A stretch of DNA of 64,000 nucleotides from Syntrophorhabdaceae bacterium (GTDB taxonomy: Bacteria > Desulfobacterota > Syntrophorhabdia > Syntrophorhabdales > Syntrophorhabdaceae). The DNA is taken from assembly GCA_963665295.1 (NCBI GenBank), contig OY762209.1, positions 192,001-256,000 on the forward strand, in the 5' to 3' direction. A program made the translations under genes and the position numbers. Under the pieces are notes generated by a model that saw only the letters and a program-made list of their open reading frames with translations, did not search any database and was not told the origin of the DNA. Positions 1 through 64,000 of this stretch are shown here, in pieces; position 1 is the stretch's first letter; every line of letters starts with the position of its first letter.

Positions 1-507
1 GTCAACCCGATGCGGGTTAACGAGTGCACACCGTTCCGAGTAACCGCACTCGGGGGCGGCAAACTTCGGGTTGATCAGGCACATGTGCATCGAATGCCAC
101 TCCCACCTTCATTGAGCGCAAGGCGATGTTGGCGACGGTTAGTCATAACTCTAGCATGGCTATCACCCGTCAACCCCGCTCATCAGGCATGGCGACGGGC
201 CGCACTTTCGCTCAGTCCGCCAAAACAGCCACTTGCCGTGGACCGAAAGGAAGCGGACGGGCGAGCTGTGCAACGAGGCACCGTGCAGCATGAAGTCCTG
301 GAAGGGGATCGGGCTTCAGCCTTTGTTGACGGTGATGCTCTTGAGGTACTTGTCAGTTGCCGTTCAGATGCGGGGACCCTTGAGGAGGCTGTGCCTTATT
401 CGCTTGCTCTAACGCTTGAGATCGCGGAGGAAGTAGGGGTTGACATTTACAACGAGGTGCGCATACGGGTTCAACCAACCCGAATTGAGATTGCAGCATC
501 TGAGTGA
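1..507 (+). CDS. C-terminal part of an S8-family subtilase-like peptidase (Y4bN/IetS type), 5'-truncated by the window edge
   Basis: Frame is open from base 1. RRLVITLAWLSPVNP, RGTVQHE and PYSLALTLE..IYNEVR match the C-terminal domain of AAA-ATPase-associated subtilases. Catalytic triad lies outside the window. Confidence 0.7.
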   Translation, partial: VNPMRVNECTPFRVTALGGGKLRVDQAHVHRMPLPPSLSARRCWRRLVITLAWLSPVNPAHQAWRRAALSLSPPKQPLAVDRKEADGRAVQRGTVQHEVLEGDRASAFVDGDALEVLVSCRSDAGTLEEAVPYSLALTLEIAEEVGVDIYNEVRIRVQPTRIEIAASE

Positions 508-543
508 TTGCTCTCTTCCTCACTCACAGCAACGTGCGATCAA

Positions 544-699
544 TGAGGTAAACTGACTCCCCTGGTCGGTGTTGAAGATGTCTGGCGTTCCATAGTTCCG
601 TAATGCTTCCTCAAGGGCCTCGATGCAGAATGAGGCATCCAGGGTATTCGACAATCTGAAGGAGAGTACCTTTCTGCTTACCCAGTCCATAATAGCCAG
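544..699 (-). pseudogene. IS3-family transposase fragment (rve integrase core)
   Basis: LAIMDWVSRKVLSFRLSNTLDASFCIEALEEAL..GTPDIFNTDQGSQFTS is IS3 DDE core sequence. Only ~52 codons remain, truncated on both sides. Confidence 0.85.
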
Positions 700-973
700 G
701 GCACCAGGGGACGTTCGTGACAAATGGACATTTCATCTTTCTTCCTGAACTTCCCCTTGAAGCCTGGTTATCACCCTTTGACGCGAGACAGATGCCCGAC
801 GACCGCTCGCGATGGTTGGGCTCTTTCACAGCCCGGGGGCACTAGGGGACGTTCGTGACAAATGGACATTTCATCTTTTTTCCTGAACTTCCCCTTGAAG
901 TCTGGTTATCACCCTTTGACGCGAGACAGATGCCCGACGACCGCTCGCGATGGTTGGGCTCTTTCACAGCCCG
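699..973. repeat. Tandem duplication of a 138-bp non-coding unit (about 699-836 and 837-973)
   Basis: Two near-identical copies of gcac(c/t)aggggacgttcgtgacaaatggac...ctctttcacagcccg with about 3 substitutions. Confidence 0.95.
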
Positions 974-979
974 TATGTC

Positions 980-3253
980 CTACGTCAAGGGCTGACCCCT
1001 ATGTTCTTTCCTTATGGATTTGAGTATTTCCTGAGTACGCCTCACGCCGTCCTGGTAGTCCGGGGTGCCCGGCAGCACGAGGTCAAGGCGTTGCCAGATG
1101 AGCAAAGCTTCATCATACGCCTCTTCAGCCTCTGTGAGGCTGCCCTGGATGCGGGCTATGTCGCCTACTTTATTGAGGGATATGCTCATGTCGCGGAGGG
1201 CTTCGGGGGTGTCGCCTGTCTTGTCCCTGATGTCGCGAGCAATCTTCAAACTGTCCCGGTAGGCCTCTTCAGCCGCTGTGAGGTTGCCTTGGGCGCGGGC
1301 TATGTCGCCTACGTTGTCGAGAAATACGCTAATGTCGCGGAGGGCTTGGGGGGTGTCGCCTGTCTTGTCCCTGATGTCGCGAGCAATCTTCAAACTCTCC
1401 CGGTAGGCCTCTTCAGCCGCTGTGAGGTTGCCTTGGGCTTGGGCTATGTCGCCTACTTTATTGAGGGATATGCTCATGTCGCGGAGAGCTTCGGGGGTGT
1501 CGCCTGTCTTGTCCCTGATGTCGCGAGCAATCTTCAAACTCTCCCGGTAGGCCTCTTCAGCCGCTGTGAGGTTGCCTTGGGCTTCGGCTATATCGCCTAC
1601 TTTATTGAGGGATACGCTCATGTCGCGGAGGGCTTGGGGGGTGTCGCCTGTCTTGTCCCTGATGTCGCGAGCAATCTTCAAACTCTCCCGGTAGGCCTCT
1701 TCAGCCGCTGTGAGGTTGCCTTGGGCTTCGGCTATATCGCCTACTTTATTGAGGGATACGCTCATGTCGCGGAGGGCTTCAGGGGTATCGCCTGTCTTGT
1801 CTCTGATGTCGCGACGTATGTTCAGACTCTCCCGGTAGGCCTCTTCAGCCGCTGTGAGGTTGCCTTGGGCTTCGGCTATATCGCCTACTTTATTGAGGGA
1901 TACGCTCATGTCGCGGAGGGCTTCGGGGGTGTCGCCTGTCTTATCCCTGATGTCGCGAGCAATCTTCAAACTCTCCCGGTAGGCCTCTTCAGCCTCTGTG
2001 AGGTTGCCCTGGGCACGGGCTATGTCACCTACTCTGTTGAGCGATATGCTCATGTAGCGGAGGGCTTCAGGGGTGTCGCCTGTCTTGTCCCTGATGTCGC
2101 GAGCAATCTTCAAACTCTCCCGGTAGGCCTCTTCAGCCGCTGTGAGGTTGCCTTGGGCTTGGGCTATGTCGCCTACTTTATTGAGGTATACGCTCATGTC
2201 GCGGAGGGCTTGGGGGGTGTCGCCTGTCTTGTCCCTGATGTCGCGAGCAATCTTCAAACTCTCCCGGTAGGCCTCTTCAGCCGCTGTGAGGTTGCCTTGG
2301 GCTTCGGCTATATCGCCTACTTTATTGAGGGATACGCTCATGTCGCGGAGGGCTTCAGGGGTATCGCCTGTCTTGTCTCTGATGTCGCGACGTATGTTCA
2401 GACTCTCCCGGTAGGCATCTTCAGCGGCTGTGAGGTTGCCCTGGGCTTGGGCTATGTAGCCTACTCTGTCGAGGGATATGCTCATGTCGCGGAGTGAACC
2501 ATTGTCTCCTGTTTCCGCAAGAGCTTTTGAGAGGACACGGAGATCTTTTGCGATCTCCTCCGCCAAGGAGAGTCTCCTGAGGCTGAGCGCCGCGTCAAAG
2601 GCCTGAACCCCTGCAATCAGCGCCTCGCGGCCCTTCTGCTTCCTCTTTCTCAGTCGTTCCCATTCTTTGATCCGGCCATCGTAGAATTTCAGGAAAGATG
2701 GGTCCGTTGTATTTATTGGAACGGGAGGGCGTTCATCGGTGCCCGTCGCGGCGTGTTCGTCCTCAATCCCGCCCATGTCGATGCTCAGGTTGCGTATGGA
2801 CCACATATCGGGGGCAAGGTCCCGGACCCGCGCCTGTGAACCTGAGGGAAGGACGAGAATCAACGGCCTTTTTGCGTGGCTCCGCACCAGTTCCCGGTGT
2901 TCATTGAGGCGCATGAGGATGTTGTCCCGCGCCTCCTGCCAGCGGCCTTCCCTGTCATTACTATAGAGTTCGATCCACAGGGGCGCCTGCATATGGTCCA
3001 ATACCCTGTCGGGGTTCCGAAAAAGATCCATTATTACTTCGACAGCGGATTCGGGGGATGAAGGCGTCATGGTCTGCAAGTGGGACATCTTTGCTCTTGC
3101 GAGGTTGGCAAGCCGTTCTCTGAAAACGTCCACAACGCGGTTTGCCGACGAAAAAAGAAAGATAAGGCCAAAGCCCTCCACCCAGTCCACGTGGTAGCGG
3201 AGCTCAAGCCAGGCCTTTTCCCCGTCTGCGGTGAGTCTAGGAGGCGGTGTCAT
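980..3253 (-). CDS. Tetratricopeptide-repeat protein with an N-terminal degenerate NTPase-like domain and ten 48-aa repeats
   Basis: 757-aa ORF. Repeat unit LRDMSISLNKVGDIAQAQGNLTAAEEAYRESLKIARDIRDKTGDTPEA. N-terminal LNEHRE..PLILVLP..APDMWSIR segment. Start overlaps the stop of the upstream ATPase. Confidence 0.85.
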   Translation of the reverse strand: MTPPPRLTADGEKAWLELRYHVDWVEGFGLIFLFSSANRVVDVFRERLANLARAKMSHLQTMTPSSPESAVEVIMDLFRNPDRVLDHMQAPLWIELYSNDREGRWQEARDNILMRLNEHRELVRSHAKRPLILVLPSGSQARVRDLAPDMWSIRNLSIDMGGIEDEHAATGTDERPPVPINTTDPSFLKFYDGRIKEWERLRKRKQKGREALIAGVQAFDAALSLRRLSLAEEIAKDLRVLSKALAETGDNGSLRDMSISLDRVGYIAQAQGNLTAAEDAYRESLNIRRDIRDKTGDTPEALRDMSVSLNKVGDIAEAQGNLTAAEEAYRESLKIARDIRDKTGDTPQALRDMSVYLNKVGDIAQAQGNLTAAEEAYRESLKIARDIRDKTGDTPEALRYMSISLNRVGDIARAQGNLTEAEEAYRESLKIARDIRDKTGDTPEALRDMSVSLNKVGDIAEAQGNLTAAEEAYRESLNIRRDIRDKTGDTPEALRDMSVSLNKVGDIAEAQGNLTAAEEAYRESLKIARDIRDKTGDTPQALRDMSVSLNKVGDIAEAQGNLTAAEEAYRESLKIARDIRDKTGDTPEALRDMSISLNKVGDIAQAQGNLTAAEEAYRESLKIARDIRDKTGDTPQALRDISVFLDNVGDIARAQGNLTAAEEAYRDSLKIARDIRDKTGDTPEALRDMSISLNKVGDIARIQGSLTEAEEAYDEALLIWQRLDLVLPGTPDYQDGVRRTQEILKSIRKEHRGQPLT
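1100..2494. repeat. Intragenic tandem array of ten 144-bp units
   Basis: gct(c/a)atgt(c/a)gcggag recurs at 1184, 1328 ... 2480 with an exact 144-bp period. Confidence 0.95.
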
Positions 3254-4562
3254 CCATGGTTTCCAGTTCGGATTGTATGAGAGGGTGAACGTCGTACCAG
3301 TCGTCGTCGTTTCTATAGTTCAGGACAAGGTGGGTGTCGAAAAACCGGGCAAGACGCGGCAATTCCCTTATTGCTTCCAGGTTCGGGCGTTTGCTGCACG
3401 CGATACCCCGAAGCCACTTCATGTCCTCCCTCGCAATGGGAAGCATATCGCGCCGCATCTGGTTTTCCGCGTCCCTCACGATCTTTTCCGTTACCCGTAG
3501 CTGGTCATCGATAGTGGCCTTTATGAGGCATTCCTTCACCATACGGAAAAAGTCTCTCAGGTCTCCCCCTGTCTTGGCTGCTATATCGTTTATCTGCGCC
3601 TCTGAAAAGAAATCATCCCATTTTTCAAAGCGCTTGCCGATAATGTCGCGCATGATCTCCAGACCCGCCGGATCATCCACGCATTGATTGGTATCAGGAT
3701 CCCTTCTCCTTATATGCACGCTCGGCAGATTGCATACGGTGCCGCCGCCGAGGCGCCGCCCCAGCCCGGGAGTTATAGGGGTAAGGTACGGAGGGATGGT
3801 ATAAACCACGTGAAGCAAGGGGAGATGCAGCTTGTCCGAATGACCGGAAAAAAGGTTCTCCACGCTCTTGTACACGTTCTCCGCATCGGCTCCGACGCCC
3901 TGGATCTGTTCCACGGAATCGACCAGAAGGACCACTTTCTTATCCTCGTCATTCTCCCGCCCCCTTATCGCCTCAACCACGGATGCGGCAAATTTGTGAG
4001 CCTCCTCCGTAAGGCGCGCCACATGCCCCTTGGACTTTTCCTGGAGGAGTCTCCTGAAACTGGGATCATCCTTGAGCGATGCCTTTATGTCGGCCTTGAA
4101 GACGCCAGGGGCGGTTTCAAGTTTGATCTGGTCGATGGAAACCTCCGTCTTCAGAAAATTCCTGAGCCTGTCCCAGTAGCTCTCGTGGGCAGGATCATAG
4201 CCGAACCGGGCGCTGAATTCGTCGCTCAAGGCCCCCATGACGGACACGAAAAAGTCCGATATATCGACGGAGGTGTTCAGGTTCATATAGTCGCGCATAT
4301 CGCACAAGAAAACGATGCAGCCGTTGCCTTCGAGCATCTTTTTCAGTCGCCTGAGCTCGGTGCTCTTGCCGCTGCCGCGCTGACCGGTGAGGAGGTTCAC
4401 GCTTGCCGCGTCACTCCAGTCTATCTTTTGGAAGAGGTTCTTAATCGGGTCGCCCGGGGCCTGTTCGAGGAAGGGCACATAATATTTGTCGCCCGGTTCC
4501 AGGGGCCGGTCGTTCAGGTTATTGTAAAACTGTTTCATGCGGTTCCGGATGTCATTGTCCAT
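3237..4562 (-). CDS. P-loop ATPase (AAA/KAP/STAND-like)
   Basis: Walker A GQRGSGKSTEL, Walker B VLLVDSVEQ, GGDLRDFF, C-terminal LNYRN..WYDVHPLI. ATG 4562 preceded by AAGGGGAAG. Confidence 0.85.
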   Translation of the reverse strand: MDNDIRNRMKQFYNNLNDRPLEPGDKYYVPFLEQAPGDPIKNLFQKIDWSDAASVNLLTGQRGSGKSTELRRLKKMLEGNGCIVFLCDMRDYMNLNTSVDISDFFVSVMGALSDEFSARFGYDPAHESYWDRLRNFLKTEVSIDQIKLETAPGVFKADIKASLKDDPSFRRLLQEKSKGHVARLTEEAHKFAASVVEAIRGRENDEDKKVVLLVDSVEQIQGVGADAENVYKSVENLFSGHSDKLHLPLLHVVYTIPPYLTPITPGLGRRLGGGTVCNLPSVHIRRRDPDTNQCVDDPAGLEIMRDIIGKRFEKWDDFFSEAQINDIAAKTGGDLRDFFRMVKECLIKATIDDQLRVTEKIVRDAENQMRRDMLPIAREDMKWLRGIACSKRPNLEAIRELPRLARFFDTHLVLNYRNDDDWYDVHPLIQSELETMDDTAS

Positions 4563-4677
4563 TATTTCTTCCCCTTTCCGGCAATGCGACACCTGTTCAT
4601 TAATGAAGAATAAAGAATGATCCCACGATTTTCAAGAAGATTATATTCAGAGTGACGGTCGTTGCGTAGTGCCGGGG

Positions 4678-4746
4678 CGGGGAGCGACCGGAAGGAACCC
4701 TCCCCGAAGCCCTCTCCCTCCCACCGGCAGGACATGTGCCGGAAAG
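4678..4746. repeat. Degenerate ~70-bp direct repeat, copy 1 (copy 2 at 5532-5600), flanking vapBC
   Basis: cggggagcgaccggaa(gg)aaccctccccga...caggac...cggaaa occurs on both sides of vapBC. Confidence 0.75.
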
Positions 4747-4785
4747 GGTTCTTTGTTCCATGGAGCCGACACATCTCTTATATAC

Positions 4786-5181
4786 TCACCAGAACCGGAG
4801 CGGGATGACCTTTGAAATTGCATTAAAGTCGTTATCATTGTGAAGGAGCATAAGATCGTGCTCCAGGGCGGTCTGCGCGATGAGACAATCGATTGTGCTC
4901 CTCACAGTGATTCCCTTCCTACGGCATTCCATGTAAAGTCTTGCTGCCTCCGCGAAGGAATCAACAGGGTCCTTCAGGTGATAGAAGTGCTGTGAGGACA
5001 AATAGCGTCTGAGAAGGGAGAATTCTCTCTCCGAAGCGGCCCCTTGAAGCACCTCTTGCAGGATAAAGGAGGTTATTCCGAAGGGTATCTTTCGTTCCAG
5101 GATGTCCTGGAGTTTCAGGCCGCCTTCGCTTTTTGAACCCTTCAAGAAGTCAATGAGAACCGAGGTATCGACAAGAATCAT
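4786..5181 (-). CDS. vapC: PIN-domain toxin VapC
   Basis: MILVDTSVLIDF, ILQEVLQG, TIDCLIAQTA, LLHNDNDF: the acidic PIN tetrad is present. Confidence 0.92.
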   Translation of the reverse strand: MILVDTSVLIDFLKGSKSEGGLKLQDILERKIPFGITSFILQEVLQGAASEREFSLLRRYLSSQHFYHLKDPVDSFAEAARLYMECRRKGITVRSTIDCLIAQTALEHDLMLLHNDNDFNAISKVIPLRFW

Positions 5182-5378
5182 CTTCCTTCACGTAGAGCCT
5201 TATAATCGTAGTTCGCGGCAAACTCAACCTTACCTGCAAGGTCAAGCAGGTTGAGACGCTTACGGTTTTCAACGAATTCCTTCAGCGCTTCATGGACAAG
5301 CTCTTTCTTTGTCGTTGCGTTGCTGAGTTTTAAGGCCTCAGCCACCAGGGCATCATCAAGGACTATGTTTGTTCTCAT
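5178..5378 (-). CDS. vapB: VapB-family antitoxin
   Basis: MRTNIVLDDALVAEALKLS..TKKELVHEAL. GGAGG RBS. ATGA overlap with vapC. Confidence 0.9.
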   Translation of the reverse strand: MRTNIVLDDALVAEALKLSNATTKKELVHEALKEFVENRKRLNLLDLAGKVEFAANYDYKALREGR

Positions 5379-5394
5379 TATACACCTCCATGTA

Positions 5395-5429
5395 TGTATA
5401 GCTATACACCCGGAAGGGGAGTCTGTCAA
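5395..5429 (-). promoter_or_regulatory. vapBC promoter (TTGACA-N17-TATAGC) overlapped by the perfect palindrome TGTATAGCTATACA
   Basis: -35 at 5429-5424 and -10 at 5406-5401. The 14-bp palindrome spans 5395-5408. Confidence 0.65.
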
Positions 5430-5531
5430 GATCGCATGACGCTGCGCCTCTCAGGTCTCCTTCGTCGAGCCTCACTGCACGCTCAAGCATCGAGAGAGGC
5501 GGAATTGAGCAAAGGGTCACATTTAAGCGCA

Positions 5532-5600
5532 CGGGGAGCGACCGGAACCCTCCCCGACCGGCCTTTCCCTCTCCCCCGCCGACAGGACGTACATCGGAAA
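5532..5600. repeat. Degenerate ~70-bp direct repeat, copy 2
   Basis: Matches 4678-4746. Confidence 0.75.
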
Positions 5601-5681
5601 AGCTGAATGATACCGGGGCGCGCCGCGTGCCCTCGCGTCAAAATCCTTGACAGATGCTTCGAGGCGGTGTAAAAGAGACCA

Positions 5682-6020
5682 ATGGAAAATATGAAACTTG
5701 CATACAAGGTATGGCTTGATAGGGGCGGCAAGGCATTCGGGGAAGGGCCCTTCCGGCTGCTCAAACTTGTTGAAAAAACGGGTTCCCTCCACCAGGCCGC
5801 CATGGAGATGAAGATGTCGTACCGCAAGGCCTGGCTCACCATTCGCGCCATTGAAGAGAGGCTCGGATTCTCCCTTCTCGAACGGCATACCGGAGGCCAC
5901 TCAGGGGGAGGCTCCACCATCACCCCTGAAGGAGCGGACTTCATGAACCATTACGAGGCGTTTCGGACAGACGTGAAGGAAGCCCTCGACGCCGTTTACA
6001 AGAAGCATTTCGGCTCATAG
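5682..6020 (+). CDS. ModE-family winged-helix regulator (N-terminal domain only)
   Basis: FGEGPFRLLKLVEKTGSLHQAAMEMKMSYRKAW..GGHSGGGSTIT. No TOBE domains. TTGACA-N17-TAAAAG upstream at 5647-5675. Confidence 0.85.
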   Translation: MENMKLAYKVWLDRGGKAFGEGPFRLLKLVEKTGSLHQAAMEMKMSYRKAWLTIRAIEERLGFSLLERHTGGHSGGGSTITPEGADFMNHYEAFRTDVKEALDAVYKKHFGS

Positions 6021-6035
6021 CATGGCGCAGCCGTT

Positions 6036-7664
6036 TCAGGCCGGGTTCAGCCTGGCCTCGATCGCCTGAACAAGCCCTTCCACGCCTTCCTTCTTGAGAC
6101 ATGATACGGAAACGGATTCGTGCCGGTCTTCCATAAGCCTCACCACGCTCCTGTCCACCTTGTCTATCTTGTTGAACACGATAAGACGCGGCTTCCCGCT
6201 TAAGCCCAGGGTGGAGAGTAACCTATCCACCACGTTCATCCGCTCTTCGAAGTCGGGTGCGCTCACGTCCACAAGGTGAAGGAGCAGGTGCGCGTCCTCC
6301 AGTTCCTCCAGGGTAGCCATGAATGCCCGCACAAGCACCTGGGGCAGCCCTTTTATGAATCCCACCGTATCGGTGACGATAATGTTTTTCCGCTCGGGAT
6401 ACTTGATGAGCCGCGTAGTCGGGTTCAGGGTGCTGAACGGCTTGTCTTCCGCTTCCACCTTGCTCTTGGTAAGGAGGTTGAGGAGAGTCGATTTCCCTGA
6501 ATTCGTATATCCCACGATGGAGACTATGGGAATGCCGGAAAGTCGCCTTTTCTCCCTTTTTTTATCCCGCACCTTCTCGATTTCACCAAGGCGCTTCTCC
6601 AGAAAGCCTATCTTCTCCCTTACCCTTCTTTTGTCGATTTCGAGCTTTGTCTCTCCGGGGCCCCTTCCCCCGATCCCGCCGGTCAACCGTGAAAGCGCCG
6701 TATTCCGGCCTGCAAGCCTGGGCAGGATGTACCTCAACTGGGCCAATTCCACCTGGATCTTCGCCTCCGTGGTCTGGGCCCTGCCCGCGAATATGTCCAA
6801 GATAAGCTGGTTCCTGTCGATGACCCTGAGGTCGGTCAAGGCCGATATATTTTTTATCTGGCCGGGAGACAATTCTTCGTCGAACACGAGGAGGTCCACA
6901 CCGAGCTGCTGGCACCTCATGAGGATTTCCTCCACCTTGCCCTTGCCGATAAGGTACTTGGGGTGCAAATCCTTCGGCCTCTGCACTACGGCGTCGAGGA
7001 CGGTGATACCTGCGGAATAACAGAGGTCCTTCATCTCCGCAATATGTTCCTCCACGTCCTTATCCGTTCTCGGCGGGACGACGGACACGACGATGCACCT
7101 TTCCCGGTCGCCTTCGACCAGGTAATACCTTCCCCTCGCCTTGACGAACTCGTTTTCAAGCTCCGTGATGAACTCGATGAAATCCATGTCCAGTTCCTGG
7201 AACGAGAGGGGGCCTATGAAATCCCACACTTGGCCCGATTTGCCTTCAGGCACGAGATGTCCGATGTGGATGAACTCTCCCGCCTCTCCTCTTCTCTCCA
7301 AGATGGAGGCTACGAGGTCGAGCTGAAGGATGGCGAGGTCGCTCAAGTCTTCCTTCGAGAGAAGCTCGCCGTTCAAGTGAGTATGGACAAACCTGAGACC
7401 CCTGAAGCGCGCCCTTCCCACCCGTTCCGTGGTAAGAGGTGGTATTTCTATCTTTGCCCGGTCGCCCACGATCACGCGCTCGACCACGCCCCTCCTGTTG
7501 ATAAGGAGGCCCACCTGGCGTCCCGTGTCCTTCGACACTTCCATAATGTTCCGCGCAACGTCAAAAGGTATGACGTCCGCCGGCTCTATCCTTTTTTTGT
7601 AGAGTTTCTCGAGTCTTCGTTTTGTGAGGTGATCAAGTCCCTGGGTATTTCCGTATATGTCTAT
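6036..7664 (-). CDS. hflX: GTPase HflX, long form; probable ATA (7664) or ATT (7667) start, first ATG at 7544
   Basis: GRGPGETKLE, GYTNSGKST, DTVGFI, NKID. N-terminal IYGNTQGL...RLEKLY lies in frame upstream of the first ATG. Confidence 0.92.
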   Translation of the reverse strand: MDIYGNTQGLDHLTKRRLEKLYKKRIEPADVIPFDVARNIMEVSKDTGRQVGLLINRRGVVERVIVGDRAKIEIPPLTTERVGRARFRGLRFVHTHLNGELLSKEDLSDLAILQLDLVASILERRGEAGEFIHIGHLVPEGKSGQVWDFIGPLSFQELDMDFIEFITELENEFVKARGRYYLVEGDRERCIVVSVVPPRTDKDVEEHIAEMKDLCYSAGITVLDAVVQRPKDLHPKYLIGKGKVEEILMRCQQLGVDLLVFDEELSPGQIKNISALTDLRVIDRNQLILDIFAGRAQTTEAKIQVELAQLRYILPRLAGRNTALSRLTGGIGGRGPGETKLEIDKRRVREKIGFLEKRLGEIEKVRDKKREKRRLSGIPIVSIVGYTNSGKSTLLNLLTKSKVEAEDKPFSTLNPTTRLIKYPERKNIIVTDTVGFIKGLPQVLVRAFMATLEELEDAHLLLHLVDVSAPDFEERMNVVDRLLSTLGLSGKPRLIVFNKIDKVDRSVVRLMEDRHESVSVSCLKKEGVEGLVQAIEARLNPA

Positions 7665-7745
7665 AATGTGCCCCTGTGTTTGTCAGGAAGGCAACGCCGT
7701 ATCGGGCGCAGACCGCCTTGTTTTCGCTCCGTCTTCGACCTCGTG

Positions 7746-8240
7746 TCAGGCGCTCGCAATAAGGTCGCGGTCTATTTCCATGCGGGCACAGTACTGTATA
7801 CCATCCAGGAGTATGGCAACCCGCTCTTTCCCGTCAAGCTCTTTTTCAAAAACGCCGCTCAGGTTTTTGAAGGGCCCTTCCTTTATGACAACCCTTTCGC
7901 CTTCCTGAAACCTTCTCTGTTCTATGGTCGCCATCCCGTCTTCAAGCCTGGACTTGATAAAGTCGATCAGATCGTCGCGAACCGGGACGATCCGGCCGCC
8001 GAAATTGACAATGGCCTTAATCCCTCTCGTGTACTTCACAAGACGGAACTCATCGACAGGGTGGAACCTTACAAATATATAGCCGGGAAACATGGGTTCT
8101 ATCACATATACAAAATGACCCTCTTTGAACTTCCTCAGCCTGAGTCTGGGGGCGAGCACCTCTATGCCTCCCTGCTGGAGGTTGTTGGCGGCCCTCTCCT
8201 CATTTCTCGGTTTTGTGGTAACTACGTACCATCTTCTCAT
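7746..8240 (-). CDS. NusG-paralogue transcription antiterminator (RfaH/UpxY/LoaP-like); alternative TTG start at 8258
   Basis: WYVVTTKPRNE, EPMFPGYIFV (NGN domain), GERVVIKEGPFKNLSG (KOW domain). Confidence 0.88.
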   Translation of the reverse strand: MRRWYVVTTKPRNEERAANNLQQGGIEVLAPRLRLRKFKEGHFVYVIEPMFPGYIFVRFHPVDEFRLVKYTRGIKAIVNFGGRIVPVRDDLIDFIKSRLEDGMATIEQRRFQEGERVVIKEGPFKNLSGVFEKELDGKERVAILLDGIQYCARMEIDRDLIASA

Positions 8241-8533
8241 GCCTTTATTATCGGCCAAATTTAATATATTATCAAGTCCTACCGCAGTTTTCCGGCGATA
8301 TTCCCCGGCTCTTTTCCCTCCCGTCCGACCCTCGGTGTACCCTTTCCGCCCTCATCGGTGGGCACGGAAGTCTTCCTGAAGCCTCGGGGAAAATCACCTT
8401 ACCGCCGTGGCGCCGGTGGGATTCCGGCGATCGGCGGGAGTCGTTTCTGCGGGTTCCACCGCCCTTTCCAAGGCGGCTGTTTTCCCAATAACCGCAAGGA
8501 GATTCCGGGTGGGAGAATATCACCAAAAAAGGC

Positions 8534-8600
8534 TTGACAAAACCTGATAGGGTAAGTATATATGTCCTAAGTGGTAAAGTGTGTTATAAGGTGGGATAAT
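8534..8600 (+). promoter_or_regulatory. dcw promoter with three MraZ-box direct repeats
   Basis: TTGACA (8534)-N17-TATATA (8557). GTGG/GTGT/GTGG at 8571, 8581 and 8591, a 10-bp period directly before mraZ. Confidence 0.75.
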
Positions 8601-8601
8601 A

Positions 8602-9042
8602 ATGTTCGCCGGACGGTATGAATACGGGATAGATGACAAAAACAGGGTGAGTATACCGTCCAAATTCAGGGAGACCCTCTCGACGAATTATGACATGAGG
8701 CTCATCCTCACCAACCTCGATGGTTGTATTGTAGCATTTCCGTATCAGGAGTGGGTAGAACTGCAGGAAAGGATGTCGAAGCGTGAGTCTTCCGGGAAAG
8801 AGGCACGGGCCTTCCTGAGGTTTTTCTATTCGGGGGTTTCCGAGTGTCCCATAGATAAGCTCGGAAGGATTCTTTTACCCCAGTCGTTAAGGACGTACGC
8901 GGGCATCAGGAAGGACGTGGTGATAATCGGGATGTTCCGCAAGATAGAAATATGGGCCCGGGAAGCTTGGGATGATGTAGTGCGAGAGGCCACCGCTGAC
9001 CGTGAAAAGATGAAAGATGTTCTTTCGGACCTCGGTCTTTGA
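8602..9042 (+). CDS. mraZ: Division/cell wall cluster regulator MraZ
   Basis: MFAGRY..IDDKNRVSIPSKFR, IDKLGRILLP, KIEIW. Confidence 0.96.
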   Translation: MFAGRYEYGIDDKNRVSIPSKFRETLSTNYDMRLILTNLDGCIVAFPYQEWVELQERMSKRESSGKEARAFLRFFYSGVSECPIDKLGRILLPQSLRTYAGIRKDVVIIGMFRKIEIWAREAWDDVVREATADREKMKDVLSDLGL

Positions 9043-9908
9043 TGATCGTTGCTCATATACCTGTTCTTCTTGAAGCTGTAACAGACAATCTGGTAAGTAA
9101 CGAAACCGGTCTTTTTGTTGATGCGACACTCGGCGGGGCCGGCCACGCACATGCGCTCCTGGAGAAGTACAGGGACCTCAGGCTCATAGGGATCGACGTG
9201 GACGAGGACAACCTGAGGACCGCGGAAGAAAAGTTGAGCGTGTTTAAGGACAGGGTGAGGTTGGTGAGAGGAAACTTCAGAGACCTCGTGCAAATGCTCC
9301 ACTCTCTCGAGGTTCGGTCTATCGACGGCATCCTCTTTGACCTTGGTCTTTCCATGTACCAGATGATGGGAGGGCGCGGGTTCAGTTTCAACGATGACTC
9401 CTTTCTCGATATGAGGATGGACAACAGGGATCCCGTTACTGCCTATGACGTGGTAAACGGATACAGCGCCGACTCGCTGAAAAAGGTATTGGAAGAGTAC
9501 GGGGAAGAATACCTGGCTCAGAGAATAGTGAAGGCGATAGTGGAAGAACGAAGAAGGAAACCGATCACCACCGCGCGGGAGCTCGCGAACGTGGTGCTTA
9601 AAGCCAAGAGAAGGCAGGGGAAGATACACCCTGCGACAAAAACCTTTCAGGCCCTGAGGATAGAGGTGAACCGGGAGCTGGACAGCATCAGAACAGGGGT
9701 GGCGGATGCCATAGATGTGCTCGCCCCCGGAGGGAGGATAGGCGTCATCGCTTTTCATTCCCTCGAAGACCGGATCATAAAGGAGATGTTCAAGACCTCG
9801 CCCTCGCTCAGGCGCCTTACGAAGAAGGTGATCAAACCCGAGAGGCCGGAGATGCTCAGGAATCCCAGCTCCAGAAGTGCGAAGCTCAGAATTGCAGAAA
9901 AACTGTAA
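9042..9908 (+). CDS. rsmH: 16S rRNA m4C1402 methyltransferase
   Basis: HIPVLL, DATLGGAGHA, DLGLS, LDMRM, FQALRIEVN, FHSLEDR, SRSAKLR. Confidence 0.96.
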   Translation: MIVAHIPVLLEAVTDNLVSNETGLFVDATLGGAGHAHALLEKYRDLRLIGIDVDEDNLRTAEEKLSVFKDRVRLVRGNFRDLVQMLHSLEVRSIDGILFDLGLSMYQMMGGRGFSFNDDSFLDMRMDNRDPVTAYDVVNGYSADSLKKVLEEYGEEYLAQRIVKAIVEERRRKPITTARELANVVLKAKRRQGKIHPATKTFQALRIEVNRELDSIRTGVADAIDVLAPGGRIGVIAFHSLEDRIIKEMFKTSPSLRRLTKKVIKPERPEMLRNPSSRSAKLRIAEKL

Positions 9909-9920
9909 CCGGGGGGTAAC

Positions 9921-10232
9921 ATGCAGAAAGTATATGTTTCGCTGAAGAAAGACGTCCATTATCACAGGAGTATTCAATCCACGTTGATAGTCGTGTTCTG
10001 CGTGCTGATCTTCATCGTCGCCTCCTTCTACATGAGAAGCTCTTTCAATGACCAGCGAGAGGAACTGATCGACACCCTCCGGAAGGAAAGGGAGGTCTCA
10101 CAACTCAACGGGAAACTGAAAGTCGAACTTTCCGGCATCACCCGGGGAAGGTATATCGAGCTGAAGGCAAAGGAACGGCTTGGACTCAAGAAGCCGAAAG
10201 AGGAAGAGGTCCTCGTACTGACAAATGAATAA
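9921..10232 (+). CDS. ftsL: Cell division protein FtsL-like
   Basis: Follows rsmH. One TM helix, a coiled coil and IELKAKERLGLKKP. Confidence 0.75.
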   Translation: MQKVYVSLKKDVHYHRSIQSTLIVVFCVLIFIVASFYMRSSFNDQREELIDTLRKEREVSQLNGKLKVELSGITRGRYIELKAKERLGLKKPKEEEVLVLTNE

Positions 10233-11268
10233 AAGGGCTAAACAAAGAGCCTTTTTCATCTGCGCGGCAATATGCGTAATGTACATTGCGGTCGGCCTGG
10301 GATTTGCGGATAAACTGAGCATGAAAAGGGTGGCGAGCACGGAAGAAGTGAGCCCGAAAGCCATGAGTCTCGCCATTCCGAAAACGGGTCTGCGCAATGA
10401 CGCCCAGGCGGCGGTAACCGCGGCCCCGGAGCCCGTTGCGCCTCCCGTGGTCGTGACGCCCGCCAACGTTCCCAAGCCCCTTACCCCGCCGCCCGTGGTT
10501 GTGGCGGAGCCCCCTCAACGTCCGGTCCCGCAGCCTGCCCAGGAGGTCAAAAGCCCCGTCCAGGCCAAGGTGGAGCCGGTTCGCGTGAAACCTGAACCGG
10601 TGCGGCTCCCCGTGTCCGCTTTCGTGCGCGAAGGCTCGACTGCGGAGCCTTCCCTTTTCATCTCCTTCCCCATCGTCTGCTACGCGATCAAGGAGGGTTT
10701 GATAGAAAAGGAAGGTTTGATTTTCATAAAGAAAGGGGGCTATAATACTCTCAGTTGGAAGAAGCCCCTCGATATACTGAAGGATAGAGACGAAGAAGGT
10801 CTAAAGAGCATCTCAAAAGCCATCGGAAAAAAACAGATACTCGGTTTTCTCAAAAAAGAGGGGATATCATGTGCGGATGACAGCGGGGCCGAAGATGTCA
10901 TCCTCGGGAAGGGTTACACAGTGGAAAAGAAGAGGCTTCTCGCTCTTTATGATAAGCATGTATCGGCGGATTATCAGAGACATTTCCCCTACTGCCTGGA
11001 GGGGATAAGTGTTTCGAAAGGCAAGACGGGGTTCGAGTTTGCACGGGCCAGGGACACGGGCAGAGAAACAACCGTGAACGACCAGGAATGGATGATGCCC
11101 AACCTTACCAACCTTACCATAAGGGACGCCATTCAAAAACTTTCCGCCAGGACCGCCAAAATAAAGGTCCATGGGAACGGGACCGTAACCGACCAGGAGC
11201 CCAAACCCTTCCAGAAGACCAGCGGAGAAACGGAATGCGTCATTTACGGGAGGGCCAACAAGCAATGA
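10225..11268 (+). CDS. Degenerate FtsI/PBP3-derived protein: TM anchor, Pro-rich linker, eroded transpeptidase remnant, C-terminal PASTA domain
   Basis: Occupies the ftsI slot, only 347 aa. PASTA-like MPNLTNLTIRDAIQKL..HGNGTVTDQEPKP. No SxxK or SxN at the expected positions. Confidence 0.7.
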   Translation: MNKRAKQRAFFICAAICVMYIAVGLGFADKLSMKRVASTEEVSPKAMSLAIPKTGLRNDAQAAVTAAPEPVAPPVVVTPANVPKPLTPPPVVVAEPPQRPVPQPAQEVKSPVQAKVEPVRVKPEPVRLPVSAFVREGSTAEPSLFISFPIVCYAIKEGLIEKEGLIFIKKGGYNTLSWKKPLDILKDRDEEGLKSISKAIGKKQILGFLKKEGISCADDSGAEDVILGKGYTVEKKRLLALYDKHVSADYQRHFPYCLEGISVSKGKTGFEFARARDTGRETTVNDQEWMMPNLTNLTIRDAIQKLSARTAKIKVHGNGTVTDQEPKPFQKTSGETECVIYGRANKQ

Positions 11269-12716
11269 GACTCTCGTCCCTCATAGCCGGTCTGCCCGTC
11301 ATTTCTGCGGACAACGGCTTAGACCTGGAGATCACGGGCATCACCAAGGATTCCAGGGAGGTCCGCGAAGGATACCTGTTCTTCTCCACAAGCCGGAGTA
11401 CCCCTTACATTGCCCAGGCCCTGAAGAACGGGGCGAAGGTCGTGGTATCGGAGAGCGAACCGGAAATACCGGTGCCTTGCTCGATCATCACGGCTGACGT
11501 GAACGGCCTCCTGGGGGACATTTCCTCAAGGTTTTACGGCATGCCTTCGCGAAGTCTTTTTGTGGCCGGCATTACAGGGACCAACGGCAAGACGACCACC
11601 ACCTACCTCATCGAGTCCATGGTGGAAAAAGCAGGAAGAAAGGCGGGAGTTATCGGCACCATCTCATACAGGTATGGAGGCCGTACCCTGAACGCGCCCA
11701 ACACGACTCCCGGCGCCGCGGAACTGCACGGCCTGCTCAGGGACATGGGCGAAGCGGGAACCGAGTTCGTGGCAATGGAAGTCTCTTCCCATGCCCTGGA
11801 CCAGAAACGGGTGGAAGGCATTGATTTCGACATGGGGATATTCACGAACCTTACCCATGATCACCTTGATTATCACGGCACACTGGACAATTACCGGGAA
11901 GCGAAGAGACTCCTTTTCACCCGGTACCTCGAAAAGAGCGTGAAGAGTGCGAAATGGGCGATACTGAACGGGGACGATCCCGCCGTGTCCGCCTTCGCGC
12001 CGGGACCTTCGGTCAAGACCCTTTACTATTCCATCACAGGTGCGGCCGATGCCTGTCTCACCGACTTCCGTGAGGATATCGACGGACTCCGGCTCGAGGC
12101 CTCTCTCATGGGCCGCAAGGTTTCTCTCACGTCTCCCCTGGTGGGTATCTTCAACGCGTCGAACATACTCGCGGCCTGCCTCTTCGGTTATGGCGCGGGC
12201 TTCACCCACGAGACCATAAAGGCAGGGGTGGAATCCCTGGCCGGCGTGCCGGGAAGACTCGAAAGGGTAAGAAATGACAAAGGCATATCCGTCTTTGTGG
12301 ATTATGCCCATACGCCCGATGCGTTGAAAAAGGTCCTCGAACTCCTCGACCGCCTGAAGAGGGGGCGGCTCATCGTCATCTTCGGCTGCGGGGGCGACAG
12401 GGATACAACCAAAAGACCCGTCATGGGCGGCGTGGCATCCCGTCTCGCCGATTTTTCGATCGTCACCTCCGACAACCCGAGAAGCGAAGTACCGGGGAGC
12501 ATCATTGACGATATTACCCGAGGATTTAACGGCGGACCTTTCAGGGTAGTCGAGGACAGAAGAGAGGCGATCGCCGAAGGTGTAAGGATGGCAAGGGAAA
12601 ATGATGTCCTGCTTATTGCAGGCAAAGGCCACGAGGATTACCAGATCATCGGGGACCGGACCATCCATTTCAGTGACAGAGAAGTTGTGGAGGAGTGTTT
12701 GCATGTGGCGCGTTGA
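11265..12716 (+). CDS. murE: UDP-MurNAc-tripeptide synthetase (meso-DAP type)
   Basis: GITGTNGKTTT, MEVSSH, DYAHTPDAL, GCGGDRD, DNPR, AGKGHEDYQ. Confidence 0.96.
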   Translation: MRLSSLIAGLPVISADNGLDLEITGITKDSREVREGYLFFSTSRSTPYIAQALKNGAKVVVSESEPEIPVPCSIITADVNGLLGDISSRFYGMPSRSLFVAGITGTNGKTTTTYLIESMVEKAGRKAGVIGTISYRYGGRTLNAPNTTPGAAELHGLLRDMGEAGTEFVAMEVSSHALDQKRVEGIDFDMGIFTNLTHDHLDYHGTLDNYREAKRLLFTRYLEKSVKSAKWAILNGDDPAVSAFAPGPSVKTLYYSITGAADACLTDFREDIDGLRLEASLMGRKVSLTSPLVGIFNASNILAACLFGYGAGFTHETIKAGVESLAGVPGRLERVRNDKGISVFVDYAHTPDALKKVLELLDRLKRGRLIVIFGCGGDRDTTKRPVMGGVASRLADFSIVTSDNPRSEVPGSIIDDITRGFNGGPFRVVEDRREAIAEGVRMARENDVLLIAGKGHEDYQIIGDRTIHFSDREVVEECLHVAR

Positions 12717-14061
12717 CGACGTAATAAAGGCAGTGAACGGGGTGGCCTTCAGGGTGGAGAAGGATGGGTTTCCTTCAATTTCCACTGATTCGAGGACCAT
12801 AGGCAAAGGGGACCTCTTTGTGCCCGTTTCCGGCGTCAATTTCGACGGCCATCTCTTTGCGCAAAAAGCTTACGAGGCGTCACAGGGAGGTTCTCTCTGC
12901 GACAAGACCCGTGAAGACATATATAAGAATGTGAAAGGCACCGTCATCCTCGTGGATGATACGCTCCAGGCCCTCCTCGACCTCGCCCGGTGGAAACGCC
13001 GGCATATGAGCGGGACGTGCATCGCCATTACGGGAAGCAACGGCAAGACGACCACCAAAGAGATACTCGTGGATATGATGAAGAGGACCTCCTCCGTGGC
13101 GTACAACGAAAAAAACTACAATAACCTCATAGGGGTTTCGCAAAGCATCCTCGCCATCGACGGCGAGCCTGATTTCTTCGTCTTTGAACTGGGAACGAAT
13201 ATGAGGGGCGAGATAAGACGCCTCGCCCTGACAACGGAGCCCGACGCGTCCCTCATCACCAATATCAACCCCTCCCACCTTGAAGGGCTTTCCGACCTCG
13301 AAGGGGTTCTCGAAGAAAAGCTCGACCTCTTCACCCTTACAAAGAAGGGGGGCAAGGTCTTCGTGAACGGGGACGACCCCTATATCCTGCCCCGGTACAG
13401 GGATGCATCCCATACCGCCTGTGTCTACGGCATGGCCGGAAAGACGCCGTTCCACCTTGAGATCGACGAGGACCTGGGTTGGGAAGGATCGCGCATCACC
13501 CTCGCCTTCCCCGGCGAAACGGCGAAGACCCGGACGGCGCTCCTCGGAAAACACAATCTATGCAATATCCTCGCGGCCTCCGCCCTCGCCTATGGCGTGG
13601 GATTCGGCATGAAGGAAATCAAGGAGACCATCGAGACCTTCACCCCTTTTGCCATGCGCTTCACGCCGAAAAAGTCCCGGAAGGGTTTTCTCGTGGTGGA
13701 TGACACGTACAACGCGAACCCCGCTTCCATGGAATGGGCGATCCGCACCCTCGAAGAACTTCCCTGCCGCGGCAGGCGGATTGCGGTCATGGGCGACATG
13801 CGGGAACTCGGAGAAAAGACATCATACTACCACCGGGAGCTTGGGCGGTTTCTGAAGAAGACGTCCATCCCCCTCATCGCACTGGTGGGTGAGCATGTAA
13901 AAGAGACATTCGAAGAACTCGGACCCGAAAGGGCAAGACTTTTCGAGGACAAGGCCGGGCTTATTGAATACGTGCACCATGAGGTCCGGGAAGGAGACAC
14001 CGTCCTGGTCAAGGGATCGCGGCGGGCAAAGATGGAAGAAATAGTGGAGGCCCTGATCTAA
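12703..14061 (+). CDS. murF: UDP-MurNAc-pentapeptide synthetase
   Basis: ITGSNGKTTTKE, NYNNLIG, DDTYNANPASM, GDMRELG, VLVKGSR. Confidence 0.96.
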   Translation: MWRVDDVIKAVNGVAFRVEKDGFPSISTDSRTIGKGDLFVPVSGVNFDGHLFAQKAYEASQGGSLCDKTREDIYKNVKGTVILVDDTLQALLDLARWKRRHMSGTCIAITGSNGKTTTKEILVDMMKRTSSVAYNEKNYNNLIGVSQSILAIDGEPDFFVFELGTNMRGEIRRLALTTEPDASLITNINPSHLEGLSDLEGVLEEKLDLFTLTKKGGKVFVNGDDPYILPRYRDASHTACVYGMAGKTPFHLEIDEDLGWEGSRITLAFPGETAKTRTALLGKHNLCNILAASALAYGVGFGMKEIKETIETFTPFAMRFTPKKSRKGFLVVDDTYNANPASMEWAIRTLEELPCRGRRIAVMGDMRELGEKTSYYHRELGRFLKKTSIPLIALVGEHVKETFEELGPERARLFEDKAGLIEYVHHEVREGDTVLVKGSRRAKMEEIVEALI

Positions 14062-15137
14062 TGCTCTATCACCTCCTCTACCCCCTCCACACAGCGTCCA
14101 CGGTCTTCAACGTCTTCAGGTATATTACCTTCAGGACTGTCCTCGCCATACTCTCCGGCCTCATTATCAGCTTCATTCTCACCCCTTACATGATAAAGAA
14201 GTTCCACGAATGGGAAGTAAGGGCCGACAAGAGAGAGGACGTGCCCGACAGCCACGCGGCAAAATCGGGGACACCCACCATGGGCGGCTTCGTGATCCTC
14301 GTCTCCACCCTGATCCCCACCCTCTGCTGGGCGGACCTGACAAATGAATATATCTGGCTCGTTGCCCTCACCATGATCTGTTTCGGGGCCATAGGCTTCA
14401 TGGACGATTTGAGCAAGCTGAAGAAGGGAAGCGGCAAGGGCATATCGGGAAGGACAAAACTCATTCTCCAGATACTCTTCTCCGTCGCTATCGGCGTCTT
14501 CCTCTATGCCAAGGGAGACTTCATCACCAAGCTGACCATACCCTTCTTCAAGAACGCCACGCCCGACCTCGGCATATTCTACATCGCCCTCTGCGTATTT
14601 ATCGTGGTGGCCTCGTCCAACGGCGTCAATCTCACGGACGGACTCGACGGTCTCGCCATAGGTCCCGTGCTTACCGTATGCTCCACGTTCCTCCTCTTCG
14701 CCTACCTCGTGGGGAATGTGAAATTCGCCCAGTACCTCCAGATATTTTACGTACGGGGCGCCGGAGAACTGACCATCCTCTGCGGAGCCATGCTGGGGGC
14801 GGGTATCGGATTTTTGTGGTACAACACCTTTCCCGCCGAACTCTTCATGGGCGACACGGGTTCCCTTTCCCTGGGAGCGTCTCTCGCGGTGATCGCGATC
14901 ATAATAAAGCAGGAGGCCCTCCTGGCCATCGCAGGCGGCATTTTCGTAATCGAAACCTTTTCCGTTATCATACAGGTCCTTTCCTTCAAGTGGCGGGGAA
15001 AGAGGGTCTTCAGAATGGCGCCCATACATCATCATTTCGAGCTTAAGGGCTGGAACGAGGGGAAGATCGTGGTCCGGTTCTGGATCATATCCGTAATCCT
15101 GGCCCTTATTGCGCTCAGTACATTGAAGTTGAGGTGA
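14061..15137 (+). CDS. mraY: Phospho-MurNAc-pentapeptide transferase
   Basis: GTPTMGG, NLTDGLDGL, FMGDTGSL, MAPIHHHFE. Confidence 0.97.
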   Translation: MLYHLLYPLHTASTVFNVFRYITFRTVLAILSGLIISFILTPYMIKKFHEWEVRADKREDVPDSHAAKSGTPTMGGFVILVSTLIPTLCWADLTNEYIWLVALTMICFGAIGFMDDLSKLKKGSGKGISGRTKLILQILFSVAIGVFLYAKGDFITKLTIPFFKNATPDLGIFYIALCVFIVVASSNGVNLTDGLDGLAIGPVLTVCSTFLLFAYLVGNVKFAQYLQIFYVRGAGELTILCGAMLGAGIGFLWYNTFPAELFMGDTGSLSLGASLAVIAIIIKQEALLAIAGGIFVIETFSVIIQVLSFKWRGKRVFRMAPIHHHFELKGWNEGKIVVRFWIISVILALIALSTLKLR

Positions 15138-15138
15138 T

Positions 15139-16464
15139 ATGGCTTTACCTGACGATATACTGATAGTCGGCCTCGGAAAGACAGGCATTGCCACGGCGAA
15201 ATTCCTCCATGCCATGGGCAGGAGGATTGCGGTCACCGACGCCAAAAACGAAGAGGCCCTCGCGCCCGCGCTGAAGGAGCTTGAAGGCATCCCCTTCAAA
15301 GGCTATTTCGGCGGCCATGGCAGGGACTCCCTCCTATCCTACCCCATGATCGTCATAAGCCCCGGCGTGGACAGCCGTCTGCCCTACCTGAAAGAAGCCC
15401 GGGAAAAGGGTGCCACCGTGATCGGGGAGATGGAACTTGCCGCCCGGTTCGTGGATGAGCCCATAATCGCGGTGACAGGCACAAACGGGAAGACCACCAC
15501 CACAACCCTCCTGGGCGAGATATTCGAAAAGGCATACCCCGGCGTGTTCGTGGGAGGCAACATCGGCAACCCCTTTATCAATTATGCGCGCGAAGGAAGG
15601 AAGGCGCCCTTCGTCATACTCGAAGTAAGCAGTTTCCAGCTCGAGACCATCGACACCTTCCGTCCCCGTACTGCGGTCCTCCTCAACATCACCGAGGACC
15701 ACCTCGACCGTTACGGGAGTTATCAGGAATATATAGACGCAAAATACAGGGTCTTCGAAAACCAGGGTCCCACGGATTACGCGGTACTCAGGAAGGGCCT
15801 CGAGGCTCCGGACAGTGTCCGGGCTGAGCGCCTCTACTTCTCCGTTGACGAGATCCTCGAGGAAGGGGCGTTCCTGAAGGACGGCGTCATGCACGTGAGG
15901 GTAAAAGGGCAGGAGTTCTCCTATGAGAGGTCCCTTTCCCGTCTCGTGGGCGTCCATAATACGGAAAACCTCCTTGTTGCCCTCCTCGTCGCCCATATCC
16001 ACGATATCGGCCGGGACGTCGTAGAGGAGGCAATAGCGGGCTTCAGAGGCCTGGCGCACAGGGTCGAGCCCGTGGGAGAGTTCCGGGGCATGATCTTCTA
16101 CAATGACTCGAAGGCCACGAACGTGGACGCCACGAAAAGGGCCCTCGAAAGCATGGACTCCAAGGTAGTCCTCATCGCAGGAGGAAAAGACAAGGGCGGC
16201 AGTTACAAGGTTATTGCGGACCTCCTGGGAAAGGTCAGGGCCATAGTCCTCTTCGGCGAGGCAAAAGAGAAGATTGCGGGAGAGCTTGCGGGGCTTTCCA
16301 CAATATATATGGAAAAGGACCTGCCCGGGGCTGTTGACAGGGCGATAGGGATCGCGCAAAAGGGCGATGCCGTCCTCTTTTCACCCATGTGCAGCAGTTT
16401 CGACATGTTCCGGGATTACAAGGAACGAGGCAACGCCTTCAGGAGGATAGTGGAATCGTTATGA
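15139..16464 (+). CDS. murD: UDP-MurNAc-L-Ala:D-Glu ligase
   Basis: GLGKTG, VTGTNGKTTT, EVSSFQLE, NDSKATN, SPMCSSFDMF. Confidence 0.96.
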   Translation: MALPDDILIVGLGKTGIATAKFLHAMGRRIAVTDAKNEEALAPALKELEGIPFKGYFGGHGRDSLLSYPMIVISPGVDSRLPYLKEAREKGATVIGEMELAARFVDEPIIAVTGTNGKTTTTTLLGEIFEKAYPGVFVGGNIGNPFINYAREGRKAPFVILEVSSFQLETIDTFRPRTAVLLNITEDHLDRYGSYQEYIDAKYRVFENQGPTDYAVLRKGLEAPDSVRAERLYFSVDEILEEGAFLKDGVMHVRVKGQEFSYERSLSRLVGVHNTENLLVALLVAHIHDIGRDVVEEAIAGFRGLAHRVEPVGEFRGMIFYNDSKATNVDATKRALESMDSKVVLIAGGKDKGGSYKVIADLLGKVRAIVLFGEAKEKIAGELAGLSTIYMEKDLPGAVDRAIGIAQKGDAVLFSPMCSSFDMFRDYKERGNAFRRIVESL

Positions 16465-17246
16465 AAAAGGCCGCTCTCTACGTACTTGCCGCCCTTCTTC
16501 TTTACGGTCTCTTCCGAGAATTCACCCTCGTGAAGGTCCTTCTCATGGCAGGGGGACTCGCCTCGGCATACCTCATCTGCCGCCTGCCGGGACGCTACAT
16601 CCTCGCCGCGAAGTACCCCCTCATACTTCTCTCCCTTCTTGCCACTGCGGCGTTCTTCTTTTATCCGCCGATCCATACGAAACTCCCCATGGAGCCTATC
16701 GTCATATTCCTTTCTTTCTACGGCACCGCCTTCTACCTGATCTCTCTCGGAGAAAACGGCAAGGGTCTCTACAAGGAAGCCATCGCCCTTTCGACCCTCT
16801 TCCTTTCCTCCTGCTTCAACCTCTTTCTCATGGGGAAACCCCTTGTATTCCTCGCCATGGCCATGGCCATAATGCTCTTTCTCTTCATAGTGGGCAGGGT
16901 GCGCCTCATGGCCGTCATCGGGGTCTACACACTGGGCCTCATCGTCTACCTTGTCATGAAGAAGACCGGCCTTTCCGGCGCAGGACTCGCCATAGGCAAT
17001 ACAGACAAATGTCTCCTCCTTGCGGTGACTTTTGTCCTCCTCATGTTCAGCTTCACCGGATTCCTGAGGAAACCCGACTTCATGAAGATACTCGCCTTTT
17101 TCGGCTTCATCTACATTGCCGTCGATCTCCTTCTCGTCCTTGGATTCAAGCTTTCCGGAGGACTTCTCTACCAGCCCGTGATCCTGCTCCTCATCGTCGC
17201 TCCCCTCATGGGGATGATGCTTAAAGAGGAGGGCCGGAGGATATGA
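16461..17246 (+). CDS. Polytopic membrane protein in the ftsW slot; probable strongly reduced FtsW/SEDS derivative
   Basis: 261 aa with about 8-9 hydrophobic segments. ATGA overlaps with murD and murG. Lacks the RW, QPSE and SYGGSS SEDS motifs but keeps GLSGAGL..NTD. Confidence 0.65.
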   Translation: MKKAALYVLAALLLYGLFREFTLVKVLLMAGGLASAYLICRLPGRYILAAKYPLILLSLLATAAFFFYPPIHTKLPMEPIVIFLSFYGTAFYLISLGENGKGLYKEAIALSTLFLSSCFNLFLMGKPLVFLAMAMAIMLFLFIVGRVRLMAVIGVYTLGLIVYLVMKKTGLSGAGLAIGNTDKCLLLAVTFVLLMFSFTGFLRKPDFMKILAFFGFIYIAVDLLLVLGFKLSGGLLYQPVILLLIVAPLMGMMLKEEGRRI

Positions 17247-18310
17247 AACTCTTCATCTCTGCGGGAGGAACGGGGGGCCATATATTTCCCGGCATCGCGG
17301 TGGCAGAGGCATTCACCGCCCGTGAGAAGGGAAATGAGGCGGTCTTTATCGGCACGCCCTATGGCCTCGAAAGCAAGATTGTGCCCCAGTACGGATACAG
17401 GGTCCTCTACATCAAGGCAAAACAGTTCCTCGGCCAGTCGGCGGTGAGAAAGGTCCTCACCCTCATGAGCGTGCTCACCGGCATAGGCGTTGCCGTCAGG
17501 TTCATCAGAAAGGAAAAACCCGATGCAGTCCTCGGCATGGGCGGCTTCACGTCGGTGCCCGTTGTCCTCGCTGCCCGCCTCCTCGGCGTGCCGGCCTTCG
17601 TTCACGAGCAAAACGTCCAGCCCGGCCTTGCGAACAAGCTCCTTTCCCGTTTCACCACGAGGACATTTATCAGCTTCGATGAAACAAAGGGCTATTTCCC
17701 GGGCAAGAGGGTCTCCCACACGGGGAATCCTTTAAGGAAGAGGCTCCGGGCTTCGCACTTCGAAAGAGACAAGGGAACCTTCGGGCTCTTCATCTTCGGG
17801 GGAAGCAGAGGGGCGCACAGCGTCAACGAATCCATGGTCGCCCTCCTTCCGCGCATGGAAAAGTACGGGAACATGATGGTCTACCATCAGACCGGGCCCC
17901 AGGATTTCGAGCGCGTCAAAGAAGCCTATGGAAAGAGCACGGTGAAACACGAGGTCTTCCCTTTTACTGATGAGATGGAGAAGTACTACGGCCTTTCCGA
18001 TGTGGTGATCTCAAGGGCAGGGGCAAGCACCATATTCGAGCTCGCCTTCTTCAAGAAGGCCGCAATCCTCATTCCCTACCCCTTTTCAGCAGGAGGCCAC
18101 CAGTGGAAGAACGCGACCTATGTGGAAAACATAGGGGGCGGATACGTTATAGGCGACGACGAAGCCACCGGCGACAGGCTTCATGACGTATTGAGCCATC
18201 TCATGCACGAACCGGAGTTGATCAGGGAGATGGGGGAAAACATAGGGAAGATTTACATGGAAGATTCAGCAGAACTGATTATCAGGGGGATATTAGATGG
18301 TATTTCATAA
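17243..18310 (+). CDS. murG: Lipid II GlcNAc transferase
   Basis: GGTGGHIFP, HEQN, GNPLR, GGSRGA, SRAGAST, HQWKNA. Confidence 0.97.
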   Translation: MKLFISAGGTGGHIFPGIAVAEAFTAREKGNEAVFIGTPYGLESKIVPQYGYRVLYIKAKQFLGQSAVRKVLTLMSVLTGIGVAVRFIRKEKPDAVLGMGGFTSVPVVLAARLLGVPAFVHEQNVQPGLANKLLSRFTTRTFISFDETKGYFPGKRVSHTGNPLRKRLRASHFERDKGTFGLFIFGGSRGAHSVNESMVALLPRMEKYGNMMVYHQTGPQDFERVKEAYGKSTVKHEVFPFTDEMEKYYGLSDVVISRAGASTIFELAFFKKAAILIPYPFSAGGHQWKNATYVENIGGGYVIGDDEATGDRLHDVLSHLMHEPELIREMGENIGKIYMEDSAELIIRGILDGIS

Positions 18311-19673
18311 GATAGAAGCGATACATTTCGTGGGGATCGGCGGCATAGGCATGAGCGGCATCGCGGAGGTGCTCCTCAACCTCGGCTTCAAGGTCTCCGG
18401 TTCCGACCTCAGGAGGACGGACACTACGGAAAGACTGGAACAATTGGGAGCCCGCATATTCCTGGGCCATAAGGCGGAAAACGTACAGGATGTCGATGTG
18501 GTGGTCGTATCCTCGGCGGTAAGGCCCGACAATCCTGAGATAGTCAAGGCGAGGGAACTCTTCGTCCCCGTAATCCAGCGGGCGGAGATGCTTGCCGAAC
18601 TGATGAGAATGAAGTACAGCATCGCGGTGGCAGGGGCACACGGCAAAACCACTACCACGTCTCTTGTCTCGGCGGTCCTGGGCCACGCGGGCATAGACCC
18701 CACCTCGGTGATCGGCGGGAAGTTGAAAAGCCTGGGGAGCAACGCGAAACTCGGCGACAGCAAATACCTCGTGGCAGAGGCGGATGAGAGCGACGGGACA
18801 TTCCTCCTCCTCTTCCCCACCATTGCCGTGGTGACCAACATAGACATGGAGCACCTCGATTTCTACAAGGACATGAACGAGATCAAGGCGGCATTCCTCA
18901 CGTTCCTCAACAAGGTGCCTTTCTACGGACTCGATATTATCTGCATCGACAACGCAAATCTCCAGAGCCTCATCCCCTCCCTCAAAAGACGGTACATGAC
19001 CTACGGGCTCTCGAAGCAGGCGGACCTCCGGGCGGAAAACATCGTCTACAACGGCTTCGTAACCACCTTCAAGGTCATTTATAAGGAATACGGCCTCGGG
19101 GAGATCAGCATCTCCCTGCCGGGCGTCCACAACGTGAGAAACGTCCTCGCCGCATGCGGCGTCGCCATAGAACTCGATATCCCCTTCGACACGATCAGGG
19201 AGGCTCTCAAGAGTTTTTCGGGCATACAGAGGAGAATGGAAGTAAAGTGGGATGGCGATATCAAGTTGATAGACGATTACGGTCATCACCCCACGGAGAT
19301 AAAGGCTACCTTGAGCGCCGCGAGAAATATGTGGAAAAGCCGCGTGGTGGTAGTCTTCCAGCCCCACCGGTATACGAGGACAAAGGCCCTCATGGACGAG
19401 TTCGTCACTTCCTTTAACGAAGCGGACCTCCTTATTGTCACGGAGATCTACGCCGCTTCCGAAGAGAAGATAGAAGGCGTGTCCGGCCTCGTCCTTGCGG
19501 AAAGAATAAAGGCGAGCGGTCACAAGAACGTGATCTTCGCACCCACCAAGGAGGATGCGGCAGACCTCGTGCTGAAGCACGCGAAGGCGGGCGATGTGGT
19601 GATTACCCTCGGTGCGGGGGATGTAAACAAAATAGATGAGAGGCTCAAATCCGCGTGGACTGGAAAGGAATAA
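18297..19673 (+). CDS. murC: UDP-MurNAc:L-Ala ligase
   Basis: HFVGIGGIGMSG, GAHGKTTT, EADESDG, DDYGHHPTE, FQPHRYTRT. Confidence 0.97.
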   Translation: MVFHKIEAIHFVGIGGIGMSGIAEVLLNLGFKVSGSDLRRTDTTERLEQLGARIFLGHKAENVQDVDVVVVSSAVRPDNPEIVKARELFVPVIQRAEMLAELMRMKYSIAVAGAHGKTTTTSLVSAVLGHAGIDPTSVIGGKLKSLGSNAKLGDSKYLVAEADESDGTFLLLFPTIAVVTNIDMEHLDFYKDMNEIKAAFLTFLNKVPFYGLDIICIDNANLQSLIPSLKRRYMTYGLSKQADLRAENIVYNGFVTTFKVIYKEYGLGEISISLPGVHNVRNVLAACGVAIELDIPFDTIREALKSFSGIQRRMEVKWDGDIKLIDDYGHHPTEIKATLSAARNMWKSRVVVVFQPHRYTRTKALMDEFVTSFNEADLLIVTEIYAASEEKIEGVSGLVLAERIKASGHKNVIFAPTKEDAADLVLKHAKAGDVVITLGAGDVNKIDERLKSAWTGKE

Positions 19674-20551
19674 AAGGGGTGGTAATGACGGACATCCCCA
19701 TGAAGAGATATACCTCCATGAAGGTGGGGGGACCCGTGAAATTTCTCGTCTATCCTTCCGATGAGGGAGACCTGGTGAATATACTCCGAAGGCTCGACGA
19801 CCAGGGGACAAAGCGCCGGTTCATAGGGAACGGCACCAATGTGATCGTCCATGACAGGGGACTCGACGAGGCCCTTATACGGATCACGAAGATGAAACAT
19901 GCCCGGTGGCGGAAGGTCGATAAAGGCATGGTGGCGGAAGTCTCGGGCGGACTCTCTCTTGCGGGTTTTATCCGGGAGAACGCGAAGCGCGGGCTCTCGG
20001 GCCTCGAGAAACTTTTCGGCATACCCGGCACGGTGGGAGGCGCCATAAAGATGAATGCGGGAAGCTTCGGATGGACGATTTCCGGCCCCCTCGAAGAGGT
20101 CCGCATGGTTGACGGGCAGGGCAAAAGGTCAACCATCACGAAGAAGGACGGCGACTTCCAGTACAGAAAATCGCCTGTAAAGCCCTCGGACTGCGTGGTA
20201 AGCGCAACTTTTCGTCTCACCGGGAAAGACGGGGAAGACATCCTGCGGGATATGGACTATGTTTATGAGGAAAGAAAAAAGAGGCATCCCATGGAGTATC
20301 CTTCGTCGGGCTCCATTTTCAAGGGCGTGGACGGCGAGCCCGCCTGGAAGTTCATAGAAAAGGCCGGCTTGAAAGGGCTCAAGGTCGGCGACGCCTCGGT
20401 CTCGGAAAAACATGCGAATTTCATCATCAACCTCGGGTCGGCAACGGCCCGGGATATAAAGACACTGATAGAGAGGATCAAAAAAGAGGTGTACGACAAA
20501 TTAGGTGTTTCCCTCGAAGAAGAGGTGGAACTCTGGGGGTTCGATGCGTAG
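19655..20551 (+). CDS. murB: UDP-N-acetylenolpyruvoylglucosamine reductase
   Basis: YTSMKVGG, GIPGTVGGAIKMNAG, SSGSIFK, SEKHANFIIN. Confidence 0.96.
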   Translation: MDWKGIKGVVMTDIPMKRYTSMKVGGPVKFLVYPSDEGDLVNILRRLDDQGTKRRFIGNGTNVIVHDRGLDEALIRITKMKHARWRKVDKGMVAEVSGGLSLAGFIRENAKRGLSGLEKLFGIPGTVGGAIKMNAGSFGWTISGPLEEVRMVDGQGKRSTITKKDGDFQYRKSPVKPSDCVVSATFRLTGKDGEDILRDMDYVYEERKKRHPMEYPSSGSIFKGVDGEPAWKFIEKAGLKGLKVGDASVSEKHANFIINLGSATARDIKTLIERIKKEVYDKLGVSLEEEVELWGFDA

Positions 20552-21455
20552 TGATGAGATGAAACAGAAAAACATAGCGGTCCTCCTGGGAGGCAGGTCC
20601 TCAGAGAGGGAAGTGTCGCTCCGAAGCGGCGAAGCGGTGCGTGGCGCCCTCATACGGAAGGGTTACCGCGCGGTGGCCATCGACCCCAAGGAAGACCTGA
20701 TCGACAAGTTGAAGGAAGAACGGATCGACGTGGCCGTTATCGTGCTTCACGGCAAATGGGGCGAAGACGGAACCGTGCAGGGCCTTTTGGAGATCATGGG
20801 CATCCCCTACACGGGCTCGGGCGTACTCGGGTCGTCCGCGGCCATGGACAAGGTAACCATGAAGCTTATCCTCACGGGTATGGGGCTCCCCACACCGGAC
20901 TATGCAGTGGCCATGTCCGGAGAAGAGACCGTGGCCTTTCCCGTACCCTTTGTGGTGAAGCCTGCGAACGAAGGCTCGACCATAGGGATCTCCGTCGTAA
21001 GGGCGGAGCAGGAAAAGAAGGATGCCCTGGAAACGGCGTTCCGGTACGACAGGAAGGTGCTTCTCGAAAAATTCGTGGAAGGGGCGGAAATAACGGTGGC
21101 CGTAGTGAACGGGGTGACGCTGCCTGTCATAGAGGTCCGGCCCGTGAACGGCTTTTACGATTTCAAGGCAAAATATACCAAGGGCATGACCCAGTACATT
21201 GTGCCCGCGCCCCTCGACGAGGCCACGGAAAAAGAGGCCCGCGACACGGCCCTCAAGGTTTACAGGGCCTTCGATCTCGCGGGATGCGCGAGGATCGACA
21301 TGCTCATCGAAAAGGGAGTGCCCATGGTGATAGACATAAACACATCGCCCGGCATGACGGAAACGTCCCTTGTGCCCAAGGCATGGGCACATCTCGGCAG
21401 GACATTTGACGACCTCGTGGAACAGATACTTCTGGGGGCTGCTCTGAAAATATGA
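20544..21455 (+). CDS. ddl: D-Ala-D-Ala ligase
   Basis: GGRSSEREVSL, LHGKWGEDG, KPANEGST, YDFKAKY, DINTSPGMT. Confidence 0.96.
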   Translation: MRSDEMKQKNIAVLLGGRSSEREVSLRSGEAVRGALIRKGYRAVAIDPKEDLIDKLKEERIDVAVIVLHGKWGEDGTVQGLLEIMGIPYTGSGVLGSSAAMDKVTMKLILTGMGLPTPDYAVAMSGEETVAFPVPFVVKPANEGSTIGISVVRAEQEKKDALETAFRYDRKVLLEKFVEGAEITVAVVNGVTLPVIEVRPVNGFYDFKAKYTKGMTQYIVPAPLDEATEKEARDTALKVYRAFDLAGCARIDMLIEKGVPMVIDINTSPGMTETSLVPKAWAHLGRTFDDLVEQILLGAALKI

Positions 21456-22153
21456 AAAAGACCCTTTATTTCTTTTTCCTCATACCTGTGTGCGTCCTTT
21501 CGACCCTTACCCTCATCTATCTCTTCTCGAAGGACGAGCCCCTCTTTTTTTTGAAGAACATTCGAATAAACGGGGTGCAACAGTTGGCGGAAAAGGATAT
21601 AATGAACAAAGTATCTCCCTTCCTGAGGGAGAGCCTCCTCAAGATAGATGCGGTGAAGATGAAGGAAGCCCTTGTATCGCACCCCTTCGTGAAAGAGGTG
21701 AACATCAAGCGCGTGTTTCCTTTCTCCATCGTCATCGACGTGAAGGAGAAGAAACCCTCCGCCCTATGGGTAAATACAGAGGGGACCGTTACCGTCCTCG
21801 ATGAGACCGGCACGCCTTACCGCGGGCTCGCAAAGGGAGACGAAAAAGACATGTTCGTAATCAGCGCCCGCGACAAGGGCGATGCGAAGAGTGTCTACAA
21901 AGAAATAAACGGCTGGATTACGCAGGGAATAATCAAGAAAGATGTCCTTTCCGAGATATCCTACGACGAGGGGAGCATCACTATTTTCGGCTTCGACAAC
22001 GGGGTGGAGATCATCCTCGGGAAAGAAGACCAGGACAAGAGACTGAAAAGGGCGGTTGCGGTCTTCCAGGACGCAAAGAAAAGAGGACTCCTGATAAAGT
22101 GCATAGACGCACGGTTCGAGAAGGGCGCCATAATCCAGGAAAGGAAGGGTTGA
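21452..22153 (+). CDS. ftsQ: Cell division protein FtsQ/DivIB
   Basis: Lies between ddl and ftsA. TM + POTRA (HPFVKEVNIKRVFP..VKEKKP), C-terminal IDARF. Confidence 0.88.
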   Translation: MKKTLYFFFLIPVCVLSTLTLIYLFSKDEPLFFLKNIRINGVQQLAEKDIMNKVSPFLRESLLKIDAVKMKEALVSHPFVKEVNIKRVFPFSIVIDVKEKKPSALWVNTEGTVTVLDETGTPYRGLAKGDEKDMFVISARDKGDAKSVYKEINGWITQGIIKKDVLSEISYDEGSITIFGFDNGVEIILGKEDQDKRLKRAVAVFQDAKKRGLLIKCIDARFEKGAIIQERKG

Positions 22154-22154
22154 T

Positions 22155-23405
22155 ATGATGCGAGAGGACGGACTCCTTGTCGGCCTTGATGTAGGGACCA
22201 CAAAGATATGCGTCGTTGTGGCGAGGCTGGTGGAGGACAAGATCAACATCATAGGCATCGGGTCCTATCCTTCCACGGGATTGAGAAAAGGCGTGGTGGT
22301 CAATATGGACAGCACGGTGAACTCCATTAAGAAAGCCATCGAAGAGGCCGAACTCATGGCGGGCGTCAAGATAGATTCCTGCCTCGCAGGCATCGCGGGC
22401 CCCCACATAAAGAGCTTCAACAGCAACGGCGTGGTGGCGATCAAGGACAGGGAAGTGAGGACCGACGATATCACGAGGGCCATTGACGCGGCCAAGGCCG
22501 TTGCCATACCCGCGGACCGGGAACTGATCCACGTAATCCCCCAGGAATTTATCGTAGACGACCAGGACGGAATATGGGAACCCACCGGCATATCCGGGGT
22601 AAGGCTCGAAGTAAAGGTACATATCGTTACGGGAAGCGTCTCGTCGGCCCAGAATATCATGAAATGCTGCAAACTCGCGGGATTGGGCGTAAACGAGATC
22701 GTCCTCGCCCAGATCGCGTCCGCTGAAGCGACGCTCACGCCGGAAGAGAAGGAGATCGGCGTGGCCCTCGTGGATATCGGCGGCGGCACGAGCGACATTG
22801 CGGTCTTCTCCAACGGGAGCATCAAATACACGTCCGTTTTGCCCTTCGGAGGCAACAACATCACCAACGACATCGCCATCGGGCTCCGCACTCCCCTGGA
22901 GGAAGCGGAAAAGATAAAGAAGAAATACGGATGCGCCTATGCGAGCATGATCGGCGCAAACGAAACGATCGACGTACCGAGCGTGGGGGGCAGGAAACCG
23001 AGGACCCTCATGCGCAAAACCCTCGCGGACATTATAGAGCCGAGGGTGGAAGAAATCGCCTCCCTCATATATGAGGAAATACGAAAATCGGGCTCCGAGA
23101 AACTCCTCGCATCAGGCGTCGTCCTGACCGGGGGATGTGCGAACCTCGAAGGGATGCCCGAGTTTGTGGAAGGCATTTTTAACCTTCCCGCACGAAGGGG
23201 CTACCCTATAGGCGTGGGAGGTCTCGTGGACGTGGTGAACAACCCCATATATGCGACAGGGGTCGGCCTTCTCCTCCACGGTTACAAAAGCGGCAAAGGC
23301 AAAGCAAGGAAGCAGGGCTTCGACCAGGCCAGAGGCATTGCAAAGATGATTTCAGGCGGAAAATTACTCGACAGGATGAGAGATTGGTTTAAAGAAATTT
23401 TCTAG
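22155..23405 (+). CDS. ftsA: Cell division protein FtsA
   Basis: [42 protein letters not shown]. Confidence 0.97.
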
Positions 23406-23415
23406 GAGGTGCACG

Positions 23416-24579
23416 GTGAACAAAGTGTTTTACATGGATGAGGCTAACGGCTTTTCAGCAAAACTGAAAGTAATCGGCGTTGGCGGAGGGGGATGCAACG
23501 CGCTCAACAACATGGTGGAAGCGGGCGTGCAGGGCGTTGAATTCATCGCGGTCAACACGGATGTCAAATCACTCGCCATGTGCAAGGCTCCTGTCAAAAT
23601 TCAGATAGGACAGAAACTTACACGGGGACTTGGGGCGGGAGCTGATCCAGAGATCGGAAAGAAAGCGGCCCTTGAAGACGTCGATAAAATAAAGGATCAT
23701 CTCCAGGGCGCGGATATGGTCTTCATCACCTGCGGCCTGGGCGGCGGTACCGGCACCGGGGCGTCATCCGTTATTGCGGAAATATCCAAAGAACTCGGCG
23801 CACTCACCGTGGCCATCGCAACAAAGCCCTTTGCCTTCGAGGCAAGGGACAGAATGAAACAGGCCGAGCATGGCGTAACCCAGCTCAAGACCCGGGTTGA
23901 CTCCCTCATCACCATCCCGAACCAGAGGCTCCTCTCCATCGGCGGCAAACACATGACCATCATGGAGGCCTTCCTGAGGGCCGACGAGGTGCTCCTCAAC
24001 GCAGTGAGAAGTATATCGGACCTCATTGTCGGGTCAGGCCACGTGGTCGTCGATTTCGCGGATGTGAAGACCATCATGAGCGAAAGGGGCATGGCCATCA
24101 TGGGCGTCGGCATGGCCGCAGGGGAGAACCGGGCCAAGGAAGCGGCACAGAAAGCCATTTCGAGTCCCCTCCTCGAAGATATATCGATCCATGGCGCACG
24201 GGGCGTGCTCATAAACATCACCGGCAACTCCGATATGAAACTCCATGAGGTCCATGAAGCGTCAACCCTCATCCAGGAGCAGGCCCATGAAGACGCGAAG
24301 GTCATATGGGGCCTCGTATTCGACGACACCATGGACGACAACATAAGGATCACCGTCATTGCCACGGGTTTCGAGGAAACCGTCGAGAAGGGCGTGGAAG
24401 AAACGAGGATCGAGCCCTTAAAACGAGGCAGCAGGCTCTTCGATGAGGAAACGGTGCCCACCTTCATGAAGAAGAAAGTGGCCGTTGACTACAAGGAGAT
24501 AAAGGCGAAGAGTGAAAATATCGATATCGATGACGACAGGTACGATGTGCCGACCTTCCTCAGAAAGCAGGCGGACTGA
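23416..24579 (+). CDS. ftsZ: Cell division protein FtsZ (GTG start)
   Basis: [22 protein letters not shown]-terminal [11 protein letters not shown]. Confidence 0.98.
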
Positions 24580-24605
24580 GAAAAGGACGTTCAAGGGCGG
24601 CATAG

Positions 24606-26243
24606 GTGAATGAACGCCGTCCCGTGCAGGGAAAGGAATCGATCAAGAGGAAAGACGCGCCCCGTGAGCGGGGCGCTGTAGTAAAAAAATGGCGCGGCAA
24701 GATCCCGGTGTGTATTCTTTTCCCCAATTCCTATTACATCGGGATGTCCAACCTTGCCACCCACATCCTTTACAGTACACTGAACGACATGCCCGACGTG
24801 GTGTGCGAGCGGTGTTTTTCCGGCGAGGACGGTCACATTCTTTCTCAGGAGAGCGGGAGACCCTTGTCCTCCTTCGAGATCGTCTTCGCAACCCTCTCCT
24901 TCGAACTCGACTACATCAACATACCGCGCATACTTGCCGCGTCCTCGATTCGCGTATCGAGGGAAGGGAGAAACAGCGGACCCCTTATCGTGGCAGGCGG
25001 TATCGCGGTCACTTCCAACCCCGAACCTGTGCAGGCCTTCATCGACCTCTTCCTTATGGGCGATGCGGAGGTCATCATCCCCCGCTTCATGGACACATAC
25101 AGGGAACTCCGGGACGCGCCCCGCCCCGACCTCCTGGAAGGACTCGGGTCCTTCGATTTCGCATATGATCCCGGTAAACTTCAGGTAGCCTATCGCGAAG
25201 ACGGCTCCGTCGCTTCCTTCTCCCCCCCTGATTTCCACGTAAATATAGAAAGGTACAAAGGAAAGACCCTCGGTTCCTCCACAATCATCACAGACGGAGC
25301 GGAGTTCGCCGACATGTTCCTTGTGGAAGGCACGAGGGGGTGCCCTTCCCGCTGCCCCTTCTGCCTCCTCGGCAATTCCTACGGGTTCATCCATGACGAC
25401 CTTTCGGGTCTCGCCACCCAGGAGAAGGATATCGGGCTTATAGGCGGAGGGGTCTCTTTTCACCCGCGCCTCGAGGAGATCATACGGGATTTGAAGGAAA
25501 GGGGCAAGGTCCCCCATCTCCCATCCCTCAGGATGGATGAGGTCCCCCTTTCCGTGATAGAGCTTATCAAAGACGACGTGAAGACCCTCACCTTCGGCAT
25601 CGAGGCGGCCACGGAGAGACTGCGCAGGTTCATCGGCAAGCCCCTGACGGACGACGAGATCCTGGATAAGGTGGAAGGCATACTTTCCATGAAATCCTTC
25701 AATCTGAAGCTCTATTTCATGATAGGCCTTTACGGGGAAACCCGGGAAGACGTGGATGCCATCGCCGACTTCGCGAAGCGTGTAAAACACATCATGCTCA
25801 AAAGGGGGGCAAAAAGGGGTGTCCTGGGCGCCATAACCGTCCACGCAAGCCCCTTCGTCCCGAAACCCTCCACCCCTTTCCAATGGCTCCCCATGGATGA
25901 CCCCGCATCCCTGAAAGACAAGGCCGGCAGGCTCGCCAGGGCCTTCGGCAAGATCGACAACGCCTATTTTACCCATGAATCGGTGAAGCACAGCCTCCTC
26001 CAGGGGATACTCGCAAGGGGAGACAGGCGCGTGAAGGAGATGGTCGAAAGGCTCGCGAGGGGAGACAGCCTTGCAAGGGTGATCAGAGAAAGTCCGGTGA
26101 ATCCGAATTTCTATGTCCTGAGGGAAAGGGCCGAAGATGAACTCTTCCCCTGGGATTTCATCAAGGGTAACGTGAGCAGGAAGACGCTTCGAAAACGCTT
26201 CGAGGCATGTGTGAGCGCGCTCGGACCAACGGCAAAAACATAG
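24606..26243 (+). CDS. Radical SAM protein (B12-binding-like family, function unknown)
   Basis: RGCPSRCPFC (CxxxCxxC), FPNSYYIGMSNL, LKLYFMIGL, FVPKPSTPFQW. Confidence 0.85.
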   Translation: MNERRPVQGKESIKRKDAPRERGAVVKKWRGKIPVCILFPNSYYIGMSNLATHILYSTLNDMPDVVCERCFSGEDGHILSQESGRPLSSFEIVFATLSFELDYINIPRILAASSIRVSREGRNSGPLIVAGGIAVTSNPEPVQAFIDLFLMGDAEVIIPRFMDTYRELRDAPRPDLLEGLGSFDFAYDPGKLQVAYREDGSVASFSPPDFHVNIERYKGKTLGSSTIITDGAEFADMFLVEGTRGCPSRCPFCLLGNSYGFIHDDLSGLATQEKDIGLIGGGVSFHPRLEEIIRDLKERGKVPHLPSLRMDEVPLSVIELIKDDVKTLTFGIEAATERLRRFIGKPLTDDEILDKVEGILSMKSFNLKLYFMIGLYGETREDVDAIADFAKRVKHIMLKRGAKRGVLGAITVHASPFVPKPSTPFQWLPMDDPASLKDKAGRLARAFGKIDNAYFTHESVKHSLLQGILARGDRRVKEMVERLARGDSLARVIRESPVNPNFYVLRERAEDELFPWDFIKGNVSRKTLRKRFEACVSALGPTAKT

Positions 26244-26369
26244 GCTCCCGGCGGGTTGCCTACTTACTTACCACTTATTCTTGAGCCCCTTTCCCGCCCG
26301 GTCTCATATATATGGCGGAGCGGGAAAGGCCGATATTACACGCGGATGGCAAGCTTGCGGCGCACCCGC

Positions 26370-27143
26370 CTACCTTGCCGGAGCGGCGCCCGGTTGTGCC
26401 TGGGGCGTTGCCTGCTGTACGGGCTGTGGCGCTCCGGGGGGCGTTACGCCGGGGAAGGCCTGGCGGTTCCTGAGCGACCGGTTCGGTGTGGGCGCAGGAC
26501 CGGTCTGGGGGGCGCCGGGCGTAGCGCTCCAGGCAGGGCCGGGCGGCGTGGTCCGACCGGGGGTCGCTGCGGGGCCACGGGCGGCAGCGACGGGGTGAGC
26601 CGCGCCTTTGGCGGTTTCGGCCCCTCTCCTCTTCCCTTCGTCGGAAAGATGGACGGTCATGACCTCTTCGCCCCTTGTGAGGACTATCTTGTCATTCTCT
26701 ATCTCTTTCAGGACGAAACCGCTCAACACGTCCCCCTTCTTTATTACCTGCTGCCGGTTCCCTCTGCCGGGGGTTGTCTTCGGGGCCTTCTTGTCCTCTA
26801 TGTAGGCAAGGCCGGCTCCGTCGTTGATTATGGTCCCATAGAGCACCAACTCCGGTTTGGGGAGGGCTTTTTCCGCCTTCTTTTCCGGCGGTATCCTCCT
26901 CTCCGGGTGGAAGAGGTTGTTGTCCCCGATCGCGACATAGTCGAGGGGGGACGGCGGGGTCCGTGGAGTCGCCGGGGTGGCCTCGGCGGCGGTCACCGCC
27001 TTCGTCTTTGCGAGGGGCACGGTGAATTTCATCTTCATGCGCACCAGGGGAGCTACGGCAAAGACGAGGGTAGCCGCGATCAGGGCGAGAAGGGTCACGT
27101 TCAGGATGTTCACACTCCCGTAAAGATATCGGATCACGCGCAT
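26370..27143 (-). CDS. T2SS GspC/XpsN-like protein with a Pro-rich tail
   Basis: TM helix, NLFHPER, LVLYGTII..AYIED..KGDVLSGFVLKEIENDKIVL. Last gene of the gsp operon. Confidence 0.65.
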   Translation of the reverse strand: MRVIRYLYGSVNILNVTLLALIAATLVFAVAPLVRMKMKFTVPLAKTKAVTAAEATPATPRTPPSPLDYVAIGDNNLFHPERRIPPEKKAEKALPKPELVLYGTIINDGAGLAYIEDKKAPKTTPGRGNRQQVIKKGDVLSGFVLKEIENDKIVLTRGEEVMTVHLSDEGKRRGAETAKGAAHPVAAARGPAATPGRTTPPGPAWSATPGAPQTGPAPTPNRSLRNRQAFPGVTPPGAPQPVQQATPQAQPGAAPAR

Positions 27144-27144
27144 A

Positions 27145-27699
27145 TTACTTACCGCCCGTAAGGGCCGAAACCCTGAGTTTTACCATGAGGTCCCTCGGTT
27201 CTCTGAAATTTCTCACCCTTGTGTCGAGTTCTTTTATCACAATATAAGGCGTCCTTGTTTCGATGTTGTATAAGATATCGGTCAAGGCCTTCGTGTCGGG
27301 AAGGACCAGATCCATGGTGACGTTCACGATCTTGAACTTTCCCAAGTCCTCCGCCTTCTCGACCCTCTCGCTCGATATGGTCCCTCCCCTGCCCATGATT
27401 ATGGCCTTTACCGTATCGTCCAGGGAGTTCGCCGCGAGAGCGGGCGTGTCTGCGGCAATGATCTTCGACTCCCCTTCCTTTCTCTTTTCCTTCAGCGCCG
27501 CCAGCTTGCTCTCCAGGCCGGGCTTTTCCGCGATGATGGTTACGTATTTCTGGAGGGTTTTCACTTTCGAGGCCTGCATTTCCCTGAGGGCGGCCATTTC
27601 CGTATGAACCCTTTCGTAGCCGTAGTCGTACCCCACGAGGCCGAGAAGCACAATGACCAAGGGCGCTGCGAACCGGATAATCCTACTTCTTTTTGTCAT
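27145..27699 (-). CDS. gspM: T2SS GspM-like protein
   Basis: TM + coiled coil + ferredoxin-like domain (LTDILYNIETRTPYIVIKEL). Operon position fits. Confidence 0.7.
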   Translation of the reverse strand: MTKRSRIIRFAAPLVIVLLGLVGYDYGYERVHTEMAALREMQASKVKTLQKYVTIIAEKPGLESKLAALKEKRKEGESKIIAADTPALAANSLDDTVKAIIMGRGGTISSERVEKAEDLGKFKIVNVTMDLVLPDTKALTDILYNIETRTPYIVIKELDTRVRNFREPRDLMVKLRVSALTGGK

Positions 27700-29251
27700 C
27701 TTTAGCCTTTACCTCCGCTTCCTTGACCGCTTCCTTCACCGGCTCCTTGACCTGGCCCTTTATCTCCATCTTGACTACGAACCTGTCGGCGTTCATCCTC
27801 GTGTCCCTGATGGTGGGAGACATAAACTCCACCTTCCTGAAGTATTTCGTCTGCTCGAGCTTCGGTAAGATCTCCGAAGCGGAGTTTGCATACCCCTCGA
27901 TATCCACCTGCGTCTCCGCGATCCGCGTCCTTGTAAGCCACACGGTCTTCGGCAGGGTTGCGGTAAGCTCCTTGAGCAGGGCGAGCGCCATGTGACGTCC
28001 CTCCTTGAAATCCTCGATAGAGGCGACCTCGGCGCTTAAGGCATCCACCTCTTTTTTCAGAGCCTCCACCTTTCTTACCTCTTCTTTCCGGAGCGATATC
28101 TGCCGGTTGATCTCATTGAGCCTCGCCTCCTCCCTCCGCACAGGAAGGACGGCATAGGGCACCCAGGCCGCAAGGAGGAGAAGGATGAGAACAAAAGTCC
28201 CTGCCCTGGGGACGGTCGCCACGGATCCGTTCCCCTTTCCGAGCAGGTTCAAACCCTTCGCCCTGGACCAGAGCGACTCGAAGGCAGCGCCGATGGCGAC
28301 ATAGGAGATATCCTCCGCGCCGACCGACGGGCCGAGCTTCACATCACCGGGACGGAGCGCCCTCATGGGGCAGTCCATACACCAATCCGCCGGGAGTTCG
28401 CCCTTGTCCTTCATATACACGTAGACTGCCGGCGTAAGACCAAGGCTCCTCGCCAGGTCAAAGACGGGCTCGATCCCGTTCCTGATCACCTCTGTCCTTT
28501 CCGCCGGTCCGATGCCGGAAAAGCTGCCCCCGAAGGCCGAGACCATGGTGTGGCCGTGGATAAACCCTCCTTCATACCCGAAGGAGTCCACTTCCATACA
28601 GATCGAATCCGCAGTGGGGTCTATATAGCTGCAAAACGTCCCAAGACCCGACAGGTTGATGGTCACTCTCTCGATGCCGATACCTTCCTTCTTCAGGGCC
28701 GTGAGGTACTGGTCGATCAGGTCGGCCCGCGCCGCGACAACCACGATGCTCAGTCGTCCGTCCCGTTCGTTCAGCACCTTGAAATCATAGTATGCGCTGT
28801 CCGAACTAAGGGGGGTAAGCCTGTCCAGTTCATAGGCCATCACAGTGCCGAGATCGGCCTTTACCGTGGAAGGCAGCTCCACGGTCCTCACGATAACCCA
28901 GTCTTTGGGAATACTCAGGGTTATCCCCGTCTTCGGCACCTTGAGCTCCTTGATCGCCACGGACAGCGTGCCGGCAAGACTTTCAGGGCTCAAATGCCTG
29001 CCCTCCTCGAAGGCGTATTTCCTGAACTTCACGATCCTCATCCTGGAGAGGAACCTCGTACCCAGGACAACCCATAGAAGGCCCCGCTCGATTGAGACAG
29101 CCACCGATTTCTTCGGCACTATAATGCCGTCCATGAGACTGAAGGACATGAAGCCCGCAAAGGGCCTCCACCATCCCTCCACCTTCCCCGCGAAGCGGCG
29201 CCAGGGAACGGAAAGTCCCGTCAGTTTTTGCAGCACCGCTGTTCCTATCAT
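27683..29251 (-). CDS. gspL: T2SS GspL / PilM-PilN-like protein
   Basis: Actin-like cytoplasmic part (VRTVELP..YELDRLTP..AYYDF), TM helix, PilN domain (LKELTATLPKTVWL..IEGYA). Confidence 0.75.
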   Translation of the reverse strand: MIGTAVLQKLTGLSVPWRRFAGKVEGWWRPFAGFMSFSLMDGIIVPKKSVAVSIERGLLWVVLGTRFLSRMRIVKFRKYAFEEGRHLSPESLAGTLSVAIKELKVPKTGITLSIPKDWVIVRTVELPSTVKADLGTVMAYELDRLTPLSSDSAYYDFKVLNERDGRLSIVVVAARADLIDQYLTALKKEGIGIERVTINLSGLGTFCSYIDPTADSICMEVDSFGYEGGFIHGHTMVSAFGGSFSGIGPAERTEVIRNGIEPVFDLARSLGLTPAVYVYMKDKGELPADWCMDCPMRALRPGDVKLGPSVGAEDISYVAIGAAFESLWSRAKGLNLLGKGNGSVATVPRAGTFVLILLLLAAWVPYAVLPVRREEARLNEINRQISLRKEEVRKVEALKKEVDALSAEVASIEDFKEGRHMALALLKELTATLPKTVWLTRTRIAETQVDIEGYANSASEILPKLEQTKYFRKVEFMSPTIRDTRMNADRFVVKMEIKGQVKEPVKEAVKEAEVKAKDDKKK

Positions 29252-29347
29252 GCTTTCATCCCCGTGTGCCTGCCCTTCGAGGCTTCTTTACCACGGGGGC
29301 CTCTCCTTTTTCCACCTGTCCCATCGTATTCCATATCCTTGTGTCCC

Positions 29348-30340
29348 TCACTGCCACGGTCTCATTCCCGCCGGGCTCTTATAGTATACATAACGGTATT
29401 TTCCATTGCCCTGTATTTCCACCACGGCCTTTACCCGAAGCCCCTGGGCCTGCCCCCCCTTGTATCCCACCGCCTCGATGGCATACATGTTCGATTCGGT
29501 GAGGCCGATATAGGACGACATCTGCTTGAACGCATCCCCCACGGTCTGGTTCACCTTTTCGAGGTCCTTTATCTCCTCCGACCGCCTGAGCGTGATAATC
29601 TGGTCCGCCATCTCAGGCGTCATGCCGGGAAGGGCGGCAAGGACGGCCCTGGGCGCGCTGTTCACATTGATCGCCCCCGTCTTCGAATAGACGGTGAGGA
29701 GCTCGGAGAGACCCGGTGTCTTGCCGTTCCCATACAGTATCTGCGGCGTAATCCCCTTTACGAGCAACAGTTCCTCGATGGTCTCGAATTTGTCGTTCCT
29801 CGCCTTGTAAGGGTTGGGCAAGGACATGTAATAATCACTCTCCGCCCCGTGGGCCTTGTGCAGGTCATCGCCGTCCATCCAGTCAAGGACGGAATCGACG
29901 ATGATGTCCGCCTGTTCCCTGGGCACCCCGAGGTTCACCAGCATATTATTCAATATTATGCCGGAGGTATCGGTCAAGAGGTTCACATTGAGCTTCCCTG
30001 ACTCATCAATTATATCATATATATAATAATCATTCCCCAACCGGCCCCGGTTAGCGGTTCCGTCGACTCTCACGATCTCCGTTCCCTCCAGCGTGCCTGG
30101 CTGGTTCTTGTAGAAACCCCTGTTGAACATCTCCGCAATGCCCCTCGCCACTCCCGCCTCCGCGAGAAACCTCCTTTCGGCGCCTTCCGAGTAGAAGAGG
30201 GCGCTACGGGTTTCCGTTCTCGTCATAAAGGTGAAGGAGAGGACAATGACCATGAGGATCACCACGATCCAGAGCACCATGAGGAGGGCAATGCCCTTAT
30301 CCGATCCGGCAAGAGGGCAGAGCGTGGAGCCCCTTCTCAT
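29348..30340 (-). CDS. gspK: Minor pseudopilin GspK
   Basis: KGIALLMVLW, DESGKLNVN, DWMDGDD..GAESDYY, EELLLVKG, INVNSA. Confidence 0.92.
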   Translation of the reverse strand: MRRGSTLCPLAGSDKGIALLMVLWIVVILMVIVLSFTFMTRTETRSALFYSEGAERRFLAEAGVARGIAEMFNRGFYKNQPGTLEGTEIVRVDGTANRGRLGNDYYIYDIIDESGKLNVNLLTDTSGIILNNMLVNLGVPREQADIIVDSVLDWMDGDDLHKAHGAESDYYMSLPNPYKARNDKFETIEELLLVKGITPQILYGNGKTPGLSELLTVYSKTGAINVNSAPRAVLAALPGMTPEMADQIITLRRSEEIKDLEKVNQTVGDAFKQMSSYIGLTESNMYAIEAVGYKGGQAQGLRVKAVVEIQGNGKYRYVYYKSPAGMRPWQ

Positions 30341-31053
30341 GCCACGCCTCCATGCGGGCGGCCTGCCGGGGTCCCGACTCCGGGCCCCATGGCCGGACGG
30401 AAGGACGGCATTTCCGTGGCTGAGGGGTAGTAACGCGCTTCGGTAAGCGACCCCCGCGCCCGCATGGGTATAATCATGGAGATTTCCTTTCTTCCGCTCA
30501 AGAGCCTGAGCCTTATCTTCTGCGGAACCTTGGCGTCATCGGCCCACTGGTCGACCCATTGACCCTGCTCCTGGGTAGGCTCCTTAAGGAAATACTCGAA
30601 GTATATCTGGTCGAGACCCTTGAGCAGCGTGGTCTTCCGCGCATTCGTGGTCCCCACCATGCCCTCCGAGGCATAAAGGACCATCTTCCCGGACTCATCG
30701 GTCTGAACAGTGTACTCCACTACCACGTACCCCCTTCTTCCTCCCCAGATGGAATAATTGGTGGCCATCTTCATATAATCCCGCCGTCCCTCGAAATAGA
30801 CCCGTTTCGCCGCATCCCGCTCATAGGTGAGGGGTACCGCGGACTGGACCTGGGCGTCAATAATGGAGAGGGACGCCCTGAACCTTTCGAGGCCCTCGAT
30901 CTTCTTCTCCCCGCTCTCCACGGATCTGTACCCGAGCCTCAGGGCGCCCGTGGCCACGAGAATGATGACGGCCACGAGGGTAACGGAAATGAGGAGTTCC
31001 AGGAGCGTGAACCCCTCGCAAGACCCTGCTTTCTGAAATCTCTCACCCTTCAT
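30337..31053 (-). CDS. gspJ: Minor pseudopilin GspJ-like
   Basis: Prepilin motif GFTLLELLI, C-terminal W..PQKIRL, operon order. Confidence 0.75.
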   Translation of the reverse strand: MKGERFQKAGSCEGFTLLELLISVTLVAVIILVATGALRLGYRSVESGEKKIEGLERFRASLSIIDAQVQSAVPLTYERDAAKRVYFEGRRDYMKMATNYSIWGGRRGYVVVEYTVQTDESGKMVLYASEGMVGTTNARKTTLLKGLDQIYFEYFLKEPTQEQGQWVDQWADDAKVPQKIRLRLLSGRKEISMIIPMRARGSLTEARYYPSATEMPSFRPAMGPGVGTPAGRPHGGVA

Positions 31054-31074
31054 GATCAGGTCCGACGCCTCCCG

Positions 31075-31503
31075 CTACACCCTTCTCTCTATCATCTTCA
31101 TGGTCCTTACCGTCAGCCTTCTCGGTTTGGAGTTCTTCATCCAGTGGACTGTCAGGGCGACCTCGAGGAGTTGTACCGGCAGGTCCTTGGTCCTCTCCTG
31201 CAACACCTCGGACACGGCAACGTCCACGCTGTAGCCGTCCGCCGTGGTCTCGGTCCATGTGTTTATGGGCAACGCGTCGTCATCGACGAGTTCCCTCATT
31301 CTCGTTTCGGCCCTCACCGTGGCTGCCACGTAATCCTCCGAAGCCCGCAGCGCCCGGAGGTCCGCGGAGAAGAGCTGAAAGACGATGGTGGCCGCCATAC
31401 CGAGTATGGAAAGGGCCACAAGAACTTCAAGGAGCGTGAATCCCCGATCCCCTCCGTCGATTCTCTTCCCTGTCCTCCACCTGCGCATAATGATGATGCT
31501 CAT
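31075..31503 (-). CDS. gspI: Minor pseudopilin GspI-like
   Basis: RGFTLLEVLVAL, operon order. Confidence 0.75.
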   Translation of the reverse strand: MSIIIMRRWRTGKRIDGGDRGFTLLEVLVALSILGMAATIVFQLFSADLRALRASEDYVAATVRAETRMRELVDDDALPINTWTETTADGYSVDVAVSEVLQERTKDLPVQLLEVALTVHWMKNSKPRRLTVRTMKMIERRV

Positions 31504-31985
31504 TGCCGTATCTTCACCGACCCCATCACCGGGTCCATCTCTATATAGACCGCCTTCTTTTTGTAGGAAAGGACTACCGTCCCCCCTTCCACGCCGCCCG
31601 TGGAATGAAAGAAGATAGGATACTTGCCGTTAAATACCTCACCGTACGCAGGGTCCAGCACCTTGAGGCCTATGTTCGCCGGTATGGGCTTCATGCGGAG
31701 CCCTTCCACCCCGTACTGCCTTGCATCGAGGTCCAGAGTCAGGATCAAGTCTTCTCCGCGGTTCTGAGCGAGAAATCTCATCTGCCTGATGGTGGCGGAT
31801 ATATCGCGCCCCGTGGCGGAGAGCCTCGCGGATGGAAGGCTGGTGGCAAACTGGATTGTGGCCAGCCCGAGAATGAGTCCCGCAAGGAGCATGACGATCA
31901 CCAATTCGAGGAGGGTGAAACCATCCCGTGCCCCGGGAGGGTGTAACCGGCCTTTATGTGCGTCAACCATGGCCGCCTGCCTCAA
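31500..31985 (-). CDS. gspH: Minor pseudopilin GspH-like
   Basis: DGFTLLELVIV, C-terminal IFFHSTGGVEGG. Confidence 0.75.
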   Translation of the reverse strand: MRQAAMVDAHKGRLHPPGARDGFTLLELVIVMLLAGLILGLATIQFATSLPSARLSATGRDISATIRQMRFLAQNRGEDLILTLDLDARQYGVEGLRMKPIPANIGLKVLDPAYGEVFNGKYPIFFHSTGGVEGGTVVLSYKKKAVYIEMDPVMGSVKIRQ

Positions 31986-33178
31986 AACGGCATATCCGTG
32001 ATGCTGAAGATCGCCATAAGCATGGAAATTACGATAAAACCGATGACGAGACCCATGAGGAGGATCATGGCGGGTTCGATGAAACTCACAAACCTCTTTA
32101 TGGAATCCCTCAGACTCTTTTCATAGGCGGTAGCTACCTTGAGGAGCATGGTGTCGAGCTGTCCCGTCTCTTCGCCGACCCTTATCATGGAAAGGGCAAG
32201 CGGGGGAAGCACATTCGCGTCGGCAAGGGGATCGGCGATGCCCTTGCCTTCTTTCGTTCCTTTTGAAACGGTCTCAATGGCCTTCGCGATCACCTGGTTA
32301 CTGATGACGTCCTTGGAATTGTTGAGGGCCTGAAGAAAGGAGACCCCGCTTCGAAGGAGCGTGCCCAGGGTCCTGCAAAACCTCGCCGTCTCTATCTTTT
32401 TTATCAGGTCGCCCAGGAACCTGAGCTTGAAGGCATCCCATTGATACCTCCCCCGGTTGGATTTCAGGTAGGTCCTGAAGCCGATCCACGCACCCGCGAT
32501 GGCCGCTGCCCCCACCCACCAATACGCCCTCATTCCCGCACTCACCGCAAGGAGTATCTTGGTGGGAAGCGGCAAGGCGCCCCCGAGTTCCGTAAATATG
32601 ACGGAAAACTTGGGAAGCACGAAGGTGAGGAGGATAATGATGGAGAGCCCGCCTGTGAGGCTCAGGATTGTGGGGTATATCATGGCGGAAAAGATGTGGT
32701 CCTTCAGTTCCTTGGTCGATTCGAGGAACTCGTTCAGTTTTTCGAGCACCACATCAAGGACGCCCCCTGTCTCGCCCGCCCGTATCATGTTCACATAAAG
32801 CTTGGGAAAGGCTTTCGGATGCTTCTGAAGGGCGTCGGAAAAGGAGCTGCCTTCCCTTATGGACTTGAGGACGGACCGCACGATTTCCTTCATCTCCTTA
32901 CCTTCCGATATTTCGGAGAGGATATTGAGACCCCTGTCCAGGGGAAGTCCGGCGCTCAGGAGGACTGAAAGCTCCGTGGTGAAGGTGAGGAGGTCCCCTT
33001 TCGACTTCTTGAAGCTTATTTTCCCCTTCAAGCCTCCCTGCCGGGGGGCCGTCACTTTCAGGGGGATTACGCCTGTGTTCTTGAGCCTTTCTATGGCGAG
33101 CTTCTCATCGGTTGCTTCAATGACGCCCTCGATGGTCTCACCGGCCATCGTGGTCGCCCGGTAGGAAAAAACCGCCAT
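31982..33178 (-). CDS. gspF: T2SS inner-membrane platform protein
   Basis: FTTELSVLLSAGLPL, AGETGGVL, AMIYP, VGEETGQL, IEPAMI. Confidence 0.93.
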   Translation of the reverse strand: MAVFSYRATTMAGETIEGVIEATDEKLAIERLKNTGVIPLKVTAPRQGGLKGKISFKKSKGDLLTFTTELSVLLSAGLPLDRGLNILSEISEGKEMKEIVRSVLKSIREGSSFSDALQKHPKAFPKLYVNMIRAGETGGVLDVVLEKLNEFLESTKELKDHIFSAMIYPTILSLTGGLSIIILLTFVLPKFSVIFTELGGALPLPTKILLAVSAGMRAYWWVGAAAIAGAWIGFRTYLKSNRGRYQWDAFKLRFLGDLIKKIETARFCRTLGTLLRSGVSFLQALNNSKDVISNQVIAKAIETVSKGTKEGKGIADPLADANVLPPLALSMIRVGEETGQLDTMLLKVATAYEKSLRDSIKRFVSFIEPAMILLMGLVIGFIVISMLMAIFSITDMPF

Positions 33179-34701
33179 TATACCTCCTGGGTAACCCTCA
33201 GGACTTCTCTTAAAGTCGTGATGCCCCTTTTCACCTTTTCAACTCCGTCTTCGAGCAGGGTTTTCATGCCCCGTCCCCTTGCCGCGTCTCTCGTTTGGAT
33301 GGAGTCCGCGTTCTTGAGTATCATTCTCCTGATCTCTTCATCCACCACCAGGAGTTCGAAGATGCCCTGCCTGCCGTAATAGCCCGTAAAAGAGCATTTC
33401 TCGCACCCCCGGCCCTTGAAGAGGGGTGTGTCCCTCGTCAGACCCAACATGTCGAGCTCATTCTGGTCCGCCCTTGCCGTGTCCGGTTCCTTGCATTCCT
33501 GACATATGACCCTTACGAGGCGCTGGGCGAGAATGCCCCTCACCGTGGAGGAGAGGAGGAAACTTTCCACCCCCATGTCGAGGAGCCTCGTTATGGCGCT
33601 CGGCGCGTCGTTCGTGTGAAGGGTGGAAAAGACCAGGTGACCTGTAAGGGCCGACTGGATCGCGATTTCCGCGGTTGCAAGGTCCCTGATTTCGCCGATC
33701 ATGATGATATCGGGGTCCTGCCTCACGATGTGACGGAGAGTATTGGAAAAATCCAGGCCGATCTGGGTCTTCACCTGGATTTGGTTCACTCCCTTCAGCT
33801 GGTACTCCACGGGGTCTTCGACGGTGATGATCTTCCTGTCCGGGAAGTTGACCTTATCCAGGGCGCCGTAGAGGGTGGTGGTCTTCCCGCTTCCCGTGGG
33901 ACCCGTGACGAGGACGATGCCGTTCGGCTTCTTTATGAGGCCATTGAAGGTGGCAAGGGTTTGGGGCAGGAAACCCAGCAAGTCGAGATCGACTACGACG
34001 CTCTCCTTGTCGAGAATCCTCATAACCACGCCTTCGCCGTGCACGATGGGGATCGTCGATACCCTGAGGTCTATCTCCCGCTCTCCCACCCGGAGCCGTA
34101 TCCTTCCGTCCTGGGGCAGCCTCCGCTCGGCGATATTCATCTTCGACATGATCTTTATCCTGGAGACGATCGCCGCCTGCAGCCTTTTCGGCACAGTCTC
34201 CGCGTCGTGGAGCACCCCGTCTATCCGGTACCTCACCTTCATTTCGTCCGAAAAAGGTTCGATGTGAATATCGCTTGCCCTGCTCTCCACCGCCCTCGTG
34301 ATCAGGAGGTTGCAGAGTTTTATGATGGGGGCTTCGGACGCAAGGTCCTTCAGATGGCCTATATCCTCCTCGTCCTCATTGATGAATTCGATTTCCTCTT
34401 CATCCATGTCTTCGATGATCCCCTTGATGTTCTGTGAATCCTGGCCGTAGAACCTCGATATGTATTCGTCGATCAGGGCCCCGTCGCTCGTGTACACGAC
34501 AACGTCCGCGCCGACCGCCACCTTCAGGGCGTCCACGATCTCCCTGTCCGAGGGGTCCGCCATGAGCACCTTCAACGCGTTGTTTTTCATTTCCAGGGGG
34601 ATGACCCTGTTTTCCCTGACAAATCTGTAAGAAACCCCTTCCAACACAAAGGGCACCTTGGGGAAATCATCCGGGTCGAGATATAAGGCGCCTTCCATCA
34701 T
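33178..34701 (-). CDS. gspE: T2SS ATPase
   Basis: ASDIHIEP, LPQDGR, GPTGSGKTTT, RQDPDIIMIGEIRD, tetracysteine motif. Confidence 0.95.
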   Translation of the reverse strand: MMEGALYLDPDDFPKVPFVLEGVSYRFVRENRVIPLEMKNNALKVLMADPSDREIVDALKVAVGADVVVYTSDGALIDEYISRFYGQDSQNIKGIIEDMDEEEIEFINEDEEDIGHLKDLASEAPIIKLCNLLITRAVESRASDIHIEPFSDEMKVRYRIDGVLHDAETVPKRLQAAIVSRIKIMSKMNIAERRLPQDGRIRLRVGEREIDLRVSTIPIVHGEGVVMRILDKESVVVDLDLLGFLPQTLATFNGLIKKPNGIVLVTGPTGSGKTTTLYGALDKVNFPDRKIITVEDPVEYQLKGVNQIQVKTQIGLDFSNTLRHIVRQDPDIIMIGEIRDLATAEIAIQSALTGHLVFSTLHTNDAPSAITRLLDMGVESFLLSSTVRGILAQRLVRVICQECKEPDTARADQNELDMLGLTRDTPLFKGRGCEKCSFTGYYGRQGIFELLVVDEEIRRMILKNADSIQTRDAARGRGMKTLLEDGVEKVKRGITTLREVLRVTQEV

Positions 34702-34741
34702 CCTGCATAACTCCTTGATATTTCAGATATCGCACTGGTTA

Positions 34742-34770
34742 ATTATAACACAGATAAAAACGCCGGGCAA
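34742..34770 (-). promoter_or_regulatory. Sigma70-type promoter of the gsp operon
   Basis: TTGCCC-N17-TATAAT with an extended TG, about 40 bp upstream of gspE. Confidence 0.6.
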
Positions 34771-34931
34771 CCCACTCTGCCTTCTTATCGGGCCTCAGGC
34801 CTTGCGCCTGTGGCCGGACTCGGGATAAGGCGGAACCCCCGGGAGGGGTCGGGGACGCGGTTCAGGGTAATCCTGCCCGCATTTCTTTTGAAACTTCTCA
34901 GGGGTTGTGGAAGGTGGCGGCATTTAAAGTG

Positions 34932-34970
34932 ACCGGCAGCTCCGCTTAAGCTGCGAGCGGAGCTGCCGGT
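34932..34970 (-). terminator. Strong hairpin downstream of multicopper oxidase 1
   Basis: 15-bp perfect stem accggcagctccgct/agcggagctgccggt. U-tract is weak. Confidence 0.55.
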
Positions 34971-35000
34971 ATCGCTCTAAAATCAGGTGCCTCTTATTGT

Positions 35001-38000
35001 CTACCTGTTCGCAATCGTCCACGCGGGATCTGCGTCGCTCGGGAGTGTGCCGTCCCCGAGGAAGGTCACCCCATCCAGGTACCAGACCGCGTTCACGCCG
35101 GTGCTGTGCCTCCACACAATGTCGGGATGGCCGTCGCTGTTGTAGTCACCCGTACCGGCAATCGTCCAGGCGGAGTCGGCTACGCTCGTTAAGGCTGCAG
35201 TCGAGAGAAGCGACGTGCCGTTCATGTACCAGACCGCGTTCGCACCGGAAGTGTGCCTCCAGATAATGTCGGGTTTGCCGTCGTTGTTGAAATCATCCGT
35301 ACCGGCAATCGCCCAGCCAAGGTCGGCTTCGCTCGGTAGGGCTGCACTGGAGACGAACAACCCGTTGTTCATGTACCAGACCCTGTTCGCGCCGGTGGTG
35401 GTGTTTCTCCAGAGGATGTCGGGGTAGCCGTTGTTATCGAAGTCGCCCGTGCCCACCATCTTCCACGCGGCGTCGGCATCGCTCGGGAGTGTGCCGTCCC
35501 CGAGAAAGGTTGCCCCATTCATATACCAGATCGCGTTCACGCCGGTGCTGTGCCTCCAGAGGATGTCGGGATAGCCGTCGTTGTTGAAGTCACCCGTGCC
35601 GCCGATCACCCAGGCGGGGTCGGTTACGCTCATTAAGGCTACAGTCGAGAGAAGCGACGTGCCGTTCATGTACCAGATCCTGTTCGCGCCGGTGGTGGTG
35701 TTTCTCCAGAGGATGTCGGATTTGCCGTCATAGTTGAAATCGGGCGCCAGGCCGCGATCCAGCACAAGGGGCCTCATCATGTCCGCCTCTTCATGGCCCA
35801 GGATATGGCAGTGCCACATGTATTCCTGACCTAAGTTGGTCATGGCATTCACTGTGCCGGCGACGCTGAAGCCCATAGTGGAGCCGATGGGTTGCGTCGG
35901 ATTGAGGTACCTCACGCTGTTGGGGACTGCGAAGGGAAGCGTAGGCGGGGTGGCCCGAAATGCCACAATCACGTCCTGGAAGGGATTCATTCTTACGGTT
36001 TCCTTCCAGCCCAGTTCGTTCGGCTCGGGCGGAATGATCTCGCCGTTCCAGCCGATACGGTTGACCACCTGCACGTTCACAATGTGAAAGTGTATCGGAT
36101 GGGCGTCAACGCTGTTGTTGGTGATCTTCCAGAGCTGGGTCTGGTTTGTAGTCGCAACGTCCGTTACGGGATCTACGAAAGCGTAAGGGACCGCTGCAGT
36201 CTGGCCGTCCGGGGCCTGGTCTCCGAGGTTGACCAGCATTCTCCCGTAACCGCCCATGGGCTCCCACGTGTCGTTCAGAGACTTTCCCTTGAGCGGCATC
36301 GAGGCGCCGTTGACGGTCATGGTGGTGTCGAATATCTTCGAATAGTTGTCGGTGTAGGTCACGTTATAGGGACCGTTTGGCAGTCCGTACGCCGCTTCCG
36401 TAACGATCGGCGCGGGCTGGGAGCCCGCGAACATGGCGGGCAGGCCCGATGCGGTATTCTGGAGAGCCGCGAGGTCGTATACAGGGGATGGGGCTGCCGC
36501 GCTTACCCTGAACTGCATGATAGTCCGCGTATTGGGCCCGAACCCGGCCACTGTCGAGGGCGATCCGCCACTCGCGCTCTGGTCGGGATTGCCGGTGTAG
36601 TAGTCGTTACGAGGGTCGCCTCCGGGCAGGGGCGCCGGTGCGTCGTTGTAAAGGATGAGGGTGGAACCGGCCGGTATGGCCGAGAAATCGATAATCACAT
36701 CAGCCCGCTCGGCAGGCATCAGAAGGAGCGCTTTACCGAGAATATTGCCGTCCGGGTCAAAGGTGACGGGCTGGCTGGGGATGACCACGGGAGCGGGAAG
36801 GAAGCCGCCTTCCGTACCGATCTGGATTATATCGGGACCTATGTTTGCAGGGTCGGGTGCGCCTCCGTCTCTTCCATCGGTGGGCCAGGTGGCGGGGAAA
36901 CAGCCCGCGGGGTTAAAACCTATCACGCACGTGCAGTTCGTGGTCACTGTAGCGGAGCAGGCCGCGCGGGGAATGGCTGCCGCCATCGCTACTTCCGTAC
37001 AGGTGGCCGCAGGAACCCCTGCGCTATTGCACTTCACGGCCTGGGTCGCCGAGTCTACCGCATAGTAGAGCTGCAGGTTGAGGGGCCGGTCGTTGGCGGC
37101 ATTAAGAATTCTGAACCTGTAGGCTTTCGGGTCCACAGTAAGATTGGGATAAGCGGTCCCGTTGACCATTGCGGTGTCCATGAATGCCTCGGGCGCGTAG
37201 GACGGCTGCGGCAAAGGGGTCACATAGCTTCCGGCTGCAACCGGGGGCCAGACCCACGGGCCGTAGTCCCACCTGCCGTACGGGTTCAGCCCGTTTGCCG
37301 TGGTGAGGCTCTGGTTCGGCTCGTATACATGGGGGAGCCACAGGTCGCCGTTCGTGCCCCAATTGACCGTGTCCCAAAGAGAATCCTGGGTGGCTATATT
37401 CAGGGGGACGAAGGTCTTGTCCTGGAAAACGAGAGGCACTCCATAACGGAATCCGCACACCGTCGCGCCGCCTCCCGCACAGGTATTGGGGAGCAGTCCC
37501 GTGGTAATCGCGTATTCCTCCTGGGGATCGGTCACGAGATAAGCCGCCGCCCCGCCGGCATAGACATTGAGCCGGGTTGTGCCCATGGCGTGGTCGTGAT
37601 AGAACATCAACCTCGCGCTCTGCTGGTTGGAGTAGAAAATGGTCTGAGATCCGGCGGGAACCGTACCCATATCGGGGACATTCCGGAAGCTCTGGCCTTG
37701 AGGGTAGTTGGGCGAGTCCCCGGCAGGAACGAACCACTGGTGGGGGGTACCGTCACTTATCCAGGGGGTTGCCCCTCCATGGAGGTGGATGGCCTGACGG
37801 TTCTGGGTAAAATTGCCCGAGATCAGCGATGCGGGGTTCGCCATATCGCCGATCGTATAGGCCCCTGCACCCATGACCGTCGTGTCCACAGGGATAAAAA
37901 GGTTCCCCAGCGTGCCCACGCCAAGCTGGTTGGTGAACTTGATACGCACCGGCCGGTCCTTTGTGGCCAGGATCAAAGGTCCCAGATACTGGGTGGCGTT

Positions 38001-38423
38001 AGCCGCGGCGGCAGGAGCAAGGTCCTTGTAGCCTCTCAGCTTGGTTGCCTTGGGGAGGTTGGTGTGCATCTTCGCCGTGTAATCCACGATGCCTATTTCA
38101 TAATAGTCATCATTGGGAAAGGTTGCATTCGTCACTTTCGTCGCTACGGGGATATACTGCCCCAGGTTGTTTTCATTACACGTGCCCGTACCCGGCGTGG
38201 GGGTGCTCACAGTGCACCCCGGCAATCCGACACCGGGCAGTCCATCGACAAACTTCGAAAGGGCCGTCCCCGTGTTGACCGCGCCAACAAGGCCTTGAGG
38301 GCTGTTGGCGTAAAACGTCACGCCCGCCGGTCCCAAGGCGCCTCCATAGACAAGTTGGCCGCCCGAAAAAAGGACGGCCGCCGCCAATCCGACACCTGCC
38401 ATAAATTTTGATCTCTTTCTCAT
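35001..38423 (-). CDS. Secreted multicopper oxidase (CotA/OmpB-like) with five C-terminal FG-GAP/VCBS-like repeats
   Basis: IHLHG, FYHDH, HPIHFH, WHCHILGHEEADM. Signal peptide. D(F/Y)xxDGxxDI(L/I/V)WR x5. ATG 38423 with GGAGGAG RBS. Confidence 0.92.
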   Translation of the reverse strand: MRKRSKFMAGVGLAAAVLFSGGQLVYGGALGPAGVTFYANSPQGLVGAVNTGTALSKFVDGLPGVGLPGCTVSTPTPGTGTCNENNLGQYIPVATKVTNATFPNDDYYEIGIVDYTAKMHTNLPKATKLRGYKDLAPAAAANATQYLGPLILATKDRPVRIKFTNQLGVGTLGNLFIPVDTTVMGAGAYTIGDMANPASLISGNFTQNRQAIHLHGGATPWISDGTPHQWFVPAGDSPNYPQGQSFRNVPDMGTVPAGSQTIFYSNQQSARLMFYHDHAMGTTRLNVYAGGAAAYLVTDPQEEYAITTGLLPNTCAGGGATVCGFRYGVPLVFQDKTFVPLNIATQDSLWDTVNWGTNGDLWLPHVYEPNQSLTTANGLNPYGRWDYGPWVWPPVAAGSYVTPLPQPSYAPEAFMDTAMVNGTAYPNLTVDPKAYRFRILNAANDRPLNLQLYYAVDSATQAVKCNSAGVPAATCTEVAMAAAIPRAACSATVTTNCTCVIGFNPAGCFPATWPTDGRDGGAPDPANIGPDIIQIGTEGGFLPAPVVIPSQPVTFDPDGNILGKALLLMPAERADVIIDFSAIPAGSTLILYNDAPAPLPGGDPRNDYYTGNPDQSASGGSPSTVAGFGPNTRTIMQFRVSAAAPSPVYDLAALQNTASGLPAMFAGSQPAPIVTEAAYGLPNGPYNVTYTDNYSKIFDTTMTVNGASMPLKGKSLNDTWEPMGGYGRMLVNLGDQAPDGQTAAVPYAFVDPVTDVATTNQTQLWKITNNSVDAHPIHFHIVNVQVVNRIGWNGEIIPPEPNELGWKETVRMNPFQDVIVAFRATPPTLPFAVPNSVRYLNPTQPIGSTMGFSVAGTVNAMTNLGQEYMWHCHILGHEEADMMRPLVLDRGLAPDFNYDGKSDILWRNTTTGANRIWYMNGTSLLSTVALMSVTDPAWVIGGTGDFNNDGYPDILWRHSTGVNAIWYMNGATFLGDGTLPSDADAAWKMVGTGDFDNNGYPDILWRNTTTGANRVWYMNNGLFVSSAALPSEADLGWAIAGTDDFNNDGKPDIIWRHTSGANAVWYMNGTSLLSTAALTSVADSAWTIAGTGDYNSDGHPDIVWRHSTGVNAVWYLDGVTFLGDGTLPSDADPAWTIANR

Positions 38424-38551
38424 ATACTCCTCCTTTTCATACCATTCCTCAACCGTGACTCCGGCAAAGCCGGAGGTTCGGTGAACCGTGAACCGCTCAA
38501 AGCTGTTGTAACCGTGGGTCACCTGAAGGCCGGGGTTCTGAATGCGGTTAG

Positions 38552-38567
38552 TGCAACAACGGTGCCG
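38552..38567 (-). promoter_or_regulatory. Sigma54 -24/-12 promoter of multicopper oxidase 1
   Basis: CGGCACCGTTGTTGCA against consensus TGGCACGNNNNTTGCW. Confidence 0.65.
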
Positions 38568-38675
38568 CATGGGGCCGCCGGGGAGGCGCACCCGCAACCG
38601 TTGGTTGACTACGTCGATACCCCTTTGCAAAACGGTCCCTTTCGGATTCGGAAGACTGCCTTCTTTCGTCATTCT

Positions 38676-38713
38676 GTCTTGAGTGACAAGGTTTTTGTAT
38701 TGGCCAACAAGAC
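38676..38713. promoter_or_regulatory. Tandem dyads GTCTTG-N5-CAAGAC-like (putative enhancer-binding-protein sites)
   Basis: GTCTTG-agtga-CAAGGT (38676) and GTATTG-gccaa-CAAGAC (38697), 21 bp apart. Confidence 0.55.
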
Positions 38714-38963
38714 TTGTCTCGTTCCGTAAGACAGATAAGAAGCTATTTATTACCTTTATTTTGATGGATTTCGTGGTGGTGAAAGTGTGAGGACGACACA
38801 AAAGGGCAAGGCACATTTTCTATGGCCCATCCCTTGAACGTACGGGCGCCCATGGTTAGATTTATTGAAAAGGCGGTTTCGCAAGAGGCCGTACAGGCAA
38901 GGGGGTTGCAGACAAGTGGAGAGATTAACGAGATTTCTGTGCAGAGGAGTTCGATCACGGAGC

Positions 38964-39929
38964 ATGTTCCCGGTCCTGAGAATCGCATTGATTCTGCCGG
39001 CGCTCATCATGTCTGTTTCCGGTGAAGCCGTATCCGCAAAAATCGACATAACCAGGGCCAGTCAGCGCATCGAGAATATCATTATCCCCGACGACAGCCT
39101 GCCGTTTATAGGGTTCTGGAAAACAGACTGCAGCTACGCCTTCGGACTCGCCCTGGAGAGGGCGGGCGACGGCAAGTATTCCATATCCTTTTCAGGTCCC
39201 TCGGGAGGCTACCCACCCGGCCCCGGGCGGCCGCCTACATCGCTCGTTCATGACCCTCATTACAAAGTGATCGATGCAAATACCATCGAAGTCAAGGAAG
39301 ACAAGGGGTTTGTAAGATATTACCGGTGCGCGGATTCCAGATTCTTCAAGAAAGCGGGCACGGGCACGCCTCCCGCAGCTACAAAGAAGGACCCCGAACC
39401 GGACCCGGGCTCCCTTCAAGTCATGGGATTGAAACTGGGCATGGACATCACGGAGGCGCGAAAGGTAAGGCCCGACCTCCGGATCAAGCATCTTGACCCC
39501 AACCTGCCTAAAGCGGATTGGCCGGACGCGGTGGGCGAGGCGTCCGGTCTCAAAGTATTCTTTGCAAACAAAAAGGTCGCTTCCATAGAGTATTCGAGGA
39601 GGTTCCTGCCGACCCTCTCCCTGTCCCAGTGGAGATATGCGAGATCCGATCTCGATCGAAAGTACGGGCTTGCGGGACAGTTCGAAGATAGAGTGGTCCG
39701 GGCGTCCGATGCGGGGAAGGCCGAAGCGGGGATTGGGGATTGTCAATACCGGAACGACCCGGATATTCAGTCCTTTGTATTGAATTGCATCCGGGAAGGG
39801 TCTTCCACGGGTAATTATTTCCGGATAAAGCTCAACCCGGAATCGCTCACGATCCGGCTGCAGGATGAAACCCCGAAAACCACGCACAGGAACCGACGTG
39901 GCGCCGGGAGTGAGAACGCGCCGCGTTGA
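38964..39929 (+). CDS. Exported hypothetical protein, paralogue A
   Basis: Signal peptide. FIGFWKTDC..FGL..ERAG domain followed by a GLKLGM domain. Confidence 0.7.
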   Translation: MFPVLRIALILPALIMSVSGEAVSAKIDITRASQRIENIIIPDDSLPFIGFWKTDCSYAFGLALERAGDGKYSISFSGPSGGYPPGPGRPPTSLVHDPHYKVIDANTIEVKEDKGFVRYYRCADSRFFKKAGTGTPPAATKKDPEPDPGSLQVMGLKLGMDITEARKVRPDLRIKHLDPNLPKADWPDAVGEASGLKVFFANKKVASIEYSRRFLPTLSLSQWRYARSDLDRKYGLAGQFEDRVVRASDAGKAEAGIGDCQYRNDPDIQSFVLNCIREGSSTGNYFRIKLNPESLTIRLQDETPKTTHRNRRGAGSENAPR

Positions 39930-39975
39930 CCGTCCGATTACGGACAGGGAGGTCGTAAAGATAAGAAAGACGACA

Positions 39976-40968
39976 GTGAAGGAAACAAGACTTCGGCCCA
40001 AAGGCGTTCAGTCGCGGGGTCTATTCCTGGCGGCAGGCATCGCACTGGTCCTCGTCCTCGACCTCTGCCTCCCCTGTGAAGCGAGATCTGCGAAGATCGA
40101 TCGGACCAGGACCGGCCAATATATGGAGAGCAGCATCATACCCGACGACAGCCTGCCGTTTATAGGGTTCTGGAAAACAGACTGCAGCTACGCCTTCGGA
40201 CTCGCCCTGGAGAGGGCGGGCGACGGCGAGTATTACGTATCCTTTTCAGGTCCCTCGGGGGGCTACCCGGCGGGCTCCGAACGGCCCCCGACATCGCTTG
40301 CGGGCGACCCCGGTTATCGGATCATCGATGAGAATACCATAGAGGTCAAGGAGAGTAAGGGGTTCGTGAGATATTACCGGTGCGAGGATTCCAGGTTCTT
40401 CAAAAAGGCCGATGCAAGCCCACCGCCGGCCGTCACGAGAAATGACCCGGAAACAGACCCCCGGTCCCTGGAAGTCGTAGGGCTAAAGCTGGGCATGACC
40501 ATGGAAGAGGTGAAAAAGGTGAGACCCGACCTCCGGATCAGACATCTTGACCCCAACCTCCCCGGCGCAGACTGGCCGGACGGGGACGCCGAAACGCCCG
40601 GTCTGAAAATACTGTTCGCAGACAAGAAGATTGCCTATATAGAATACTTCAAGTGGTTCACCGTAAGGCTGTCCCCTTCCCAATGGAAGTACATAATATC
40701 CGATCTTGGTCGAAAATACGGACTCGTGGCCCAGTTCGGAGGGAAAGAAGCCCCGCCGTCCCTTACGGGAAGCGTCAAGGATGTCATGGGGGACTGCGAG
40801 TACCTCAATGCTCCCGACCTTCCGTCCTTCACGCTGAGCTGTACCAAAAAAGGCTCGCCCATGGGCAATTATTTCTTCATAAAGGTCGACTCGGAGTTTA
40901 TTCGTATCCTTCTGCAGGATGAGAGCCGTCAGAGTATTCACAGGAGCAGGTCGGGGACCGGGGGTTAA
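39976..40968 (+). CDS. Exported hypothetical protein, paralogue B (start uncertain)
   Basis: Colinear similarity to 38964-39929, including an identical 87-bp block. Confidence 0.7.
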   Translation: MKETRLRPKGVQSRGLFLAAGIALVLVLDLCLPCEARSAKIDRTRTGQYMESSIIPDDSLPFIGFWKTDCSYAFGLALERAGDGEYYVSFSGPSGGYPAGSERPPTSLAGDPGYRIIDENTIEVKESKGFVRYYRCEDSRFFKKADASPPPAVTRNDPETDPRSLEVVGLKLGMTMEEVKKVRPDLRIRHLDPNLPGADWPDGDAETPGLKILFADKKIAYIEYFKWFTVRLSPSQWKYIISDLGRKYGLVAQFGGKEAPPSLTGSVKDVMGDCEYLNAPDLPSFTLSCTKKGSPMGNYFFIKVDSEFIRILLQDESRQSIHRSRSGTGG

Positions 40969-40990
40969 AGCATGGTTCCTGCCCTCTTCC

Positions 40991-41467
40991 TCAGGGGTTG
41001 TCCAGGGCGACTATCAGCTTCATGGTGATATCGTTGAACTTCAGGATCTTCTTGCCTTTATGCTCTCTCAGGAATTTGTTCGCATCCTTTTCTTTTTCAA
41101 AAGGAATCGGTTCATGGCCCATGGGGCCGTACATGTCGCTCCATATCACATAAAACGCCTGTCGCGCGTCGATGGACGCCTTCGAGTAATAATCCTTCAC
41201 GGTAATGGCCTTTATGTCCTTCGCGCTGACCGCCGGATCGTATTTCTTCATGTCCAGATAGTATTTGAACATGCACTTGGACCCGTCAAAGGTGGCACGC
41301 CGGGCATCCTTGAATTCAATCACGCTATTCCAGTCAACGAACATGGAGACGAACATCCCGCATGCGGGACACCTCTCCTTCCGGGCGGGATCAGTTCCCG
41401 CAGGGCCTTGGGCAATGGAGGTCGAGACTGCCCAGAGTACGAGTATGCAAGTGACAATGCCTTTCAT
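40991..41467 (-). CDS. NosL-family copper-binding protein
   Basis: CPACGM, FDGSKCM, VKDYY, GPMGHEPIPF..FLREHKG. Confidence 0.88.
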   Translation of the reverse strand: MKGIVTCILVLWAVSTSIAQGPAGTDPARKERCPACGMFVSMFVDWNSVIEFKDARRATFDGSKCMFKYYLDMKKYDPAVSAKDIKAITVKDYYSKASIDARQAFYVIWSDMYGPMGHEPIPFEKEKDANKFLREHKGKKILKFNDITMKLIVALDNP

Positions 41468-41480
41468 CGAAATCCCTCCC

Positions 41481-42254
41481 TCATCCGGTCTTTCCCGCCA
41501 CCACCCTCTTTTCCTGTTCCGTGGAAACGGGCGCCTCAAGGCCGGCGGCGTGACCCGCTGCCCCGGCTTCACTGATACGGCCGTCCCTCATCTCGAACAT
41601 CCGGTCCGCATATCCGGCCAATTCGGGATTGTGGGTGACCATGACCACCGTGAGCCCCGCGCTTCTGTTCAGCGCCTTCAAGACATCCACAATCTCCCCG
41701 GAGCGCTTCGTGTCGAGGTTCCCCGTCGGCTCGTCGGCGAGCAGTATTTCCGGCTTGTTGACCATGGCCCTCGCGATGGCCACCCGCTGCATCTCCCCGC
41801 CCGATATCTGGCCCGGCAGATGAGCCTTCCGGTGGTCTATTCCGAGAAGGCTGAGGAGTTTCTCCGCCTCGTGCTCCGTCCCCGGCTTACGGAAAAAGGT
41901 CAGGGGAAGGACCACGTTTTCCATGACGGTCAAGGTCGGGATGAGGTAGAAATTCTGGAAGATGTAACCGAAGGCCTCTCTCCTTATCTTTGTGAGGTCC
42001 CGCTCGGAAAGTTGTTTCTTCTCCCCGAAGATCGACCTCCCGTCAAGAGAAAGGGACCCTGAGGTCGGATTATCGAGACAGCCCATCAGGTTGACAAGGG
42101 TGGTCTTCCCCGATCCGGAGGGCCCGATTATGGAGACGAAATCCCCTTTGTTGATCTGGAAGGAAACGTCGTTCACGGACCTTACTTCCTCTATGCCCCG
42201 GGTGTAGATCTTCGTCAGGTTGGTTGCCTCTATGGCTATGGCCTTGCCGCTCAT
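41481..42254 (-). CDS. ABC transporter ATP-binding protein (LolD/MacB type)
   Basis: GPSGSGKTT, ISGGEMQRVAIARA, LADEPTGNLD, VTHN. Confidence 0.93.
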   Translation of the reverse strand: MSGKAIAIEATNLTKIYTRGIEEVRSVNDVSFQINKGDFVSIIGPSGSGKTTLVNLMGCLDNPTSGSLSLDGRSIFGEKKQLSERDLTKIRREAFGYIFQNFYLIPTLTVMENVVLPLTFFRKPGTEHEAEKLLSLLGIDHRKAHLPGQISGGEMQRVAIARAMVNKPEILLADEPTGNLDTKRSGEIVDVLKALNRSAGLTVVMVTHNPELAGYADRMFEMRDGRISEAGAAGHAAGLEAPVSTEQEKRVVAGKTG

Positions 42255-42415
42255 CTGCCCGCCTCCCACGCGGCACGGGGACCGCATAGCGATTCTGTCG
42301 CCGGGATCCCTGCGAGGGCCATGACAACGACCTGCGCGGAAAGGACGGCGGTCAAGACGGTCCTTGCCTTTCTTCCGGGCAAGTGTCTATAGGCGATCCC
42401 GTATGCGGTGATCAT
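42251..42415 (-). pseudogene. Internally deleted MacB/FtsX-type ABC permease (54 codons)
   Basis: Starts MITAYGIAYRHLPGRKARTVLT, like a permease N-terminus. ATGA overlaps on both sides. Not in the ORF track. Confidence 0.6.
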
Positions 42416-43092
42416 TTTCTCTGCTCCTCCTGGGTGGATTGTGCGGAAAAGACGAACTCGTCCATGAGGATAAGATTCTTTTTCGTGGCGCGCAACGCTG
42501 CCCTGAAGTCGGCTTCAGCCTCCGGCGCGGGGTTCTTTATCTCCGCCGCCTTCCCTGTCGCCTTTCCCGTGCCCACGTCATAATGCTCGAAGTCCCTGAG
42601 GGTGAGCCCCGTCAACTGCCGGGCGAACTTCTGGTCCCTCAGTTTCGCCGCATACTGGCTCGTCATCTTCTGAATGTAGAATCCCCTTATGGTCCCGTCC
42701 ATAGTCTGCACGAGGAACACCTGGATGCCGCCGAACTGACCCTTCTGGTTTACCCCGTGGATGTACCCGATCTTCTTCTTGCCCGCATATATCTCGTAGA
42801 TCGTATACGGGACGTCGATGGTCTCGTAGATGCCCCGGAACTTGTCGCCGAGCCGGGTCTCCACGGTCTTCATGAGCTTCTCCCCTCCTTTCTTCTGGAT
42901 CGAGGTATAGATCGTCCTGTACCCCGTCGATTCCGGGAAGAGACGCGCCACGTCACGGTCAGGATCGTTGAGATCGCACCCCACCGCGCCGAAAACAAAG
43001 CCCCCCGTGCCGAAAACAACGAGAAGGGTCATGATCACGCAGCCTGCCAGGGCCTGCTTCACGTTGAAGGTAATTCCATACGTTTTTTTCAT
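42412..43092 (-). CDS. Exported protein, FMN-binding-domain-like (RnfG/NosR-like fold, tentative)
   Basis: Signal/TM segment, LFPES, IGYIHGVNQKGQFGGIQVFL..DGTI, FARQLTG. Confidence 0.5.
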   Translation of the reverse strand: MKKTYGITFNVKQALAGCVIMTLLVVFGTGGFVFGAVGCDLNDPDRDVARLFPESTGYRTIYTSIQKKGGEKLMKTVETRLGDKFRGIYETIDVPYTIYEIYAGKKKIGYIHGVNQKGQFGGIQVFLVQTMDGTIRGFYIQKMTSQYAAKLRDQKFARQLTGLTLRDFEHYDVGTGKATGKAAEIKNPAPEAEADFRAALRATKKNLILMDEFVFSAQSTQEEQRK

Positions 43093-43415
43093 AGCACCCG
43101 CTTTATAGTAATAGAATTGCACCACCACGGTGCTGCCGGTGGATTTGCGGTCGGGCCGCTCAATAGACAGGCGCCGGGCTTCTCCACGCTATCTCCCTTG
43201 CAACATTCATACCCGGACCAGGGCTTGCCCTAGTTCCATGGTCACTCAATCATTACCACTACTTGAATGATTGAGGCCGGAAATCCCACCGTCTCATGTC
43301 TCCTGAAAGAAGACACGAGTCTTGCCCCGCAAGAATATTATATCCCGGAAACGGGAATAAAGGAAGGGGACAGCGTGCATTCCTCCATGCTGTCAGGTAT
43401 GGATCTCAAGAAAAG

Positions 43416-43445
43416 TTGACATGAAAACTGTTCGTCCGATACAAT
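43416..43445 (+). promoter_or_regulatory. Sigma70-type promoter
   Basis: TTGACA-N18-TACAAT upstream of 43580. Confidence 0.55.
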
Positions 43446-43579
43446 CGGGATTATATTGAAGTAGCGTTTCTGCAAGCCGGGGAGGGATGGGGACGAGGCA
43501 GGCAGGGTGATCCGCCCCGCGCCCATCCCGTTAAAATCCTCTTTCCGTCATTCGATGGGGCAATTTGAGGAGGCACGAT

Positions 43580-44125
43580 ATGAGAAGGTTTCTCGAAGCG
43601 TCATTGGTCACCGCGGTTTTGATCCTTTCCCTCGGCACAGCCCATGGGGACGGAGCACCGGGCGCCCTCAAGTGGTCCTATGAAACGGGGTTCCTCGTTT
43701 CCTCTTCTCCGGCCATAGGGGCGGACGGGACGGTCTATGTGGGTTCGCAGGACTCCAAGCTCTATGCGATGAGCCCCAATGGCGCTCTCAGGTGGTCCTG
43801 TGCAACAGGGGGACCCATCTCCTCTTCCCCGGCCATAGGGGCGGACGGGACGGTCTATGTGGGTTCGGAGGACCGCAATCTTCATACCATCAATCCCAAC
43901 GGCACGTTCAAGTGGTCCTATGCGACGGGGCGCAAGATCTACACCTCTTCCCCCGCTATCGGGACCGACGGTACGGTCTTTATCGGATCGGAAGACCGCA
44001 AACTCCACGCCGTCCACAGCGCGTCAAAGGGTCTCGCCGAAAGCCCCTGGCCCATGTTTCGCCTCAACACAAAACACGCAGCCGGGACCTTTGCACCTCC
44101 GGATGCAATCCGGATCAGGAAATAG
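43580..44125 (+). CDS. Exported PQQ-like/BamB-type beta-propeller repeat protein (three blades)
   Basis: KWSY.TG..SSPAIG.DGTVYVGS.D x3, C-terminal SPWPMFR. GAGGAGG RBS. Confidence 0.8.
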   Translation: MRRFLEASLVTAVLILSLGTAHGDGAPGALKWSYETGFLVSSSPAIGADGTVYVGSQDSKLYAMSPNGALRWSCATGGPISSSPAIGADGTVYVGSEDRNLHTINPNGTFKWSYATGRKIYTSSPAIGTDGTVFIGSEDRKLHAVHSASKGLAESPWPMFRLNTKHAAGTFAPPDAIRIRK

Positions 44126-44175
44126 GGGATCGCTCCCGCCCCGGTCGAACCGTTTTCCCGGGGCACGGGGCGCCC

Positions 44176-45183
44176 TCAGTAGCCTTCGAGCTTGAAATCC
44201 GTAAATATCATGGCCCACGTTGCGATAAGGGCGAAGATCAGATAGAAGGCAACTGCAACAAGGGTGAGCCGTTTCTGGATCGAGGGGAGCAGATCCTTAA
44301 GGCTGGGGATGTTTCGCGCAGGCATGACGAGACCGGTCGAGATTCCCGCCACCGCGCCCCCGAGGAGGGTAAGGTAAAGGGCGTAGCCCACGTAATGGTA
44401 TTCCTTCTGAAGGATGCAAAAGGGGCAGTGGTGCGTGGGCAACTGGTAGAAGTAGAGGGAGATGAAGCAGATGAGGGCGGCCACGGACACGACGAAGGTG
44501 AGGGCGCTCAAAAAAGAAAAGCCATACCCCACCGGTACCATTCCCCTCCTGATAAAGAGAAGTCCGGACGCTGAGGTGAGAAAGACAGAGGCAAAGAAGG
44601 CTATCTTCGCGGGTATGGTGGGAAAGGAAGGAAGGAGGGCCCCGGCCCCCTTCGCTTCGGGGCTGAACAGACTGCCGCAGCACGAGGTAATCACATGGGC
44701 GTCGAGGTTAAGGAAGTAAGCCCCCTGGAGGACCATCTCCGTGAGGATCAAGGGGGTTATACCAAGAAGAAGGAGATATTTCTTCTTTATGAGAGGATAA
44801 TCGATTGCCCTGTTGTCCGTATAGTTGACCACGAGCCAAACCCCTCCGAGTATGAAGTTGACAATCTTGAAAAGGAGGGTCGGGTATCCGTACCCGTTGA
44901 TGTTGAGCGTCCCGGCGGCGCACATGGCCCCCACAAAGAGGCTGCTCAGCTTGTCGGCGGTGAAGATGAAAAGGAACAGGGAAAAAAGTTGGAAGCAGAA
45001 GGCGTAGCTCATTACCGTGGAGATGAGGTATGTCTGCCTTTCGAGGTTGAGCTGCACCTCGCTGCCGCTCCTCAGGTCCCAGCGCCTCACTATTCTTACG
45101 CCGTAGGACGCGGCGTAGAGGACCATGAAGCTCACCACGAGGGAGCCTACAAAGAGCGCTATGATCGCGGGGTGCATGATCAT
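44176..45183 (-). CDS. Polytopic membrane protein with Cys/His motifs
   Basis: GAMCAAG, ITSCCGSLF, PTHHCPFC. About 8 TM segments. Last gene of the nosL-ABC operon. Confidence 0.75.
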   Translation of the reverse strand: MIMHPAIIALFVGSLVVSFMVLYAASYGVRIVRRWDLRSGSEVQLNLERQTYLISTVMSYAFCFQLFSLFLFIFTADKLSSLFVGAMCAAGTLNINGYGYPTLLFKIVNFILGGVWLVVNYTDNRAIDYPLIKKKYLLLLGITPLILTEMVLQGAYFLNLDAHVITSCCGSLFSPEAKGAGALLPSFPTIPAKIAFFASVFLTSASGLLFIRRGMVPVGYGFSFLSALTFVVSVAALICFISLYFYQLPTHHCPFCILQKEYHYVGYALYLTLLGGAVAGISTGLVMPARNIPSLKDLLPSIQKRLTLVAVAFYLIFALIATWAMIFTDFKLEGY

Positions 45184-45866
45184 GGGCGCATCCCCGGACC
45201 GACTATCCTCCCATCCCGGAACTCTATCACCCTTTCCACCAGAGTGGAATCGTACATCAGGGGATCGTGGCTCGCGATGAGTATGGTTTTGCCTTGCCGG
45301 TTAAGGTCGGCCACGATCTCCATAAACTCCTGCGAAAGCTTTGTATCGAGATGAGCAGTGGGCTCATCGGCGATGATGATCTCCGGGTTGTTGATAAGGG
45401 CGCGGGCGATGGTGACGCGCTGGGCCTCTCCTCCGGAAAGCCATTCCACCTTGGATGAGGCCTTGCCGGCAAGGTTGAAGAGCCCGAGAAGATCAAGGGC
45501 CCTCGCGCGCAGGGCGCCGTGTTTCTCTCCCGAGGGGTAGGCGGGGACCATGACGTTCTCCAGCGCCGTCACCCCCCTTATGAGGTTGAAATGCTGGAAG
45601 ATAAACCCGAAGCTCGTGCGCCGTATCTCGGCAAGGAACCTTTCCGGAAGGCTCGTTATCTCCTTTCCGAAGACCTCGACCCTTCCGGATGTGGGCTTTG
45701 TCATGGCGCCTACGATGCTGAGGGCCGTAGTCTTCCCGGACCCGCTCGGTCCCCTGAGCACGGTGATTTTATGGGGTTCGATGGAGAGGCTTATGTCATC
45801 GAGGGCCGTGAATTCGTTGGAATTCCCCTTATTGAAAATCTTGGTCACATGTCTGAGATCGATCAT
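45180..45866 (-). CDS. ABC transporter ATP-binding protein (LolD/MacB type)
   Basis: GPSGSGKTT, LSGGEAQRV, ADEPTAHLD, ASHD. Confidence 0.93.
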   Translation of the reverse strand: MIDLRHVTKIFNKGNSNEFTALDDISLSIEPHKITVLRGPSGSGKTTALSIVGAMTKPTSGRVEVFGKEITSLPERFLAEIRRTSFGFIFQHFNLIRGVTALENVMVPAYPSGEKHGALRARALDLLGLFNLAGKASSKVEWLSGGEAQRVTIARALINNPEIIIADEPTAHLDTKLSQEFMEIVADLNRQGKTILIASHDPLMYDSTLVERVIEFRDGRIVGPGMRP

Positions 45867-45870
45867 GACG

Positions 45871-47007
45871 TCAGAGCCTCATTACTTCGTCGGGGTCGAT
45901 AATGGCGGCTTTCCACGACGGTATGATGGTTGCGGTGGTATAGGGAATGACGGTAAGAAAGAAGAGGGCGGCGATCTGGTAAGGGTCCACATAAGGAACA
46001 AGCCGGAAATGAGGATAGAGGACGGACCAACCTTTAAGCACGGGTTCGAAGAAGATGTAGGAAGCGAAGAAGACATGGGCATAGGCCGCCACCGCGCCGA
46101 TCAGGAAAGCGGAAAGGGAAATCACGATGCCTTCCCACGATTTCATGACGATCACTTCCGACGTCTCCCAACCCACGGCCTTCAATATCCCGATCTCCCG
46201 CCGCTCCTCGAAACTGAGGCTCGTCGCCTTGTCCCACGCGAAGATGGCAAAGGCCAGCACGGCGCCGCCAAGGACGAAGACCAGAAGACCGCCGCGCCAG
46301 TCGAAGACAGCGTCATAGGTTCTCAGGATTTCATCCTTGAGAATAGGCCTCGTATCGGGCAGGAGCCTTTTGATCTTATCCGCCACGGTAGCCCTTTCAT
46401 TTCTGTTTCTCACGAGGAGACTCACATCGGTCCAGTACGGCTCTTTCACATTGAAAAGGGCCCGGAAATCCGCCTGGGAGACTTCGATGAGATCGGAGGA
46501 GACAATCTCCGACGGGGCGGTAAATATGTGGTCCACCTCGAAACTCAGATAGCTGCCGTCAAAGGCCTTGAGAGGCACAATATCGCCCTTCCGGATGCCC
46601 AGCGTCCTTGCTACGCCGCGGCCGATGCGCATGGCCCCTTCCCGGGGCCCCTTGTCCGGGTCAGTGGCCACGAGGGTATAATTGGCCCCCGTCGCAGGTT
46701 CGAAGTAATACCCCCAGAGCCGCCCCCTGACTCCCCGCACGCCGGGTATCTCCTGCATCGCCGTCATGTAGCTCCCGGGGATGAGGTCATGCCTTCCCGC
46801 CATGATCCTTTGGACCACGATCTCAGGGGCTCCCTCGAGCACGAGTGACGCCTCTTTCTTGATCGACCCGGTGAAGAAAAAGATGGAAGCCAGGATGAAG
46901 ACAATGACCGTGTATATGATGAGTAAAGCGAGGTTCTTCCCCCACTTCCTGAGAAGGGAAGAGAGGGCGAAGCCGATGATGTTCTGCTGTTTTTCAATCC
47001 AGGCCAT
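45871..47007 (-). CDS. MacB/FtsX-family ABC permease
   Basis: TM1, large periplasmic domain, ERREIGILKAVGW, IIPSWKAA..DP. Confidence 0.9.
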   Translation of the reverse strand: MAWIEKQQNIIGFALSSLLRKWGKNLALLIIYTVIVFILASIFFFTGSIKKEASLVLEGAPEIVVQRIMAGRHDLIPGSYMTAMQEIPGVRGVRGRLWGYYFEPATGANYTLVATDPDKGPREGAMRIGRGVARTLGIRKGDIVPLKAFDGSYLSFEVDHIFTAPSEIVSSDLIEVSQADFRALFNVKEPYWTDVSLLVRNRNERATVADKIKRLLPDTRPILKDEILRTYDAVFDWRGGLLVFVLGGAVLAFAIFAWDKATSLSFEERREIGILKAVGWETSEVIVMKSWEGIVISLSAFLIGAVAAYAHVFFASYIFFEPVLKGWSVLYPHFRLVPYVDPYQIAALFFLTVIPYTTATIIPSWKAAIIDPDEVMRL

Positions 47008-47302
47008 GGCGTATTCCTGCAGGGGGGCTTATGATCGATCCGGACGGGAAATGTTCCAGGGACACGGGGTGGTCCTGGAAAGGGGTCGCCCTGTCCGCCA
47101 TAGTGGGGTTTCTCGTGTATCTCGCATCGGTAAAGAGACAGAGGTCCGTAAGTTCAAGCCTCTCCGCCAGGAGCATCCTCTCTTGAATAAACGGCCTTTC
47201 GGCGCGCGCTGTCCAGGCCGCATGGACAAAGACGAGGGCTAGGGCCGATATGCCCGCGGCAAGGGCCCCGAGGTAGATGGTCGACCGCCTCGGAGCCGTC
47301 AA
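46994..47302 (-). CDS. Small membrane-anchored hypothetical protein
   Basis: TM + LTDLCLFTDARYTRNP..PFQDHP..EHFPSGS. Overlaps both neighbours. Confidence 0.65.
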   Translation of the reverse strand: MTAPRRSTIYLGALAAGISALALVFVHAAWTARAERPFIQERMLLAERLELTDLCLFTDARYTRNPTMADRATPFQDHPVSLEHFPSGSIISPPAGIRHGLD

Positions 47303-47796
47303 TCGACGCTCCCCAGGACCGATTCGGTTATCTCGCCGAAAGTCAACACTCTCTTACCCTTGTGGTCCTTCAGGAATGCCTTTGCGTCGGCTTCCTTTCC
47401 AAAAGGGATAAACTCCCTTCCCATGGGACCGAAGACATCGCTCCCCTGGACGTAGAAGGCTTTCATGCCGTCGACAGGAGCGACGGTGTAGTAATCCGTC
47501 ACATAGACTGCCTTGATGTCGGCCGGTTTCTTCCCCGGTTTATACTTCTTGAGGTTGACGAGATATTTGAACATGTCCTTTGACCCGTCGAAGAAGTCGA
47601 AGGAGCCGTCCTTGAAAACGACTTGTGTCACAAAGTCAGGGTATTTCGCGACAAACATCCCGCATACCGGGCATTTGGCCCTCGGCCCGGGTTTGGCGGG
47701 GCCCTTTTCGAGCCCCCACCCTGTGGACGTGACCGCGAAGGTCGCCGCAATCAAAAAGAGAAAGACCTTTTTCCGAAGCATAAGCGGTTTGCTCAA
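47299..47796 (-). CDS. NosL-family copper-binding protein
   Basis: CPVCGMFV, FDGSKDM, VTDYY, GSDVFGPMG, FLKDHKG. Confidence 0.9.
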   Translation of the reverse strand: MSKPLMLRKKVFLFLIAATFAVTSTGWGLEKGPAKPGPRAKCPVCGMFVAKYPDFVTQVVFKDGSFDFFDGSKDMFKYLVNLKKYKPGKKPADIKAVYVTDYYTVAPVDGMKAFYVQGSDVFGPMGREFIPFGKEADAKAFLKDHKGKRVLTFGEITESVLGSVD

Positions 47797-48326
47797 TGCT
47801 GGTGGCCCTTGTCCATGGACATTTTCATCTTCATCATCTTCCGTTTGTCCCGAATCATCTTCGTGTCGGCGTACATGTCTTCGTAGGCCGCCTTCATGGC
47901 TTCATCGAAGCCGGCAAGCTGCCCCCCGTTGCTTTTAATGAACCCTTCCGCGTCAGCCTTGTTGGCGAAAGCCCATTTTGCCCTCTTGGACATGACACCG
48001 GGTTTCGTCCCGCCGATAACCCAGAATGCCTTTTCCGCATCGATCAGGTTCTTTGTGCCGAAATCGGCAACCTGGATGCTTTTCGGTGTCTTGTCGAGGT
48101 TCACCGCGGATTCCACGGCCGCGCAATGGAGGCTGCAGACGGCAACCTCGGACCCGTCGCCATAGGTGATGAGCATTCTGCTGTGAGCAAACTGTCCCCT
48201 GTCCATACCGCAGTAATTGCAGGCCTTGTGCTTCTCCACATCGGTTTGGGCGAAGGCAAAACCGCCCGCAAAAAGAAGGAGTGTTACCGCCAGTATTACG
48301 AGTGACAAGGATTTACTATTTCTCAT
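47793..48326 (-). CDS. NosL-family protein with a Met/His-rich tail
   Basis: CNYCGM, CSLHC, GVMSKRAKWAF, tail RKMMKMKMSMDKGHQH. AAGGAGG RBS. Confidence 0.85.
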   Translation of the reverse strand: MRNSKSLSLVILAVTLLLFAGGFAFAQTDVEKHKACNYCGMDRGQFAHSRMLITYGDGSEVAVCSLHCAAVESAVNLDKTPKSIQVADFGTKNLIDAEKAFWVIGGTKPGVMSKRAKWAFANKADAEGFIKSNGGQLAGFDEAMKAAYEDMYADTKMIRDKRKMMKMKMSMDKGHQH

Positions 48327-48390
48327 GTGATCCTCCTTATGAATTTATTTTCGGTGAAACGAATATCCACTGAAGACAATTTCCGTCTAA

Positions 48391-48419
48391 AGAATAAGCC
48401 CTGGAGACCGTCCTGTCAA
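48391..48419 (-). promoter_or_regulatory. Sigma70-type promoter of the nosL-ABC operon
   Basis: TTGACA-N17-TATTCT. Confidence 0.55.
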
Positions 48420-48520
48420 CGTGGCAGGCAGAAACGCCGTCAGTCCCCCGGCCGCCCTCTTCTTTCGTCATATCTTCCTTATTACTCAAAAACTCAAAGG
48501 TGAACGGAGTGGGTTGTCCC

Positions 48521-48883
48521 TTACGACCTGGGGGGCTTGTACGGCGTGGGATAATAGAGAGATGCCGTACCTGCGGGTTTTTCGACTACCTCTCCTGAAG
48601 GCCGGGGATAGAAGGGAAACCGGAAATCGCTTGACAACGTATCATCGGACCATAGCAAATTATAGGAATCGGCATCGTGACTGCAATTGACGCAGGACGA
48701 AAGAACAGGACATGCCTTTTGCGCGCCCGAACAGCAATGGCAGGCGAGCCTTGCTGCCTGGTCCTGTTTCATTGCGCCGCACTGCGATATGGGCCCCAGG
48801 GGGTAACACAGGGAAAATATGAAGACCGCCATGAGCACTTTCAGAAGCTCCCTTTTTCGGACGGAAGAAATGCACCTTTTCAT
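48521..48883 (-). CDS. Small Cys-rich exported protein ending in KPPRS (DUF2946/CutF-like, tentative)
   Basis: Hydrophobic N-terminus, CHCC..C..CVNC, C-terminal PTPYKPPRS. Confidence 0.5.
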   Translation of the reverse strand: MKRCISSVRKRELLKVLMAVFIFSLCYPLGPISQCGAMKQDQAARLACHCCSGAQKACPVLSSCVNCSHDADSYNLLWSDDTLSSDFRFPFYPRPSGEVVEKPAGTASLYYPTPYKPPRS

Positions 48884-49129
48884 GTTATCCTGTGACACTC
48901 CCCGGGCAAGCATGAGATAATAGACGGAAAATATAAAGCATAGACAAACATCAGCACCGGTAGGGATAAAGTCAAGGGGGGGCGTTGCATATCCGGTGAA
49001 TTCGCCTCCTGTGACGAATCGTTGGCCCGCTGCTTGACGGGCCCCGGGGCAGGCCTTAGATTAGTCTAGTGGGCAAGGTGCGAGCCTTATCGTGCAAAAA
49101 AGAAGAAAGCGAGGGTCCTGGGTCTGATC

Positions 49130-49534
49130 GTGCGGGGGAATTCTATTGTAAGAACACTCATAGTCCTTTTGTCGGTCTGGATTTGCGCGCCCGCGGCCTA
49201 CGGGCGCGATTTTACGGTCCGTCGGACCGTGGACGGCTATACCGTGGACATCGCCATCAACCGGAACCCCCCCGTTCTGGGCCCGAACCGGCTCAAGGTC
49301 GAAGTAAAGGACTCCACGGGAAGACCGGTGGCGGGCATCTCCGTGACGGTGAACTATTACATGCCGCCCATGCCCGGAATGCCCCCCATGAACTATACGG
49401 TCAAAGCCCAGCCCCAGGGCGCGGCATATAGCGTAACAATGGACCTCATCATGACGGGTCCCTGGAATATAGTAGTAAGGGCAACTGTGCCGGGAAAACC
49501 TCTCCGGGTCACAGTCCCCATCGACGTGAGGTGA
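49130..49534 (+). CDS. YtkA/FixH-like periplasmic Met-rich protein
   Basis: Signal peptide, NPPVLGPN, YYMPPMPGMPPM, MTGPW. Confidence 0.8.
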   Translation: MRGNSIVRTLIVLLSVWICAPAAYGRDFTVRRTVDGYTVDIAINRNPPVLGPNRLKVEVKDSTGRPVAGISVTVNYYMPPMPGMPPMNYTVKAQPQGAAYSVTMDLIMTGPWNIVVRATVPGKPLRVTVPIDVR

Positions 49535-50688
49535 CTATGAAAACATCAGGGCAGATAAAAGGGTTCTCCCGGGCTACGAGAGGCTTTCTCGCAATCACGG
49601 CGGCAATGTTCTTCATCGCGGCCGGTGCGACATGGGGGGCAGACGGCGAAACGGTGAAGGTAGAGGTCCCCGTAGACAAACAACGCCTCATGGGCATCAC
49701 CACCGTTCCGGCGGCAATGAAGCACATGACCAAACGATTGAGGACAGTGGGAAGGGTCGAGGTGGACGAACGAAAGCTCACTACCGTCAATATTAAGGTC
49801 GAAGGCTGGGTCGACACCCTTCACGTCAATTATGCGGGGCAGTACGTAAAGAAAGGCATGCCCCTGGCCGAGATATACAGCCCCGAACTCATGTCTCTCC
49901 AGCTCGAATTGCTTAACCTCAAGCAGCTGACGGAACGGGGCGCCCGGTTTCAGAGAACTCTCGAATTCAAATGGGGAGACAGGTACGGCACCACGGGCAC
50001 GGCGACTACCTTCGACACGGGCGGCCTCTTCCTCGTGGCACGGCAGAAGCTCGCCCTCTGGGAAATCCCCGAAGAACAGATAAAGAAGATTGAAGAGACA
50101 AAAACGCCCATAAGGACCCTCACGGTCAGAAGTCCGGAAAGCGGATACATCTTCCAGAAACCGGTGGTCAAGGGGACCCGGGTGGGCCCCGGGGACAAGC
50201 TCTTCGATATCGCCGACCTCTCCACGGTCTGGGTGCTCGCGGATATATACGAATACGAAGTGCCTTTCGTGAAGGTAGGACAGAAGGGCAGGATTACCCT
50301 CAGTTATTATCCGGAAAAGGAGTTTGTGTCGAAAGTCGATTTTATATACCCGTCCTTTTCGGGCCAGACCAGGACAGCCAAAGCACGGTTTGTCCTTCCC
50401 AACCCCGGGGGCCTCCTCAAGCCCCAGATGTTCGCCAACGTGGAAATGGACCTCGACATGGGCAAGAGGCTCGCAATTCCCGAGACCGCCGTCCTCGACA
50501 CGGGAACGCGACAGATTGTCTACGTGGACGTGGGGGACGGATACTTCAGTCCGAGGCAGGTGAGGCTCGGAGCGAAAGCGGACGGCATGGTGGAGGTTTT
50601 GAAGGGCCTCAAGCCCGGTGAAATAGTGGCAAGGTCCGGAGTCTTCCTCATCGACTCGGACGCGAAGCTCAAGGGAGTGAGTCAATGA
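49531..50688 (+). CDS. cusB: Heavy-metal RND periplasmic adaptor CusB-like
   Basis: VEGWVDTL..GQYVKKG..IYSPEL, IADLSTVWV, LKPQMFA, FLIDSD. Confidence 0.88.
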   Translation: MTMKTSGQIKGFSRATRGFLAITAAMFFIAAGATWGADGETVKVEVPVDKQRLMGITTVPAAMKHMTKRLRTVGRVEVDERKLTTVNIKVEGWVDTLHVNYAGQYVKKGMPLAEIYSPELMSLQLELLNLKQLTERGARFQRTLEFKWGDRYGTTGTATTFDTGGLFLVARQKLALWEIPEEQIKKIEETKTPIRTLTVRSPESGYIFQKPVVKGTRVGPGDKLFDIADLSTVWVLADIYEYEVPFVKVGQKGRITLSYYPEKEFVSKVDFIYPSFSGQTRTAKARFVLPNPGGLLKPQMFANVEMDLDMGKRLAIPETAVLDTGTRQIVYVDVGDGYFSPRQVRLGAKADGMVEVLKGLKPGEIVARSGVFLIDSDAKLKGVSQ

Positions 50689-53600
50689 TTGCAAGGATCA
50701 TAGAACTTTGTGCGAGGAACAGGCTCGTCACGATACTCGGGGTCCTCATCATGGTGGGCTGGGGGTACTGGGCCCTCACACACTCTCCCCTTGACGCCCT
50801 TCCCGACCAGAGCGACACCCAGGTCATAGTCTACGCGGATTGGCCGGGAAGAAGCCCCGACCTGGTGGAAAACCAGATCACCTACCCCATAACTTCAACG
50901 CTCCTGGCCGCCCCGCAGGTAAAGGCGGTGCGGGGATTCTCCTTTCTGGGCAGTTCCTTCATCTATGTAATATTCAAGGACGGAACGGACATCTATTGGG
51001 CCCGGACCAGGGTACTCGAATACCTTCAGGCCGTGCGGGGAAAGATCCCCCAGGACGTCAACCCGGTCCTCGGTCCCGACGCGTCGGGGGTGGGATGGGG
51101 ATTTTCCTATGCCCTGGTGCCCGAATCGGGACAGTATGAGCCTTCCGAGCTTCGCTCCCTCCAGGACTATAACGTGAAGCTCGCAATAGAGAGCGTGCCC
51201 GGTGTCGCGCAGGTTGCGAGTATCGGCGGCTTTGTGAAACAATACCAGGTTACCGTAGATCCCAACAAACTCCTTTCATATGGAATACCGATCAACAAGG
51301 TCTTCGAGGCGATAAGAAAAAGCAACAGTGATGTGGAAGGAAGGGTAATAGAATTTTCGGGCGCCGAATATGTGGTGCGCGGACGGGGATATGTGAAGAG
51401 CGTCAAGGACCTCGAGATCGTGCCTGTCGGCGTGGACGGCACAGGGACGCCCGTATACCTGAAAAATATCGCCCGTATCGATCTCGGACCCGAACTCAGG
51501 CGCGGCATCGCGGATCTTGACGGGAAAGGACAGGTGGCGGGCGGCATTGTGGTCGTCAGATACGGGGAGAACGTACTGGACGTCATCAACAGGGTGAAAG
51601 AAAAGATCCGAAACGATATCGCGCCGAGTCTCCCCAAGGGGATAAAGATCGTCACCACCTATGACCGGTCGGACCTCATCCGCCAGGCCGTGGGCACCCT
51701 CAGGAACGAGATCATCATCCTCTTCATCGTGGTGAGCATCGTAAGCCTGGTCTTTCTCCTTCACCTGCCGAGCGCCTTTGTAGTCATCCTCACTTTGCCG
51801 GGAGCGGTCCTCATCTCATTTATATTCCTCTATTACCTGCGGGTTACGTCAAACATCATGAGCCTGAGCGGTATCGCGATCTCCATAGGCGTCCTTGTGG
51901 ACGCCTCCATCATCATGGTGGAGAACGCCCACAAGAGGTTGGAGGAGGCATCGGCGGGAAACGGGGGACCCGCGAACAAAACGGATATCATCATCGAGGC
52001 AGCCAAGGAGGTAGGGCCTTCCCTCTTCTTCGCCCTTATGGTTATTACCGTGGCGTTCCTGCCCGTTTTCACGCTCCAGGACCAGGAAGGGAGGTTATTC
52101 AGGCCCCTCGCCTATGCAAAGACCTTCGCCATGCTCGCCGCGTCGGGCCTTGCCATTACCCTTACTCCCGCCCTCATGACCGTGTTCATAAAGGGCCGCA
52201 TCCGGCCGGAGCGGGACAACCCTGTGAACCGGCTCCTCCAGAGGATCTACGACCCCGTGGTCCGCTTCAGCCTGGGGGCAAGGGGGAAGGTACTCATAGG
52301 CGCTCTCGTCCTTATGGCCGTCACCGTCTACCCCATAATGAGGCTCGGATATGAATCCATGCCCTCCCTCTATGAAGGAGCGCTCTTTTACATGCCCGTC
52401 ACCGCCCCGGGGCTGGGCATCTCCGAAGCCTCTTCACTCCTCCTGTTGCAGGACAAGACACTCAAGGAATTCCCCGAAGTGGCTCAGGTATTCGGCAAGG
52501 CAGGTCGCGCCGAAACCGCGACCGACCCCGCACCCCTCGAGATGTTCGAGACTACCATCAACCTGAAACCGAGGTCCCAGTGGCGGAAAGGGATGACTCT
52601 TGAGAAGCTGACCATGGAGATGAACGATGCTCTCACCATGCCCGGGGTATCCAACGCCTTTACCGCGCCCATCAAGGCGCGGGTCGACATGCTCTCCACG
52701 GGCGTGCGTACGCCCCTCGGTATGAAGATTTATGGGCCCCGCATAGAAGAGATCGAAAAGATAGGCATCGCGGTGGAGCAGATTTTAAAAGGCGTCCCCC
52801 ACACGAGGAGCGTCTATGCCGAGCGGGTCAGTACGGGCTATTATCTCGATATCACGGTAAACCGGGAAGAGGCGGCCCGCTACAACCTCACCGTGGATGA
52901 CGTGAACGAGATCGTCCAGTCATCGGTGGGAGGGATCAATATCACCACCACCATCGAAGGCAGGGGACGCTATCCCGTGAATATCCGTTATGCGAAGGAA
53001 CTCAGGGAGGATGTGGATTCCCTGAAACGGGTCCTTGTGCCGGTTACCATGTCGTCGACCCAACCCGATCTGCCCGCGGTAACGGCCCCGGGCTCGGCCC
53101 ACGTGCCTCTGTCGCAGCTCGCGGACATCACTGTCGTCCGGGGTCCCACCCAGATCAAGAGCGAGGCGGGCATGCTCACGGGGTATGTCTACATAGACCA
53201 TACCGCGGCCGACACGGGTACTTATATCAGGGATGCAAAGAAGCGCCTGGCGTCCTACAGGCTCCCCGACGGCTACCGTATCGAATGGAGCGGGGACTAC
53301 CTGCGCCTGGAGAATATCCGTCGCCACCTGAAGACGGTCATACCCCTCACGATTATCCTCATTCTCATCATCATCTACCTGAGCACGGGGTCCTTCATGA
53401 AGACCTTTATCGTACTCCTCGCAGTCCCCTTTTCCCTTGTGGGTTCCTTCTGGTTCCTCTATATCTTCGGTTTTCACCTGAGCGCCGCGGTCTGGGTAGG
53501 CATTATCGCCCTTGCGGGACTCGACGCGGAAACGGGCGTGGTAATGCTCCTCTATCTGGATATCTCCTATAACAGGTGGAAGGCGGGGGGGAGACTCAAG

Positions 53601-53867
53601 GAGCAATCGGACCTTAACGACGCGGTCATGCACGGCGCGGTGAAGAGGCTCCGGCCCAAGATCATGACCGTGGCAACCATGCTCGCCGGGCTTATCCCCA
53701 TCATGTTCAGCAGCGGGATCGGTTCCGAGATCATGAAGTCCATTGCCGCCCCCATGATAGGGGGCCTCGTGACCTCCACAGTCCTCGAACTTACGATTTA
53801 TCCGGCGATCTACATGGTCTGGAAGAGACGCGAGTTGGCCAGGGAAATTCCCGCATTCCGGTCATGA
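50685..53867 (+). CDS. cusA: Cu(I)/Ag(I) RND efflux pump CusA-like
   Basis: LDALPDQSDTQV, GPDASGVGW, NIMSLSGIAI..VD, Met triad in FYMP / PLEMFET / RVDMLSTG, RPKIMT. Confidence 0.92.
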   Translation: MIARIIELCARNRLVTILGVLIMVGWGYWALTHSPLDALPDQSDTQVIVYADWPGRSPDLVENQITYPITSTLLAAPQVKAVRGFSFLGSSFIYVIFKDGTDIYWARTRVLEYLQAVRGKIPQDVNPVLGPDASGVGWGFSYALVPESGQYEPSELRSLQDYNVKLAIESVPGVAQVASIGGFVKQYQVTVDPNKLLSYGIPINKVFEAIRKSNSDVEGRVIEFSGAEYVVRGRGYVKSVKDLEIVPVGVDGTGTPVYLKNIARIDLGPELRRGIADLDGKGQVAGGIVVVRYGENVLDVINRVKEKIRNDIAPSLPKGIKIVTTYDRSDLIRQAVGTLRNEIIILFIVVSIVSLVFLLHLPSAFVVILTLPGAVLISFIFLYYLRVTSNIMSLSGIAISIGVLVDASIIMVENAHKRLEEASAGNGGPANKTDIIIEAAKEVGPSLFFALMVITVAFLPVFTLQDQEGRLFRPLAYAKTFAMLAASGLAITLTPALMTVFIKGRIRPERDNPVNRLLQRIYDPVVRFSLGARGKVLIGALVLMAVTVYPIMRLGYESMPSLYEGALFYMPVTAPGLGISEASSLLLLQDKTLKEFPEVAQVFGKAGRAETATDPAPLEMFETTINLKPRSQWRKGMTLEKLTMEMNDALTMPGVSNAFTAPIKARVDMLSTGVRTPLGMKIYGPRIEEIEKIGIAVEQILKGVPHTRSVYAERVSTGYYLDITVNREEAARYNLTVDDVNEIVQSSVGGINITTTIEGRGRYPVNIRYAKELREDVDSLKRVLVPVTMSSTQPDLPAVTAPGSAHVPLSQLADITVVRGPTQIKSEAGMLTGYVYIDHTAADTGTYIRDAKKRLASYRLPDGYRIEWSGDYLRLENIRRHLKTVIPLTIILILIIIYLSTGSFMKTFIVLLAVPFSLVGSFWFLYIFGFHLSAAVWVGIIALAGLDAETGVVMLLYLDISYNRWKAGGRLKEQSDLNDAVMHGAVKRLRPKIMTVATMLAGLIPIMFSSGIGSEIMKSIAAPMIGGLVTSTVLELTIYPAIYMVWKRRELAREIPAFRS

Positions 53868-53889
53868 CCGGGCAGGCCCGTCTCGCCCG

Positions 53890-54726
53890 CTACTTTCTGA
53901 GATAGAGGAAGTCGACCTTCCCTGCCGCCATAACGCACATGTGGGCAAACCCGTACTTCCCTATGATTGCCGGCGCCCGGTCCGCGTCGTCCTTTTGGTC
54001 TCCGAAGTCGATAAGGGTGCGTTTGTCGTACCTCAGGCCCCACCTGTTGTTAAACCGGCCCACGACCGTGGTGGCCGGATCGAATGGCCGGCAAGCTTCG
54101 CCCTTGAAAAGGCCCGCCGGTGCGGCATCGTCCACGAGCATATAGCGGAAAGAAACGCGGGGCCGGCCCACAGAGCAGGACTTGTTCATGTGGTAATACC
54201 TGATGATGTCACGGGCGTTCTCCGCCTCTATCCTGTCCACCCCGAAACTGAACAGGGTGTGGGTCCCGTCCCCGACCTTCCAGATATGCTGCTCCTCATA
54301 TGCCGTGGTCCGTGCCGGATCGAAGACGACACAATCTTCCTTGATATCTCCCTTCTTTTCCGCGGATCCGCCCTCGAGCCCCTCTGTACCCGGGCCTGTG
54401 CAGCGCGCGTTGAAGAAGACCGTGTTCGACTGGGTCTTTACGTTCACCGGTCTTACGGCCTCTATGTAGGCCCAGGTTTCGGAAGCGGCGGCAGCGTTCT
54501 CGATCACGAAGGTGTCGGTTACATCAAGGGCCCCGGGCTACCCCAGGTTCCTGGGTCTGGCAGGGATACCCTCTTTCAACGGCTGAGAGGCCCCTTTCGG
54601 AACAGACTCAACCGCTGCCGGACCATCGGCATGGGCTGTTACCGCGAAGACCGTGCCGGCCGCCGGTGCTATGCCCGCCAGGACAGCGACGCCGGTACTT
54701 TCTTCAGGCCTGAATTGTGTCACCAT
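53890..54726 (-). pseudogene. Exported protein with a duplicated Cys-containing domain, interrupted by one in-frame TAG (54540-54538)
   Basis: ORFs 54538-54891 and 53890-54507 share a frame and are separated only by TAG plus 10 sense codons. Two copies of E(D/A)C..FDP...W....L..FG....A..A..II..Y....C. Confidence 0.55.
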
Positions 54727-54779
54727 TCTATGACGTGGGGCGTCCCGCGTCAAGCGCGGGCCTTCACTGCCCTTTTCAC

Positions 54780-55529
54780 CTACTTGATGGTCAGAAGCTC
54801 CAGTTCGTAGACGAGCGTTGAGTTTGGAGCGATTACCTTCCCCCTGCCATAAGCCAGGTAGGCAAGGGAAGGAGGAACCACGACCTGCCACCTGGAGCCC
54901 ACAGGCATGAGCTTCAGGGCGTCTCTCACGCCTTTCACGACGCGGACGTTGCCCATCTCGAAGGTCAGGGGTTGATTGGTCTTGAAGGTATTCTCGAATT
55001 CCGTTCCGTTGACGAGGGTCCCTTTAAGGTTGACTTCTACCGTGTCCTTCTCCGTGGGTATCTTACCTTTGCCTTCCTTGAGTACCTTGTACTGGAGTCC
55101 GCTGGGGAGGGTCACCACGCCTTCCTTGGTCTTGTTGGCGGCCTGAAATTCTTCGCCTTCCTTCTTGTTGTCAAACCCGGCGATGATCTTTTCCCTCCGC
55201 TGCTTAGCCATGGCCTCGGCCCTGTAGGTGATCATGATCGCGTCCACGTCCCCCTCGGTCAATTCGAGTTTGCCTCCCGCGGCGGCATCCTTCATTCCCC
55301 TTATTACAAGGTCCATGTCTATGTCCATGCCTAGCCGCCTGTAGTTCTTGACGGTCTCCACGCCGAGACTGTAGCTGATCCTGTCCTTCTTTGTCTTGAG
55401 GAGCGGCGTCGCAACAGCGCCGGACGTGGTGTCATCCGCCATGGAAGGCGAAGCCAAAGTGAAGCCTCCCAGTGCTGTCACCAGTCCGATTGTGAGGGTC
55501 GCCACCCCCTTTGTCCATTTCTGTCTCAT
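54780..55529 (-). CDS. FkpA/Mip-type FKBP with substituted active-site residues
   Basis: Signal peptide, ISYSLG, EGVVTLPSGLQYKV, PPSLAY..YG, IAPNSTLVYELEL. Confidence 0.88.
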   Translation of the reverse strand: MRQKWTKGVATLTIGLVTALGGFTLASPSMADDTTSGAVATPLLKTKKDRISYSLGVETVKNYRRLGMDIDMDLVIRGMKDAAAGGKLELTEGDVDAIMITYRAEAMAKQRREKIIAGFDNKKEGEEFQAANKTKEGVVTLPSGLQYKVLKEGKGKIPTEKDTVEVNLKGTLVNGTEFENTFKTNQPLTFEMGNVRVVKGVRDALKLMPVGSRWQVVVPPSLAYLAYGRGKVIAPNSTLVYELELLTIK

Positions 55530-55583
55530 GAGTCCTCCCTCTCGAAATTCAAATCAACGTATTCAGTATATCATGGTAAAGAA

Positions 55584-55611
55584 GCAGGGGGGAAAGATTC
55601 TTCCCCCCTGC
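55584..55611 (-). terminator. Rho-independent terminator after the FN3 remnant
   Basis: gcagggggga/tcccctgc-type stem followed by TTCTTT on the minus strand. Confidence 0.6.
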
Positions 55612-55634
55612 AGTGTTGTTGCCGCGACTGAAAC

Positions 55635-55850
55635 TTAAGGCAACGTTGTGAAGGTTACCACGTTGCTCCTGGCGCTGTTGCCGACCGCCGTTCTTGTGGC
55701 GACACGGTAAAAGTAGGTTGTGTTCGCCGTCAGGCCGGTCATGGTCCTCGTGGCGAGCGTGGCCGGGGTTACGTTTGTCGTATTGACCCCTGTCGTAAAG
55801 GCCGCGTTCGTCGCACGCTGAATGGCGATGCCCGTCACGTTGGTGCCGTC
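55635..55850 (-). pseudogene. Orphan C-terminal fibronectin type III fragment of a deleted secreted protein
   Basis: TGIAIQRATNAAFTTG..TGLTANTTYFYRV..GNSARSN. No signal peptide, and an in-frame stop just upstream. Confidence 0.65.
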
Positions 55851-56659
55851 GATAGGGCCGTCCTCGACCTGGTCCACAAGCAGGTAGGGGGCGGCAAGGC
55901 GGCCGGGTTGGTTGCCTCATTACCCCTTATGCGTGTCCTTTTTCCCAAAACGCTTGTTTCCTTATGAAGGAGACAGGCTTCTCCACCTTGCCTCGGTTTT
56001 CGAACTGAACAGCGCCGCGCGCCACATCCTGCGAAGACTGCTTACAGGATCACGTTGCCTCGGTAATCCGCCCGATGGCGCAATCCTACTCGCTTTCCTC
56101 AAGGCTTTACCTTTTTCTTCGCTTCCTTCCATCCCCATCCTGAAGCAGATTCCCATGGTGTCACGTCCCGCACCGTTCGGGGGTTGCCGGCATAACCCTG
56201 CCCATTCTGCCCCGGCTTTTGCCCGCGGCCTTCCGCGGGTTGCGTCGTCACGAATATTTTCCACTTGCCATGTGCCTTTCATCACCCGCCACCTCATCGT
56301 CAATTCATCCTCACCATATCCGTACCGCGGCAAAGGGCACCCGGACTTTCGCAAGGCGCCTATCGCGCACGACCGGTACGCTATTAGCCTTTGGTAACAA
56401 GCTCTGTGTCAGCAGGGGTAATAAGGGAATCACTGTACTTTGCACTGTTATTTCCACATGTTACCTTCACCGATGGCAGGCGGCTCCTATTCCTCTGTCT
56501 TGGATTGTAAACTGCAATCTCGCCGGAGAAGATTATGGCAGTCAGGCGGACGGGAGTTGGGCCGGGGAGGAGGCGCTTCACGATTATTGTTGCAGCCCGG
56601 GCCGGCGGATGGTAATAAGATTACAATGAGGCTCAAGAAGAACCTGGGGGTGTGAAGAT

Positions 56660-57079
56660 ATGGAGATAGTCAACCGGAAGATCACTTACGAAACGAAGGG
56701 CAGCGGCGACCTCATAAATATTACCGTTGAGCTTCATCGCATTATCGAGGAATCCACGCTGATGGACGGGAGCCTCACCGTCTTCGTGTCAGGCTCCACC
56801 GCAGGGATCACGACCTTCGAATACGAACCGGGAATGATAAAGGATATAGGAGAGTTTTACGAGAAACTCGCCCCGGCAGGCGTTCACTACCACCACGACG
56901 ACACGTGGGGGGACGCAAACGGGTTCAGCCACATACGCGCCGCCTTTACAGGCCCGTCCCTCTCCATACCTTTTGAGGAAGGGCGGCTTCTCCTGGGCAC
57001 CTGGCAGCAGGTAATACTCGCCGAGTTCGACAACAGGCCAAGAACAAGGTCCCTGACCATCCAACTAATGGGAATATAA
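56660..57079 (+). CDS. yjbQ: YjbQ/UPF0047 family protein
   Basis: GSTAGITT.E, YHH..GDANGFSHIRA, LLLGTWQQV..EFDNRPR. Confidence 0.92.
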   Translation: MEIVNRKITYETKGSGDLINITVELHRIIEESTLMDGSLTVFVSGSTAGITTFEYEPGMIKDIGEFYEKLAPAGVHYHHDDTWGDANGFSHIRAAFTGPSLSIPFEEGRLLLGTWQQVILAEFDNRPRTRSLTIQLMGI

Positions 57080-57194
57080 TCCAAGAGTTTCATCTCAGCA
57101 CGCACCGCGAGCGAGACTGCATTTTCTATTATCTTTGTCTGTTGGAGAGCAGTCCAAGCGTCACCCAGCTCACACAGTGAGCGAGAGGGGGAGG

Positions 57195-57234
57195 CTCTAC
57201 CGGCTTAGCCGGTGGAGGGGGCGACGCAAACCCC
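57195..57234. other. GC-rich hairpins between convergent genes (REP-like or terminator)
   Basis: ctctaccggc-tta-gccggtggag followed by gggg..cccc. Confidence 0.45.
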
Positions 57235-57235
57235 G

Positions 57236-58612
57236 TCAACTGCGCCCGTATTTCTTTTTCAGGAACTCCAGCCCGGTCATGGGGTAAAGGGCATAGATCA
57301 GGATATCACCCATGTCTTCCGTGATGCCTGCCAGCGCTTCTCTTGCCTTCGGCAACTCGGACTCAAGGATGTCGCCGGGTCTCGTATCTATGGGAACGTT
57401 GCCCTTTTCGTAGCCCTTGAGGGCCTTTGCGCGGATCTCCTCGTTGACGGGCGCGGGGGGCCTGCCGTAGAGGCCGTAGAAATAATCCTTCACCTCTTTG
57501 GAGATCATCCTGTATCTTCCCGCGATCACGTTGAATACTGCCTGGACGCCGACAATCTGGCTCGTGGGGGTGACGAGGGGAGGAAACCCGAGGTCCGCCC
57601 TGGTGCGCGGTATCTCTTCGTACACCTCCTTAAGCCTGTGAATGGCCTTCGCCTGTTTGAGCTGGCTCACGAGGTTGCTTATCATGCCTCCGGGTATCTG
57701 GTGCATGAGAACTCCGATGTCGATGACGGCAAACCGGGTATTGTCCGCAAACTGCATGTATTTCGGCACGATCGTTTCAAGGTACTCGTCAATCTCCGCG
57801 GCGATTTCCAGGTCTACCCCGGTATCGTAGGGGGTCCCGCGGAGGGTTATGATAAACGGCTCCACCGCTGAATGGGAAGACCGGAGCGCCAGGGGAGCGA
57901 GACATGTATCGATCCCGTCCGCGCCGGCCTCAATCGCCTTGAGACAGGCCATGGAGGCCATGCCGCTTGTGTAATGGGTATGGAGGTGTACGGGTATGCT
58001 CAAATTTGCCTTGAGGGCCGAAACGAGGTCATAGGCGTCATAAGGGGAGATGATGCCCGCCATATCCTTGATACAAAGGGAATGGGCTCCCATCTCTTCT
58101 ATCAGTTTCGCCTTTCCCACGTAATAATCTATGTTGAAAATAGGGCCGCCCAGTTTCTTTTCCGTGAGGGAGTAGGAGAGGGTGCCCTGGATGTGTTTGC
58201 CGCACTTCTTTATGGCGTCGAAAGCAGCGATGAAGTTACGCTCGTCGTTCAGGGCGTCGAAGACCCTGAAAATATCGATACCCACCTCCGCGGCCTTTTC
58301 CACAAAAGCCTCTACCACGTCATCGGCATAGTTTCGGTAGCCCACGAGGTTCTGTCCCCTGAGGAGCATCTGGAACTTCGTGGTAGGCATCTTCTCCTTA
58401 AGGAGCTTCACCCTTTCCCACGGGTCTTCGTTGAGAAAACGGGTCATCACGTCAAATGTCGCTCCGCCCCATACCTCCATGGAGTAGAACCCCATGCGCT
58501 CCATTTTCTCCGCGATGGGCAGCATGTCTTCAGTGGTCATTCTTGTGGCAAAAAGTGACTGGTGACCGTCCCTGAACGTCAGGTCTGTGATTTTGATGGG
58601 TTTCCCTTGCAT
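57236..58612 (-). CDS. Pyruvate carboxylase B / oxaloacetate decarboxylase alpha-type carboxyltransferase, without a biotinyl domain
   Basis: RDGHQSL, EVWGGATFD, QMLLRGQN, IKDMAG, HLHTH, HQIPGGM, PPLVTPTSQIVG. No MKM tail. Confidence 0.9.
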   Translation of the reverse strand: MQGKPIKITDLTFRDGHQSLFATRMTTEDMLPIAEKMERMGFYSMEVWGGATFDVMTRFLNEDPWERVKLLKEKMPTTKFQMLLRGQNLVGYRNYADDVVEAFVEKAAEVGIDIFRVFDALNDERNFIAAFDAIKKCGKHIQGTLSYSLTEKKLGGPIFNIDYYVGKAKLIEEMGAHSLCIKDMAGIISPYDAYDLVSALKANLSIPVHLHTHYTSGMASMACLKAIEAGADGIDTCLAPLALRSSHSAVEPFIITLRGTPYDTGVDLEIAAEIDEYLETIVPKYMQFADNTRFAVIDIGVLMHQIPGGMISNLVSQLKQAKAIHRLKEVYEEIPRTRADLGFPPLVTPTSQIVGVQAVFNVIAGRYRMISKEVKDYFYGLYGRPPAPVNEEIRAKALKGYEKGNVPIDTRPGDILESELPKAREALAGITEDMGDILIYALYPMTGLEFLKKKYGRS

Positions 58613-58705
58613 TGTTAACCTCCTCGCAAAAGTCGTGAATAGTTATCACGTATGCCCGAAAAAATCAATGGAATATTTCTCCCAAGTCTGCTATCCTTAT
58701 AGCCA

Positions 58706-58782
58706 CGGGAAGTAGCTCAGCATGGTGGAGCACAGCGTTCGGGACGCTGGGGTCGCAGGTTCAAATCCTGTCTTCCCGACCA
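58706..58782 (+). tRNA. tRNA-Pro(CGG)
   Basis: Acceptor CGGGAAG/CTTCCCG, anticodon arm CAGCG-TTCGGGA-CGCTG, GGTTCAAATCC, encoded CCA. Confidence 0.96.
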
Positions 58783-58801
58783 TAAACATATCAATGATAT
58801 T

Positions 58802-58836
58802 GGGGGTTGCATTTTTTTGCGACCCCTATTTTTTTG
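58802..58836 (+). terminator. Terminator after tRNA-Pro
   Basis: ggggttgca/tgcgacccc stem followed by a T-run. Confidence 0.7.
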
Positions 58837-59013
58837 TTACCGTCGTCGAAACACGCCCTATCTCCCGGACCCGGGAAGTTGCGTAAGCACTCGTGCAAAG
58901 GGGGCGGAGTGTTCGGGGGCTCACGCCCGGAAACATCACCTGCGCAAGGCATCATGATGGTCATGCCGTTTTTTGTGGATAATGAGACAATTTTTTGTTA
59001 TCATTGTGCCGTT

Positions 59014-59086
59014 GGTCCCATCGTCTAGTGGCCTAGGACGCTGGCCTCTCACGCCGGAAACAGGGGTTCGAACCCCCTTGGGACTA
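59014..59086 (+). tRNA. tRNA-Glu(CTC), CCA not encoded
   Basis: Acceptor GGTCCCA/TGGGACT, anticodon arm CTGGC-CTCTCAC-GCCGG, GGTTCGAACCC. Confidence 0.96.
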
Positions 59087-59177
59087 TTTTCTCCTTTTTC
59101 AACGCCTTTCCGCCTTTCTTTTCCGGCCCCTTTCCCGTGCCCCGGCGCCTCAACCCGTCTCGTTGTGTCACACATTC

Positions 59178-59215
59178 GTCTTGCGGGGCAAGACTCAAAT
59201 CTTGCGGCAAGAGAC
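59178..59215. promoter_or_regulatory. Tandem dyads GTCTTG-N5-CAAGAC-like upstream of multicopper oxidase 2
   Basis: GTCTTG-cgggg-CAAGAC (59178) and ATCTTG-cggca-AGAGAC (59199), 21 bp apart. Confidence 0.55.
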
Positions 59216-59314
59216 AATTCACGCGGCCTTCCCCTCCCCCTCGTTTGCATCTTTCTATCCATAACATGTTGTTTTTGTGCCTTTTTTTCTCAATACCCCT
59301 TCTCCAGGGCCTGA

Positions 59315-59330
59315 TGGCACGTATTTTGAT
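59315..59330 (+). promoter_or_regulatory. Sigma54 -24/-12-like promoter of multicopper oxidase 2
   Basis: TGGCACGTATTTTGAT: perfect -24, with GA in place of GC at -12. Confidence 0.55.
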
Positions 59331-59525
59331 TGTCCTTTCACAATATAAGGGAGCAATTGCGTTCTTAATCAGGCGGATGTTCTGCCTGGCGCTATCTCCG
59401 GCGGGGCGGAGATCGACGAGGCAACTGGTAACGGACGCCCGGCCTCGCTTCGCGGGTTCGGGCAAATTCACTGACACACGTTTGTACACAGATCAAAGGA
59501 GCAATCAAACAAGGAGGTATGCACC

Positions 59526-61727
59526 ATGAGGAAGCGATCAAGGTTCAACCGTTTGCTGGTATTGTTTTGTGTTTTATCCGTGCCCTTCTGGCTTGTCGGG
59601 GGCGTAGGCGCGAGCAGCCTGGTGGGGGACCAGACATGGCTGCCCGGCGACACCATATTCCCCGATATCGCCTTTACCCAGGCCATGCCCGTATTCGGTC
59701 CGGGCGCGGGCGCAACCCCCAGGGTAGATGCCCAGAAATACAACAACATCACCATAACCATGGGAGAGACGACGCAGCGAGTCCTTCCCGCCCCCTACGA
59801 TTTGACCCGTGTATGGGCCTACCAGACCACGGACACAAAGAAAGGTACCTTATTGGGGACAGCCCACTGGCCCGCGGTAACCCTCGTAGCCAAAAGGGGA
59901 AGCGCCACCACGATAAAATACGTGAACGACCTTCCCAGCTTCAACCCCCTCAACCCCACGGGGACAGGGATGGTCCAGGGCCTCCTCACTATTGACAAGA
60001 CCATCCATTGGGCCGACCCTCTCGACAGCCCGGCCATGAACTACTGTATCGACGACCCGACGCAGCCCGGCTGCGACATTCCTTTTATCGGCTCTCCTCC
60101 CGCGGTGCCGCACCTCCACGGCGCGGAACAGTCCTCCGGCTTCGATGGTGGTCCGACACAGTGGTTTACCGCCAACGGCGCTGAGGGACCCGGTTACTAT
60201 TCCATAGGGACTCCCGGCCCCGGCGAGGCCATATACAAGTACATCAACAAGCAGGAGCCCGGCACCCTGTGGTTCCATGACCACGCCCTGGGTGCGACCA
60301 GGACGAATGTGTACACCGGACTTGCGGGGTTCTATTTCGTGAAGGACTCCGGCAAGGAGCCCAAGAACCTCCCGAAAGACCAATACGAGGTCGAAATGGC
60401 CCTTCAGGACCGTCAGTTCGACACGAACGCCCAGTTCTTCTTTCCCGACGGCAGCGGCCTGTGCGGATCAGGGGGCGCCACCGACCCGTGCCTTAACGGC
60501 CCTCCGCCCAATCCCGGGGTTCACCCCTTCTGGATCCCCGAGTTCATCGGTGACGTATCGGTGGTAAACGGGGCGGCCTGGCCCTACCTTGCGGTGGAGC
60601 CGAGGCGCTATCTTTTCCGCATCCTCGACGGCGCCAATGCGAGGGTGTACCGTCTGACCTTCGGCAACGTCACCGGAGGAGAGGTCTTGCCTCCTGTGTA
60701 CCAGATAGGGTCTGACGCCAACTATTTCGACCAGCCCGTACCGGTGAGCCAGGTATTTGTCGCGCCGGGCGAGCGCGCATATGTAATCGTCGATTTCTCC
60801 GGTGTTCCCGCGGGCGGGACGGTAACCCTCATGAACGACGCGCCGATCCCCTATCCGAACGGACTCGTGCCGGGCGTGGATGTAAACCAGGTGGGCATGG
60901 GTCAGATCATGCAGTTCCGGGTCTCCCTTCCCCTCGCCGGTCAGGACAAGAGCTGCAACCCGGCTGTCGCCAACCAGTGCAAGAGACCGACCAAGATCGT
61001 ACGTCTCGCCGACGGCGCGGGAGCCATTGCAGCAGGGGTTACGGTCAACAGGATCAGGCAGCTTGCGCTCCTGGAGGCCGACGGCCCGGGAGGACCGCTT
61101 AACTCCTTTCTGAACAACACATACTGGGACGGTTCCAGGTCCGCCAATATCACCACCATATTCCCCACGGACGGCGTGAGTGAGTTGCCCCAGGTGGGGT
61201 CCATCGAGCAGTGGGAGATCATCAACCTCACCCCCGACGCCCACCCTATACACGTGCACCTCACCCAGTTCCAGGTCCTGAACAGACAGGCATACAACAC
61301 GGACCCCGCCACCGGCTATCCTGCCTCGTACAATGGAGCCTTCGGCACCGCGGGCCAGGCCCCTCTGCCCGCGGGCTGCACGGCGGGTTCGTACTGTCCG
61401 GGCTACGGACCTCCCCTTTCCTATAACGTGCTCAACGCGGACAATGCCCTCGGCGGCAACCCCGCAATAGGTCCGTTCCTGACGGGCGCGATCATCCCTC
61501 CCGAAGCAGGGGAGAGCGGCTGGAAGGAGACGGTCAAAGCCTATCCCGATCAGGTTCTCCGGATCCTGGTCAGGTGGGCGCCTTCGGACAAGACCGTCAA
61601 GTCGGTGAAGGCCGGGAAGAACCCCTACAGCTTCGATCCGACCCAGGGCCCCGGTTACGTGTGGCACTGTCATATCCTCGACCACGAAGATAACGAGATG
61701 ATGCGGCCCTACAACGTGACGAAGTGA
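59526..61727 (+). CDS. Secreted multicopper oxidase (CotA/bilirubin oxidase-like)
   Basis: [29 protein letters not shown]. Signal peptide. AAGGAGGT RBS. Confidence 0.94.
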
Positions 61728-61750
61728 TCCATTGCAGTTGAGGAACATAT

Positions 61751-61782
61751 GGGGAGGGCCGCATCGGGCGGCCCTCCTTTTT
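61751..61782 (+). terminator. Rho-independent terminator after multicopper oxidase 2
   Basis: ggagggccgc/gcggccctcc stem + TTTTT. Confidence 0.8.
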
Positions 61783-61815
61783 CAACGCCCCGGACATTAC
61801 AGGGAGGAGAACCAA

Positions 61816-62199
61816 ATGGAAAAGAGAAGGGAGGCCGCCCGTAAGGCCATGCTCATACCTGCGGCGGCTGTTTTCCTCATTTTGACGCTTACAGGCATAT
61901 CCGTTTCTTACACCAGGGACGACCTTGAAAAGATCAAGACCACAAACGTTTGCGAAAGCTGCAACCTCCGGGGCGCCTCCCTCACGGGGCTTGACCTTTC
62001 CGGTGCAAACCTCGCCCATGCGGACCTTACCGGCGCGAACCTCACGGGCGCCAACCTCACGGGGGCCAACCTCACGGGGGCCACGCTGATCGATGTGAGG
62101 TTCCTCGACGCGAACCTCACGGGGGCGAACTTCTCGGGGGCCACATGGATAGACGGTTCACCATGTAAAGCGGGCTCCACGGGAAAATGCGGCAAATAA
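61816..62199 (+). CDS. Exported pentapeptide-repeat protein
   Basis: Signal peptide, CESCNL, repeated ANLTG. Confidence 0.88.
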
Positions 62200-62263
62200 G
62201 GGCCCGTTGTGATATCATCTGAACTGTGACCACAATCTTTTTCAGGAGGAGAAGCTAAAGAAC

Positions 62264-63055
62264 ATGAGACGGATATTCCTCGTTGTGCCCGGTTTGATCC
62301 TCGCAGTCTCCCTCGCCGTTCCCCTTGCCCGGGCGGACGACAAAAAAGCCCCGGAAGGGGAGCGGGCAAAAGAGAGTTATACCCTCGGTTACCGCCTGGG
62401 CAGCAACCTGAGGCTGCAGGAGGTGGACATTGACTTCGACGTCCTTGTGTCGGCCATGAGGAGCGGCCTCGCCGGGGAAAAGCCTGCCTTGAGCGTCCAG
62501 GATATGAACGCCATCGTAAAGGAGCTGAGGAAAAAAACGCTTGTCAGGACAAACAGGAAGTTCGAGGAACTGGCCGCCCTCAACCTCGGGAAAAGCAAGG
62601 TGTTCCTTGCGGAAAACAAGGCGAAGGAGGGCGTAATCACCCTGCCGAGCGGGCTGCAGTACAAGGTGGAGAAGGAGGGGAGCGGCCCTGTCCCGAAGGC
62701 GACCGATCACGTGGTCGTCAGCTATCGCGGGTTCCTCGCGGACGGCCTGGAGTTTGACAGTACGGGGAAGCGGGGAGGCTCCACGGCCGTCACGGTCAAA
62801 GGCGTAATAAAGGGTTGGACGGAAGCGCTCCAGATGATGAAGACAGGATCAAAGTGGCGGCTCTTCGTGCCCCCGGAACTCGCCTACGGCAAACGCCGGT
62901 TCGGGCGCATACCCCCTAACAGCCTCCTCATCTTCGACCTGGAACTCCTCTCCATCGGGGAACCCTCTCAGCCGGTCCGTCACGATCCCACGGTCGGCAA
63001 GAAGACAGGGGCGGATGATGACGAAGACCACCCGGCGGACGGGCTTTCCGACTAG
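62264..63055 (+). CDS. FkpA/Mip-type FKBP peptidyl-prolyl isomerase
   Basis: SYTLG, LPSGLQY, VSYRG..FDS, VIKGWTEAL, PELAYG, IPPNS. Confidence 0.93.
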   Translation: MRRIFLVVPGLILAVSLAVPLARADDKKAPEGERAKESYTLGYRLGSNLRLQEVDIDFDVLVSAMRSGLAGEKPALSVQDMNAIVKELRKKTLVRTNRKFEELAALNLGKSKVFLAENKAKEGVITLPSGLQYKVEKEGSGPVPKATDHVVVSYRGFLADGLEFDSTGKRGGSTAVTVKGVIKGWTEALQMMKTGSKWRLFVPPELAYGKRRFGRIPPNSLLIFDLELLSIGEPSQPVRHDPTVGKKTGADDDEDHPADGLSD

Positions 63056-63091
63056 GACGGTGCCGGGGTCGCTCGCGGTCCGTTGCAGGCC

Positions 63092-63706
63092 TTAGATGTT
63101 GGAAACCATGGCAGCCTTGAAAAAGCGAAGGTTCAGAAAGTCCCTGAACGACGTAAGGGCTTTGCCCCTGTGGCTGATGGCATTCTTTTCTTCCAGGGTC
63201 AGTTCGGCCATGGTCTTCCCGAATTCAGGCACCCGGAAGACCGGATCGTAGCCGAACCCCGCGGTCCCCTTCCTCTCGAACTCGATGAAACCGGGCAGGG
63301 CCCCGTAGAAGATGTAGCTCACTTCCCTTTCAGGGCGATAGTAGGCGAGGTATGCCTTGAACACGGCCTTCCTCTTTTCCCACTCCACCCCCTCGAGTTC
63401 CGACAGAAGCCGGTCAATCCGCTCTTCGTCGGTCCTTCCGTAGCGGGCGGACAAGACTCCCGGCCGGCCGTCCAGGGCCTCGACCTCAAGACCCGAATCG
63501 TCGGCAAGGGTCTCCATGGCGAACCTGTCGCCTATCTTTCGCGCCTTCTTTATCACGTTCTCCGTGTAAAGGAGGCTGTCTTCTTCTACCACTACCTTCT
63601 CGTCGAAATCATCCAGGGAGTAGCACCTGTCGAACTCGCCGGCAAGGATGTCGGCGATCTCGAGGAACTTGCCCCTGTTGCCTGTGGCGATGATGAGACT
63701 TTTCAT
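63092..63706 (-). CDS. rdgB: Non-canonical purine NTP pyrophosphatase
   Basis: ATGNRGK, ADDSGLEV..PGVLSARY, GFGYDPVF, KNAISHRGKA. Confidence 0.95.
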   Translation of the reverse strand: MKSLIIATGNRGKFLEIADILAGEFDRCYSLDDFDEKVVVEEDSLLYTENVIKKARKIGDRFAMETLADDSGLEVEALDGRPGVLSARYGRTDEERIDRLLSELEGVEWEKRKAVFKAYLAYYRPEREVSYIFYGALPGFIEFERKGTAGFGYDPVFRVPEFGKTMAELTLEEKNAISHRGKALTSFRDFLNLRFFKAAMVSNI

Positions 63707-63730
63707 GGAAAACCCCGGGCTTAAAGACCG

Positions 63731-64000
63731 TTACGCCGGGAACAGGGGGCCAAGGGCCACCTTCTGAGCCCGCGTGATCTCGTTTATTCCTCTGTACGCA
63801 TACTGGTACATGGTATCGAACTGTTCCTTTGTAAAGGGTGTCTTTTCCGCGGTCCCCTGCACTTCGATAAGCAGGCCCTTTCCCGTCATGACAAAATTCA
63901 TGTCCACTTCCGCCTTCGAATCTTCCTCGTAGGAAAGGTCGAGGACAACCTCGCCGTTGACGAGGCCCACGCTGATGGCCGCCACCGAATCCCTGAGGGG
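63731..64000 (-). CDS. rph: Ribonuclease PH, C-terminal part (window edge)
   Basis: [35 protein letters not shown]. Adjacent to rdgB. Confidence 0.95.

Follow-up and report, generated by a model that had tools for sequence, protein, structure and literature searches.

To our knowledge, septum synthesis is seen as depending on FtsW–FtsI activity in nearly all bacteria; C. difficile is the exception that has been studied best. In model organisms the pedestal of FtsI carries the signal that passes from FtsL to FtsI and on to FtsW. In E. coli, the FtsW loop that joins helices 7 and 8 (ECL4) holds the putative catalytic residue D297 and contacts this pedestal (PMC8765783), a contact described as relaying activation from FtsN through FtsQLB (PMC8765783; bioRxiv 10.1101/2021.01.21.427617). 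A class A penicillin-binding protein (PBP) is reported to be the septal synthase in C. difficile (PMC10693644), and the PASTA region of S. aureus PBP1 is reported to bind peptidoglycan and to support the DivIB/FtsW interaction (PMC9426605). In the Desulfobulbaceae, ftsW and ftsN are given as absent (PMC7873302), and a 2025 survey describes Thermotogae and Deinococci without FtsI, as well as pedestal-less PBPs with a recognisable transpeptidase domain (PMC12516126). The main text of that survey gives no match for 'syntroph' or 'desulfobacter', and its supplementary tables might list these taxa.

Here we describe two reduced genes, referred to as X and Y, that occupy the ftsI and ftsW slots of the dcw cluster of division and wall genes in a 64,000-nt stretch of DNA from a Syntrophorhabdaceae bacterium; this whole stretch is termed the window below. 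Our literature search found no description of a reduced FtsI–FtsW pair, and the conserved variant of the pair described here is real and apparently unpublished. A first-pass annotation, made from the sequence, had recognised X as a derivative of FtsI; it missed the matching remnant in the ftsW slot and the absence of a canonical FtsWI from the order.

Results

Gene order and sequence support

The dcw cluster is complete and runs mraZ, rsmH, ftsL, X, murE, murF, mraY, murD, Y, murG, murC, murB, ddl, ftsQ, ftsA, ftsZ, where mraZ, rsmH, murF, mraY, murC and murB are what we take these genes to be from their sequences. The relevant features are as follows.

9921..10232, +, ftsL (Pfam DivIC, E 6e-6; FtsL, E 0.0015; position in the cluster)
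10225..11268, +, X, 347 aa, predicted miniature FtsI pseudoenzyme (slot, fold, profile alignment)
10249..10308, +, X, single N-terminal transmembrane helix, about residues 9–28 (hydrophobic stretch; modelled helix 3–24, high pLDDT)
10330..10626, +, X, linker of low complexity (Pro/Val/Ala/Glu) that replaces the pedestal and the first transpeptidase strands (pLDDT about 48–65, without regular structure)
10627..11061, +, X, predicted transpeptidase remnant, about residues 135–279, mostly the helical subdomain of FtsI (VIA; HMM match to FtsI 284–448)
11080..11262, +, X, single PASTA domain of FtsI type (Pfam PF03793, E 1.1e-5; HMM–HMM; VIA Z about 9)
16461..17246, +, Y, 261 aa, predicted miniature FtsW pseudoenzyme, membrane core only (slot, structural match, motif counts)
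21452..24579, +, ftsQ, ftsA and ftsZ, all intact (Pfam POTRA_1/FtsQ, FtsA, Tubulin/FtsZ_C)

The X frame overlaps the end of ftsL, at its stop, by 8 nt and runs into murE through an ATGA overlap. The order ftsL–X–murE was found at 30/30 loci fetched (the best-scoring 30 of 82), plus 3/3 from families f2 and f3, and the order murD–Y–murG at 30/30 of the loci fetched. Contigs from four sequencing runs in two studies carried X with 0 substitutions and 0 indels, one of these runs possibly being the source of the window itself. No RNA data set carrying the sequence was listed. Pfam applied to the window identified only PASTA in X and gave no match for Y. Both ftsB and ftsK are also present in the source genome. 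Homologues were labelled Syntrophorhabdus, Syntrophorhabdaceae and Syntrophorhabdales, among other metagenome-assembled genome labels, and the order was therefore taken as Syntrophorhabdales.

Elsewhere in the window, an AAA/STAND-like ATPase gene followed by one for a 757-aa protein in which a 40-aa TPR repeat recurs about ten times almost unchanged (980–4592, −) possibly forms a conflict or signalling module, and a small gene pair at 4786–5429 (−) presumably encodes a VapB/VapC-type antitoxin and a PIN-domain protein, which it resembles. Just downstream of ftsZ and a radical SAM gene lies a type II secretion-like cluster (26370–34701, −; GspC, M, L/PilN, K, J, F, E). Multicopper-oxidase-like proteins, unexpected in a presumed anaerobe, are encoded twice, at 35001–38816 (−) and 59526–61727 (+); both are large, and one contains FG-GAP repeats.

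X as a derivative of FtsI

The AlphaFold2 model of X, built from 139 sequences (mean pLDDT 81), starts with a membrane helix, continues through a linker of low confidence into a domain modelled confidently at about residues 131–279, and ends with a PASTA domain. Comparison of the core with known structures, for which the first-pass annotation had called, revealed a penicillin-binding fold: Foldseek with the X model placed PBP2x at the top (E 4.6e-5), and residues 131–279 matched class B PBPs in VIA at Z 9.9–11.1, with 146–150 residues aligned at an rmsd of about 3 (best match: Z 11.1, rmsd 2.9, 146 aligned). Residues 286–346 matched PASTA domains at a Z of about 9. Class D beta-lactamases tied with class B PBPs in Z (about 10–11, with 140–150 aligned across the two groups), and the modelled fold by itself identifies the superfamily without separating FtsI from a class D beta-lactamase. 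A class D beta-lactamase or BlaR sensor domain was considered for X and rejected because, although the fold scores tie, the SxxK, SxV/N and KTG motifs are absent.

The assignment of X to FtsI draws on the synteny of the slot, HMM–HMM comparison with FtsI of the phylum and the outgroup matches of the X profile. Against 19 FtsI from other orders of the phylum, X was aligned at a probability of 97% (E 1.1e-10); its PASTA domain matched that of the phylum's FtsI at 98% (E 1.6e-13), and its N-terminus matched the FtsI N-terminus weakly (E 0.007). Outside the order, every match of the X profile involved just its C-terminal (PASTA) end; these matches came from 55/194 genomes and lay nearly always in frames of 560–830 aa, which is the size of FtsI. 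The core on its own gave a modest match to FtsI (136 columns, E 0.001, probability 21%). It scored 32.2, where 25 column shuffles reached no more than 19.5 and reversal gave 13.3; this match begins at the EPGSTFK helix, runs up to the hairpin that follows the GQG motif and ends before the KTG strand at 490. PASTA was found in 45/49 members of the X family. There was no Pfam match to PBP_dimer (PF03717) in X, searches of PDB sequences with the X sequence and profile and with the Y profile returned nothing useful, and transpeptidase-like clusters in the ESM Atlas (0.89–0.90) were taken as a lead only. On this evidence X very probably descends from the lineage's own FtsI and is a dead remnant of it.

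The first-pass annotation had regarded X as a catalytically dead FtsI derivative that had lost SxxK and SxN and kept PASTA. Its by-eye registers were reproduced by HMM–HMM alignment, which pairs EPSLFIS with EPGSTFK, DILKDRDEEG with EVIKYSSNIG and ILGKGY with VSFGQGI. The column of the catalytic Ser is L144 in X and holds Ser in 2/139 homologues, that of the catalytic Lys is S147 with Lys in 0/138, and SxxK in that helix is absent across the 139 homologues. At the SxN site X has R188-D189-E190 and the family K/R-D-E; Ser occupies the first position in 1/139 homologues, and Asn is outside the six commonest residues at its column. Outgroup FtsI, by comparison, have SxxK in 19/19, SSN in 19/19 and KTG in 18/19. 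The loss of both motifs is thus borne out across the family, the Pfam match agrees with the retention of PASTA, and position, fold, profile alignment and the disappearance of the catalytic Ser and Lys throughout the family together support the view of X as a dead derivative of FtsI. The annotation had also called for a check for any serine in the predicted active site: X has Leu at the Ser column, and the shifted residues S143 and S147 nearby, neither with a Lys at +3.

Two details of that annotation need revision. It had taken GKTG (266–269) for the KTG motif, yet K[TS]G occurs at this hairpin (256–274) in 7/139 homologues, the KTG lysine falls on A275 in one HMM register while the other reads the segment as an earlier hairpin, and a member of family f3 (G004) is without the whole hairpin. 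Sliding a hairpin profile along FtsI singled out no single register, and on the PBP chain the VIA structural ranges continue past the core HMM match. From the alignments, we read GKTG as a turn and the KTG strand of X as missing or unrecognisable. The second detail is the proline-rich tether said to replace the pedestal. Replacement of the pedestal stands, and residues 55–129 of X are indeed Pro-rich, but this is no trait of the family: Pro has a family median of 12% in the linker, compared with 21% in X of the window, and the linker (positions 36–140) varies from 16 to 135 aa, with a median of 57, in the 137/139 rows scored. Given this variable length, the Pro-rich tether is best seen as X's version of a variable spacer. 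X would act like FtsI's non-catalytic portion, but as it fails on the pedestal, SxxK, SxN and KTG, it would be an FtsI-derived pseudoenzyme and not a PBP.

Y as a miniature FtsW

The model of Y, from a 58-sequence alignment (pLDDT 83), has as its top structural match in VIA the FtsW of the P. aeruginosa divisome (8bh1_A; Z 20.0, rmsd 3.4, 255 aligned), followed by RodA (Z 17.2 and 16.4), WaaL (10.9) and the next unrelated row (10.6). With Foldseek, seven RodA/FtsW chains ranked first, none below E 0.001. HMM–HMM comparison with 20 FtsW was weak (E 0.003 for the N-terminal 170 aa, E 0.29 for the C-terminal part), so the identity of Y rests on fold and slot. The RW, QPSE, QPD and SxGG motifs of the ECL2/3/5 active-site loops, found in 19/20 outgroup FtsW, occur in 0/58 Y sequences. 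ECL4 is 13–16 aa long in Y as against about 67 aa in FtsW (17/20 measurable) and has no conserved Asp; a [TN]DF string, counted irrespective of position, is present in 4/58 Y sequences. Prediction of a complex between Y and residues 1–45 of X gave a score of 0.10 and a mark of 0.32, values that we count neither for nor against a contact. With the pedestal lost from X and ECL4 lost from Y, both halves of the activation interface are deleted.

Distribution, selection and the remaining wall machinery

Among 83 genomes of the order, each of at least 85% completeness, X was found in 82 and Y in 82, both being absent from G007. Median pairwise dN/dS, calculated for the 30 loci from unsaturated pairs only, which are not independent of one another, was 0.22 for the X core (63/435 pairs), 0.20 for X PASTA (72 pairs) and 0.31 for Y (86 pairs), compared with 0.13 for murE (33 pairs), 0.13 for murG (56 pairs) and 0.14 for rsmH (30/406 pairs). 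No pair reached a dN/dS of 1 or more. These ratios indicate purifying selection on both genes, and because they lie above those of the neighbours, constraint is somewhat relaxed.

One SEDS match was found in 73/83 genomes of the order and one PBP_dimer match in 78/83; the two were adjacent by their coordinates in 79/83, and the pair was confirmed as PBP2–RodA at 10/10 loci fetched. Extra SEDS matches in ten genomes comprised a long divergent copy in five, RodA-like duplicates in two, split frames in two and a fragment in one. There is a short SEDS fragment in G069, and extra PBP_dimer matches occur in G055, G073 and G074. At least two SEDS loci were present in 48/58 genomes from other orders of the phylum. 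By these domain counts, RodA–PBP2 is essentially the one SEDS–class B PBP pair in the genomes of the order, which have no canonical substitute FtsWI.

A second SEDS–class B PBP pair of the source genome, at 4.72 Mb, which includes its long divergent SEDS copy, was rejected as an order-wide replacement, a second long divergent SEDS being found in 5/83 genomes only. This locus (G000:C1:4717055-4729995) encodes a SEDS protein and a class B PBP that has SxxK and KTG and gives no PBP_dimer match, together with proteins that read from their sequences as FHA-like, PP2C-like, Ser/Thr kinase-like and Slt/LysM-like. Loci of this type are patchy in the order, and presumably resemble the actinobacterial pstP–rodA–pbpA–pkn cluster. 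L,D-transpeptidases were likewise rejected as an order-wide replacement, since they were found in 54/58 genomes but in 0/3 of family f3.

The GT51 domain (class A PBP glycosyltransferase) was found in 83/83 genomes of the order, one of which has a single copy; the source genome encodes four class A PBPs, with SxxK and KTG kept, and a class A PBP of about 620–690 aa is conserved. SPOR domains were detected in 20/83 genomes of the order versus 58/58 from other orders, and Pfam gave no SPOR (FtsN-type) match in the closed genome of the source, a search that a divergent FtsN could escape. Of the 23 SPOR matches in the order, seven share a frame with a YkuD domain, and the SPOR proteins of family f4 are about 280–325 aa long. 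YkuD L,D-transpeptidase lipoproteins fused to a C-terminal SPOR domain, present in some members of the order (L139, L141–L144; for example G051:C23:68956-69831), are possible septum-targeted 3-3 cross-linkers.

Discussion

The explanation that we favour, and consider probable as a whole without being assured, is that X and Y form a non-catalytic FtsWI scaffold and that a class A PBP builds the septum. X has shed its pedestal together with the catalytic half of the transpeptidase domain and retains its anchor in the membrane, the helical subdomain and PASTA. FtsW has been reduced alongside it to the membrane core, with ECL4 and the remaining active-site loops missing. Comparison shows that neither active site and neither side of the pedestal–ECL4 interface is left. 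Most likely X and Y still come together with FtsQ-L-B, FtsA and FtsZ; PASTA in the head of X, which sits on a flexible linker, would bind peptidoglycan and/or FtsQ, and the head would help to keep the actual septal synthase in place at midcell. For X, our best inference is that it serves as a scaffold or binds peptidoglycan. By analogy with C. difficile, the synthase that builds the septum in the order is most likely a class A PBP. Several points count against this explanation: the pedestal that should carry the signal is gone from X, dN/dS is higher in X and Y than in the neighbouring genes, the core HMM match is modest and the fold fits class D beta-lactamases equally well, and the link between class A PBPs and X or Y is co-occurrence alone, in a class of proteins that is common anyway. 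Moreover, C. difficile is an imperfect model, as its vegetative division has no need for FtsQLB. We give an even chance to the fuller proposition that the order-wide double pseudoenzyme, a minimal FtsW–FtsI, is an essential scaffold that couples the FtsZ–FtsA–FtsQLB ring to a different septal synthase, most members also being without SPOR/FtsN-type proteins.

RodA–PBP2 is the main rival to a class A PBP as the synthase. The same dead scaffold would then serve a RodA–PBP2 pair recruited to the division ring, and this pair is the sole SEDS–class B PBP pair seen across the order; Shrestha et al. also allow for septal cross-linking by PBP2 in C. difficile (PMC10693644). However, the pair sits in an ordinary mreBCD operon in the source genome, and the one experimental precedent that we found uses a class A PBP. 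We regard this alternative as unlikely.

It is more doubtful still that X and Y have ceased to be a divisome pair and have been repurposed outside septal synthesis, for instance to sense peptidoglycan, to regulate a hydrolase or, as a membrane protein, to handle lipid II. Such a change of role would accord with the new, near-invariant residues K179-K180-P181 in the X core, with the divergence of Y beyond the reach of Pfam or PDB sequence profiles and with the deletion of the activation interface. Against it, both genes keep their exact dcw slots with overlapping frames and are retained together in 82/83 genomes, and ftsL, ftsB, ftsQ, ftsA, ftsK and ftsZ all remain.

Cryptic acyl transfer or beta-lactam binding by X, through the shifted S143 or S147, we consider very improbable. 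The fold is retained, and Ser is found at 143 in 93/139 homologues and at 147 in 65/138, but neither residue is conserved or accompanied by the necessary Lys, the SxN site reads K/R-D-E, the KTG strand is unrecognisable and members of families f3 and f2 are without even the EPS motif. That X and Y are decaying pseudogenes or assembly artefacts, as split or stop-containing frames in a few drafts (X in G072 and G080; Y in G010 and G068) might suggest, is scarcely credible and already contradicted by open frames in nearly all of the 82 genomes, from four families, by dN/dS values of 0.2–0.3 and by the lack of variants in the four runs.

In the non-catalytic scaffold that we favour, selection on both genes across four families after the loss of catalysis would mean that the scaffold role has been separated from the enzyme role. 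If the fuller proposition of an essential scaffold is true, the pair offers a natural dissection of which parts of FtsWI are structural and not catalytic. Under the scaffold model, one would expect a septal synthase of a non-standard kind in this diderm lineage, in which FtsQLB and FtsA are retained, and PBP3-directed beta-lactams would find no FtsI target in organisms of this order.

Compared with FtsI/PBP3, in particular its PASTA-bearing forms (S. pneumoniae PBP2x, S. aureus PBP1 and the FtsI of the phylum), X shares the slot, the anchor, the helical part of the transpeptidase domain and PASTA. It differs in being without the pedestal, SxxK, SxN and KTG, in having about 145 of about 300 transpeptidase residues and in being about half as long. 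Y shares the murD–murG slot and the SEDS membrane fold with FtsW (PF01098; 8bh1_A), but at 261 aa versus about 369 it lacks ECL4 and its catalytic Asp as well as the RW/QPSE loop, QPD and SxGG, and is invisible to Pfam. The order is like C. difficile, as described for its divisome, in that vegetative division has no canonical active FtsWI to draw on and that a class A PBP is available (PMC10693644). In contrast to C. difficile, which is described as keeping active SpoVE/SpoVD for sporulation and as needing neither FtsQLB nor FtsA (PMC10693644), the order keeps dead remnants together with FtsQLB and FtsA, and is a non-Firmicute lineage. The Desulfobulbaceae and other lineages with a motif-less FtsI belong to the same phylum and, like the order, have lost an active FtsWI. 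In five genomes of the phylum outside the order that have a single SEDS gene (L160–L164: G133, G096, G093, G107 and G109), murD abuts murG in 5/5, and FtsI, of 324–656 aa, is without EPGSTFK and keeps the start of the pedestal in 5/5. These genomes are the mirror image of the order: they keep the start of the pedestal and have no ftsW, whereas the order has lost the pedestal and kept a reduced FtsW. Taken together, the two arrangements suggest that FtsWI catalysis has been abandoned in at least two different ways.
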